DNA of 64,000 nt, from the NCBI GenBank assembly GCA_027487795.1, contig JAIYCX010000039.1, positions 355,811 through 419,810 on the forward strand. The letters are read 5' to 3'. The notes under the pieces were generated by a model. The model did no database searches, was not told where the DNA came from, and was given only the letters and a program-made list of their open reading frames with translations. Positions 1 to 64,000 of this stretch are shown here, piece after piece. The position numbers and the translations under genes are program-made. The DNA comes from Pseudomonadota bacterium. GTDB lineage: Bacteria > Bdellovibrionota_C > UBA2361 > SZUA-149 > DAOLCO01. Each line of letters opens with the position of its first letter. Position 1 is the stretch's first letter.

Positions 1-2
1 TA

Positions 3-1235
3 GGTGGAGAAGATTTCGACTTAAGTATAGTTAACTGGTTAGTTGAAGATTTCAAGAAAGAATTTGGTATCGATCTTAAGAATGATACAGAAGCTCTACA
101 AAGATTAAAAGCAGCTGCAGAAGAAGCTAAGCATGAACTTTCGACTTCTACTGATACTCAAATTAGTTTACCTTTTATAGCATCTGATGCAACTGGGCCA
201 AAGAATTTAAATGTTAAATTAACACGTGCTAAATTTGAACAACTAGTAGCTAGTTTACTTCAAAGATTAGAGGCTCCTTGCAGAACAGCGATAAAGGATG
301 CAGGAATTTCATCCTCTGAAATTCAAGAAGTTATTCTAGTTGGTGGTATGACTAGAATGCCTGCGGTACAAGAAAAGGTTAAGCAAATATTCGGTCGTGC
401 TGCAAGCAAGAGCGTAAATCCAGACGAAGCAGTAGCAATCGGTGCTGCTGTTCAAGCTGGAGTTCTTCAAGGTGATGTTAAGGATGTTCTATTATTAGAC
501 GTTACTCCATTAAGTCTTGGTATTGAGACTCAAGGTGGAATAATGACTAAGTTAATCGAAAAGAATACAACAATCCCATCTAGAAAACAGCAAGTATTTT
601 CCACTGCATCTGATAACCAACCTGCGGTAAGTATACATGTTCTTCAAGGTGAGAGAGAAATGTCTAGTGATAATAAAACACTAGGAAGATTCGATCTTAC
701 AGGTATACCACCTGCACCAAGAGGAGTTCCTCAGGTAGAGGTAACTTTTGATATCGATGCTAATGGTATCGTAAAAGTATCTGCTAAGGATCTTGGAACA
801 GGGAAGGAACAACAGATTCAAATTACTGCAAGCTCTGGATTAACTGAGGCTGAAATTAAGCAGATGGTTAGTGATGCTGAAGCCAATGCAGATCTAGACA
901 AACAAAGAAGAAGCTTAGCAGAAGCTAAAAATAGTTTAGATACTACTATGTACGCTACAGAGCAGATGATCTCAGAATATGCGGATAAAATTGATTCCGC
1001 TACTAAATCTGAAATTCAAACGGCTTTGGACTCCGCTAAATTAGTCGCAGAAAGCGGTACAACCGCAGAAGAGCTAGAAGCGAAGAGATTAGAACTTGAA
1101 AAATTAACACATGCACTTTCAAAGAAAATGTATGAATCAACTGGCCCTGCAGCAGGTGGAGATTCTTCTCAACAAGCTAAGACAGAAAGTGGTGGGGATG
1201 ATGTAGTTGATGCTGATTTTGAAGAAGTTAACTAA
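3..1235 (+). CDS. dnaK: Molecular chaperone DnaK, C-terminal portion (5' end lies outside the window)
   Basis: Open in frame from the window edge ([17 protein letters not shown]...). Substrate-binding domain motif [18 protein letters not shown] and the typical ...[12 protein letters not shown] terminus. Confidence 0.95.
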
Positions 1236-1276
1236 TTCTAATTTTGTTGAAAAAGTCTTTTTAAGGTGACGTTGTT

Positions 1277-2389
1277 TTGAGTAAAAGAGATTACTATGAA
1301 GTTCTTGGTGTAAAGAAAGATTCCGCTCAAGACCAAATTAAAAAGGCTTATAGACAATTAGCTCTAAAGTTTCATCCTGACAAAAATCCTGATAATGCTG
1401 AGGCAGAAGAAAAGTTTAAAGAAGCTACTGAGGCTTATCAGGTATTAAGTAACGAAGAAAATAGAGCCAAATACGATCGTTTTGGTCATGCTGCTTTTCA
1501 GGGAGGATCTGGATTTGAAGGATTCTCAGATTTTAGCTCGTTCGGCGAAGATATTTTTGGAGATATTTTCGGTGCTTTCTTTGGAATGGGTGGTGGTAAA
1601 AGACAAAGGGTCAAAACAGGAAGAGATCTTCAGTATAATTTAGAAATTACTCTTGAAGAAAGCGCTTTAGGTATCAATAAATCTATAAAAATCAGAAGAC
1701 CAGTACCTTGTGAAGGTTGTAGTGGATCTGGTTGCCGTGAAGGATGTTCTCCTGAGCGTTGTAAGCATTGTGCAGGTCAAGGTCAAATAGCTGCGCAGGA
1801 AGGCTTTTTTAGAATTTCAAGACCATGTCCAGTATGTCGTGGACAGGGTCAGATGATTTCAGATCCTTGTCCTTCATGTGGTGGTAATGGTGAAGGGGTA
1901 AAAGAGGGAGAATTATTAGTTAAAGTTCCGCCTGGAATAGATACTGGACAAAAGCTGAAGTTACGAGGTGAAGGCGAAGTAATAAAAGATGGTAGCCCTG
2001 GGGACTTATACGTAGAGATAACCGTTAAGACTCATAAGAAATTTAAAAGACAAAATACAGAAATAATAACAGAAGTACCTTTATCATACAGTCAGGCAGT
2101 ACTTGGAGCTGAAGTAGAAGTACCTACGTTATATAGTAAAGTAAAACTTAAGGTGCCAGCTGGCACGCCTTCTGGTAAAGTGTTTAAATTAAGGGGCCAA
2201 GGGGTTCCTGATATTCAGTCAGGAATTAGAGGAGATCAGCACGTGAAGGTGTTCGTTCTTGTGCCTAAAAAAGTAAACGAAAAGCAAAAGTCTCTCCTAG
2301 AAGAGCTTGCAAAAATTGAGGGAGTCCCAGATATCGATGATCATCACAGTAGATCCTTCTTTGATAAGGTTAAAGAATTTTTTGATTAG
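1277..2389 (+). CDS. dnaJ: Co-chaperone DnaJ
   Basis: J-domain with the HPDKNP motif, Gly/Phe-rich linker, four CxxCxGxG zinc-finger repeats and a C-terminal domain. TTG start. Directly downstream of dnaK. Confidence 0.9.
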   Translation: MSKRDYYEVLGVKKDSAQDQIKKAYRQLALKFHPDKNPDNAEAEEKFKEATEAYQVLSNEENRAKYDRFGHAAFQGGSGFEGFSDFSSFGEDIFGDIFGAFFGMGGGKRQRVKTGRDLQYNLEITLEESALGINKSIKIRRPVPCEGCSGSGCREGCSPERCKHCAGQGQIAAQEGFFRISRPCPVCRGQGQMISDPCPSCGGNGEGVKEGELLVKVPPGIDTGQKLKLRGEGEVIKDGSPGDLYVEITVKTHKKFKRQNTEIITEVPLSYSQAVLGAEVEVPTLYSKVKLKVPAGTPSGKVFKLRGQGVPDIQSGIRGDQHVKVFVLVPKKVNEKQKSLLEELAKIEGVPDIDDHHSRSFFDKVKEFFD

Positions 2390-4196
2390 ATCTTCAGTTA
2401 TTTGTTTACTATTGTTAGTAGCAAGTTGTTATCAAAATAAAAGGCCAATAAATAATACAGAAAATTTTCCAAGTTCGACTAATGCGAATATTATAAAGAA
2501 TAAAAAATCTCCTAAGGCACCTTGGGAAGTTTGGAGACAATCCAATATTAGAAATGAAGATTTTAGAAGGGGGCTTCGTTTAATTAGTGATGGAGAACTA
2601 GAATTCGCAAAGGAATCCTTTATATTAGCTTCTTCTTCACCACTTTCTAAGGAGGAAGAAGAAATAGTAATTTTAAATCTATGTAGTACCTATCTTAAAT
2701 TAGGAGATGGTAAAAAAACTTTAGAATGTATATCTAAATACGCAGTTAAGAGACAAAAAACTCCAGTTCAACTCGATTCTAGATTCTCACTACTTGCAGC
2801 TTATGCATATTGTAGTGTTAATGATATTTCTCAGACCTTAGCTTGGGCTTCTCAATCGCAAAAAAGTGATTCTGGTATTGGGGAAGTTTCTAATGAAACC
2901 AGAAGAATGACAATATTGTATCTTCGCTCAATTGATGACCAGAATTTAGATAAAATGCTGACAGTATGGAAAGATGATAATTATATAAGTTCTCTCATAA
3001 AAGGTGAAAAAACAAGAAGATTACAGGGTGGAAGTATATTTTCCGCAGAAGGATTATTATCCTGGTTTGATAAGAATACCTATAAGCTAGATATAAGTAA
3101 TTTCAAAGCGGACGAAAACTCAAAAAGTAACCTAGAGGAAACTTATTCTAATAAAGAACATAACGATGTTGATATTAAAAACATTAAATTTGGAGCTCTG
3201 CTTCCATTAAGTGGACAATATTCAACACATGGTAAACACGTCAGAGATGGAATAGAACTAGCACTCAGTCAAAATGGTATTTTAACTCCGTTAATTACGA
3301 AAGATTCTAATGTCGGGGCACTAGCGGAATATGAAGCGCTTGCGGCTAATGAAAAAGTTTCATTAGTATTTGGTCCAATGATAGCAAAAGATTCAGAAGA
3401 GGTGACTTCTGTTATTAATAAATATGCTGTTCCATGCGTTTCATTTGCTAAAAAAGCAGGTATCCCAGATATGGAAAGAGGGATGTTAAGAATTGGGGGA
3501 ACACCAGAGAATCAACTTAAAGAATTAGTAAAATTTTCTCAAAATCAATTATCTCTACAAAAAATAGCATTAATTGTTCCATCGGAAGAGGTAGGACAAG
3601 AGTATCGTCAGGCTTTTCAAACTATTTCAACTTCATTTAGTAATTTAGTCTTAGAAAGTTTTATATATGAGCCTAGAAATTTACAGAGTATAGATTCATT
3701 AAGTAACAGATTAAAATTAGCTGGTTTTGATGGCATTATAATTTCAGATACTTTACCTCAAGCAGAACCTCTGATTAGATCAATTAGAGAAATCAATACA
3801 GAGAAACCACCTGTACTACTAGGGACTTCCTTAATTGGTGATCCTACAAAAATAAAAATGTACTCAAATTTAATGGAAGGTATGTTTTTAGTTAGTTTAT
3901 ACGATATTGGAAGTATCGATACTGAACATCTTAAATTTAAAGCTATTTACAAGGCAAAATTTTCTGAAGATCCGGATTTACTTGCTGCCCAATCTTATGA
4001 TGCGGCTAATTTCGTAATAAATACATTAAAGCAAAACTACACAGATAATAATAAAGAAAATGTTTTAAAATCATTCCAGAATGCTCCAAATTTTCAGGGT
4101 ATCACTGGAGAACTTTCTATACTAGAATCTGGTGAGATTTACCGCACACTAACAATACTTAAAGTTGATCGAGGAAAACTCGTATCAATAAGATAG
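2382..4196 (+). CDS. Outer-membrane lipoprotein, LpoA-like penicillin-binding-protein activator candidate: N-terminal TPR-like region plus C-terminal type-1 periplasmic-binding-protein fold
   Basis: A TTG at 2382 gives the signal peptide M-IRSSVICLLLLVASC with an LVAS-C lipobox. The ORF-track start at 2307 overlaps dnaJ. The C-terminal half (FGALLPLSGQYSTHGKHVRDGIELAL...) resembles LivJ-type binding proteins. Length is about 600 aa. Confidence 0.45.
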   Translation: MIRSSVICLLLLVASCYQNKRPINNTENFPSSTNANIIKNKKSPKAPWEVWRQSNIRNEDFRRGLRLISDGELEFAKESFILASSSPLSKEEEEIVILNLCSTYLKLGDGKKTLECISKYAVKRQKTPVQLDSRFSLLAAYAYCSVNDISQTLAWASQSQKSDSGIGEVSNETRRMTILYLRSIDDQNLDKMLTVWKDDNYISSLIKGEKTRRLQGGSIFSAEGLLSWFDKNTYKLDISNFKADENSKSNLEETYSNKEHNDVDIKNIKFGALLPLSGQYSTHGKHVRDGIELALSQNGILTPLITKDSNVGALAEYEALAANEKVSLVFGPMIAKDSEEVTSVINKYAVPCVSFAKKAGIPDMERGMLRIGGTPENQLKELVKFSQNQLSLQKIALIVPSEEVGQEYRQAFQTISTSFSNLVLESFIYEPRNLQSIDSLSNRLKLAGFDGIIISDTLPQAEPLIRSIREINTEKPPVLLGTSLIGDPTKIKMYSNLMEGMFLVSLYDIGSIDTEHLKFKAIYKAKFSEDPDLLAAQSYDAANFVINTLKQNYTDNNKENVLKSFQNAPNFQGITGELSILESGEIYRTLTILKVDRGKLVSIR

Positions 4197-4940
4197 TTGA
4201 TGACTAGCATAAAAAAAGATCTTGAAAATAGTGATTTAACTATAATTATTCCAACTTTAAATGAAGCTGATAATATTGAGTTATTAATTAGCCGTTTGAT
4301 AAATATTATAGATAATAATTTATTTGAAATAATTTTTGTTGATGATTCTGATGATTTATCAACAAGAGAAATTTTAAAGCGAGTCTCTTCTGATGAGGAT
4401 CGGGTTAGGGTTGTTTTTAGAGAAAATCAACGAGGCTTATCATCTGCAATAATAGATGGACTACAATTAGCTAGATATGAATATATTCTAGTGATGGATG
4501 CCGATCTTCAGCATGATGAAAGAATAATACCTAAAATGCTTAATTTAATTAAATCTGATTCTGAATTAGATTTAATAATTGGGAGTCGATATGCTGATGG
4601 AGGTGAAGTAGTGTCATGGAATACTTCGAGACACTTACTAAGTTTAATTGGTAGTATATTTAGTAGAATATTAATTAGAAATAATCTTAAAGATCCATTA
4701 AGTGGTTTTTTTATTATTAGAAAAACTTTTTTTAAGTCTATATCGCCAAACTTAATGCGAAGTGGTTTTAAGATCTTACTAGATATATTTATATCATCTA
4801 GAACCAGACTAAATTTTAAAGAAGTCCCGTTTTCGTTTAAAAGAAGACATAGTGGATATAGTAAGTTGAGTCTTTCTGTAATTGCTTCTTTCTATTTATT
4901 ACTTATTAAGAAAATATTAAAAACTTCCCCTAGATATTAA
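4197..4940 (+). CDS. Family 2 glycosyltransferase, polyprenyl-phosphate sugar synthase-like (DPM1/ArnC/GtrB-like), with C-terminal membrane anchor
   Basis: IIIPTLNEADNI...FEIIFVDDSDD...VMDADLQHD motifs typical of GT2 (DxD). Hydrophobic C-terminus. Confidence 0.7.
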   Translation: MMTSIKKDLENSDLTIIIPTLNEADNIELLISRLINIIDNNLFEIIFVDDSDDLSTREILKRVSSDEDRVRVVFRENQRGLSSAIIDGLQLARYEYILVMDADLQHDERIIPKMLNLIKSDSELDLIIGSRYADGGEVVSWNTSRHLLSLIGSIFSRILIRNNLKDPLSGFFIIRKTFFKSISPNLMRSGFKILLDIFISSRTRLNFKEVPFSFKRRHSGYSKLSLSVIASFYLLLIKKILKTSPRY

Positions 4941-4956
4941 AAACTAACGCTAGGCG

Positions 4957-7215
4957 TTAAAAGCTTCCACTAAGACCAATTAATGCCGATCTACCAGGTA
5001 GTGGTGCTAAATCTTTAATAAATGATGAGTGTATTCTTGCCTCTTCATTGGTCAAATTTAACCCTCTAGCATAAAGCATAAGATTATTTTTTCTTAAATA
5101 CGGCAATGGAAGTTCTAGAGTAGTATTTAGTAATTGATAAGCACTAGTTCCTAGCTCTCCTGGCGCAGTATCAGTTTGAGCAGCTGCAAGTACTCCCTCT
5201 ACAGAAAATGACAATATATCCTCGTATCCATATCTAACTTTAGGCATAAACCTCATTGGAGGTATTCTAGGTAAATCCTCTGAATTACCAGTATTGTAAG
5301 CTTTTACAAAGTCTATTTGTCCACCAATGTCTATTTGATGTCCTGTAGACTCAAAGAAATCATGTACATGTAGATACGATTCTATTTCAAAGCCAATAAA
5401 TCGAGCATCAATTTGATTGTATCTAAATGAATCAAAACCTTCGTATTCTTCTCCCGTTTGGGATAAATTTATATAGTCTGAGTATTCTTGTATAAACATA
5501 TTTAACTGACCGGTTACGATTCCTTTATTCTTTTTTAGAGTAATGTCAGCACCTAATGAACTTTCTATACCTAAGTTAGAATCTCCAAATTCTGCAATTT
5601 GTCTTGCCGCATGAATACCACTTGCATATAGTTCTGTAGCAGCTGGTGCCCTTTCTGTATAAGCGAGAGAGAGACCACCGGTATATGTAGATGAGTCATC
5701 AATTTTCCATGATAATCCTGTAGAAGCGGAGATTGGAATGAAATCTTGATCTTGATTATTACCTTCTGGATTGAGAGATACAGTTTCAATTCTACCTCCA
5801 AATTGTAATGCAAGTTTATTGTCATCCATGAGTTCTAATTCTTCAAAAGCAAAAAAGCCAGGAGCATATCTTTTAGTATTCGGTAGGAAAGCCTCTTCAC
5901 CTTCCGCTGCAAAATCACTAGCTTCAAATTGAGCACCAAAGGTTCCTGATAAATTACCAATTTTACTATGAGTTAACTCAGTTCTGCCTTCAAATGCATT
6001 GTTCTGAAATCTTGTCCCAGCTGTAGCTCCTTCTATTTCTGCATGATCATAATTAGAAAAAGCAGCTGAATACCTTACTCGCTCTATACTTTTAGATAGA
6101 TCTCTAAACTCACCTCTTGAGTCTACTCTGTATTGCTCTAGTTCTATTCTTACACCAGGTTCAGATTCCCCCTCTGAAGTAATATGAGCATGATCCTCAT
6201 CATGATGGTCAGTATCCTCTTCATGCCCAAGTTCTGCTGCTAATTTATGTTCATTTTCTTCTTCATGATGTTCATGTTCCCCGTGTGCATGTGCATGTCC
6301 AGGTACACCATACTTAGAGTTATACCCAGTTACGGACAAACCAAGATACCCTTTATCCCAAACATAACTACCACCTAAGGTAGCTGTTTGTGTTCGTGTG
6401 GAACTGTCTCTTAAAACACTTTTTATCTGATCCTCATCCGAAGTATTTCCGTCAGCATGCTCCTCTAAGTGGTCACTATGGTGGTCGCTGTGATCAGAAT
6501 GATCATCATGCATATCGTGTTCCTCAGATTCTAATTCTCTAATTCTACTGCTTTCTGCAAAACCAGGTATTCTAATATTATCTGTAACTTGATTAAGTCC
6601 AGATAAGCTCCAATTAAAACCTTTGTAACCACCTTCTAACTTTGCAGCACCTGAAAATTCATCATTAACAGTTTGAGTTTTAAGATTATAGTCTCCTCTA
6701 ATTAATTCTTTAATCTGTGTTTTAGGAATATTATTATCAGTTGCATTTACTACTCCTCCAATTGCAGAGCTTCCGTATAATAAAGTTTCTGGTCCTCTCA
6801 GAACTTCAATAGAGTCTGTAGTTAGAGGATTAATAGTCACTTGATGGTCTTCACTAGTATTTGATATATCTTGTGAACCTACACCATTTTTTAGAATCCT
6901 AATCCTTTCTCCTGAATTTCCTCTTATTACGGGCCTACTAGAGCCAGGTCCAAAGTAATTTGAGTTTACTCCTGGTTGTGAGCTCAAAGTTTCACCCAGA
7001 GTGGTCTCTGCTCTTACTCTAATTTCGTTAGAGTCCATAACTGATATTGGGTCTGTGCTATCTAACAAACTCTGATCTCGAGGATCTGCATTTATAGTTA
7101 TAGTTGTCATTTCTTCAGGTTCATTATGATTATGACCCATCTGATCTTCTGCTAAAATATTTAAAGGTGATAATAGCAGTAAGTAAGCTATCTGATTTAA
7201 GTTTATTTTTTTCAT
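4957..7215 (-). CDS. TonB-dependent outer membrane receptor with His/Asp/Glu-rich loops (ZnuD-like; putative zinc or other metal uptake)
   Basis: Plug domain (LRGPETLLYGSSAIGGVVN) and a beta-barrel with the C-terminal ...LSGSF. Two very His-rich inserts (HDMHDDHSDHSDHHSDHLEEH and HAHAHGEHEHHEEENEH...HHDEDHAH). Likely start at MKKINLNQIAYLLLLSPLNILA (signal peptide); the ORF track extends to 7272. Confidence 0.8.
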   Translation of the reverse strand: MKKINLNQIAYLLLLSPLNILAEDQMGHNHNEPEEMTTITINADPRDQSLLDSTDPISVMDSNEIRVRAETTLGETLSSQPGVNSNYFGPGSSRPVIRGNSGERIRILKNGVGSQDISNTSEDHQVTINPLTTDSIEVLRGPETLLYGSSAIGGVVNATDNNIPKTQIKELIRGDYNLKTQTVNDEFSGAAKLEGGYKGFNWSLSGLNQVTDNIRIPGFAESSRIRELESEEHDMHDDHSDHSDHHSDHLEEHADGNTSDEDQIKSVLRDSSTRTQTATLGGSYVWDKGYLGLSVTGYNSKYGVPGHAHAHGEHEHHEEENEHKLAAELGHEEDTDHHDEDHAHITSEGESEPGVRIELEQYRVDSRGEFRDLSKSIERVRYSAAFSNYDHAEIEGATAGTRFQNNAFEGRTELTHSKIGNLSGTFGAQFEASDFAAEGEEAFLPNTKRYAPGFFAFEELELMDDNKLALQFGGRIETVSLNPEGNNQDQDFIPISASTGLSWKIDDSSTYTGGLSLAYTERAPAATELYASGIHAARQIAEFGDSNLGIESSLGADITLKKNKGIVTGQLNMFIQEYSDYINLSQTGEEYEGFDSFRYNQIDARFIGFEIESYLHVHDFFESTGHQIDIGGQIDFVKAYNTGNSEDLPRIPPMRFMPKVRYGYEDILSFSVEGVLAAAQTDTAPGELGTSAYQLLNTTLELPLPYLRKNNLMLYARGLNLTNEEARIHSSFIKDLAPLPGRSALIGLSGSF

Positions 7216-7363
7216 TATTTTTAGATAATTTAAAATTATAATTCGTTTTACCTTATTGCGAATATTTTGCAATAGAAAATTTGAAGTTTACTAGTAGAAT
7301 TTAAATGTTATATCTAATAAAAGAATTCTTTATAATGTTTTTAATAAGTTGGAGTAGAATCTA

Positions 7364-7969
7364 GTGTTTAATATTAAAAAAAATATCATGTTTTTTTTCT
7401 CTATAATGCTAGGTATTAATACTTTCAGTACGGTATTACATTCTGAAGATTTAAAAGTAGAGGATACTTTTAAATCTAAACCCAGTGATCTTTATCTAAT
7501 TCCATTAATAACTAACGATGGTAAAAAAACTACCCTTAAGCAATATGAGGGTAAAGTACTACTGATCTCTAATACTGCTTCTGAGTGTGGCTTTACTTAT
7601 CAGTATAAAGATTTACAAGCGCTGTATATCTCATATCAAGACAAAGGTTTCTCAGTACTTGGTTTTCCAAGTAATGATTTTGGTGAGCAAGAACCTGGAA
7701 GCGATTTAGAAATTAAAACATTTTGTGTGAAAAATTATGGTGTAACTTTTCCATTATTTCAGAAAGGATCCGTTTCTGGTGAAAATATTCAGCCTTTATT
7801 TAAATTGATAAATGAAAATTCTAATGAAGAATTTCAAGGTCCTATAGAATGGAACTTTGAAAAAATAGTAATTGATAAAAAAGGAGTTATTAGAGGTAGG
7901 TTTGGATCTTTTGTAAATCCATTAAATCAAAAAATTACAACTCTAATAGATAAATTATTAGCTGAATAA
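7364..7969 (+). CDS. Glutathione peroxidase family protein (BtuE/GPx-like), secreted
   Basis: Motifs NTASECGFTYQY and FPSNDFGEQEPG. N-terminal signal peptide. Confidence 0.8.
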   Translation: MFNIKKNIMFFFSIMLGINTFSTVLHSEDLKVEDTFKSKPSDLYLIPLITNDGKKTTLKQYEGKVLLISNTASECGFTYQYKDLQALYISYQDKGFSVLGFPSNDFGEQEPGSDLEIKTFCVKNYGVTFPLFQKGSVSGENIQPLFKLINENSNEEFQGPIEWNFEKIVIDKKGVIRGRFGSFVNPLNQKITTLIDKLLAE

Positions 7970-7980
7970 TAAATTTAAGT

Positions 7981-8730
7981 ATGCGAAATATATTTTTAAG
8001 CATAATATTTTTATTCTTTTCTGCATGTCATCCACTAAGCATATTAAAGGGTAGTCCAGCAGAGGATGCAGGATTTTTGCCTTATAGTACTTTATTAAAG
8101 CCTATGCCTGAAAGGGGCCCATTTAATGCGTCTTATATACCTAATATTAATAGATTAGATCAGTTAAAACTATCTTATTCAAAAGTTTTGATTGAGACTG
8201 TTGATGCTGAAATTGCGATATCCAAAATTAAAAAACGAAAGCTACCAAGTTTTATAGAAGAAGAATTAATTTCAGATGTTAAAGAATTGTCTATATACTT
8301 TTTAGCTAAGATAAAAGCTGCTTTTACAGCTACAAAATACAAAAAGTATGAACTAGTTGACACTCCTGATAGTCAGACTTTTATATGGCAAATAGCTTTA
8401 GTTGAAGTATCTCCAAATTCTCCGGAGCTATCTGTCCTGTCAACTATTACTAGTTTTTTTATACCAGGTACTGGAACATTACGAGTTTTTGGAAGTGGTA
8501 GTGTTGCAATGGAGGGAATTGTAAGAGATGGTAGCACAGGAGAAGTTCTTGCACTTTTTAAAGATAGACGAGTAGATAAAACTGCTCCTGTTTCAGTCAG
8601 AGATTATCAACGATATGCACATACTAGAACTAATTTAGATGATTGGGCAGATAATTTTGCAGAACTTGCAGGGACTCCTTCAACTCATAAAGTTGAAGAA
8701 GATCTCCCATTTACTTTTGATCCGCTATAA
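7981..8730 (+). CDS. Hypothetical lipoprotein
   Basis: Signal peptide with FFSAC lipobox. No recognisable catalytic motif. Confidence 0.4.
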   Translation: MRNIFLSIIFLFFSACHPLSILKGSPAEDAGFLPYSTLLKPMPERGPFNASYIPNINRLDQLKLSYSKVLIETVDAEIAISKIKKRKLPSFIEEELISDVKELSIYFLAKIKAAFTATKYKKYELVDTPDSQTFIWQIALVEVSPNSPELSVLSTITSFFIPGTGTLRVFGSGSVAMEGIVRDGSTGEVLALFKDRRVDKTAPVSVRDYQRYAHTRTNLDDWADNFAELAGTPSTHKVEEDLPFTFDPL

Positions 8731-8738
8731 AAAGCCCT

Positions 8739-11552
8739 TTATAACATTGGAACGTCACCAGGTAACCCAAATGAATACTTCTTCATAGCTTTATCTGAAC
8801 TATTCTTAATAAACCATTCCCCTGAATGCTCTCTATAAACAGTGATATCTCCAACTCCGTCCTTATCTATATCAGTTTGACATCCCGGTTGATCACCTAA
8901 GGATCCAAACTTATCTACTATAACTGATCCATTAGCATTTGCAGAGAACCAATCAATTGTATTATTTGAATTTATTCGAGTAATAACTCTATCTTTACTA
9001 GAATCATTATCCATCTTACAACTTAAAGGAGTATCTCCTGGTTGACCCCATGGAAGTGATGAAATTAAAGTCCCGTTTCCATCTTTCACATCCCAAAATC
9101 GTACTAATTGCCAAACCGCAACATATTCATCTTTACCATCTCCATTAAAATCACCAAGTATAGGATCATGTGCCTTTCCGCCTAGTTGTATTTGAGTGAA
9201 TGCTGATCTGGAACCTTGCAATGCTGCTGATCTGTTAAAACCAGAAGTAGATTGTAATGTATAAAACATCCCTATAGATTTACGATAAACTGTAAGATCA
9301 TTTATTCCATCACCATCTGTATCTCCAATCATTGGTAGATCACCTGATAGTCCCCATTGTATCGAAGTAATAACTGAGTAACCACTCCCAGATGTTCTAA
9401 AAAACCATGTCCCAGTACTTGGTCTCCAAACTGCAAGATCAGCCTTCTTGTCTCCATCAAAGTCAGCTACTTTAGGCATATCTCCTGCTAAACCAAGTTG
9501 AAATTCTTTATGCGCCATAAAATCAAATCCAGAACTAGATGTTAGTATATAAAACATTCCATTATTTGGTCTCCATACTATAAGATCGCTCTTACTATCT
9601 CCGTCTATATCTGAGTGAACGTATTTGCTGCTACTAATTATTCCAGTAGAAAATAATATAGCTTTATTATTTCCAATTAAATCCTCTCTCGCTTGATTAT
9701 TTACTACTACAAGACTATCGCCAGAACCACCATTTGCTGGAGTAATAGAGACTGTAGATGAAGCTCCATAATCATATAAAGGGCTACCAGTAAAAGTGTC
9801 TTTATAACTTATACTAATATTACCATTTGAAGTTAGTTTAAGTTGTACTTTAATTTCTTTTTCACTTCCAGCGGTCGAGTTTAAACCATAAGGTACTGAT
9901 ACCCACGTATATATTACAGAATCACTAGTAATTTTTTCCCAAACACCACCATCAGAACTTAATGAAGATGGTATTAAATCGTCGTTAAAAACATTAATTC
10001 CAGAAAATACAGAATTTGCAAAATCAGGTGTGTTGGGAGCATTGTCATTCTGACCTAATGGAATTATTCTACCGTTAGTGGAGACTGCAAATTTATTATA
10101 ATTTCCACCATAGTATGGAAATGTAAATCCTATATTCGAAATAATATAAGCGTCATCAGCTTGAGAGATTCTATTACCTAATTGAGAATCATACTCAGAT
10201 GAAATAGAGCTTAAGTTATAAACTACAGCGTCAGGTAATGGTGCTATCGGTGTCACTTGATTAATTAAAGCACGGTATGCACTAACAATACCTGCTGATC
10301 TAACAAGCCCTGTTAAAGAACTAAGAGGTTTAGAGGTATTCATTATTCTGTTTTTTAGATTACCTACGGTAAGAGATGATTCTCTAGCTAGTAATAATGC
10401 TGCAATACCACTCACATGAGGTGTTGCCATTGAAGTCCCACTTAAATTTGTATAAGTATTTTGTAGATAAGTACTAAGAATTGAAACACCAGGGGCTGCA
10501 ACGTGAACTTTTGTACCACCATAGTTAGAAAAGTTTGCTAAATTCCCTGAAGAATCAACAGCAGCAACAGAAAGTATATTATCAATATTATAATTAGCAG
10601 GGAAACTTGCTGTTACATCGTTATTCGATGAATCATTTCCTGCTGCCGCTACAAATAAAATACCATTATCGTTTGCAGCTTTAATTGCGTTTTCAAGTGT
10701 TTGAGAATAACCACCTCCACCCCAAGAGTTACTTAGAACTCTTAGATTTACTCCTCTTCTTTTCATGTTTATTGCATATTCTATACCTGATATTGCATCA
10801 GCAATAGAACCAGAACCTGAAGCATCTAAAAATTTTATACCCATTACTTTTGTTCTACTAGCTACACCAACAACACCTCTTCCATTGTTTGCTACCCCTG
10901 CAATTGTTCCAGCACAATGAGTACCATGCCCGTTATTATCTATAGGGTTTCCAGATCGAGTAATAGCATTGTATCCATTTACATCATCTACTACTCCATT
11001 ATTGTCATCATCTATGTTATTGCCTGGAATTTCATCAGTATTTACCCAGACATTAGCCTGTAAGTCTTGATGTGTGTGTTCGATACCTGTATCAACAACG
11101 CCAACGACAACACTAGGATCTCCAGTAGTTATATCCCATGCCTCAGGAGCATCTACATCTATATCAGTGCGTCCATTGTTTTGACCTATGTTGTGTAGAC
11201 CCCAAAGTTCGCCCATTCTTGGATCTGATGGCAACGTTAAAGTGTGAACTTTGTAATTTGGCTCAAAAGTGTCAATAGTTCCATTGGCAATCAAATCTTT
11301 GATATATTTATGATTTAAAGTTCTATTTTGTTTGGTAGTTACTAAAGAAGCCCCAACTTCTGGAAAATCTCTAATTTCGTTTAAGTTTAGTTGATTTGAT
11401 AATGAAGAAGCTTGAGAATGACTCAAGTTATCAGAATATTTAACAATATACTGATTTGTTACAACTTCTTGTGCAAATGTATGTGTTGATAACTGTTGAC
11501 TTATAGATATAACAGCTAAATAACCTACTACTTTTAAATACTTATACTTCAT
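8739..11552 (-). CDS. Secreted subtilisin-like serine protease (peptidase S8) with N-terminal propeptide and C-terminal FG-GAP/VCBS-type repeats
   Basis: Catalytic triad motifs VGVVDTGI, HGTHCAGTIAG and GTSMATPHVSGIAALL. Repeated DxDGDxKxDLxVWRPxxGxW units in the C-terminal third. Signal peptide. Confidence 0.8.
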   Translation of the reverse strand: MKYKYLKVVGYLAVISISQQLSTHTFAQEVVTNQYIVKYSDNLSHSQASSLSNQLNLNEIRDFPEVGASLVTTKQNRTLNHKYIKDLIANGTIDTFEPNYKVHTLTLPSDPRMGELWGLHNIGQNNGRTDIDVDAPEAWDITTGDPSVVVGVVDTGIEHTHQDLQANVWVNTDEIPGNNIDDDNNGVVDDVNGYNAITRSGNPIDNNGHGTHCAGTIAGVANNGRGVVGVASRTKVMGIKFLDASGSGSIADAISGIEYAINMKRRGVNLRVLSNSWGGGGYSQTLENAIKAANDNGILFVAAAGNDSSNNDVTASFPANYNIDNILSVAAVDSSGNLANFSNYGGTKVHVAAPGVSILSTYLQNTYTNLSGTSMATPHVSGIAALLLARESSLTVGNLKNRIMNTSKPLSSLTGLVRSAGIVSAYRALINQVTPIAPLPDAVVYNLSSISSEYDSQLGNRISQADDAYIISNIGFTFPYYGGNYNKFAVSTNGRIIPLGQNDNAPNTPDFANSVFSGINVFNDDLIPSSLSSDGGVWEKITSDSVIYTWVSVPYGLNSTAGSEKEIKVQLKLTSNGNISISYKDTFTGSPLYDYGASSTVSITPANGGSGDSLVVVNNQAREDLIGNNKAILFSTGIISSSKYVHSDIDGDSKSDLIVWRPNNGMFYILTSSSGFDFMAHKEFQLGLAGDMPKVADFDGDKKADLAVWRPSTGTWFFRTSGSGYSVITSIQWGLSGDLPMIGDTDGDGINDLTVYRKSIGMFYTLQSTSGFNRSAALQGSRSAFTQIQLGGKAHDPILGDFNGDGKDEYVAVWQLVRFWDVKDGNGTLISSLPWGQPGDTPLSCKMDNDSSKDRVITRINSNNTIDWFSANANGSVIVDKFGSLGDQPGCQTDIDKDGVGDITVYREHSGEWFIKNSSDKAMKKYSFGLPGDVPML

Positions 11553-11736
11553 ACAAAACCCCTAATTACTAACTTTTCTTCATAAGAGAAGTTCTTAAGT
11601 AATCGTCATATCTATCAGAATGCTTTAGCAGGGTTTAATTTAAATCTGTAAATATTCAAATTTATGCAAAAATTTTTTTAATTTAGCGATAACCAAAGGA
11701 GTTTTAAATTAACAAACTAAAATAAAGTATTAAAAT

Positions 11737-12093
11737 ATGTCTTCAATAAGCCATCTAAATGCCATAAATCCAAAAGAAACTAATACTAGTACAGTCACTC
11801 TAGTGAATAGTACTGAGAATCAACAAAATAAAACTCATACATTTCAACAAAGCCTAGACAAGGCTTCTAGTATAGAAAAGACGTTTATAAATGGTATTAG
11901 CGCTCTTGATCAGTCTTTTAGAAGTACAGAAGTTAAAAGCGCAGCATTAGTAAAAAACCTTCCTAGTGAATATAAAGGTCTATTTGAATTACAACTCAGT
12001 GTCTACAAATGTAATTTTCAAACAGAAATCGTTACTAAAGTAGGTGAGTCTGTTCAAGGTGCAATTAAGAAACTCCAAAATCAAGCAGGTTAA
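11737..12093 (+). CDS. Small protein resembling the type III secretion inner-rod / FliE family (SctI/YscI-like C-terminus)
   Basis: 118 aa. The C-terminal LFELQLSVYKCNFQTEIVTKVGESVQGAIKKLQNQ aligns by eye with the YscI/FliE C-terminal helix. Sits immediately upstream of the sctRSTU genes. Confidence 0.3.
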   Translation: MSSISHLNAINPKETNTSTVTLVNSTENQQNKTHTFQQSLDKASSIEKTFINGISALDQSFRSTEVKSAALVKNLPSEYKGLFELQLSVYKCNFQTEIVTKVGESVQGAIKKLQNQAG

Positions 12094-12106
12094 CTAGGGA
12101 TTACAA

Positions 12107-12556
12107 ATGGACTCACGCGTACTTAAATTAGCTAAAATTTCAGAGAATCAAAATTTTTCTACCATTAGTGTTCAGGGTAAAAAATTATTAAATCAACGAC
12201 AAGAAATAGTTAAAAAGCAAAATAATCTAAAACTTGCTGCTGAGCAATTATTAAATGTCTATAGAGAGGTTTCTAATACTGAAGTTCAAGTTGATTCAGT
12301 TTCCTTAAAAGAAAAACATAAGTGGGCAACTCGGGCACTAAATCTGAAGCTTCTAAGTGATGATAAAGCGAATTCTTTAAATTCCGAAATAACAACACTA
12401 GAAAATGCTATTTATAAAAATAATATTAAAAAGCTTAATTCAAAAAATAAACTCAAAGAACAAGACATAAAAATCAAATCCTATAAACAAATTGAATTAA
12501 TTAAAAGGACAAATATTGAGTTAGAAGATTTAATTGAGGTTAAATTATATGTCTGA
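12107..12556 (+). CDS. Coiled-coil protein, possible SctO/FliJ-like stalk component
   Basis: 149 aa, no TM helix, heptad-rich. Position directly upstream of sctR. Confidence 0.25.
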   Translation: MDSRVLKLAKISENQNFSTISVQGKKLLNQRQEIVKKQNNLKLAAEQLLNVYREVSNTEVQVDSVSLKEKHKWATRALNLKLLSDDKANSLNSEITTLENAIYKNNIKKLNSKNKLKEQDIKIKSYKQIELIKRTNIELEDLIEVKLYV

Positions 12557-13334
12557 TTTATTTAATTCAGGAACAGGATCCTCATCTATTCCTTATATTA
12601 TCACATTATTTGCACTTGGTTTATTACCATTAGCGTTAATGGCAACAACTTCATATTTAAAAATATCTGTAGTTTTATCTGTGCTAAGAAATGCTCTAGG
12701 CGGAGGACAGATCCCATCTCAAGCTTTAAGCGGTGTATTAGCGCTTTTAATAAGTGCTTATACAATGAGTCCTGTATTTGAAAAGTGCATAAATAACTTA
12801 TCTGTTGATGCTCAAAATAAGAATATAGTGAAAAATATCCCTAAGACAATAAACTCTTCAAATATAGAATCAGTAATAAATAAAATTAAATTTACTACTG
12901 AGCCTCTTGTCTTATTTTTGAAATTGAATACTGGTCAAAAAGAGAGAATTTATTTTACTTCTTTACAGCTAAATAGATCAACAAAAACACTAGATGATAA
13001 CGAAAAACCAAAATTACTAGATTGTCAGTTAGGGAAGAATGATAAAATATATGACGATGGTTTTGAAAATTGTATCGCTCCACATGAATCTATATCGAGT
13101 TTAGTACTATCTTTTGTAAGTTCAGAATTAAGGTCTGCCTGCACGATTGGGGTTTATTTATTTATCCCATTCTTAGTTGTTGATTTAATAATATCTACAA
13201 TTTTAACGGGAATGGGGATGATGATGGTTAGTCCTATTACAATCTCCTTACCATTAAAACTTCTACTTTTTGTACTAAGCGATGGCTGGAGATCGCTAAT
13301 TGAAAGCTTGGTACTTTCATATAAGGTATTATAG
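12534..13334 (+). CDS. sctR: Type III secretion export apparatus protein SctR (FliP/YscR family)
   Basis: LMATTSYLKISVVLSVLRNALG and the near-invariant FIPFLVVDLIISTILTGMGMMMVSPITISLPLKLLLFVLSDGW. No long FliP-type signal peptide. VSP and LLLF residues match YscR better than FliP. Carries a roughly 45-aa insertion. Confidence 0.8.
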   Translation: MRLNYMSDLFNSGTGSSSIPYIITLFALGLLPLALMATTSYLKISVVLSVLRNALGGGQIPSQALSGVLALLISAYTMSPVFEKCINNLSVDAQNKNIVKNIPKTINSSNIESVINKIKFTTEPLVLFLKLNTGQKERIYFTSLQLNRSTKTLDDNEKPKLLDCQLGKNDKIYDDGFENCIAPHESISSLVLSFVSSELRSACTIGVYLFIPFLVVDLIISTILTGMGMMMVSPITISLPLKLLLFVLSDGWRSLIESLVLSYKVL

Positions 13335-13341
13335 AAAATAT

Positions 13342-13602
13342 ATGGAAAATCTTAGTATTCATATTACCGAAGCGATTAAAATACTTTTAATAGGACTTGG
13401 TATTCCACTAGTACTTTCAGTTTGTTTAGGTTTTTTAACTTCCTTACTTCAAGCAGCTACTCAACTTCAAGATCAAATTTTTTCATTTTTCCCTAAAGTA
13501 GTCTTATTAGCACTTTTAATAATACTCGGTGGAGAATTATTTTTAAATTTATTGGTTGAGAATCTTCAACAATTACTTATCAATATAAGGTATGTAAATT
13601 AG
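13342..13602 (+). CDS. sctS: Type III secretion export apparatus protein SctS (FliQ/YscS family)
   Basis: 87 aa, two TM helices, conserved LxxxQAATQLQDQ motif. Start taken at MENLS after the sctR stop. Confidence 0.75.
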   Translation: MENLSIHITEAIKILLIGLGIPLVLSVCLGFLTSLLQAATQLQDQIFSFFPKVVLLALLIILGGELFLNLLVENLQQLLINIRYVN

Positions 13603-13612
13603 GAAATTTAAA

Positions 13613-14431
13613 ATGACATCTGAATTAAAGCAAATTGATTTTAATTTCATCTATAATTACATATCAGTACTAGCTTTAGTTTCAATTAGATTTGCTACTG
13701 CGTTCTCGGTTATGAAGTCAATTAGAGGTATACTAGGAATGTCTGGAGTGAGTATACTTTCATTATGCTTCTCATTTTATTCTATTGGTACAAACTTAAG
13801 TTTATCAGTATTAAATAATACAAAAACTTTTTTTTATATTTTACTAACTAAAGAAATTCTTATTGGCTTATTCATTGGACTGAGTATGAGTTTAGTTTTT
13901 GAGCTAATACCTTTCTGCGGAAGATTATTTGATACTTTTAGAGGAGTTCAGTTTGCAGAACAAATGGCACCTGAGATGGGACCAAGGGATTCTGAGCTTG
14001 AAGTTTTTGGTGGATACTTAACTTTAGCATTATTTTTTTCGCCTCAAATATTTCCCTATTTTATAGAGTACTTATTTAAGATCAATAAATACTGTGGTGT
14101 TCTTTCAGAACAGGAAAACAATATAATGCTTTTTGAAGGCTTAAAGATTAATGCATCTACTATGTATGGCTTTATAGGGCAGATATTCATAACAGCTATA
14201 TTTGTTACTTTACCGCTAGTTGTATTATCTATGATGCTCGAAATTGGTTTTTCAATCATTTCAAAAGTTTCTCCAAAATTCCAAATAGGTTTAGATCTTG
14301 GTTACTTAAGGGCAGGGGCGGGAGTATTTATACTTTTTGCGGTTATTTTAAATGGGGAGACAGCAGAACAACTCCTCGTTAAGTATATTTCTAGCTATAT
14401 ATATAGTCTCCAGTCTATACTTAAGGTCTAG
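13613..14431 (+). CDS. sctT: Type III secretion export apparatus protein SctT (FliR/YscT family)
   Basis: 272 aa polytopic membrane protein between sctS and sctU. FliR-like hydrophobicity pattern. Confidence 0.7.
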   Translation: MTSELKQIDFNFIYNYISVLALVSIRFATAFSVMKSIRGILGMSGVSILSLCFSFYSIGTNLSLSVLNNTKTFFYILLTKEILIGLFIGLSMSLVFELIPFCGRLFDTFRGVQFAEQMAPEMGPRDSELEVFGGYLTLALFFSPQIFPYFIEYLFKINKYCGVLSEQENNIMLFEGLKINASTMYGFIGQIFITAIFVTLPLVVLSMMLEIGFSIISKVSPKFQIGLDLGYLRAGAGVFILFAVILNGETAEQLLVKYISSYIYSLQSILKV

Positions 14432-14440
14432 GTTAGTCTT

Positions 14441-15256
14441 ATGTCAGGTGAAAAGAACTTTGAACCTAGTCAAAAAAAGCTCAAAAAAGCTAATGAAAGT
14501 GGAAACATAGCTAAGGCTGCTGAGCTAACTGCATTTTCTACCATAAGTTATTGGTATCTATTATTAATATCCTCTACTTGGTGGGCGCACTATATTTTTA
14601 ATTTCTATCATAAAGTATTATCGGAAATTGACTTATTTAGTGAAGAATTGCTAGTATCTAATTTTCGAGAAGGTTCAATCTTGGTGATTTTAGCAATCTT
14701 GGTTTGGGGTATTGGAGCAATGTTATTTACTAGCTTCGCACTCTTACCACAAGTTGGATGTAGATTTACTTTTTCTCAATTAGAGATAAAGTTTTCTTTT
14801 CTCAATGTTGTTAAAGGAATTCAGAGAATCCTAAAAGGACATGAAAATGGAAAAATTTTCATTGGAATGTTTAGTGAGATGATACAACTTATTCTGTTTG
14901 GCTCTATTTGTAGCTTAATTATTTGGAAACAGATTAAGTACCATGTAACATTATCTTTAACCTTGGATGGTTCAGAACCAAATATAATTCTCTTGTTGAT
15001 GAGAGAAAGTTTAGTAAATTGTGTTTTTGAACTGACTATTATTAGTGGTGTTTATAGTATTTTTCGATATTCACTTAATAAAAAGAGACTTAAGAAAGAA
15101 TTGATGATGGATATCGAAGAACTTAAAAAAGAATTTAAAGATGATGAAGGTGATTCTTTAGTTAAGGGACAAAGAAAGTCTTTGCATCATGAAATTCTTG
15201 CTCATGAGATGATAGAGAACGTAAAAAACGCAAAGGTATTAGTGGTTTCAGACTAG
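14441..15256 (+). CDS. sctU: Type III secretion switch protein SctU/FlhB, N-terminal membrane domain plus linker only; ends exactly where the NPTH motif would begin
   Basis: N-terminus MSGEKNFEPSQKKLKKANESGNIAKAAEL matches the YscU/FlhB start (MSGEKTEQPTPKKL...). Four TM helices. The linker ...EELKKEFKDDEGDSLVKGQRKSLHHEILAHEMIENVKNAKVLVVSD is followed by a stop. Confidence 0.8.
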   Translation: MSGEKNFEPSQKKLKKANESGNIAKAAELTAFSTISYWYLLLISSTWWAHYIFNFYHKVLSEIDLFSEELLVSNFREGSILVILAILVWGIGAMLFTSFALLPQVGCRFTFSQLEIKFSFLNVVKGIQRILKGHENGKIFIGMFSEMIQLILFGSICSLIIWKQIKYHVTLSLTLDGSEPNIILLLMRESLVNCVFELTIISGVYSIFRYSLNKKRLKKELMMDIEELKKEFKDDEGDSLVKGQRKSLHHEILAHEMIENVKNAKVLVVSD

Positions 15257-15281
15257 TTGTCACTTTTGTAAGGCCCTAAAA

Positions 15282-17162
15282 ATGAAAAATTTCCTGGATA
15301 TTTTTAAAGAAGAGACTTCTCTTCCAGGTCAGATTAGGTCTATCGCAGCCCAACTAGGGGTTTATTTTAAAGCTAGTCATTTGGTTATTAGTTTATCTGA
15401 TACAGCATTTCTTTCTGCAGTCTCTCCAGTAGAATGGGTCAAAGAAGGATCTATTATTAAAGAAGACATTTCTACTAATCTATTAAAAGAATTAAAACTA
15501 AGACGAATATCTGGTCTTACATATCCTGAACAAAATAGACAAAATTTTATATCAGGAAATAATATTAGTAATAATAATTTCGTACTGTTTGCATTTTCAA
15601 TATCTTCAGGAATACCTGAAATTGAAGTTGCTATAGTAAGAGACGAAGAGTTTACTAGATTAGAGCTTAATTATTTAAATCAAATTCTTTCAGAAATTGC
15701 TCCTTACATTTCTAAAAGTCGTAAAGATTTATTGGGAGAACTCAAACAACAAGAAAAACAATTAACTGCACTTTATAGATTATCTCATGAGTTATCAGCT
15801 TTCTTATCATTAGATGAAATTTATCAGAAAGCATTTGAGATAATGAAATCGGAACTTGGTATTGATAGATTTTGGTTAGGCCTATTAAATGAAACTGGAA
15901 CTCGTTTAATAGGGGCCTCTGCTTTTGGTTCTGGTTGGAAAAGAAAACTTATTGAAATTAACATAGATGTTAGTGGGGACAGACACCCAATTAGTAAAGT
16001 AATACAAACTAAAAGACCTATTATATTAAAAGAAACTGGCTCAATACTTAGAGGACTTGGCATTAAAAGATTTATTTTGAGAAATGAAATTGATTCCGTA
16101 GGTCTTGTTCCATTAGTTGCAGGTGGTCAAGTATTAGGTTTACTTGCTTTTGAAGGTGAAAGAGAAGGAGTTGTTATTTCTAATAAAAAACTTTCATTAC
16201 TTTATAATTTTGCAAGTGAATTAGCTTCCGTTCTATTAGCCAAGAAATTAGAAGAAAGAGTATTAGCTGGGGAAACAATGAGAGCAGCTGGTTTGTTAGC
16301 TTCAGGTATCGCTCATAATTTTAACAATGTACTTCAAGGAATTTTAGGTCAAGCTTCTTTAATAGAGCTTTATTCTGAAAAGCCAGAACAGGTTAAAAAA
16401 TCTAGTGCTATAATTTCGGAAGCTGCAACAAAGGGTGCGAGTCTTGTTAAGCAGTTACTTAGCTTCGCACATTTAGAAGAAGCTGTGCCTAATATACTTG
16501 ATGTAAATTTATTAATTGAAAGAAGTAAGGCGAGCTTTCAAAGAACCTTAAAAAACAAGCAGTATATCAAATATCAACTAGAATCTAATCTTCCAAAGGC
16601 ATATGTAGATTCGTCCCATTTAATTAGAATCATCCAGGTTTTACTTTCTAATGCTAGAGATGCAATGCCTGAAGATGGTAGAGTTGAAATATTGTCTGAT
16701 TATATTGTAGTCGATAAAAATTCACCTCATTATGAAGTACCATTTGGCAGATATGTTCGAATAGGTGTCAGAGATAACGGAATAGGAATGGATTTAGAAA
16801 CTAAGAAAAGATGTTTTGAACCATTTTTTACAACTAAAAATACGGATCCAAGTACAGGCTTAAGTTTATCTGGTGGCGGAATGGGCTTGTCAGCTGCTTT
16901 TGCATTAGCTAGAAAGAACGGAGGTCGATTAGTAGTCGACAGTAGAAAAGGTCACGGCAGTTTGTTTACTCTTTATATTCCTGAAGAATCTGCTTTACAA
17001 AATAAAGTAGCTACAAATAAAGTAAGTCCAGATAAAGTTACCTCAAATAAATCAATTCAGGAAAAAGTCGAAGTAATTCAAACTGAAAATAAAATTGATA
17101 GCACTATTCAAATTGAAAACTTAGAATCAGCTAGTAATATTAAAAATATTAAACATGAATAA
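15282..17162 (+). CDS. Cytoplasmic sensor histidine kinase with GAF-like N-terminal domains (HisKA + HATPase_c)
   Basis: H-box LASGIAHNFNNVLQGILG. N-box LLSNARDAM. G-boxes VRDNGIGMD and GLSLSGGGMGLS. No TM segments. No response regulator adjacent. Confidence 0.8.
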   Translation: MKNFLDIFKEETSLPGQIRSIAAQLGVYFKASHLVISLSDTAFLSAVSPVEWVKEGSIIKEDISTNLLKELKLRRISGLTYPEQNRQNFISGNNISNNNFVLFAFSISSGIPEIEVAIVRDEEFTRLELNYLNQILSEIAPYISKSRKDLLGELKQQEKQLTALYRLSHELSAFLSLDEIYQKAFEIMKSELGIDRFWLGLLNETGTRLIGASAFGSGWKRKLIEINIDVSGDRHPISKVIQTKRPIILKETGSILRGLGIKRFILRNEIDSVGLVPLVAGGQVLGLLAFEGEREGVVISNKKLSLLYNFASELASVLLAKKLEERVLAGETMRAAGLLASGIAHNFNNVLQGILGQASLIELYSEKPEQVKKSSAIISEAATKGASLVKQLLSFAHLEEAVPNILDVNLLIERSKASFQRTLKNKQYIKYQLESNLPKAYVDSSHLIRIIQVLLSNARDAMPEDGRVEILSDYIVVDKNSPHYEVPFGRYVRIGVRDNGIGMDLETKKRCFEPFFTTKNTDPSTGLSLSGGGMGLSAAFALARKNGGRLVVDSRKGHGSLFTLYIPEESALQNKVATNKVSPDKVTSNKSIQEKVEVIQTENKIDSTIQIENLESASNIKNIKHE

Positions 17163-17433
17163 AAAAAATAATACTAATACGGCAGTTTCACTTAGTTACG
17201 ATCCACTAGATATGAATGCCCCAACAGTTTCTGCTATCGGTAGTGGTAAATTAGCTGAAGAAATGAAAAAAATAGCTTTTAAATACAATGTACCTATAAA
17301 AAAATCTTCAAATCTCGCTAATAAGCTTTCTAAAATACAAGTCTCCGAGGAAATTCCAGCTAGTTTATATGATGAAGTTGCTAAAGTGATTTTAAGCACT
17401 AAAAGACCCTTAAAAATAACTAAAAATAAATAG
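17155..17433 (+). CDS. Stand-alone SctU/FlhB C-terminal cytoplasmic domain protein (begins after the NPTH position; PTH motif absent)
   Basis: AVSLSYDPLDMNAPTVSAIGSGKLAEEMKKIAFKYNVPIKKSSNLANKLSKIQVSEEIPASLYDEVAKVI aligns with the FlhB-CC consensus AVALKYDEKKMxAPKVVAKGxG...NVPI...LARxLY...IPxELYxAVAEVL. The ATG overlaps the kinase stop codon (ATGAATAA). Confidence 0.7.
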   Translation: MNKKNNTNTAVSLSYDPLDMNAPTVSAIGSGKLAEEMKKIAFKYNVPIKKSSNLANKLSKIQVSEEIPASLYDEVAKVILSTKRPLKITKNK

Positions 17434-17508
17434 CTAAGAACTAAGTTCTGGTTACTTTTTCAGCTATCAGGTATCTAAAGCAGACATTAATTTAAAGTTT
17501 AAATTGTC

Positions 17509-25957: not shown

Positions 25958-28900
25958 ATGGGGGAATTTAGTAATAAAAATGGGCAGGTTATAGCTCCTT
26001 CCTCTGACATTGAGGTAGGGAAAGACACGCCCTTAACTCTCCCTAGTGCGCCAGATAACAACCAAGATCAAAGTCAAAAAGACTCACTTAGCTTTCCCAA
26101 ATTAGACCCAAATGTCAAACTTAATACAAAATCAGAAAAACTCTTAGAAGAGCTTGCGATCTCCTTAGGCAATGCTAAATTCGACCGTGGCTTTAACATG
26201 ACCTTAGGCCAAGCCACTCACGATAATAATAACTACTCATCTCGACTACAAGTAGCAAATCAACAGATCTCAGATTTAGAACTAAAGATAAAATTTGAAC
26301 TAATAAAAAGTAACACTGCTCCCGAAGAACGAAAAGCCCAATTTGATAAGGTACAAAAATTTGCCGCTACGCGTGAGCATGAAGGACTGAATCAATTCCA
26401 AGCAGCAAAAACTGAGTACCAAAGAAGAACAGTTCAAGAAGCTGAAAAAGCAAGAAGAGAAGGAGGAGCAAGTTACGCACTAGGGGAGGTATTAACAAAA
26501 GCCACAAAATCAGCCTCTAGTCTTATTCCAACAACTAAAGAATCTGTAGAAATATTAAGCAGTGCAATATTCTCAGGCGGGGAAGGAATAGAAAAAGTAA
26601 GACTTAAAAACCTCTCACAAAGAGGAGAGTCCGTTCTTGGAACAACAGAAGAGTTTGCTAAAGGAAGTAATTCATCATTTAGCAATGCAGTCGCCCTAAT
26701 TGGAGTAGGCCTAGCCCCACTAGAGAAGGTATCAGGGATGACCCTAAACCCAGCTCTAGAGAGTGTAGACATTGGCCTTAGAGCCTCAAGAGTTGCAAGT
26801 TATAATACATTTTCGGGTAAGGATGCTCAGATTAATTACAGTGACTATAAAGAGCTAGAAGATAGAGAAGGTCTACTAAAAGCAGCGAAGCTTACTATGG
26901 ACGGTGCAAAGATAGCACTAGGAGCAGCAGCTCTTGGACCTAGCTCTTTGTCTCAATTAAGTCAGCCCATGTTAGTCTCGGGAGGGATGGGGTATGCCGG
27001 TGCCTTATCAGATGAGCTACTATCAAAAGAAGGTTTTAAATTAGGACGCTTTTTAGAGCATGGTTTTACTGGGACAGCAGATAGTTTTCTGTTCATGGGT
27101 GGGATTACGGGAATTGGGCATATAGCAGAGAAGACTGGAGCACTACATAAGATGTCATCTGTAAAGACATTCTTAAGTCTTGAGAATGGCGTTCAGAAGG
27201 AGAAGAAACTAGAGGCTATTCATAAAAGCTTTAAGGGACTAGAGATTACAAATGATGAGGCAAGGTTTGTAAGTAATCTAGTGGGTGAGATGAAAATGGG
27301 GCTAAGTGGGAAAATAGACCTGATTGATTCTCTACCAGATGTACAAAAAAGTCTGAATATTTTTTTAGAGAAGGTAGGAGATTTAAGCGCGCTAGAGATC
27401 TATGAGAAGCTTAAAAAGGATCCAGAGTATAGAAGGATGTTGGCTGGGGCAGTACTTAAGGTTGGAGTATCAGGGTTTGATGCTTTTGATGTTAAGAGCG
27501 GGACTAAGGGGATGGAGAGTCTGGAACAAACAGGAAGGATGGAAGATGGGAAGGAATTAGGGAAGTTTGTATCTTCTAAGAGTGGGAACTTAGAGAGTAA
27601 TGGGGACTTAGATTTTAGAAAAAATGGTGAGAGTATTTCAATTACCAATAGAGGAGAAGTTCCTATAGAAGTTCTTGCAGTTAATGGTAACGAATACAAA
27701 GGGTACTTTACACATACTAGAGATTTCTTTTATTTATTAGATAGAGAAGATCTTTCTTTAGCATACGGGGATATCTTAACATCAAGACAAGAAGTCGATC
27801 CAAACGGGACAGAGCATGTTGAATCATTTGTCGATAAAAATACAAAGCTAATTTTTTCTTATAAACAAAATAAAGAAAATTTATTACAAGAGAAGAAATG
27901 GAGAAGTTCTTTATTAGCACATGAGAATGAAAATAGGTCTGATATACTAGCTGGTAGAGCAGTTGATGAGAGGCGCTCATTTGAAACTCAGTTTCGATTT
28001 TTGGATAAGAATATAGATCAGGTTACTTTAAATAAAAGAATAAATGGTATCTTAGAGAGTAGTTATCTGGGGGCGGAAGGCTTGAGTTTGGCGGCAAGTA
28101 AAAAAGATAATATCGAATCAACTATCAATTTTCCTGAATTAGAATATATTTTAATTAATCTACAAGATCTAGTCAAAGAAGATAATTTTGAAGAAGGTGC
28201 TATTGAAAAACTGGACGATCTAATAACTCCTGGGAGTAGCAAACTAGTTGCACAGGGAATACTTACCTTAATAAGAAACTCTTCAAATCAATTATCTATT
28301 AAGATTTTAGACAACTTAGAGTTAATTTGCGCATATTTGATCTCATGTGATAACAACCAGATATCACGACCTATCTCTGGTATCATAGTATATGAAATCT
28401 TGCCGACGCTCTGTCAGGATACAAATGTTTCTCCATATATAAGATTAAAAGCAAAGACTATTCAAGAGAGACTAGTGTGCGAATCCTACTCATCATCTTT
28501 TGATCCTCGCTCAGTAAATAACGAAATAGGCGGCAAAGCTATATATGAAGATTCACCATTCTTTCCTGAAAGAGTTACTCTAAAAGATATCGCTAGAATT
28601 CGCAAATTAGCCAAGGATACTATATTTATCTGTAGAGAAGACGGCACTCCTGTTGCATTTAGTTATAGTTATGAAAACATTAATTCTGGAGACCCTAACT
28701 TATTGCAGCCTAGGCTATTAAAATCACTGAGAGATGAATTAAAACAGATAGAGCAAGGGGAACTTTCAAATCATATTTTACCTTGGGTAGCAATGGATCT
28801 TTATAGACATGAAGTATTATCTGGATTTTCTGAAGATTCTATAGAAGAATTTATGAACAGGATTATGCCTTCATCAATACCAAAAGAGATGATTACAGAG

Positions 28901-30487
28901 CTAGAGAAGGAATTATTTTATAAAAATATATATTTGCATAGGAGTATATATTCAAAATTAGTAATGATATTAGAAGAATTAGAAGATTCAAAAAAAGTCT
29001 TAACAGATGAAAGCAATGAAGCACCACTCGATAGCCAAAGTAATACCCAAGGTAGTATCGTAAATCCTTATTACTTCGATCCTAGTAAATATAATGAGCG
29101 AGAAAATCTTAAGGCACTGTATTTTAATGAAATGGATAATGAAAAGCTTAAACTAGTAAGACGTGAATTTGCAAATATTTTTCACGAAGAAAACTTTAAC
29201 GATGACCCGCTATATGACTTACTATCTTTAAATGAAGTTTATATATATTCCGATGATATGTACAATGCTCGTAATATTTGGGGAAATTACCTACGTAATG
29301 GACAAGAATCAAGCTTAAGCAAATTTAGGGCAGCTTTAAGAGAACGCTTAGATCACTTAATTTCATTAACAAACCAAACAAGAAGTACTTTCAATATACT
29401 AATGGATCTAGAACAAGAACGTTCGGAAGTATTCCCATTTAAAACTGAACATATTGAAAATCTATACTCCTTATTTCAAGAAGTACATCAAGGACCATTA
29501 AGATCTCATATTGAAGCTGAATTTGATATCGATCTTTCAGAAATAACTTTCAGATCACAGTTATATTTTCTTCAATTTTTACAAACTAGAGATACTGAAG
29601 GATTTATTGCATTTAAAAATGCTTTAAATAAATATCCTAATCAGAAATATAAAATTATAGAAGCCTTTGTTGCTAATGCAGAAAAGGCAACATATGCGAA
29701 ATATTTAATAGCTTTACCAAATAATTTACCAGAAACAATAGTTTCAAAAATCTTAGATAAATATCTCGAAATAATAGAATCCGCACAAGGGCTAGAAGAA
29801 CCACAAATACAAAAAGCCATCCGCTCAGCAAATCACTTTTTACATGCATATTCTATTAAAGCTAGATCTTCGGATAATCCAGAAAAAGTTATACTAAACC
29901 TAAACAAGCTCCATCATGAAATTCTAGCACTAGGAGTCCTAATAAGAGACTTAAGACGCACAGGTGCAATTAGTAATATTACTGATTTGCAAGGTCTTCA
30001 ATTTTCTTCCACATGCTCAAAAGATATTACAGATGATATTCGAAATGAAATAGCTGAACTATATCGCAGTAACTGGGAAAGTGATGCCTCATACAGTACA
30101 GAACATCGTGAAAAAGTTTTAGCAGCTCATGACAGGGCTATGAAGAATCCTGATACAAAGATCTACTCTTTTGAAACTAGCTCAGAAGTTCTAGCTTTTA
30201 TCAGAGTTGATTATCTTCCAGATGGCACAATTCACATGGGGGGATTGAATCAACGTCCAGAATTAGACCTTTCCTCTATAGGTATAACCTTACTCGAAGA
30301 AGTTATAAAACTAGAAAATCTTACTTCTGATATATTTATTGAAGTTACTAAAAAGAAAACTGAATTAATAGTTCAATATGAAAAGCTTGGATTTGTTATA
30401 GAAGCAGACAAAGTTATTATAAATTGGGAAGGAACAGGTGCGGATTTAGTAGTAATGCGCTTGCCTAGAGGTTCAATTATAAAGTAA
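25958..30487 (+). CDS. Very large (1509 aa) protein with C-terminal GNAT-type acetyltransferase domain; candidate secreted effector/toxin
   Basis: Long uninterrupted ORF with host-like AT-rich codon usage. No signal peptide. Ser/Asn/Gln-rich N-terminus. C-terminal GNAT motifs (...IHMGGLNQRPELDLSSIGITLLEEVI... and ...QYEKLGFVIE). Confidence 0.7.
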   Translation: MGEFSNKNGQVIAPSSDIEVGKDTPLTLPSAPDNNQDQSQKDSLSFPKLDPNVKLNTKSEKLLEELAISLGNAKFDRGFNMTLGQATHDNNNYSSRLQVANQQISDLELKIKFELIKSNTAPEERKAQFDKVQKFAATREHEGLNQFQAAKTEYQRRTVQEAEKARREGGASYALGEVLTKATKSASSLIPTTKESVEILSSAIFSGGEGIEKVRLKNLSQRGESVLGTTEEFAKGSNSSFSNAVALIGVGLAPLEKVSGMTLNPALESVDIGLRASRVASYNTFSGKDAQINYSDYKELEDREGLLKAAKLTMDGAKIALGAAALGPSSLSQLSQPMLVSGGMGYAGALSDELLSKEGFKLGRFLEHGFTGTADSFLFMGGITGIGHIAEKTGALHKMSSVKTFLSLENGVQKEKKLEAIHKSFKGLEITNDEARFVSNLVGEMKMGLSGKIDLIDSLPDVQKSLNIFLEKVGDLSALEIYEKLKKDPEYRRMLAGAVLKVGVSGFDAFDVKSGTKGMESLEQTGRMEDGKELGKFVSSKSGNLESNGDLDFRKNGESISITNRGEVPIEVLAVNGNEYKGYFTHTRDFFYLLDREDLSLAYGDILTSRQEVDPNGTEHVESFVDKNTKLIFSYKQNKENLLQEKKWRSSLLAHENENRSDILAGRAVDERRSFETQFRFLDKNIDQVTLNKRINGILESSYLGAEGLSLAASKKDNIESTINFPELEYILINLQDLVKEDNFEEGAIEKLDDLITPGSSKLVAQGILTLIRNSSNQLSIKILDNLELICAYLISCDNNQISRPISGIIVYEILPTLCQDTNVSPYIRLKAKTIQERLVCESYSSSFDPRSVNNEIGGKAIYEDSPFFPERVTLKDIARIRKLAKDTIFICREDGTPVAFSYSYENINSGDPNLLQPRLLKSLRDELKQIEQGELSNHILPWVAMDLYRHEVLSGFSEDSIEEFMNRIMPSSIPKEMITELEKELFYKNIYLHRSIYSKLVMILEELEDSKKVLTDESNEAPLDSQSNTQGSIVNPYYFDPSKYNERENLKALYFNEMDNEKLKLVRREFANIFHEENFNDDPLYDLLSLNEVYIYSDDMYNARNIWGNYLRNGQESSLSKFRAALRERLDHLISLTNQTRSTFNILMDLEQERSEVFPFKTEHIENLYSLFQEVHQGPLRSHIEAEFDIDLSEITFRSQLYFLQFLQTRDTEGFIAFKNALNKYPNQKYKIIEAFVANAEKATYAKYLIALPNNLPETIVSKILDKYLEIIESAQGLEEPQIQKAIRSANHFLHAYSIKARSSDNPEKVILNLNKLHHEILALGVLIRDLRRTGAISNITDLQGLQFSSTCSKDITDDIRNEIAELYRSNWESDASYSTEHREKVLAAHDRAMKNPDTKIYSFETSSEVLAFIRVDYLPDGTIHMGGLNQRPELDLSSIGITLLEEVIKLENLTSDIFIEVTKKKTELIVQYEKLGFVIEADKVIINWEGTGADLVVMRLPRGSIIK

Positions 30488-30489
30488 TG

Positions 30490-31764
30490 CTATAAATCAG
30501 TAATTGTATAAGAATCAGCAGATAATTGCTCTAATACCTTCTCTGATATCATTCCTTCTCTTACTGTAGAATATGGAATTAGAATTTTTGTATTTTTTTT
30601 GGTTTTTGTAATATTTGCAATACCTTCTCTCAGAATATTTATCTCATCATTATAGTTTAAAACTTTTCTATCTATAAGAAAGTTATGAATAAGTGGAACT
30701 TTTTTATCTAGTCTAAATTCTAGTAGAGCTAATATCTTATCATTCCAAATCGCTAGATGGCAGATACTACTATCTGGGATGATAAATTGATCAAGCATTT
30801 TATGTCTACCTTCTGTTACAAGTTTTTCAACAAGGTATTCTCTAGCTCTAAAAAACATATCACTAGTTTCACATTTACGAAGCATAAAACCAGTATTCTT
30901 AATATCAGGCATCGGTGCTTTATTTATTAATAAGAGTAAACTAGTAAGTTCTTCAACTTCATCTGTGGTAAAATTCTCAGCCGCATTAGCTAGTTTATCC
31001 GAAAATATTTCTATTAAATTATTGTAAATACTTAACCCATTATTAGTTAAAGAATAAATCTTCTGTCGTTTATCTCCCTTTGGTGAAAATTTACTAATAA
31101 TATTATTATTTTCAAAATCACTTAGGTATCTAGAAATCTTACTTGTAGAAAAAGGCAGGTTATCATCTAAATCTTTAAATCCTATCCCAGATTTGCTTTT
31201 TGCTATATCATTTAAAATTTGAAACTGAGTTAAGTTAAACTCATTTCCCATATAACTTTCACCTAACATACCTAAGGCAATTACTGCTCTTCTCTGTTCT
31301 GGTGCAAACAATCCTTCCCCTTCGCGAAGTTTTTCAGGGGGTGCTTTTAAGCCATTATTTAGTTTACGAAACAACTCAACCATCCGTAAATGTTCCCTTG
31401 GGGATAGTAAGCTGCAGCCTAGTTGTGAAATACGACTATTTAATTGATCTGCTTCAGTTAGAAGTTTTGTTCCATATTCAGTGAAAACTAAACGACGACC
31501 ACGTTTGTCTTCAAATGTTGTTTCCATACTAAGACAACCCATGCTTACTAGCTGATTTAAAAGTCTTGAAATCTTACTTTTTGAAATTCCTAGTAAATTA
31601 ACTAAGTCACTAGCAGATCTATTTGTATCGTATGCGAGGTGCGATAAAATTATGGATTCAACTGGAGACAAATCAGAAGGCAATAACATCCTAATAGCCC
31701 TCATTTTGCGCTGAGTAAGCAGGATTGAATCATGCAATTGAGTATATATATTTAGTGTAGCCAT
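30490..31764 (-). CDS. Transcriptional regulator with two MarR-type winged-HTH domains and an extra C-terminal domain
   Basis: Two repeats of the wHTH pattern (SDLVNLLGISKSKISRLLNQLVSMGC...RGRRL and FKDLDDNLPFSTSKISRYLSDFENNNII...DKRQKIYSLT). Confidence 0.6.
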   Translation of the reverse strand: MATLNIYTQLHDSILLTQRKMRAIRMLLPSDLSPVESIILSHLAYDTNRSASDLVNLLGISKSKISRLLNQLVSMGCLSMETTFEDKRGRRLVFTEYGTKLLTEADQLNSRISQLGCSLLSPREHLRMVELFRKLNNGLKAPPEKLREGEGLFAPEQRRAVIALGMLGESYMGNEFNLTQFQILNDIAKSKSGIGFKDLDDNLPFSTSKISRYLSDFENNNIISKFSPKGDKRQKIYSLTNNGLSIYNNLIEIFSDKLANAAENFTTDEVEELTSLLLLINKAPMPDIKNTGFMLRKCETSDMFFRAREYLVEKLVTEGRHKMLDQFIIPDSSICHLAIWNDKILALLEFRLDKKVPLIHNFLIDRKVLNYNDEINILREGIANITKTKKNTKILIPYSTVREGMISEKVLEQLSADSYTITDL

Positions 31765-31765
31765 G

Positions 31766-31960
31766 TTCGTATTTTATGATGATAGTTTTATAATAATAGT
31801 TTCATTCCGATATGCAATTATAAACTGGAAGTACTTAGTAATTATAAATCTATAAATAATATAGCTATTTAGACATTCTAAAACTCACATCAATAATCAT
31901 GATCAAATCAGTATAATACTACTAGATCGTCGGTGCGCGATGGGAATTGAAGCGCTGATA
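31766..31960 (+). repeat. Promoter-like repeat A, copy 1 (roughly 195 bp, 55-bp core identical to the copy at 33480-33534)
   Basis: taatagtttcattcc...aatcagtataatactactagatcgtcggtgcgcgatgggaattgaagcgctgata. The core contains an extended -10-like cagTATAAT. Confidence 0.6.
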
Positions 31961-32230
31961 TCTATGGCTCTTCCTAATGTTGAGTTCTTTATATTATTAT
32001 TTGGGTATAAGATTTTTCTGCTGTTCTCTCTTCGGCTGCATTAGAGATGGTTTAATCCCTTGCTCTGGCCGTCTCTTATTCAATTATAAATTTACTTTTC
32101 ATAATTAATTTCAAACAAAGTTAATAATGAAGAGAGAAAGAATAAATTAAGGTTATTGTTTTAAGTGGTTTTAATAAGGTTAGTTATTTACTTGAGCATA
32201 TCTAATCCATATTTTTTATTACGATAAGAT

Positions 32231-32312
32231 ATTCCGTTGAAAATAATATTTGCATTTCATAGAGTTTGAAATATTTTAATTCTATGAAATGCGATTTGCA
32301 TTATCCGGAATG
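32231..32312. promoter_or_regulatory. Nested imperfect palindrome (candidate operator or large hairpin) in the leader of the exonuclease cassette
   Basis: ATTCCG...GCATTTCATAG-(19 nt)-CTATGAAATGC...CGGAAT. Direct repeat CCGTTGAAA at both flanks. Confidence 0.25.
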
Positions 32313-32372
32313 TCCTACCGTTGAAAGGATACGCTATTGAGGGCATTTAATTTGCCCTAGAAAGAAAGTATT

Positions 32373-32891
32373 ATGAAAATTTTTTCAATCGACGCCGAAG
32401 TCGATGGACTGTACGGACCATCGTTCGCCATTGCTGTCACCGTCCGCCAGGACGGTGTAGAAATTGCGAGCTTCCAAGGAAGGATACCTGATGACGGAAT
32501 CAAGGATGGGTGGGTGAGGGAGAAAGTTCTCCCAGCCCTGAGTGACATGAAAGTCACGCATCAGACCACCGAGGCCCTCGAGGAGGCCTTCTGGGCCTTC
32601 TGGAGTGATCAAAAGGAAGGTTCCACCGTGATTGCCCACTGTGGCAGTCCGGTTGAGTCAGGACTCTTTCGGCGATGCGTCGAGAGAAATTTCGCCGAAC
32701 GACAATGGAACGGACCATTCCCACTTCATGAAGTGGGAACACTGCTCCTCGCAGTTGGGGCGGACCCCGGCAGCGTTGACAACTACAACAAAAGGCATGG
32801 CCTAGTCGTTCCCTTTGCAGGGGTGGCGCACCACCCCATGTACGATGCGGCTGCTGCCGCGGTTGCTTGGGAACACGCTATCGCTAAGTAA
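32373..32891 (+). CDS. GC-rich small DEDDh-type (DnaQ/Orn-like) 3'-5' exonuclease, probably horizontally acquired
   Basis: Exo I motif FSIDAEVDGLYG and Exo III motif HHPMYDAAAAA. GC far above the surrounding DNA. Confidence 0.6.
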   Translation: MKIFSIDAEVDGLYGPSFAIAVTVRQDGVEIASFQGRIPDDGIKDGWVREKVLPALSDMKVTHQTTEALEEAFWAFWSDQKEGSTVIAHCGSPVESGLFRRCVERNFAERQWNGPFPLHEVGTLLLAVGADPGSVDNYNKRHGLVVPFAGVAHHPMYDAAAAAVAWEHAIAK

Positions 32892-32940
32892 AGTAAAAAG
32901 CTCTGCTTAGAATAAAAAACTAAGCAGGAGTTAAAATAAC

Positions 32941-32992
32941 TAAACCCACTCAGCCTTGATTAAAGTTAATCTAATTCGCTGAGTGGGTTTTT
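32941..32992 (+). terminator. Rho-independent terminator after the exonuclease gene
   Basis: AAACCCACUCAGC-(loop)-GCUGAGUGGGUUUUU. A second smaller hairpin GCUCUGCUUAG...CUAAGCAGGAG lies at 32900-32930. Confidence 0.5.
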
Positions 32993-33023
32993 CAAAAGGT
33001 ATATAATTATTCTTTCTCTTTCT

Positions 33024-33137
33024 TTATTATCTTTACCTTGACTCCACCCCATTTTGCGATTTCCCATCGCGAGCTTATTTCTTAGCCTAACATAATACGA
33101 AAGTTGTATGTATCTTAGTTTCATCAAAGTGGGGTGG
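33024..33137. repeat. MITE-like 114-bp element with 23-bp terminal inverted repeats, copy 1
   Basis: TACCTTGACTCCACCCCATTTTG ... CAAAGTGGGGTGGGCTGAAGGTA. Second copy at 34693-34806. Confidence 0.5.
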
Positions 33138-33159
33138 GCTGAAGGTAGTATCAAAAAAT

Positions 33160-33355
33160 ATTAAGCACTATATATCCTAATCAGTTCGCTTTCACTATCC
33201 AACCAATTATACTTATCATTAATAGCATCAAGCCCATTTTTACCTAGGCTGATTCTTTTATCTATGTAGGAATAAGAATTCTCTATACACCTTGCCGCAT
33301 ATTCCAGATTACCGGATTCAAAAACGTATCTACAGTTTGTTTTCAGTTCATTATC
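33160..33355 (-). pseudogene. Diverged in-frame remnant (64 codons plus stop) of the C-terminus of the GT4 glycosyltransferase gene at 34820-35998
   Basis: Reverse-complement translation ...NCRYVFESGNLEYAARCIENSYSYIDKRISLGKNGLDAINDKYNWLDSESELIRIYSA* versus the intact gene ...NCGYVFESGSPESAARYIEKAFLSKEERDLLGQNGLKAINDKYNWSISEKELIKIYSA*. Same position relative to the MITE-like element. Confidence 0.55.
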
Positions 33356-33534
33356 ATAATTTTAGAATAATAGTTTCATTCCAGTATGTAAACATATACT
33401 GAAAATACTCAACGATAATAAATCTCTCACTAATATAATAACTTAGATATCCTAAAACTCAAATCAATAATTCCGATTAAATCAGTATAATACTACTAGA
33501 TCGTCGGTGCGCGATGGGAATTGAAGCGCTGATA
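33340..33534 (+). repeat. Promoter-like repeat A, copy 2
   Basis: Same architecture as 31766-31960. Identical 55-bp core at 33480-33534 containing the -10-like TATAAT. Confidence 0.6.
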
Positions 33535-33970
33535 ATCAAAAGGCTGAGAAAGACGGGTAGAGAGTTTGATAAGGTTAAGGCTGCAAGTACTAAGTTAAGA
33601 AAGCAGACCTTACTAAATGTTAAAATTCTAGAGAACAAGCAGTGTTAAAAAACACAGCAGGGGTTCTTTAGAACAAAGGTTTTGTTAAACGTTTGCAAAC
33701 TCAAAAAACATCTTTCTTCTCTATAAAGAAGAATCAATAAATTCTTTTTTATAGAGGATTAAAAATCCTGAGTTTGTGTTCTTTATATTATTATTTGGGT
33801 AGAAGAAAGCATAATTGCTCTTGATAAACTGAGTCACTAAAAGTTTTATAAACTAAGAGACTATAAAAAAACAAAGTGAAAAGTTTAACAAGAGCGGTGA
33901 TTTTTGGTTTTGGTACTCTGCTTTTGAAGAGTACCGAGGTTTTATCGCTCGTAAGAGCGAAGGAGAAAAA

Positions 33971-34561
33971 ATGAGAAAGAAAAAAGGAACCCTGCTTGCT
34001 TATCGCAAGCAGGGTGGTTTTATAACAGAGATTCAATACGGAGAGCACGGTGCTCTTTTTATCGAAAAAGTTGAATGCAGAACTGTTTCAGTTCTGCATT
34101 ATGGTTGGTATCAAGATGGCGGTTATAGGCCGTCTGTCAGATATGATGTCTCACGGACAGCTATGATGTGCCACCATCGGTGGCTGGAAACGGGGTACAA
34201 TTGGACCCCAAAACCAGTGGCCTTTGCAAGGGAGCATTGCGAGGATGTCGAATTATCAATTGCTACCGGCGATGGATATTTCGATTTGCAGAATAGAAAA
34301 GTCTCCGGCTGGTGGCTTTCCGTAAAGGAAGCTACCTTGGAAAGGAACTCTTTTAGAAGTTCCCGCTTTGAGCGGGATTACTTCAAAAGAAATTACCCAA
34401 GAGGTAATTGCCATAATTGCGGATTCGACTTGCAAGAACACTTCCAAAAAATCCGCCAAGATGGCGGATATGTCTACCGACTGGAGGAGGGTTCTTCAAC
34501 CTTCCTGTTTGATTGGGAGGCACATGACCGACCAAGGGTAATGAATACCCTTCTCCCTTAA
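33971..34561 (+). CDS. GC-rich hypothetical protein with Cys/His clusters (possible zinc-binding), probably horizontally acquired
   Basis: 196-aa ORF with about 50% GC. CHHRW, CEDVEL and CHNCGF clusters. Strong AGGAG Shine-Dalgarno. Hairpin-rich 5' leader. Confidence 0.5.
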   Translation: MRKKKGTLLAYRKQGGFITEIQYGEHGALFIEKVECRTVSVLHYGWYQDGGYRPSVRYDVSRTAMMCHHRWLETGYNWTPKPVAFAREHCEDVELSIATGDGYFDLQNRKVSGWWLSVKEATLERNSFRSSRFERDYFKRNYPRGNCHNCGFDLQEHFQKIRQDGGYVYRLEEGSSTFLFDWEAHDRPRVMNTLLP

Positions 34562-34596
34562 AGTTCTCCTAGAAGGGATATAGGCTGAACTGTTTA

Positions 34597-34640
34597 TGAG
34601 CAGTGACAGCCAACGAATGTTGTATGTCACTGCTCTTTTA
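34597..34640 (+). terminator. Rho-independent terminator after the GC-rich hypothetical gene
   Basis: GAGCAGUGACA-(loop)-UGUCACUGCUC followed by UUUUAAAAAU. Confidence 0.5.
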
Positions 34641-34692
34641 AAAATATTTAGGATATGGAAGTCTACTATTCTTTCACTATCTCGATATTTAC

Positions 34693-34806
34693 TACCTTGA
34701 CTCCACCCCATTTTGCGATTTCCCATCGCGAGCAAATTTCTCGGCCTAACATATGACCATAGTCAAATGTATCTTAGCTTCATCAAAGTGGGGTGGACTG
34801 AAGGTA
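34693..34806. repeat. MITE-like 114-bp element with 23-bp terminal inverted repeats, copy 2 (immediately downstream of the GT4 stop)
   Basis: TACCTTGACTCCACCCCATTTTG ... CAAAGTGGGGTGGACTGAAGGTA. Confidence 0.5.
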
Positions 34807-34819
34807 GTATTCAGATATA

Positions 34820-35998
34820 TTAAGCACTATAAATCTTAATCAATTCTTTCTCACTAATCGACCAATTATATTTATCATTAATAGCTTTAAGCCCATTTTG
34901 GCCAAGTAAATCTCTTTCTTCTTTTGATAGAAATGCTTTTTCTATATACCTTGCCGCTGATTCCGGACTACCCGATTCAAAAACGTATCCACAGTTTGTC
35001 TCAAGTACAATTCTTTTTAAAGGTTCTGCATCTGAAACTAACACTGGCTTAGCAAGTGCCATATATTGAAAAAGTTTATTTGGTATGGTGGTATTTATGA
35101 ATTCATTATTTAAATGAGGAACTAAGCATAGATCTGAGTTATATATTAACGTGGGCAACTCACTAAACGAAACCCAACCAGAAAAACTTATACAATTTTC
35201 TAATTTAAGTTTTGTAACAAGTGCTTGCAGTACGCTAAGATAATTTCCTGAACCTACAATTACTAATTTTATAGAATTATTTCCGCGATTACTTAGAATA
35301 TGAATAGCATTGATTATATCTTCTAATCCGCGCTCTATCGTAATCACTCCAGCATATAAAAGTACAAACTCTTTTTGCTTTTCTTTCTTTAACAAAGTAT
35401 TGTCTGTCATAAACTGCTCTAAATCCACAGTATTACTAACAACAAATATTTTATCTGCTGCAATTCCTTGCTTAATTAATCTATCTGCTTGTTCCTCAAC
35501 AACCAAGATAATTTTATCAAATACCTTAACAGAAAACCATTCAACTAATTTTGCTATTCGATAATTTTTAAAAACTCTCGTTTTCCAATCAACCTTACCC
35601 CAGCCCTTTAGTGCTTCTGGATAATTTTCCCACATGTCTAAAACTATAGGGATTCTTAAAATTCTTCCTACAAACCATACTGCTGGAGCTAGTGCGATAT
35701 CTACAACTTGAAGTGCTTGAATTTTATTTTCTATACAAAAAGATACTAATTGAAAAATCCAAAGTGGATTAAAGAAAATTGGAAATTTTAGAATTTTATT
35801 TACTGTTCTACTTTTGAAAGTTGGTATTAGTCTTCTTACATTAATACCATTGTATATTTCATTTGATAGTTTGAAATCACCATAGTTATTACAAAATACG
35901 AAAATTTCATGCCCTGCTGATATAAGGCTTTTTGCTTCTTTTTCTATTCTTTCAGCTGGAGGGAACTCTCCTCCTTGGTATACAATACATATTTTCAT
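34820..35998 (-). CDS. Family 4 (GT-B fold, GT1-type) glycosyltransferase
   Basis: C-terminal EGFGL-type region (…AKPVLVSDAEPLKRIVLETNCGYVFESGSPES…). 392 aa. Confidence 0.75.
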   Translation of the reverse strand: MKICIVYQGGEFPPAERIEKEAKSLISAGHEIFVFCNNYGDFKLSNEIYNGINVRRLIPTFKSRTVNKILKFPIFFNPLWIFQLVSFCIENKIQALQVVDIALAPAVWFVGRILRIPIVLDMWENYPEALKGWGKVDWKTRVFKNYRIAKLVEWFSVKVFDKIILVVEEQADRLIKQGIAADKIFVVSNTVDLEQFMTDNTLLKKEKQKEFVLLYAGVITIERGLEDIINAIHILSNRGNNSIKLVIVGSGNYLSVLQALVTKLKLENCISFSGWVSFSELPTLIYNSDLCLVPHLNNEFINTTIPNKLFQYMALAKPVLVSDAEPLKRIVLETNCGYVFESGSPESAARYIEKAFLSKEERDLLGQNGLKAINDKYNWSISEKELIKIYSA

Positions 35999-36056
35999 TA
36001 ATTTGGATTTCCCATTTAAATCGTGCTATTTGCTTATAAAATATTTAATTAATGAA

Positions 36057-37223
36057 ATGAAGAGACTATTATATATCTCACCTGGACCAGTTCCGCCAAG
36101 TTTAGATAAGAGTTTAAATAAATTCATGGCGTTGTCTGAAATTCTGACTGGTGACGTGCTTGAGCCTATTTGGTGGAATAGCGATAAGGTTGGAATTGAA
36201 AAATTAGGTAAAGATAATTATCCAAATTATCAAATAGGTAATTTTACTTATCGACTATTTCCTCTAGATCGATACCCCAAAGTCTTAAAGAAATTTGTTA
36301 GAATATTTTTCTATATTTTAAAAGCTAGAAAGCTTATAAAAGAAAATGGCTCATATGATTATATTATGACGTATGGAACCAATTCGACTGGTCTTGCAGC
36401 GTGCATAATAAAATTATTATACGGCGGTAAACTTATAGTTGAAATCCCAGGTGTCCCAGAGGATGGTTCTTTATATGATAAAAAAGAAAGAACGATATTT
36501 GATGTAAAAAATCAAATATTTAATAATCTAATGCTATACCTTGTCGGAATTTGGGCAGATATTTTCAAACTACTCTATAAAAATCAATTACATCGTTATC
36601 CAGTTCTCAAAGATAAGTTATCAGCTATATTTCATGATTTCGTTCCTACTCAAAAAATAGAGATGGAACCAATAGCAGATATGGAATATACTGTACTGAT
36701 AGGATATCCGTGGTATCGAAAAGGTGCTGACTTATTAATAAAAGCATTTCATCAGTTTCTATTAGAATATCCTGAAACAGATTTTAAAATAAAAATCATC
36801 GGTTGGATTACAGATCCTGAGTACCTAATAGAATGCAGTAAAGGAGATAAACGAATAGAAATAATCCCTCCAGCCCCGCAATCTGAAATATTTAAGTATA
36901 TAGCAAACTCTAGTTTTTTAACGATCCCTTCAAGAAGTGAAGCAATGGGTCGAGTAGTATTAGAAGCTATGGCTGCATCTAAGGCAGTTTTAGGTAGTAA
37001 CGTAAATGGGATACCAACTTATGTTACTAATAATGAAACTGGTCTGCTTTTTAAGTCAGATGATGTAAATAGTTTGTATGAAAACTTAAAGCTGTTGATC
37101 TTAGATAAAGAACTAAGGCAAAAATTGGGTCAGAATGCTTATAAAGTCTTGAACAAAGAACATAATGAAAAAGCATATGTTAAGAAATTCAAACAAATGC
37201 TTTATTTATTAGATAATAAATAA
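36057..37223 (+). CDS. Family 4 glycosyltransferase (second GT4 of the cluster)
   Basis: EAMGRVVLEAMAASKAVLGSNVNGIPTYVTNNETGLLF motif. Start taken at MKRLLYISPGP; the ORF-track start at 36003 is also possible. Confidence 0.7.
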   Translation: MKRLLYISPGPVPPSLDKSLNKFMALSEILTGDVLEPIWWNSDKVGIEKLGKDNYPNYQIGNFTYRLFPLDRYPKVLKKFVRIFFYILKARKLIKENGSYDYIMTYGTNSTGLAACIIKLLYGGKLIVEIPGVPEDGSLYDKKERTIFDVKNQIFNNLMLYLVGIWADIFKLLYKNQLHRYPVLKDKLSAIFHDFVPTQKIEMEPIADMEYTVLIGYPWYRKGADLLIKAFHQFLLEYPETDFKIKIIGWITDPEYLIECSKGDKRIEIIPPAPQSEIFKYIANSSFLTIPSRSEAMGRVVLEAMAASKAVLGSNVNGIPTYVTNNETGLLFKSDDVNSLYENLKLLILDKELRQKLGQNAYKVLNKEHNEKAYVKKFKQMLYLLDNK

Positions 37224-37224
37224 A

Positions 37225-38712
37225 ATGCCATTCGAAGAAACTTCTCATTTAAGAAAAGCAATTACTGGTGCAAGCTGGTTGGGTATCTCTAAACTTGTTA
37301 GCCAATTAGTTTCATGGACATTTACAATATTAGTGACTAGAATACTCTCTTCTAGAGATTATGGACTGATGGAGATGGCAACAGTTTTCACAGGCTACTT
37401 AGCTTTCTTTGTAGAGTTTGGTATGGGGGCAGCACTTGTTAATAGAACTAACGTATCAAAAGAAGAAAATTCATCAGTTTTTTGGATTCTATTTTTTTGG
37501 GGTAGCATTTTATTCTTACTGGCCTATTTACTAGGCCCAGTTACAGCAAATTTTTATCAAGAACCAGAACTTACTAAGCTTACTCAATTCGCAGGGATAC
37601 TATTTTTACTTTCTTCTTTAATCATTGTTCCAAGAACAATTCTTCAACGTGAATTAAGGTTTAAAGAGCTTGGTTTTATAGAGGCATTATGCACGATTAG
37701 CTCGTGTTTAGTAATGTATTACCTAGCGACAAATAATTTTGGATATTGGACTTTAATATATGGTTATGTTTTTAGAGAAGTCCTTAGCACAGCATGTATT
37801 GCAATAAAATCTAAGTTTTATCCTTTATTACATTTTGATATCAGAGATATAAAACCTTTGATAAGTTTTGGTCTACCGGTCGTACTATCAAGTTCGCTTT
37901 ACTACATATATACTAAATCAGATCGTTTTTTTGGGGGCCAAACGTTAGGCCCTGTTGAATTAGGCTTTTATGCAGTTTCTTTGCAGCTTGCTGCAATCCC
38001 TGTGGAAAAAATTGGCTCTGTTGTGCAAAGTGTTCTTTATCCACTTTTATCAAAAGTAAAGGACGATAAAAAAATATTTTCTGAATATTATTTATCTTTT
38101 ATCTCTTTACTATCAATAATTACAGTTCCCTTGTTTGTAGGTGGTTTTGTCTTGGCAGAGCCTTTAATTTTTAATTTGCTTGGTGAAAAATGGCTAAGTT
38201 CAGTTATTCCCTTTAAATTACTTTTAATCGGGCAGTTAATAATGATCTTATCTGCGCCTAATGCCTTAATAAACAATGCTAGGGGAGAGCCAAAAGTTAA
38301 TTTTTATTTTAATTGTATTTTATGCCCCAGTATCATGTTAGGGTTTTATCTTTCCGCTAGCATGAAAGAACTAAATTATTTAGCACTACCTTGGATTGTT
38401 ATTTATCCATTGTTTCAGTTATTTTTCACGAAATATACTCTAAATAAAGTAAGTTTGAGTTTATTAGATTTATTAAAAATGATCTCACCTTCATTACTCT
38501 CTTCTTTTAACATGGCATTAGTTTTAGAAGCTTTGATTTTCTTGTGTTATAAGAATAATTATAATTTACACACAATTACTGAGCTATTAACACTTAGTAT
38601 TATAGGCGCATTAGTTTATGTGGGTTATTTTTTAATTTTTGACTACAGTTCTATACGTAAGATTATTGCTCTATTTAAAGGAGAGAAGTTTGAACCTCTA
38701 CAAAACAACTAA
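37225..38712 (+). CDS. Polysaccharide/O-antigen flippase (Wzx, MOP superfamily)
   Basis: 495 aa. About 12-14 predicted TM helices. N-terminal pattern typical of polysaccharide biosynthesis protein family flippases. Confidence 0.65.
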   Translation: MPFEETSHLRKAITGASWLGISKLVSQLVSWTFTILVTRILSSRDYGLMEMATVFTGYLAFFVEFGMGAALVNRTNVSKEENSSVFWILFFWGSILFLLAYLLGPVTANFYQEPELTKLTQFAGILFLLSSLIIVPRTILQRELRFKELGFIEALCTISSCLVMYYLATNNFGYWTLIYGYVFREVLSTACIAIKSKFYPLLHFDIRDIKPLISFGLPVVLSSSLYYIYTKSDRFFGGQTLGPVELGFYAVSLQLAAIPVEKIGSVVQSVLYPLLSKVKDDKKIFSEYYLSFISLLSIITVPLFVGGFVLAEPLIFNLLGEKWLSSVIPFKLLLIGQLIMILSAPNALINNARGEPKVNFYFNCILCPSIMLGFYLSASMKELNYLALPWIVIYPLFQLFFTKYTLNKVSLSLLDLLKMISPSLLSSFNMALVLEALIFLCYKNNYNLHTITELLTLSIIGALVYVGYFLIFDYSSIRKIIALFKGEKFEPLQNN

Positions 38713-40456
38713 ATATAATATAGCTTTAATTTTAGTAGCTACTATATTTATTTTTACTACTTTAATTTTCGTATCAGGAATTAATCCAATAACAACCAGA
38801 GGTGAGGGTAGGGAGGGACTTGTTGTTCAGGCTATGGAGAGACAAGAAAATCTTATATTACCTCTTAGAAATGGAGTAGAGATTCCTTCAAAGCCACCAC
38901 TATATCATTGGATATCATATGGATATGATAAGTTAACTAATCTTGATACTATTAAAAATATTGATGTTACATCTATACGAGCACCTTCAGTTATCTCAGC
39001 TAGTTTAATCTTTTTAATTCTCTCAGTCTTTTTATTAAAAAGAGCGCCAAGCATTATTGCATTCTTAACCGTCTCAATACTTTTTTCCTCTTTGGAGTTT
39101 ATCAGGTATTCTACCCAGGGCAGAGTGGATATGGTTTTTACGCTGTTTTTGGCTATTAGTATGATCGGTCTTTATAAGTATAATGAAGAAAAATCTAAAC
39201 TTACATTTATACTTACAACAATTTGTTTATCTTTATCTGCATTAGGTAAGGGTCCTTTTGGTATAATTATACCTCTTTTAATACTTGGTATTTTTATTCT
39301 CTTTGATTTTTCAAAAGAGAATTATTTTGAAAGAATAAAAAAGCTTTTTCCGTTTATACCAATATTTCTATTCTCTATTTTACTCGCATCTATTTGGTAT
39401 TATCTAGCTTATAATATTGGCGGTGAGGATTTTTTAAATACTCAGCTAGGTAAAGAAAACGTGTATAGAGTAGTTAAATCAGATACCATTGAAGTTGGCC
39501 ATAATAAGCCATTCTATTTTTCATTTATATATCTTTTATCAGCAATTCTACCTTGGGCACTTTTTCTACCTAGAATTATAAGCACTATTTTACAGTTAAA
39601 GATATTTAAGGTTATGTTAGCTAAGGATTCTTTATTTAGATTTGCTAGCATTTGGCTTCTTGTTTTTCTTTTTGCTGTCACAGTTAGTGTTAGTAAGAGA
39701 TCTGTCTACTTTCTTCCAGCTCTACCTGCTTTTGCTTATATTTTTGCTATACTTATTAGCAATTCATCTAAAGCTAATCTAAGTAAAATTATACTATCAT
39801 TTGAAAAAGTAATATTTAATATTATTTATATTCTTTCAATTACTTTATTTGTACTTTTAACTATTCTTAGTATTTTATACTTCTCCGGTGTTAGTACTTC
39901 TTCTGTAGTTTCTTTGCTGTCCTTGAATGGGATACAAATTTCTCCGAAAGTTATTTTAATACTTAGCTACATTGATGTATCCCTAATTGGGATCGCAATA
40001 TGTCTTTTATTTTTACTTTTTATTATCAATACTTTTTCAAAGGCTAAAAATAGTTTCTTCAATGAAAGAATTGAAACTGGTGCTTTATACTTCTCAATAT
40101 ATTTTTGTTTTCTTTTTTTAGTTGCTCAGATTAGCATAGCACCTTTGGTATTTGAACAAGAAAATCCTGAAAGTTTTTCTAAGGTTGTAAATCAAGAAGT
40201 TACTAGAGACTCGAAAATATATCAGTACGGCGGTGAGTTTTATGCACTTAGTTTTTATCTAAATAGAGATGTTACGGTAATAAATGATTTTTCTGAGATC
40301 GTTTCAACCGGTCTTTCTACTTATGTTTTAATATCTGAAAAAGATATTAAAAATCTTAAATTACTTGAAAAACACGAGATTATTCAAGTCGCAATAAGTA
40401 ATAGAAACCTTGCTAATAGAGATGGAAAAGTTTTATTAGTGAAGATTATAACTTAA
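38690..40456 (+). CDS. GT-C fold glycosyltransferase, ArnT/PMT-like (GT39/GT83 family)
   Basis: Polytopic membrane protein with the first-loop signature ...RGEGREGLVVQAMERQ...LRNGVEIPSKPPLYHW. TTG start at 38690 preceded by AGGAGA. Confidence 0.6.
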   Translation: MNLYKTTKYNIALILVATIFIFTTLIFVSGINPITTRGEGREGLVVQAMERQENLILPLRNGVEIPSKPPLYHWISYGYDKLTNLDTIKNIDVTSIRAPSVISASLIFLILSVFLLKRAPSIIAFLTVSILFSSLEFIRYSTQGRVDMVFTLFLAISMIGLYKYNEEKSKLTFILTTICLSLSALGKGPFGIIIPLLILGIFILFDFSKENYFERIKKLFPFIPIFLFSILLASIWYYLAYNIGGEDFLNTQLGKENVYRVVKSDTIEVGHNKPFYFSFIYLLSAILPWALFLPRIISTILQLKIFKVMLAKDSLFRFASIWLLVFLFAVTVSVSKRSVYFLPALPAFAYIFAILISNSSKANLSKIILSFEKVIFNIIYILSITLFVLLTILSILYFSGVSTSSVVSLLSLNGIQISPKVILILSYIDVSLIGIAICLLFLLFIINTFSKAKNSFFNERIETGALYFSIYFCFLFLVAQISIAPLVFEQENPESFSKVVNQEVTRDSKIYQYGGEFYALSFYLNRDVTVINDFSEIVSTGLSTYVLISEKDIKNLKLLEKHEIIQVAISNRNLANRDGKVLLVKIIT

Positions 40457-40811
40457 ATTTTTCTTCGTTTATAACGAAATTATCATAGTTACGTCTTGTC
40501 TCGATCGTATTTTCTTTTATAGTTGGAATTACTTGATTATTTTTTTTACTAGATTCACTTAATGCTTTTTCAATTTCTAGTGGTAGGCTTTCTAATTGAG
40601 ATGAAATATGAATAAGTATTTTTTCCACCTTAGCTACTCGCTTGATCAAGTTGTTTCTTTTATTAAACCATGAAAAGAACTCTCTTATGGTTACTAAAAT
40701 ACAAAATGGAACGAAGAATAAAATTAAATAGGTAAAAACATCAGCGTTTCCTGTAACTATATTCGCAAGTAGATTTTTGAGGTCGACGACTGAACCAAGT
40801 AGTTCTAACAT
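40446..40811 (-). CDS. Small membrane protein, hypothetical
   Basis: 121 aa with one N-terminal TM helix and no recognisable motif. Confidence 0.3.
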   Translation of the reverse strand: MLELLGSVVDLKNLLANIVTGNADVFTYLILFFVPFCILVTIREFFSWFNKRNNLIKRVAKVEKILIHISSQLESLPLEIEKALSESSKKNNQVIPTIKENTIETRRNYDNFVINEEKFKL

Positions 40812-40908
40812 GCTATTAATTTCTCCTTAAAATTATGCTTTTAATTTAGCACGTCTGAATTATTCCGTCTAAGGTATAGATAACTTTAGTCGAAGGTGTA
40901 TTGTCCTA

Positions 40909-41277
40909 CTATTCGTCAGACTCATTAGAAGAAAGTTTCTGAAATAAAGCTATCCCATAACTTGTACCTTCTCTTAAAATCTCAGAGAAGCTGTTATTAT
41001 CTTCTTTATATCTTTGATGAGTATTAGTAGTTTTAGTTTCAGACACATTAACATCGGCAAAACTAAATGCACCGTATATAAGAGACCCTAAAATTGTTAA
41101 CTTGATGCCGATTAACGTTAGTTTAAATAATATATATGAGAAAATACAGACTCCAACTAAACCGACAAAACCCGTCAGGATGCCGGGGAGACTTAAAGAA
41201 CCTATGATATTAATTAATTCATTGTTTAATAAAAACTCTGATGAAAATACTACTAGGGAATTTAACAACTGTTCCAC
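40909..41277 (-). CDS. Small membrane protein, hypothetical
   Basis: 122 aa with two TM helices. Confidence 0.3.
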   Translation of the reverse strand: MEQLLNSLVVFSSEFLLNNELINIIGSLSLPGILTGFVGLVGVCIFSYILFKLTLIGIKLTILGSLIYGAFSFADVNVSETKTTNTHQRYKEDNNSFSEILREGTSYGIALFQKLSSNESDE

Positions 41278-41389
41278 GACTGGTACTACTCCTTTTTACA
41301 AAAACATGTAAAGTTTGTATCGGCAATTAATATTAATTTATTGAGTTAAATCTTTAAACACAGATAAAAGTGTTTAAAATAAAGACATT

Positions 41390-42391
41390 TTGAACGTAAA
41401 ATCAAGAAGATATCTAGGGTTATTAGTAGCAATATTATTTAGTGCGGGCTTATTGTACTGGCTAATACGTGATCTGAATTTTTCAGAAGTTGCTAATGAG
41501 CTTAGTCAAATGAACTATATTTATACCATTCCCTGGTTTCTTATCTTTATTTTAGGGAACTACTTAAGAGCAATCAGATGGTCTTTTTTATTAAATGGTA
41601 GAGAAGATATAAAAATACCAGATTTGTTCCACGCCTTAAGTATAGGGAACTTAGGTACTATGTTTTTACCATTCAGGGCAGGGGAGTTCTTGAGACCATT
41701 TTACTTTTGTAAATGGTCTAATAAAAATTTTGCAGAAGTATTTGCTAGTGTCGTAATTGAGCGAATATTTGACGTTATAGGTTTACTATTCGTTTTTTCT
41801 CTGTACTTCTATAAAATTCCCAATTTACCTAATAGTATTTTTCTTGGCTCAATTAGCTTAATTATATTATGCGGGATTTTAATAGCATTCATGTTCCTCT
41901 GCTATCTTGTTCCTACTTTGCCAGTAGTTATTGAAACGTTATTGTTGAAAGTACGTATACCAAAAAAATTAGTTACAAATGTATCATATGTAATTAGTAA
42001 GTTTATTACTGGGGTTTCTTCTATTAAATCTTTGAAACAGCTAGCTATTATTATTGTTCTTAGTTTCTCTATTTGGTTTTCTTATGTAGCATCAAGTTAT
42101 ATAGTTTTATTCTCATTAGCACCTGACACAGCGACTCTTTCTTCTGCCGCTATTACTTGTGTCTTTATAGCTTTATTAATAGCAGCACCAAGCGCTCCAG
42201 GGTTTATTGCAACTTTTCAACTAGGATGTGTGCTTAGCTTAACGGATATTTTTTCCTACAGTAAGGAATTTTCTATCGCCTATTCAATTATATCGCAGGG
42301 TGGTCAATATCTTGGAACTATTATTCTTGGCATAATAGCTCTAAGTTTTCGAGGTGTTAGCTTCTCTAAATTAGTAAAGCAAGACTCTTAA
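41390..42391 (+). CDS. UPF0104 / lysylphosphatidylglycerol-synthase-TM-like (flippase-like) membrane protein
   Basis: LLYWLIRDLNFSEV...YLRAIRWSFLL N-terminal signature. Eight TM helices. Confidence 0.5.
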   Translation: MNVKSRRYLGLLVAILFSAGLLYWLIRDLNFSEVANELSQMNYIYTIPWFLIFILGNYLRAIRWSFLLNGREDIKIPDLFHALSIGNLGTMFLPFRAGEFLRPFYFCKWSNKNFAEVFASVVIERIFDVIGLLFVFSLYFYKIPNLPNSIFLGSISLIILCGILIAFMFLCYLVPTLPVVIETLLLKVRIPKKLVTNVSYVISKFITGVSSIKSLKQLAIIIVLSFSIWFSYVASSYIVLFSLAPDTATLSSAAITCVFIALLIAAPSAPGFIATFQLGCVLSLTDIFSYSKEFSIAYSIISQGGQYLGTIILGIIALSFRGVSFSKLVKQDS

Positions 42392-42407
42392 TCATTAGAT
42401 TTTCATA

Positions 42408-42424
42408 CTGGCATGTAACTTGAA
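42408..42424 (+). promoter_or_regulatory. Weak sigma-54-like -24/-12 element upstream of flgE
   Basis: cTGGCATgtaacTTGAA versus the TGGCAC-N5-TTGCA consensus. The -12 C is replaced by A. Confidence 0.15.
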
Positions 42425-42450
42425 TTACATATTCCTATGTTAAGTAGTTA

Positions 42451-42535
42451 TGTGGTGGTGTGGTGGCTCTTGGCTTAGTGGTGGTTGTGGTGGTGGAGAA
42501 GGGGGGTGCTCTAGTAAAGCGCCCCCTGTGGGGTT
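42451..42535 (+). repeat. G-rich (GTG/GGT repeat) tract with G-quadruplex potential and an embedded 32-codon Trp/Gly/Cys-rich mini-ORF in the flgE leader
   Basis: gtggtggtgtggtgg...gtggtggttgtggtggtgg agaaggggggtgc...gcgccccctgtgggg. Mini-ORF at 42450-42548 encodes MWWCGGSWLSGGCGGGEGGCSSKAPPVGFHY. Hairpin GGGGGUGC/GCGCCCCC. Confidence 0.3.
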
Positions 42536-42579
42536 TCATTACTGATAGATAGTATAACCCAATATGGAAGATTAAATCT

Positions 42580-43842
42580 ATGAGATTGGAATCAAGTATG
42601 TATGCCGGACGTGAGTCATTGATGACTCATGGTACTGCCCTAAATAGCGTATCAGATAACTTAGCAAATTCAAATACAGTTGGATATAAAGATAATAGAT
42701 TAGAATTTGCAGATTTGTTAGCAGGAAGTACGGGAAACTTATATGGCGGACCTTTAGAAACAGGGAACGGTGTAAAAGGTGTAGAAGTAAGAATCAATCA
42801 CGAAGCTCAAGGAACGATTGATAATACCGGAAGAGAGTTGGATACAGCGATAAATGGTCGTGGTTGGTTTGTTCTTGGAGATAAAAATAATATAGCAACT
42901 GCTTATTCAAGAGCAGGGAACTTTTCAACAGATGCTGATGGTAATTTAATTGCGGCTACTGGTGAAAGAATACTTGGATACACTGCAGCAAGCCCAGAAA
43001 CTTTAACTAATATTAACATAAAAAATGTTGCTAGTACTACTACTGCAACTTCGGAAATTATAATAAATGGTAATCTAGACCCAGCCTCAGCATTAGTTGC
43101 AAACTTACCACCTGCAACCAATTTTAGTTCACTAGGTGAGGCGGCATCATTTGTTACTAGCTCACGATCAGTTGATTCCCTAGGGGAGGATAGAGACGTA
43201 ACAATGTATTTTTATAGAACTGGCCAACTAACATGGACAGTTCAAGCTTATGCCGATGGCAAGGATATCGCAGGTGGAACTCCAGGAACCCCTTCTTTAT
43301 TAGGCACATCACAATTAACTATAGGGGCGGATGGCCAACCTTTAGCAGGTGCTGCGCCCTTAAATATTACTCCAGCTTGGGCAGACGGGGCAGCTGCTGG
43401 AGCAATATCAATTGATTTAACAAAGTTTACAGGATTTGCCAGAGGATCTTCAGTAACAAGTACTACACAAAATGGATTGAAAGGTGGTCCAGTTACTGGA
43501 GTCTCATTTAATAATGAAGGGGAAGTAATAGCAAATTTACTTTCAGGAGAAACTACAATTATTGGTTCTCTTGCTTTAGCTAAATTCGCCTCTCCAGATG
43601 GCTTAGAAAGAGTTGGAAATAATAATTTTAGATCTGATGATGGAAACTCGGGAGCTGCTACAATAGGAAGAGCAAATACTGAGGGACTAGGCACAATACA
43701 AGGACAATCACTAGAATCATCAACAGTTGATACAGCAAAAGAATTTATACAGTTAATTCAGTATCAACAAGGCTATAGGGCTGGTTCACAAGTTATTCAA
43801 ATGGCTAATGAACTTATAAGTTCTACCATAAAAATAGCATAA
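42580..43842 (+). CDS. flgE: Flagellar hook protein FlgE (rod/hook family)
   Basis: N-terminal ...SGxxALNSVSDNLANSNTVGYK. C-terminal ...LAKFASPDGLERVGNNNF...GQSLESSTVDTAKEFIQLIQYQQGYRAGSQVIQMANELI. 420 aa. Confidence 0.75.
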   Translation: MRLESSMYAGRESLMTHGTALNSVSDNLANSNTVGYKDNRLEFADLLAGSTGNLYGGPLETGNGVKGVEVRINHEAQGTIDNTGRELDTAINGRGWFVLGDKNNIATAYSRAGNFSTDADGNLIAATGERILGYTAASPETLTNINIKNVASTTTATSEIIINGNLDPASALVANLPPATNFSSLGEAASFVTSSRSVDSLGEDRDVTMYFYRTGQLTWTVQAYADGKDIAGGTPGTPSLLGTSQLTIGADGQPLAGAAPLNITPAWADGAAAGAISIDLTKFTGFARGSSVTSTTQNGLKGGPVTGVSFNNEGEVIANLLSGETTIIGSLALAKFASPDGLERVGNNNFRSDDGNSGAATIGRANTEGLGTIQGQSLESSTVDTAKEFIQLIQYQQGYRAGSQVIQMANELISSTIKIA

Positions 43843-43902
43843 TTTCACTATTTTTATGTCTATGTTATTATCAGATAAATTAAACTGATAATAACCGACA
43901 AA

Positions 43903-45288
43903 ATGACTCATTTCAAAACAGAAGAATTAGACTCTAGAAAAGGAGTTTACGTAAAGACATTTGGCTGTCAGGTAAATGAGTATGATACAGAAAAGATGTT
44001 AATGCTTCTTTCTGAGGAATATAAGAGAGTTCTTACTCCAGAAGAAGCAGAAGTTATATTAATAAATACTTGCAGTGTTAGAGAAAAAGCAGAACATAAA
44101 CTGCATGGTTTGCTTGGTCGTTTAAAACCTTTAAAAGAAACTAATCCAGAACTTGTTATAGGAGTCGGCGGATGTGTAGCTCAGCAAGAAGGTAATAATA
44201 TAATCAAACGAAATAAGTTAGTTGATTTCGTAGTAGGCACACATAATATTTCCTTAGTTCCTTCATTAGTAAAAAATTCTAAAATAGATAGAACTCCTCA
44301 AGTAGCAGTAGACTACAGAGATGAATGGGAAGAACTTCCTGATCGCTTTGATGCGATGCCTGATGAATCCTATATAGTAAAATCTACATTTAACTCTTCT
44401 GTTAGGGCACTTGTCGCGATTCAGCGTGGATGTGACAAAATGTGCACATATTGTGTAGTCCCGGGAACAAGGGGTAAACAAGTAAGCCGTGATCCTAAAG
44501 AAATTTTAAAAGAAATTAATCTAAAAGTAAGAATGGGAGCAAGAGAGGTACTATTATTAGGCCAGACTGTTAATTCTTATGGAGTAGATTTAAATCCTAG
44601 AGTAAAATTTTCTAAGCTAATTCAAGAGATATCAGAAATACCTAATGTTAAACGAATTAGATTTATTTCCCCACATCCCGCAGAGGTTAAAAAAGATTTT
44701 ATTGATCTATACAAAAAGATCCCTAGCCTGTGTCCACATATACATTTACCACTACAGTCTGGGAGTGATAGAATTTTAGGCTTAATGAATAGAAGTTATA
44801 AAACCTCAAGATATCTTCAAATAGTAGAAGAGTTAAAAGAAAAATGCCCTAATATCGCAATAACTACTGATATTATTATCGGCTTTCCCACAGAAACTGA
44901 AGAAGACTTCCTAGAAACCTTAGAGGTTGTTAAAAAAGTAAAATATCACAGTGTATTTTCCTTTAAATATTCAAAACGACCGAAAACCAGTGCTCTTGAA
45001 TTTCATGACGATCAAGAAATTCAAGAGGAAATAAAGCAGAATAGGCTAGTTAGATTACAAGAATTAGTAGGAGAACATGCTTTAAGTCATAATAAGTCGT
45101 ATTTGAATAAAGAAATTGAAGTTTTGGTTGAGAGTACCTTAGAAAATATATATAAAGGTAGGTCTCAGGAGAATGTACATGTTGAATTTTTTAAAGATGA
45201 AGGGCAAACTTTAGATATTAAAATGGGTGATATTATAAAAGTAAAAGTCCTAAGAGCTAGCCCGCATGGACTGAAAGGAACTTGTTAA
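43903..45288 (+). CDS. miaB: tRNA-2-methylthio-N6-dimethylallyladenosine synthase MiaB
   Basis: MTTase N-domain VYVKTFGCQVNEYD. Radical-SAM CxxxCxxC (CDKMCTYCVV). TRAM domain. Confidence 0.9.
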   Translation: MTHFKTEELDSRKGVYVKTFGCQVNEYDTEKMLMLLSEEYKRVLTPEEAEVILINTCSVREKAEHKLHGLLGRLKPLKETNPELVIGVGGCVAQQEGNNIIKRNKLVDFVVGTHNISLVPSLVKNSKIDRTPQVAVDYRDEWEELPDRFDAMPDESYIVKSTFNSSVRALVAIQRGCDKMCTYCVVPGTRGKQVSRDPKEILKEINLKVRMGAREVLLLGQTVNSYGVDLNPRVKFSKLIQEISEIPNVKRIRFISPHPAEVKKDFIDLYKKIPSLCPHIHLPLQSGSDRILGLMNRSYKTSRYLQIVEELKEKCPNIAITTDIIIGFPTETEEDFLETLEVVKKVKYHSVFSFKYSKRPKTSALEFHDDQEIQEEIKQNRLVRLQELVGEHALSHNKSYLNKEIEVLVESTLENIYKGRSQENVHVEFFKDEGQTLDIKMGDIIKVKVLRASPHGLKGTC

Positions 45289-45310
45289 TTTTTCAATGTG
45301 TTAATTATTC

Positions 45311-46063
45311 TTGATGACTAAATCTAAACCAAAAAAAAACGAAGAAATTCCTTCGACTTTAAGCTCGGAGAAAAGTAAGTCTACGAAATCAAAAAAACAG
45401 AATACAGAGCTATCTAAAAAAGAAGTAGTTGAAGTTCACGTTGCTGGTATTGTTCTTGATACTGCCTCTAATACTCCCATAGTAATATTAAAACCTTTTG
45501 AAGAAGAAAAATGTCTTCCTCTATGGGTAGGTATACTAGAAGCAACTTCAATTAGTGATGCATTGCAAGGAGTCGTTTCGCCTAGACCGATGACGCACGA
45601 CCTTATAACTTCAATTATTGAAAATACAGGTATTTTTATTAGTAGCGTATCCATAAATACACTCATAGAAAATACCTTTATGGCGAATTTAGAAGTTTCC
45701 TCTGGAGATGAAATAAAGCTTATAGATTCAAGACCAAGTGATGCTATTGCTATCGCTGTAAGAATAGGCTGTCCAATATATATAGAAAAGAAGCTATTTG
45801 AATCAAGCGGAATTAGTATTACTGAAATCTTTCCAAGAGATCTTGCAAATAAAGGCATGTCTTCTATGAAAGATACTGGAACAATGAATACAAATTTACC
45901 TTCTTCCAAAACAACAAAAGATACTTTAAAAGAAGGTCAATCTTATGATAACTCTACACCAGATCAATACTCTGATGGAATTTTCTTTGTAGAGTTAGAT
46001 GAGGAAAAAATGAAAGAAATACTTCAAGATGTAAAACCAGAAGATTTTAAATATAAAATATAA
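45311..46063 (+). CDS. Bifunctional nuclease (BFN/DUF151) domain protein with C-terminal extension
   Basis: VHVAGIVLDTASNTPIVILK...LPLWVG..EA...RPMTHDL pattern. Confidence 0.55.
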   Translation: MMTKSKPKKNEEIPSTLSSEKSKSTKSKKQNTELSKKEVVEVHVAGIVLDTASNTPIVILKPFEEEKCLPLWVGILEATSISDALQGVVSPRPMTHDLITSIIENTGIFISSVSINTLIENTFMANLEVSSGDEIKLIDSRPSDAIAIAVRIGCPIYIEKKLFESSGISITEIFPRDLANKGMSSMKDTGTMNTNLPSSKTTKDTLKEGQSYDNSTPDQYSDGIFFVELDEEKMKEILQDVKPEDFKYKI

Positions 46064-46073
46064 GTAAAGTGTT

Positions 46074-46781
46074 ATGAGTGATATAGATACAGAATTTTCA
46101 GAAATCCAATCATATTTAGTAGCTAATTGGCAAAAAGTTTTATCTGCAGTTTTTACTTTATGCCTAGGAGCTTGGTTCTATGGTGAGTATAAAGAAACTA
46201 TGAATACAAGATTAGGAGAAGCTTCTTATGGTTTTTCTCAAGCTTCTGAATCTTTGAGTGAAGCATTAAGAGAATTAAAAAAGGACCCTAGTTTAGCAGC
46301 TTCTATTGAAAAAAAAGATACTGCATTATCGAACCTTGAAAGAGTTAAATCTGAGTATCAAGATTCATTCTATGCGATTACTGCAAGTATAAAAAAAATA
46401 GCCTCATTATTAGAGATGTCAGGTAATATCAATGAAACTCCAAAATCTGATCTGTTTAAAGGCGATGGCATTGAGAAGAAGCTATTAGCAGAAGTATCAG
46501 AATTATTATCCATTCGTTCGGAACTAGAAAAAAGTAATAATAATGTCGATGCTCAAGCTAAGGTTATAGAAAAATTAAAATCACTTCTAAATTCTTCAAA
46601 ATATGTAAAAGAAGAAGCCGTTTTGACACTTTCTTCTATCTTGTCATCAAAGGAATTAAAGTCATTATTGGAAGAGTTATCTAAAAACAACCCAGAGTTA
46701 CAAGATAACTTTAACAATCTGTTATCTGATCAAGGTATTCATATTACTCAACAGATAGCTCAAGATAATAGTAAGAAGTAA
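46074..46781 (+). CDS. Hypothetical coiled-coil protein with N-terminal TM segment
   Basis: ORF with Shine-Dalgarno. No identifiable domain. Confidence 0.35.
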   Translation: MSDIDTEFSEIQSYLVANWQKVLSAVFTLCLGAWFYGEYKETMNTRLGEASYGFSQASESLSEALRELKKDPSLAASIEKKDTALSNLERVKSEYQDSFYAITASIKKIASLLEMSGNINETPKSDLFKGDGIEKKLLAEVSELLSIRSELEKSNNNVDAQAKVIEKLKSLLNSSKYVKEEAVLTLSSILSSKELKSLLEELSKNNPELQDNFNNLLSDQGIHITQQIAQDNSKK

Positions 46782-46789
46782 TAATTTAT

Positions 46790-47413
46790 ATGAGTATTCG
46801 TATAAATAAAGTTTATACAAGATCTGGTGATCTTGGAGAGACATCATTAGTAGATGGCTCTAAAGTTAAAAAGACTAATATTCGTTGTCGTTCATTTGGA
46901 GAACTGGACGAACTTAATTCTTGCCTTGGGCTAGTTAAGGAAGAATTAGATATTTCTAAACCTGAGCATAATACCTTAAAAGAAGTAGTTGAATATCTAC
47001 AACAAGAACTATTTGATATAGGAGCTGAAATTGCTACTCCTAACGGATTTAGTTATCCAACTATGTGGATCACTAATGAAAAACATGTTGAGCATTTAGA
47101 ATTACTATGTGATCACTTTAATGAAAACCTTCGTGAACTTAAGTCATTTATATTACCCGGAGGCAGTAAATTAGCTTCATATCTTCATCTTGCAAGAACA
47201 GTTTGTAGAAGAGGGGAGCGAGTAATAGCTGAATTGTTCGAATCAGAATTTAACTTACCAGAAGAAAAATGCTCTAATAGAAATATATTTAGATATATAA
47301 ATAGGCTGAGTGATTTATTATTCGTGTTATCTAGGTATGTCCTAGAAATAGAAAATAAGACTCCACCCTTGTGGATAAGAGAAGCTGACAGAAAAAGGCC
47401 TGTTTTAAAGTAA
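46790..47413 (+). CDS. PduO-type ATP:cob(I)alamin adenosyltransferase (MMAB family)
   Basis: N-terminal KVYTRSGDLGETSL motif. ELDELNSCLGL helix. Confidence 0.7.
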   Translation: MSIRINKVYTRSGDLGETSLVDGSKVKKTNIRCRSFGELDELNSCLGLVKEELDISKPEHNTLKEVVEYLQQELFDIGAEIATPNGFSYPTMWITNEKHVEHLELLCDHFNENLRELKSFILPGGSKLASYLHLARTVCRRGERVIAELFESEFNLPEEKCSNRNIFRYINRLSDLLFVLSRYVLEIENKTPPLWIREADRKRPVLK

Positions 47414-47418
47414 AAATT

Positions 47419-47964
47419 CTACTTCTTGTACTTTTTACTCTTAGGATCAACTTTTGTTTCAGTAGTTTCAGGTACAGTTTCAGATATAGTTTCTTCAGGA
47501 GTATCTACTGCCACAGGCTGGGCAGTTTGAGTGGTTGGTAACACGTCAACAGATGCACCATGTTTAAAAACTAACTCGCCACCTCTATGACTTGTTAAAC
47601 ATGCTAAAATTAAGCTTAGTACTAAGCAAGGAGTATAAACCCAATGTAGAATTTCATTTGGTTTTATAGCTCGAATAATCGAAAATAATATTGTAGGAAT
47701 TAAAGACATTAGAAAAAGTTTTGCTGAAGCTTGATGATGTGAAATAACTTCTTCAGGAACCTGAAATGTAATGTTTGCTCGCTCTGCATCATAAAATCCC
47801 GTATAATAAGTCGCTATTGAAAATATTCCTAGTAAGCATGCCAGATAGCAGGAAAAGACTCTCCAAGTATTTGTATCGCCAAAGAATGCAACTAGCTCAG
47901 TTATAAAAATAACAAAAAGAAGCACTGCTGGAAAACTTGCAAATATAGGATGAAACGGAAGCAT
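47419..47964 (-). CDS. Membrane protein (DUF2231-like), hypothetical
   Basis: Four TM helices. Acidic Thr/Glu-rich tail. Confidence 0.4.
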   Translation of the reverse strand: MLPFHPIFASFPAVLLFVIFITELVAFFGDTNTWRVFSCYLACLLGIFSIATYYTGFYDAERANITFQVPEEVISHHQASAKLFLMSLIPTILFSIIRAIKPNEILHWVYTPCLVLSLILACLTSHRGGELVFKHGASVDVLPTTQTAQPVAVDTPEETISETVPETTETKVDPKSKKYKK

Positions 47965-49221
47965 TTACTTAAATAATTTTTCTATAATACTTAATGACCC
48001 AATAGCCATACCAATCATACATCCTAAATTGGAGAATCCGACAACTAGTAATATTCTTAAGACTCTATTTTTCCATAAGCCAGAAATATTCATACCTGAT
48101 ATAGATGTTATATCATCGGTAATAGTGTCAAAATCATTAACAGTTGGCTTCCTTATTAAAGCTTCAACAAAGCCAGAAACCCATCCAGTAGCAATTCCTG
48201 GATGAATAGCTGCTATTGGGGCTATAAAGCCTGCTGAGAGTATCGATAGGGGATGTCCCAGAGCTATAGCTGCTCCTATCGCGGCACATATTCCAGTGGA
48301 TAAGCACCAAATTCCAATTAACGACAATCCTGCTTGGTAATCAAAGGTAATAAAAATATATATTAATGACAACACTAGAAATGCAGGCATTCCGTATAAA
48401 AGTAACTTAGAAATTAAAGTAGGGGGAGGTAATTTTGATACTTCTGTTCTATCGATATTAGGACTGTGTGAAGTGCTCTCTTGAACTTTAGAAAATAAAT
48501 TCATCATACCGGAAACGTGACCAGCACCGACAACTGCTAAAATAGAATTATTTTTACTAGAAACTGATTCTAAAAGTATTGATGACATATAAGTATCACG
48601 TTCATCAACAATGACTTTTTTTATTTCAGGTAACTTATCAGAAAACTCGTTTAATGCAGATATTAATTGATCTTCTTGCTTTAACTTTTCTATTTCTTCT
48701 TCAGTAATTTCTTCTTCATTATTTGAGCTAAAGCCACTAAATAATATCTTAAAAAGCATGGTCCAAGAGACATTAGCCCAAGCTCTTCTCATTGTTATTT
48801 TAATGTCTCTATCTATTAAAATAATTTCAGAATTAATTTCATTAGCTGTAGAAATAGCAGCACTCATTTCAGCGCCAGGTTCAATATTAAGCTTTTTTGC
48901 TATTCGTTTTTGATGTGCAGATAAGAATAATTGAATAAGTAATACTGCGGACTTTCCTGACTTTATAAGTGTAAAGATATCTGTTTTTTTCCAGCGATCA
49001 GGATTAGTTAGAGCTTCATATCTGCCTTCACAAAGCTCAATAGCAACAGCTTTGGGGCGGTAAAACAAAATTAAAGACCTCACGTCATCCGCACTTTTTT
49101 TACTTACGTGAGCTGTTCCGAAGAGAACAATCTTTCCCTGATCTGGATTACTTGGATCTATACTTATTTCATACAATGGCCCATCAACACTAGGCCCATC
49201 AACTACAGTCTTTGATAACAT
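47965..49221 (-). CDS. TraB/GumN/PrgY family protein with C-terminal TM helices
   Basis: IVLFGTAHVSKKSADDV...AVAIELCEGRYEAL signature. Confidence 0.65.
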   Translation of the reverse strand: MLSKTVVDGPSVDGPLYEISIDPSNPDQGKIVLFGTAHVSKKSADDVRSLILFYRPKAVAIELCEGRYEALTNPDRWKKTDIFTLIKSGKSAVLLIQLFLSAHQKRIAKKLNIEPGAEMSAAISTANEINSEIILIDRDIKITMRRAWANVSWTMLFKILFSGFSSNNEEEITEEEIEKLKQEDQLISALNEFSDKLPEIKKVIVDERDTYMSSILLESVSSKNNSILAVVGAGHVSGMMNLFSKVQESTSHSPNIDRTEVSKLPPPTLISKLLLYGMPAFLVLSLIYIFITFDYQAGLSLIGIWCLSTGICAAIGAAIALGHPLSILSAGFIAPIAAIHPGIATGWVSGFVEALIRKPTVNDFDTITDDITSISGMNISGLWKNRVLRILLVVGFSNLGCMIGMAIGSLSIIEKLFK

Positions 49222-49368
49222 TATAATACTTAATTAGACTTTTAAAATGGTCATCATGCCCGATAAGCTTACTTATAGGGCATCACAGTAGGGCATATAA
49301 TTACTAATTACCCTAGCGCAATACTACCCTAGAGTTCAGATTCTAGGGAGTATTATTTTAATCAAAAT

Positions 49369-51270
49369 TTATAGTCTTGTTTGAATGCCAAAGATTATAG
49401 AAGCTCCGTAAGTTCCGTATCCTGGTATTTCTTGATAATCCTTATCTAATAAGTTCTGAACTCTGATATATGGAGTCAAATAATCAAAACCAGAATATTC
49501 AGTGACTGCATTAACTAAAATATAGTCATCCATATTTTTACCGTCAGAGTCTATTCTATCGGCGATACCAATCACATCTGTTCTTAGTACTAAGTTATCA
49601 ACTGGCAGTACTCGTAGTGACAATCCACCCTGATGACGAGCTCTTCTTGGTAAGACTGAATTCGAATCTCTATTTTCCGAGTCTAAATAAGTATAACTTA
49701 AGGTAGGCTCTACATATTGACTAACTTTAAAAGAAACTTTTGATTCTATACCAGTAGCATATGCACTTTGTATATTCTCTGGAGCATTAGTTAATACGTC
49801 AAAAGAAATTAAATCATCAAAGTTGTTATAAAAAAAAGTTATGTCCGATTTAAAATATGAAGTAGTTGTTTCAAATCCTACATCATAAGATTGACTCTTC
49901 TCAGCATCAAGATTTGGATTAGAAAATCCTGGAAAATACAAATCACTCAGCGTTGGTGCTCTATAACCAGTGCCATAACTTGTATGCACTCTTGATGATA
50001 CAGCTTCAAAACTTTGTGATGCTGTTAATCTGTAAGTAAAGATATTTCCAAACGAAGAATCAAAATCTTCTCTAGCCCCAGCTGTTAAGTTAGTTCCTTC
50101 AAATGGAGAAAACTTTTGATCAGCAAATATGCTATTTATATCCCTACTTTTATTAAATTGCTCTAATGAATTCCCATCGTTTCTTTCATAAGAATAACCA
50201 AGTAAAGTTGTTATATCATCAGAAAATTTAAAAACGTTCTGTTGTTGAACATTATAATTTGTAGATTTAAAAGCATAATTATTAAAGCTAGTTTCTGGAT
50301 CTAATCCCTTAAAATAATCAGAATTATAAGCTAGAACTAAAGTGGGATTAAAAAATATTTTTTCTTCTTTTTCTACTTGACCAAACTTAAGACTAGACTG
50401 TACAGACTCTCTTCTTTGTCTGTAATCTAATGCATCTATAGAGCCAGTAGCAAAATCAAAACCATCTAACTCAGAATTACTTTTAAGATATCTAAAAGTT
50501 GGGGTTATTTCTACATCTTCAATTGTAGCAGTTGCCTTCCCTACTACGCTAGCTGCGGAATATGGATCATTCTCTGGATTATTGTTGGAAGTTTCTGCTA
50601 CAGATGTACCGTGTAGCGAAAACCATGAAGTTCCAATAAAGCCTTTTAGATTTTCAGTTCCTCCTGTAGTGGTAGCTTGATATCTCTGCTCACCATATGA
50701 TCCAGCCTCTGTATTAAGAGTAAGAGATTCTTCATCTGATGGGCCTTCAGTAATAATATTTATTACCCCGCCTAAAGCATCACTTCCATAAAGTGTACTT
50801 TGTGCTCCCTTTAAAACTTCTACTTTTTTAACACCAAGTGAGTTAAAATCAGCGAAATCAAATTGACCACTTAAATTTTCATTAATAGGAATACCATCTA
50901 CCATTACTAGACTTTGACTTGATCCTGCACCTCTTAAAAACACACTGGTAGTTCTACCTGGACCTCCAGATTGAGTTACTTGTAGGCCAGGTACACTTCT
51001 TAGTGTATCAGCCAAAGTAAAATCACGTCTTTCTTTTATTTCCTGTGATTGAACTAAATTATAAGTTGATCCAACTTCTTTAGTTTCCTCTTCGAATCTG
51101 TTAGCAGTAATTATCATTTCGGGAATAGACTCTTCTGAGGCCCCTGAAAGTGTCTCCGCTACACTAAAGTCAGCTAATATTAATTGTGATAAAGGCAAAG
51201 AAGTAAATGCGCAGGCACTAAACATTCTCGCCAATGTTTTTTTGACGTTCATTCCGATTCTCCAGTACAT
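49369..51270 (-). CDS. btuB: TonB-dependent receptor, BtuB-like (cobalamin uptake inferred from the upstream riboswitch)
   Basis: Plug motif VMVDGIPINENLSG...VEVLKGAQSTLYGSDALGGVINI. Beta-barrel. Signal peptide. B12 riboswitch immediately upstream. Confidence 0.7.
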   Translation of the reverse strand: MYWRIGMNVKKTLARMFSACAFTSLPLSQLILADFSVAETLSGASEESIPEMIITANRFEEETKEVGSTYNLVQSQEIKERRDFTLADTLRSVPGLQVTQSGGPGRTTSVFLRGAGSSQSLVMVDGIPINENLSGQFDFADFNSLGVKKVEVLKGAQSTLYGSDALGGVINIITEGPSDEESLTLNTEAGSYGEQRYQATTTGGTENLKGFIGTSWFSLHGTSVAETSNNNPENDPYSAASVVGKATATIEDVEITPTFRYLKSNSELDGFDFATGSIDALDYRQRRESVQSSLKFGQVEKEEKIFFNPTLVLAYNSDYFKGLDPETSFNNYAFKSTNYNVQQQNVFKFSDDITTLLGYSYERNDGNSLEQFNKSRDINSIFADQKFSPFEGTNLTAGAREDFDSSFGNIFTYRLTASQSFEAVSSRVHTSYGTGYRAPTLSDLYFPGFSNPNLDAEKSQSYDVGFETTTSYFKSDITFFYNNFDDLISFDVLTNAPENIQSAYATGIESKVSFKVSQYVEPTLSYTYLDSENRDSNSVLPRRARHQGGLSLRVLPVDNLVLRTDVIGIADRIDSDGKNMDDYILVNAVTEYSGFDYLTPYIRVQNLLDKDYQEIPGYGTYGASIIFGIQTRL

Positions 51271-51294
51271 CCCCCTCGGGACTCTAGATTTATA

Positions 51295-51505
51295 TTAGCC
51301 AATAATGCCTGGTATCCTGGCTTGCAGTCATCCTACTAAGAGACAATCCTTCCCAAAATTTGCTCTATTTAAATAATAAATAGGAAAAAATCAGTGGACA
51401 TGAATAGAGTCTCTATTCGTCGTGCATACAGTTGCGGGGCAGCGAAAGATTTTAACTTTACTTCCCAGAGAGAATATTAATACAGTTAATATTAGTACTC
51501 TCTAT
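51295..51505 (-). promoter_or_regulatory. Cobalamin (AdoCbl) riboswitch in the btuB leader
   Basis: Minus-strand RNA contains GGGAAGUAAAGUUAAAAUCUUUCGCUGCCCCGCAACUGUA (consensus GGGAA..GGUG.AAAUCC...GUCCCGCAACUGUA). The downstream B12 box is AAGCCAGGAUACCAGGCA (consensus AGYCAGGAGACCUGCC). Confidence 0.6.
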
Positions 51506-51603
51506 TCATAAAATTTTTATAATCTTATGAAAAACATAATTGGTGCTAGTTAAAATTAACTAGCATAGAATAACTAACACTATATATATTTATGGTAAAG
51601 TAC

Positions 51604-52749
51604 TTAGTCTTTTTGAGTATTATTAGACTCCGCCGGTAATACGTCTGATGTATTCTTAGTATTTTTTTCTTCTACTAATGGCTTATCTTTTAAAGCCTCG
51701 ATAACTCCTAGTTGTTTCAACAAATCGTTAGTATCTAACTTTTGTACTGATAAACCTGATGAATCGTTTATTACTACAAATTTAGGATTTGCCTTAATCA
51801 ACTGTTCTGCTATCTCCATTTTAAGAATAGCTTCTCCTCCTGGGCCGCTAAGTGCTTCCGTTCTTTTTCTTAGTCCCTCAAGATTTTCTGCACCTACTGC
51901 TTTTATTCTATCGGCTTCTAAAGTTTTTGCTTTTAAATATGAATTTCCTCTCAAAGTAGCTTGATCTTTTCTACCTCTAGCTTCTTCGTTAGCTCTATTA
52001 ACTTTTGCTAAAGCCTCGTTAAATTCGATTTTCTTTTGCTCTATTACAGAGGCAATTCTTTTCTTTTCTTGCTCAGTTTCCTGATTCGTAGCCTGAGTTT
52101 GATCTATTTTTTGTTGATAGCTGTCATCAATACTATCTTTTTTAACTCTTTCAAAACGGTGTCCTTTATAATTAACTGCATCAATTATTATTCCTTCTGC
52201 ATTTAGACGAGCATTCATTGCGACTTTAGTCCTATCAAGCCCTTCTTGTCTTTTTTCTTGTCTGAAAAAATCTCTTGTAGAAAGTGTATTTAAATGAGTC
52301 CTAATATCTGCTCTTGCCACAGCAGATACTAATTCGTGTATTCTCTGTTTCATTTTTGTTTTATCGCCTGAAACATACTGTATAATATGCGCGACTTTTG
52401 TAGGATCGATATGATAGTGAACTGTCAAAGAAAGTAAAACCTCATTTCCGTCTACAGTTCTAGTTTGAACAGCATCATCAAATTTCTTACCGGATTGCAT
52501 GTCCTTATGCTCACCCCAACTTATAGTTTGAACTGTAGTATCTATCTTATATAGTTCTTCCCATGGCATAACTAATACAGCAGGTCCTGGAACCAATACA
52601 GTTGATTTTACTCCGCCACCTAGAAAAGTTGGAAGCTTAACAAATTCTACTCCATATTCTCCTGGTTCTAAAGTTTGATAACCAGTATCACAGGCAGATA
52701 AACCAAATAATGAAATTACCGCTATAATTGTAATTATATAATTTCTCAT
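51604..52749 (-). CDS. SPFH/band-7 domain lipoprotein
   Basis: Lipobox LSAC. SPFH core followed by a long coiled-coil. Confidence 0.55.
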   Translation of the reverse strand: MRNYIITIIAVISLFGLSACDTGYQTLEPGEYGVEFVKLPTFLGGGVKSTVLVPGPAVLVMPWEELYKIDTTVQTISWGEHKDMQSGKKFDDAVQTRTVDGNEVLLSLTVHYHIDPTKVAHIIQYVSGDKTKMKQRIHELVSAVARADIRTHLNTLSTRDFFRQEKRQEGLDRTKVAMNARLNAEGIIIDAVNYKGHRFERVKKDSIDDSYQQKIDQTQATNQETEQEKKRIASVIEQKKIEFNEALAKVNRANEEARGRKDQATLRGNSYLKAKTLEADRIKAVGAENLEGLRKRTEALSGPGGEAILKMEIAEQLIKANPKFVVINDSSGLSVQKLDTNDLLKQLGVIEALKDKPLVEEKNTKNTSDVLPAESNNTQKD

Positions 52750-52750
52750 T

Positions 52751-53908
52751 TTATTTTTCTCCAGTTTTATTTGTAGAAGAAAATTTATCTATCCACTGAG
52801 TCATATTATAAGGATCTATACCAGTTATTATTCCACCTTGTAATGAAGAAATAAATGGAACCATTTTTCTAGCAGCATATATTTTTCCACCTTGAGTAGC
52901 TAATATTTCATTTTTATCTTTTTCTATCGCTGCGGAAGAAATTTCAACAAGTTTATCACCTTTTGCAATTTGTTCTTGTTCGTACTTCTTTGCTTCTTCA
53001 TCTAAAACTTGAACTGTAGACTCTCCTTCTACCTTTAGAACACTAATCTTTTGGCCGTCCCATATAGCTCGTACTTCTTCAGTTTGAGCTCTAGCCTCGG
53101 CTAGTTCACTCTTAGCTGCATTTAATCTTTCTGTGGCATCTTGTAAATTTTTTGCAAAAATTTGATCATCAATATTTTGTTCGGAATAAACATATCTTCT
53201 AATTAGCGTAGCCCAAAGCTCTATTCCATCTTTATTTAAGCCCTTGTTAATTTCTTCAGTAGCTTTAAATGCAGCTTTTTCCCTTAAAGCAGGATTATAA
53301 TAATCTGTTGTTGAAAGTCCACTTAGCCACTGTTTTAAATAATTTTCTGCGTTAGTAGCAAAAGCTACTAATTGTTTATTATAATCTGCAGTATAAGTAT
53401 TAACTAAATCCTTAGGCCCACCGTGTGTTCTGGAAACCTCTTTAACTAATGGAACATCATTATCACCGCCAGTTGCTAGTGTCTGATTTTCTGTAGTTCC
53501 AATTCTTAAGGTAGTTCCTGGTTTGTCAAAAAATCTTACAATTAAGCTAATATCAGTCTTTACTTTAGAACCATCTGTAGTAGGAATTTCTAATTTTGAT
53601 AGAGATAGATCTCCTTCAACTTCTCTGTCATCCATTTGTACAAATTGAAAATCTCGAGGAATTAAAATAATATTTGAAACGTATGGTATCTTCCACTGTA
53701 ATCCTGGATTTAATCCATCTTCCTGATATCCGCCTGTAATAAAACCTGGAATAGAGACTAGATTTCTCCTGATACCAATCATGTTTGGTGGGATTACTTT
53801 TCCAAATACAAAAAAGAATATAAAGAATAAAAATAAAGTCAGCATAGTTAATGTAACAAGTAATGTTACTACTCCGCCTTTTTCGTGATTGTATTGATTC
53901 TTATTCAT
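52751..53908 (-). CDS. SPFH/band-7 domain membrane protein (paired with the preceding lipoprotein)
   Basis: N-terminal TM and coiled-coil C-terminal half. Adjacent to and co-oriented with 51604-52749. Confidence 0.5.
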   Translation of the reverse strand: MNKNQYNHEKGGVVTLLVTLTMLTLFLFFIFFFVFGKVIPPNMIGIRRNLVSIPGFITGGYQEDGLNPGLQWKIPYVSNIILIPRDFQFVQMDDREVEGDLSLSKLEIPTTDGSKVKTDISLIVRFFDKPGTTLRIGTTENQTLATGGDNDVPLVKEVSRTHGGPKDLVNTYTADYNKQLVAFATNAENYLKQWLSGLSTTDYYNPALREKAAFKATEEINKGLNKDGIELWATLIRRYVYSEQNIDDQIFAKNLQDATERLNAAKSELAEARAQTEEVRAIWDGQKISVLKVEGESTVQVLDEEAKKYEQEQIAKGDKLVEISSAAIEKDKNEILATQGGKIYAARKMVPFISSLQGGIITGIDPYNMTQWIDKFSSTNKTGEK

Positions 53909-53966
53909 TTTTCACTTTTAAATATTGTACTTTAACTTATCAACATCCTTATGTTATATGCCTAAT

Positions 53967-54464
53967 ATGAAAATCGCAAATTTACAAGTAGTGCTAGTAG
54001 AACCGAATATACCACAAAATACAGGTACTATTGCTCGCTTACTAGCCGCAAATTGTTTAAAACTACACCTGATTAAACCTTTAGGATTTTCCCTATCAGA
54101 TAAATACTTAAAACGAGCGGGATTAGACTATTGGGAATATGTAAAAATAAATGTACACGAGTCATTCGATGATTTTCTTTTATCAGAAGAAATATCAGAA
54201 ACGGATGTAAACTCAGGTAGGTTAAAAATATTTACAACTAAGGGCGAGAATAATATTTTTTCATGCAATTATAGCGACAACGATATTTTAATCTTTGGCA
54301 ATGAGACTTCAGGTTTATCGGATCTTTATCACGAAAAATTTAAAAACTTTAGATATCTAATTCCAATGATTGAACCCGGTATCAGAAGTCTTAACTTATC
54401 CAATGCTGTATCAATAGTTACATACGAAGCATTAAGGCAATTAAATTTTCAAACTAATGTTTAA
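53967..54464 (+). CDS. trmL: tRNA (cytidine/uridine-2'-O-)-methyltransferase TrmL (SpoU family)
   Basis: VVLVEPNIPQNTGTIARL and SLNLSNAVSIVTYEALRQL motifs. The ORF track begins 42 nt upstream. Confidence 0.75.
   Translation: MKIANLQVVLVEPNIPQNTGTIARLLAANCLKLHLIKPLGFSLSDKYLKRAGLDYWEYVKINVHESFDDFLLSEEISETDVNSGRLKIFTTKGENNIFSCNYSDNDILIFGNETSGLSDLYHEKFKNFRYLIPMIEPGIRSLNLSNAVSIVTYEALRQLNFQTNV

Positions 54465-64000: not shown

Follow-up and report, generated by a model that had tools for sequence, protein, structure and literature searches.

The window, by which we mean the whole 64-kb stretch of DNA analysed, carries housekeeping, flagellar and polysaccharide-synthesis genes around a locus that is bounded by a MarR-type regulator gene on the left and an intact family-4 glycosyltransferase (GT4) gene on the right. 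Between these two genes lies a tandem pair of ~1.6-kb units, unit A from ~31765 to 33343 and unit B from ~33344 to 34999. In both, a shared promoter/leader module is followed by an ORF unrelated to that of the other unit, one or more terminator-like hairpins, a 114-nt element with terminal inverted repeats, a 13-nt spacer and a GT4 3' end. The features of the locus are, from left to right:

30490-31764, minus strand: MarR-type regulator gene, encoding a double winged-helix protein, divergent from cassette A and forming the left anchor of the locus.
31773-31960, plus strand: 5' module D2, copy a, comprising a leader and promoter-like sites; the final 56 nt (31905-31960) match copy b at every position.
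31972-32012, plus strand: shared 41-nt block D4, copy a, present in both leaders; copy b, at 33766-33806, is 88% identical.
32373-32891, plus strand: ORF172, the cassette A gene, predicted to adopt a DnaQ-like DEDDh 3'-5' exonuclease fold; its GC content is 56%, against 34% for the window.
32900-32992, no strand assigned: two terminator-like hairpins between ORF172 and element copy 1, read from the sequence, the first (32900-32931) with its T-run on the minus strand and the second (32942-32992) with its T-run on the plus strand.
33008-33340, no strand assigned: direct repeat D1, copy a, made up of 26 nt, the element, the 13-nt spacer and the GT4 3'-end remnant, and 80% identical to 34667-34999.
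33034-33147, no strand assigned: element copy 1, in which the closing stem P1 is formed by 33034-33056 pairing with 33125-33147 and encloses the P2 hairpin (33057-33069) and the variable P3/P4 region (33070-33111).
33161-33346, minus strand: in-frame GT4 3'-end remnant of 62 codons, sharing its IYSA* terminus with the intact gene and showing 64.5% identity (tblastn) to GT4 residues 332-393.
33341-33346, no strand assigned: junction of units A and B, read from the alignment, with TGT(T) microhomology to GT4 (34996-34999) and to the edge of D2 copy a at the MarR start (31765-31768).
33347-33534, plus strand: 5' module D2, copy b, abutting the GT4 remnant.
33971-34561, plus strand: ORF196, the cassette B gene, with no family match and 46% GC.
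34598-34639, plus strand: terminator-like hairpin followed by TTTT between ORF196 and element copy 2, from the sequence and an inverted-repeat scan.
34667-34999, no strand assigned: direct repeat D1, copy b, made up of 26 nt, the element, the 13-nt spacer and the last 60 codons of the intact GT4.
34693-34806, no strand assigned: element copy 2, with an inverted repeat that extends to 34690-34715 / 34784-34809 and P2 at 34716-34728.
34820-35998, minus strand: intact GT4 gene, its stop codon 13 nt from element copy 2.

The two units share more than 500 bp of flank, including a promoter-like module of their own. The 188-bp D2 (31773-31960 versus 33347-33534, 83% identical) lies upstream of the two unrelated ORFs and contains a promoter-like TAGACA-16-AATAAT, found by promoter scan, and a perfect TATAAT, read from the sequence at 31912-31917 and 33486-33491. 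The 335-bp direct repeat D1 is 80% identical between units and includes the GT4 3' end (about 60-62 codons) together with the element. An automated terminator scan omits the hairpins at 32900-32992, whose loops exceed 8 nt. The 5' leader of ORF172 also holds an imperfect hairpin at 32239-32305 (28-nt arms, 75% complementary, 11-nt loop), which could be an operator or a leader structure.

The cassette ORFs are unrelated to each other and have a GC content above that of the shared flanks. ORF172, from a family lacking annotation, has no match in Pfam, PADLOC or PHROG, and its AlphaFold model (pLDDT 94) matches DnaQ-like DEDDh 3'-5' exonucleases (RNase T, ExoX and the PolC exonuclease domain), a fold that is also consistent with the invariant Asp, Glu and His columns of its family. 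ORF196 matched nothing in any family or homology search. Homologues of ORF172 are many, at 45-74% identity, and occur in Oligoflexia, several CPR phyla, Gammaproteobacteria and Bacillota, and in oral streptococci. The gene order of an Oligoflexia MAG mirrors that of the window: a large GNAT-containing protein, a MarR-type regulator on the minus strand, an ORF172 homologue, other genes and GT4 on the minus strand. Because this order is common to both, the interval between the MarR-type gene and GT4 is to be seen as a conserved variable locus and not as a transposon landing site, and the position of ORF172 beside the regulator is probably ancestral. A word-based search for the relatives' loci returned no homologue of the MarR-type protein at E<=1e-10.

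Three further observations concern the surroundings. The MarR-type regulator stands beside a 1509-aa protein with a weak C-terminal acetyltransferase signal and no Pfam match (25958-31764 for the two genes), and the pair is kept beside variable cassettes both here and in L005 (positions 1-3260). A cobalamin riboswitch (Rfam RF00174, 56 bits) at 51290-51514 on the minus strand lies directly upstream of a gene for a BtuB-like TonB-dependent B12 receptor (49369-51270, minus strand). The sole tRNA gene of the window, tRNA-Leu(GAG) at 22465-22548 on the minus strand, had no integrated element that we noticed beside it.

The first-pass annotation had described the element as present twice, at 33024-33137 and 34693-34806, with 23-bp terminal inverted repeats. 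Sequence reading and an arm search place the two 114-nt copies at 33034-33147 and 34693-34806, so that both copies and their inverted repeats are real, the coordinates of copy 2 are exact and those of copy 1 had been set 10 nt too low. The left arm, TACCTTGACTCCACCCCATTTTG, is the same in both copies, and the right arm reads CAAAGTGGGGTGG[G/A]CTGAAGGTA. The description of one end as the near-perfect reverse complement of the other is borne out by Watson-Crick pairing at 20/23 positions of copy 2 and 19/23 of copy 1, to which one or two G-T pairs are added on the plus strand. In copy 2 the inverted repeat reaches 26 nt (34690-34715 / 34784-34809) at 88% complementarity, so that the terminal inverted repeats of this non-coding element are overall 23-26 nt long and 83-88% complementary. 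Searched with up to three mismatches, the 23-nt arm consensus matches only the four arms in 64 kb, with 0 matches expected from shuffled sequence, and the inverted-repeat feature is therefore far beyond chance.

Overall, 101/114 positions are identical between the copies. The interior is indeed about 68 nt long, and its measured identity of 82% (56/68) lies close to the 75-80% first proposed. Each copy begins 13 nt past a minus-strand TAA stop, that of the intact GT4 gene (34820-35998) for copy 2 and that of the 62-codon remnant (33161-33346) for copy 1, in agreement with the earlier placement of both copies just downstream of a GT4 3' end or its remnant. What the first-pass annotation had missed is that the similarity runs well past 114 bp, over 33008-33340 versus 34667-34999 at 80%, with 220 bp of flank shared by the two copies beyond the element itself.

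This extended homology bears directly on the proposal that the element is a non-autonomous transposon, which the data do not support. Both copies lie inside the 335-bp D1, that is, within one tandem segmental repeat, and no dispersed copy was found in an unrelated context of the window. Target-site duplications are missing at either copy: the flanks, TTATTATCTT / GTATCAAAAA for copy 1 and CGATATTTAC / GTATTCAGAT for copy 2, contain no direct repeat. Neither a cognate transposase with matching inverted repeats nor any transposase or integrase domain, including tyrosine recombinases, was found among the 57 ORFs of at least 120 aa in the 64-kb window. No further copy was found in the window, the public collections or 55 related loci. 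The exact two-arm pattern CCACCCCAYTTTG-N50-80-CAAARTGGGGTGG had 0 matches in the GTDB genomes (596 Gb) and in IMG/VR, where single-arm and leader patterns also returned 0. No phage or plasmid record matched the 3.3-kb region by BLAST, and a covariance model of the two copies, run over the window and the 55 related loci, recovered those two alone. A single JGI metagenome match to the two-arm pattern (L003) lies in a high-GC coding region with an unrelated interior and was set aside as chance. Two copies from one local segmental duplication, lacking target-site duplications, is the outcome that the earlier annotation had itself named as speaking against mobility, here obtained within the 64-kb window and the public collections. 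The two copies arose by duplication or exchange of the whole unit, not by transposition of 114 bp.

A true MITE could still have entered once downstream of GT4 and been carried along passively when the segment was duplicated, its other copies and its transposase lying outside the window, in the rest of the 565-kb contig or elsewhere in the genome. The size of 114 bp, the 23-26 bp terminal inverted repeats, the lack of coding capacity and the position between convergent genes are typical of bacterial MITEs. Moreover, the element is missing from the sole close relative at hand, a Logan contig with a 90%-identical GT4 (L004). The form of that absence, however, does not resemble an empty site. Homology to the window runs from 36262 down to 34829 and then gives way to complete divergence, with a breakpoint 22 nt outside the element, and nothing past the breakpoint matches, so that no clean 114-bp empty site exists in this contig. 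There the GT4 ends EEN* with a simple hairpin after it, whereas the corresponding stretch of the window reads SA*, then 13 nt, then the element. What the comparison shows is a replaced region and not a 114-bp presence/absence polymorphism. Together with the lack of target-site duplications, the restriction to two copies in a single duplicated context in 64 kb, the absence of a transposase from the window and the chance nature of the only metagenome match, this makes a passively carried MITE unlikely, and the distribution of differences between the copies, given below, argues in the same direction.

The unit duplication is old, because the GT4 codons differ between the units (dS about 0.62 for the remnant versus the intact gene) as much as those of the window differ from those of L004. 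The remnant, the window GT4 and the L004 GT4 are equidistant at synonymous sites (dS about 0.62-0.69), with ω at 0.36, and the dN/dS of the remnant was accordingly discarded as a means of telling in-place duplication from import. The junction at 33341-33346 looks like an illegitimate tandem-duplication junction, and its sequence would also fit Campbell-type re-insertion of an excised unit by homologous recombination. No third GT4 remnant was found beyond unit A when the sequences of the locus were compared.

Against this background of divergence, conservation within the element is uneven. The 5' arm and P2 (41 nt) show 0 differences between copies, the 3' part including the 3' arm (36 nt) shows 2, and the P3/P4 interior (37 nt) shows 11; the left flank together with the GT4 remnant (123 nt) shows 32. 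Arms and P2 thus differ at 2/77 positions versus 32/123 in the flanks (Fisher p=4.5e-6), whereas the interior (11/37 versus 32/123, p=0.68) drifts as the flanks do. A comparable pattern is seen at the 3' edge of the promoter/leader module, where a 56-nt perfect block stands in a 76%-identical background (p=4e-6). The simplest reading is that the closing stem and P2 have been under purifying selection in both units. A passive MITE copy is unlikely on these grounds, as such a copy should decay evenly, yet here the arms stay conserved while the interior drifts. Since the stem is conserved also in the unit that abuts a dead GT4 fragment, any function of the element would be tied to the cassette and not to GT4 itself.

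The same pattern weighs on the view that the element has no function and is a chance or relic palindrome, its copies kept similar by local gene conversion. That there are two copies in one genome, no homologues found and a close relative (L004) without the element would all agree with such a view. Conversion, however, would have to hit two tracts exactly on the arms and yet skip the 37 nt between them, and it is hard to invoke because two separate conserved tracts coincide with the two arms. The pattern also recurs, as the 56-nt perfect block, at the promoter/leader module, which plausibly has a function. Conversion confined to the arms stays formally conceivable, and we consider a functionless palindrome highly improbable.

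Two contigs of the same organism in the Logan assembly of SRR16126830 (L001 and L002) are broken off 30 nt into the perfectly repeated blocks of 41 and 56 nt. Such breaks are expected because a k=31 assembly graph meets a repeat at these points, which shows why the locus fragments in assemblies of this kind.

Each copy is predicted to fold into a four-way junction, in which a 21-pair closing stem, interrupted by a conserved G-G / A-U / C-C internal loop, encloses three small hairpins. As RNA, copy 1 reaches -39.4 kcal/mol (z = -4.7) and copy 2 -41.1 kcal/mol (z = -5.7), and folding is stable on both strands, as RNA or as DNA (z between -3.4 and -5.7). Both copies retain the stem mismatches G-G and C-C. 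In the fold and covariation check suggested in the first-pass annotation, the fold is stable, and the base-change check, made on two sequences only, counts 0 double-sided (compensatory) changes and one U-A to U-G change on the plus strand, with 95.9% of cells paired.

That U-A to U-G change is the sole stem substitution, and together with a second, fixed U-G pair it mildly favours the plus strand; read on the minus strand, the two stem pairs become A-C mismatches. On the plus strand, hairpins with T-runs (32942-32992 and 34598-34639) precede the elements. No terminator parts the GT4 stop from the element, so that the element must belong to the GT4 3' UTR on the minus strand. The evidence on the strand conflicts, with the G-U pairs pointing to plus and the logic of transcription to minus. 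The element is not an intrinsic terminator, because no T-run follows the closing stem on either strand as read in the sequence, and the single match to the element in the terminator scan is the small P2 hairpin of copy 1.

An 11-mer, CGCGATGGGAA, occurs four times in the window and only in these units, at 31936-31946 and 33510-33520 in the leaders (plus strand) and at 33061-33071 and 34720-34730 in the P2 hairpins (minus strand). Readings as a protein site, a terminal repeat or a means of pairing 5' with 3' RNA were considered and rejected, as the local alignment score of 22 is within chance (shuffles 18 +/- 3). Complementarity between 5' and 3' flanks was also not enriched over mismatched pairs across 38 ORF172 loci.

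As an alternative to transposition, the first-pass annotation had offered a structured RNA or an attachment site employed by the cassette system. This suggestion agrees with the findings, given that the element is fixed in each cassette with a stem conserved far above its surroundings; the two sequences show no covariation. The two components of that suggestion lead to separate rivals. In the first, the element would be a hairpin recombination site (an attC-like or attachment site) for cassette capture or exchange beside GT4, the duplicated GT4 3' end serving as a surrogate gene end on the incoming cassette. Each cassette ORF is followed by one imperfect palindrome with conserved outer stems and a variable centre, and the stem mismatches are retained in both copies. 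The ORFs have no relation to each other and exceed the shared flanks in GC, and unit B is flanked by direct repeats that hold a gene 3' end, a configuration known from elements integrating into gene ends. A multistem motif recurring in consecutive intergenic regions has been noted as possibly an unusual attC (Weinberg et al., 2017; PMC5737381).

The details of the element fit such a site poorly. Its termini (TACCTTG... / ...AAGGTA) lack the attC R''/R' consensus (RYYYAAC / GTTRRRY), and the sole GCCTAAC, an internal one, is unaccompanied by GTTAGGC. In the stem, one A-T pair stands between two symmetric mismatches, G-G and C-C, an arrangement that resembles a small unpaired spacer, while bulged, extrahelical bases are absent. 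The window holds no integrase or recombinase, tyrosine recombinases included, and each unit has its own promoter-like module within a shared flank of more than 500 bp, unlike integron cassettes. The unit junction (33341-33346) is ~195 bp from the element and outside the palindrome, and serial site-specific integration would leave a third GT4 remnant beyond unit A, where none is present. A recombination site is thus rather unlikely. Inspected by eye, the element fits none of the dif/Xer-like, attC-like, hammerhead, hairpin-ribozyme or group II domain V motifs.

The second component, a structured RNA, gains interest from the company that ORF172 keeps elsewhere, and the element might belong to a new class of structured RNAs of cassette arrays, a counterpart of the hammerhead ribozymes and DUF3800-associated RNAs of related arrays. 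ORF172 homologues are found in small-ORF arrays punctuated by hammerhead-like ribozymes and DUF3800-IX RNA. One such array, from another lineage (L009, with L017 covering the same contig region), consists of small ORFs, including an ORF172 homologue, and reuses a 181-nt 5' module at 97% identity before unrelated ORFs, with shared 3' hairpins. Three hammerhead matches were identified in L009, at 3742-3796 (plus), 7029-7107 (minus) and 7550-7628 (minus), with E from 3e-6 to 8e-5, below the Rfam gathering score and with the CUGAUGA...GAAA core intact. In L017, hammerhead sequences lie at 5747-5791, 10539-10570 and 10870-10914, including two further hammerhead-like ones seen as repeats. DUF3800-IX RNA (RF02968, scoring over the gathering threshold) accompanies a DUF3800 gene, immediately beyond its 3' end and in the opposite orientation, in L009 (5589-5657, minus), L017 (7589-7657), L019 (3503-3571) and L020 (10337-10405). 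The study that describes the DUF3800-associated motifs, and that also discusses the possible attC mentioned above, treats them as structured RNAs of unexplained function (Weinberg et al., 2017; PMC5737381).

A long stem closing a junction of several stems, 41 invariant nt and G-U pairs that favour the cassette strand would suit an RNA of this sort. On the other hand, the Rfam covariance models, including those for hammerhead, twister, twister-sister, pistol, hatchet and DUF3800, gave no match on the element or the leaders (31500-35100), either at the gathering score or at E<=10, and no hammerhead, twister, pistol, hatchet or hairpin ribozyme core is readable in the element. No homologue of it was found in the 55 related loci, the two copies show no covariation, and terminator hairpins stand upstream on the cassette strand. 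The hammerheads of the related arrays sit in a different position, in the 5' leader of the next ORF (L009/L017), so that the notion of an element in the same position as the hammerheads holds loosely only. Between the element and these hammerhead and DUF3800 array RNAs there is no similarity of sequence or model; what they have in common is a setting of reused intergenic modules around unrelated foreign ORFs. A new RNA class is, on balance, quite improbable.

The account that we favour, tentatively and with a probability of roughly 45%, is that the element is a fixed, selectively maintained structural component at the 3' boundary of a duplicated ~1.6-kb cassette and acts as a folded single strand. 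The whole ~1.6-kb unit would have been duplicated or exchanged by ordinary recombination, leaving the junction at 33341-33346 with its TGT microhomology, after which selection would have held the closing stem and the first inner hairpin near-identical while the interior and the flanks diverged by 25-30%. The folded single strand, RNA or ssDNA, would act between the cassette gene and the converging GT4 transcript. The element would be transcribed as GT4 3' UTR, 13 nt after the stop, and would also be met by read-through from the cassette gene. The 23-bp stem with its conserved internal loop may then serve 3'-end protection, RNase III-type processing or insulation, and it is in one of these capacities that the element would probably work as a folded transcript. 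A point against this structural-module account is that the relative with a 90%-identical GT4 (L004) does without the element.

Taken by itself, the element is a modest finding, a lineage-specific intergenic palindrome whose mobility is unsupported. Its value comes from the context. In a two-unit array that places unrelated genes of foreign composition between reused promoter and 3' modules, it marks the 3' boundary. That array occupies a locus whose order of large GNAT protein, MarR-type regulator, variable genes and GT4 is also kept in an Oligoflexia MAG, and one of its genes has a predicted DEDDh exonuclease fold; elsewhere, the ORF172 family belongs to arrays punctuated by hammerhead and DUF3800-IX RNAs, the biology of which is unexplained. 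It is conceivable, if improbable, that the element is the first seen example of a cassette-boundary module, either a structured RNA that stands in for hammerhead/DUF3800-type RNAs or a non-integron hairpin recombination site that swaps foreign ORFs between conserved promoter and 3' modules. Were the element a functional RNA or a recombination site, it would offer a handle on how such arrays are built and expressed.

Several known systems resemble the element in part. Correia/NEMIS elements of Neisseria, RUP of Streptococcus pneumoniae and ERIC of enterobacteria are non-coding, intergenic MITEs of ~100-150 bp with terminal inverted repeats of ~25 bp. Bacterial MITEs often lie between convergent genes and are co-transcribed, their long RNA hairpin affecting mRNA processing. 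The element shares with Correia, RUP and ERIC its size, terminal inverted repeats, non-coding nature, convergent-gene position and fold into a long hairpin, but differs in having no target-site duplication, dispersed copies, empty site or transposase in the window, and in that its copies share 220 bp more of flank.

The attC palindromes of integrons are 57-141 nt long; like them, the element could act as folded single-stranded DNA. In integrons and CALINs, as here, an imperfect palindrome with a conserved outer stem and a variable centre follows each ORF in a series of unrelated genes of foreign composition. Unlike attC, the element lacks R''/R' and extrahelical bases, no IntI is present, the units carry a promoter module and a gene-end fragment, and the unit boundary lies outside the palindrome. 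Phage 21 and e14, which integrate in icd, are integrative elements whose attachment sites provide a surrogate gene end. The present unit is similarly flanked by direct repeats of the 3' end of a protein gene that is kept intact; it differs in the lack of an integrase, in a length of just 1.6 kb and in a leftmost unit without a displaced remnant.

With the structured RNAs of cassette arrays (PMC5737381), the element has in common its place in an array with the ORF172 family and a multi-stem junction closed by a long helix, and it departs from them in lacking a covariance-model match, a ribozyme core and covariation and in being confined to one genome so far. A further likeness is to REP/BIME-type hairpins and to other hairpins that act as 3'-UTR stabilisers or insulators between convergent genes. 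Compared with REP/BIME-type hairpins, the element, which is not known to recur genome-wide, is much larger, branched into a four-way junction and marked by 41 invariant nt, and it appears larger and more constrained in sequence than hairpins of 3' UTRs and convergent junctions would need to be. What it shares with all of these is a stable stem that has no T-run, stands between converging units and follows closely on a stop codon, here after 13 nt.
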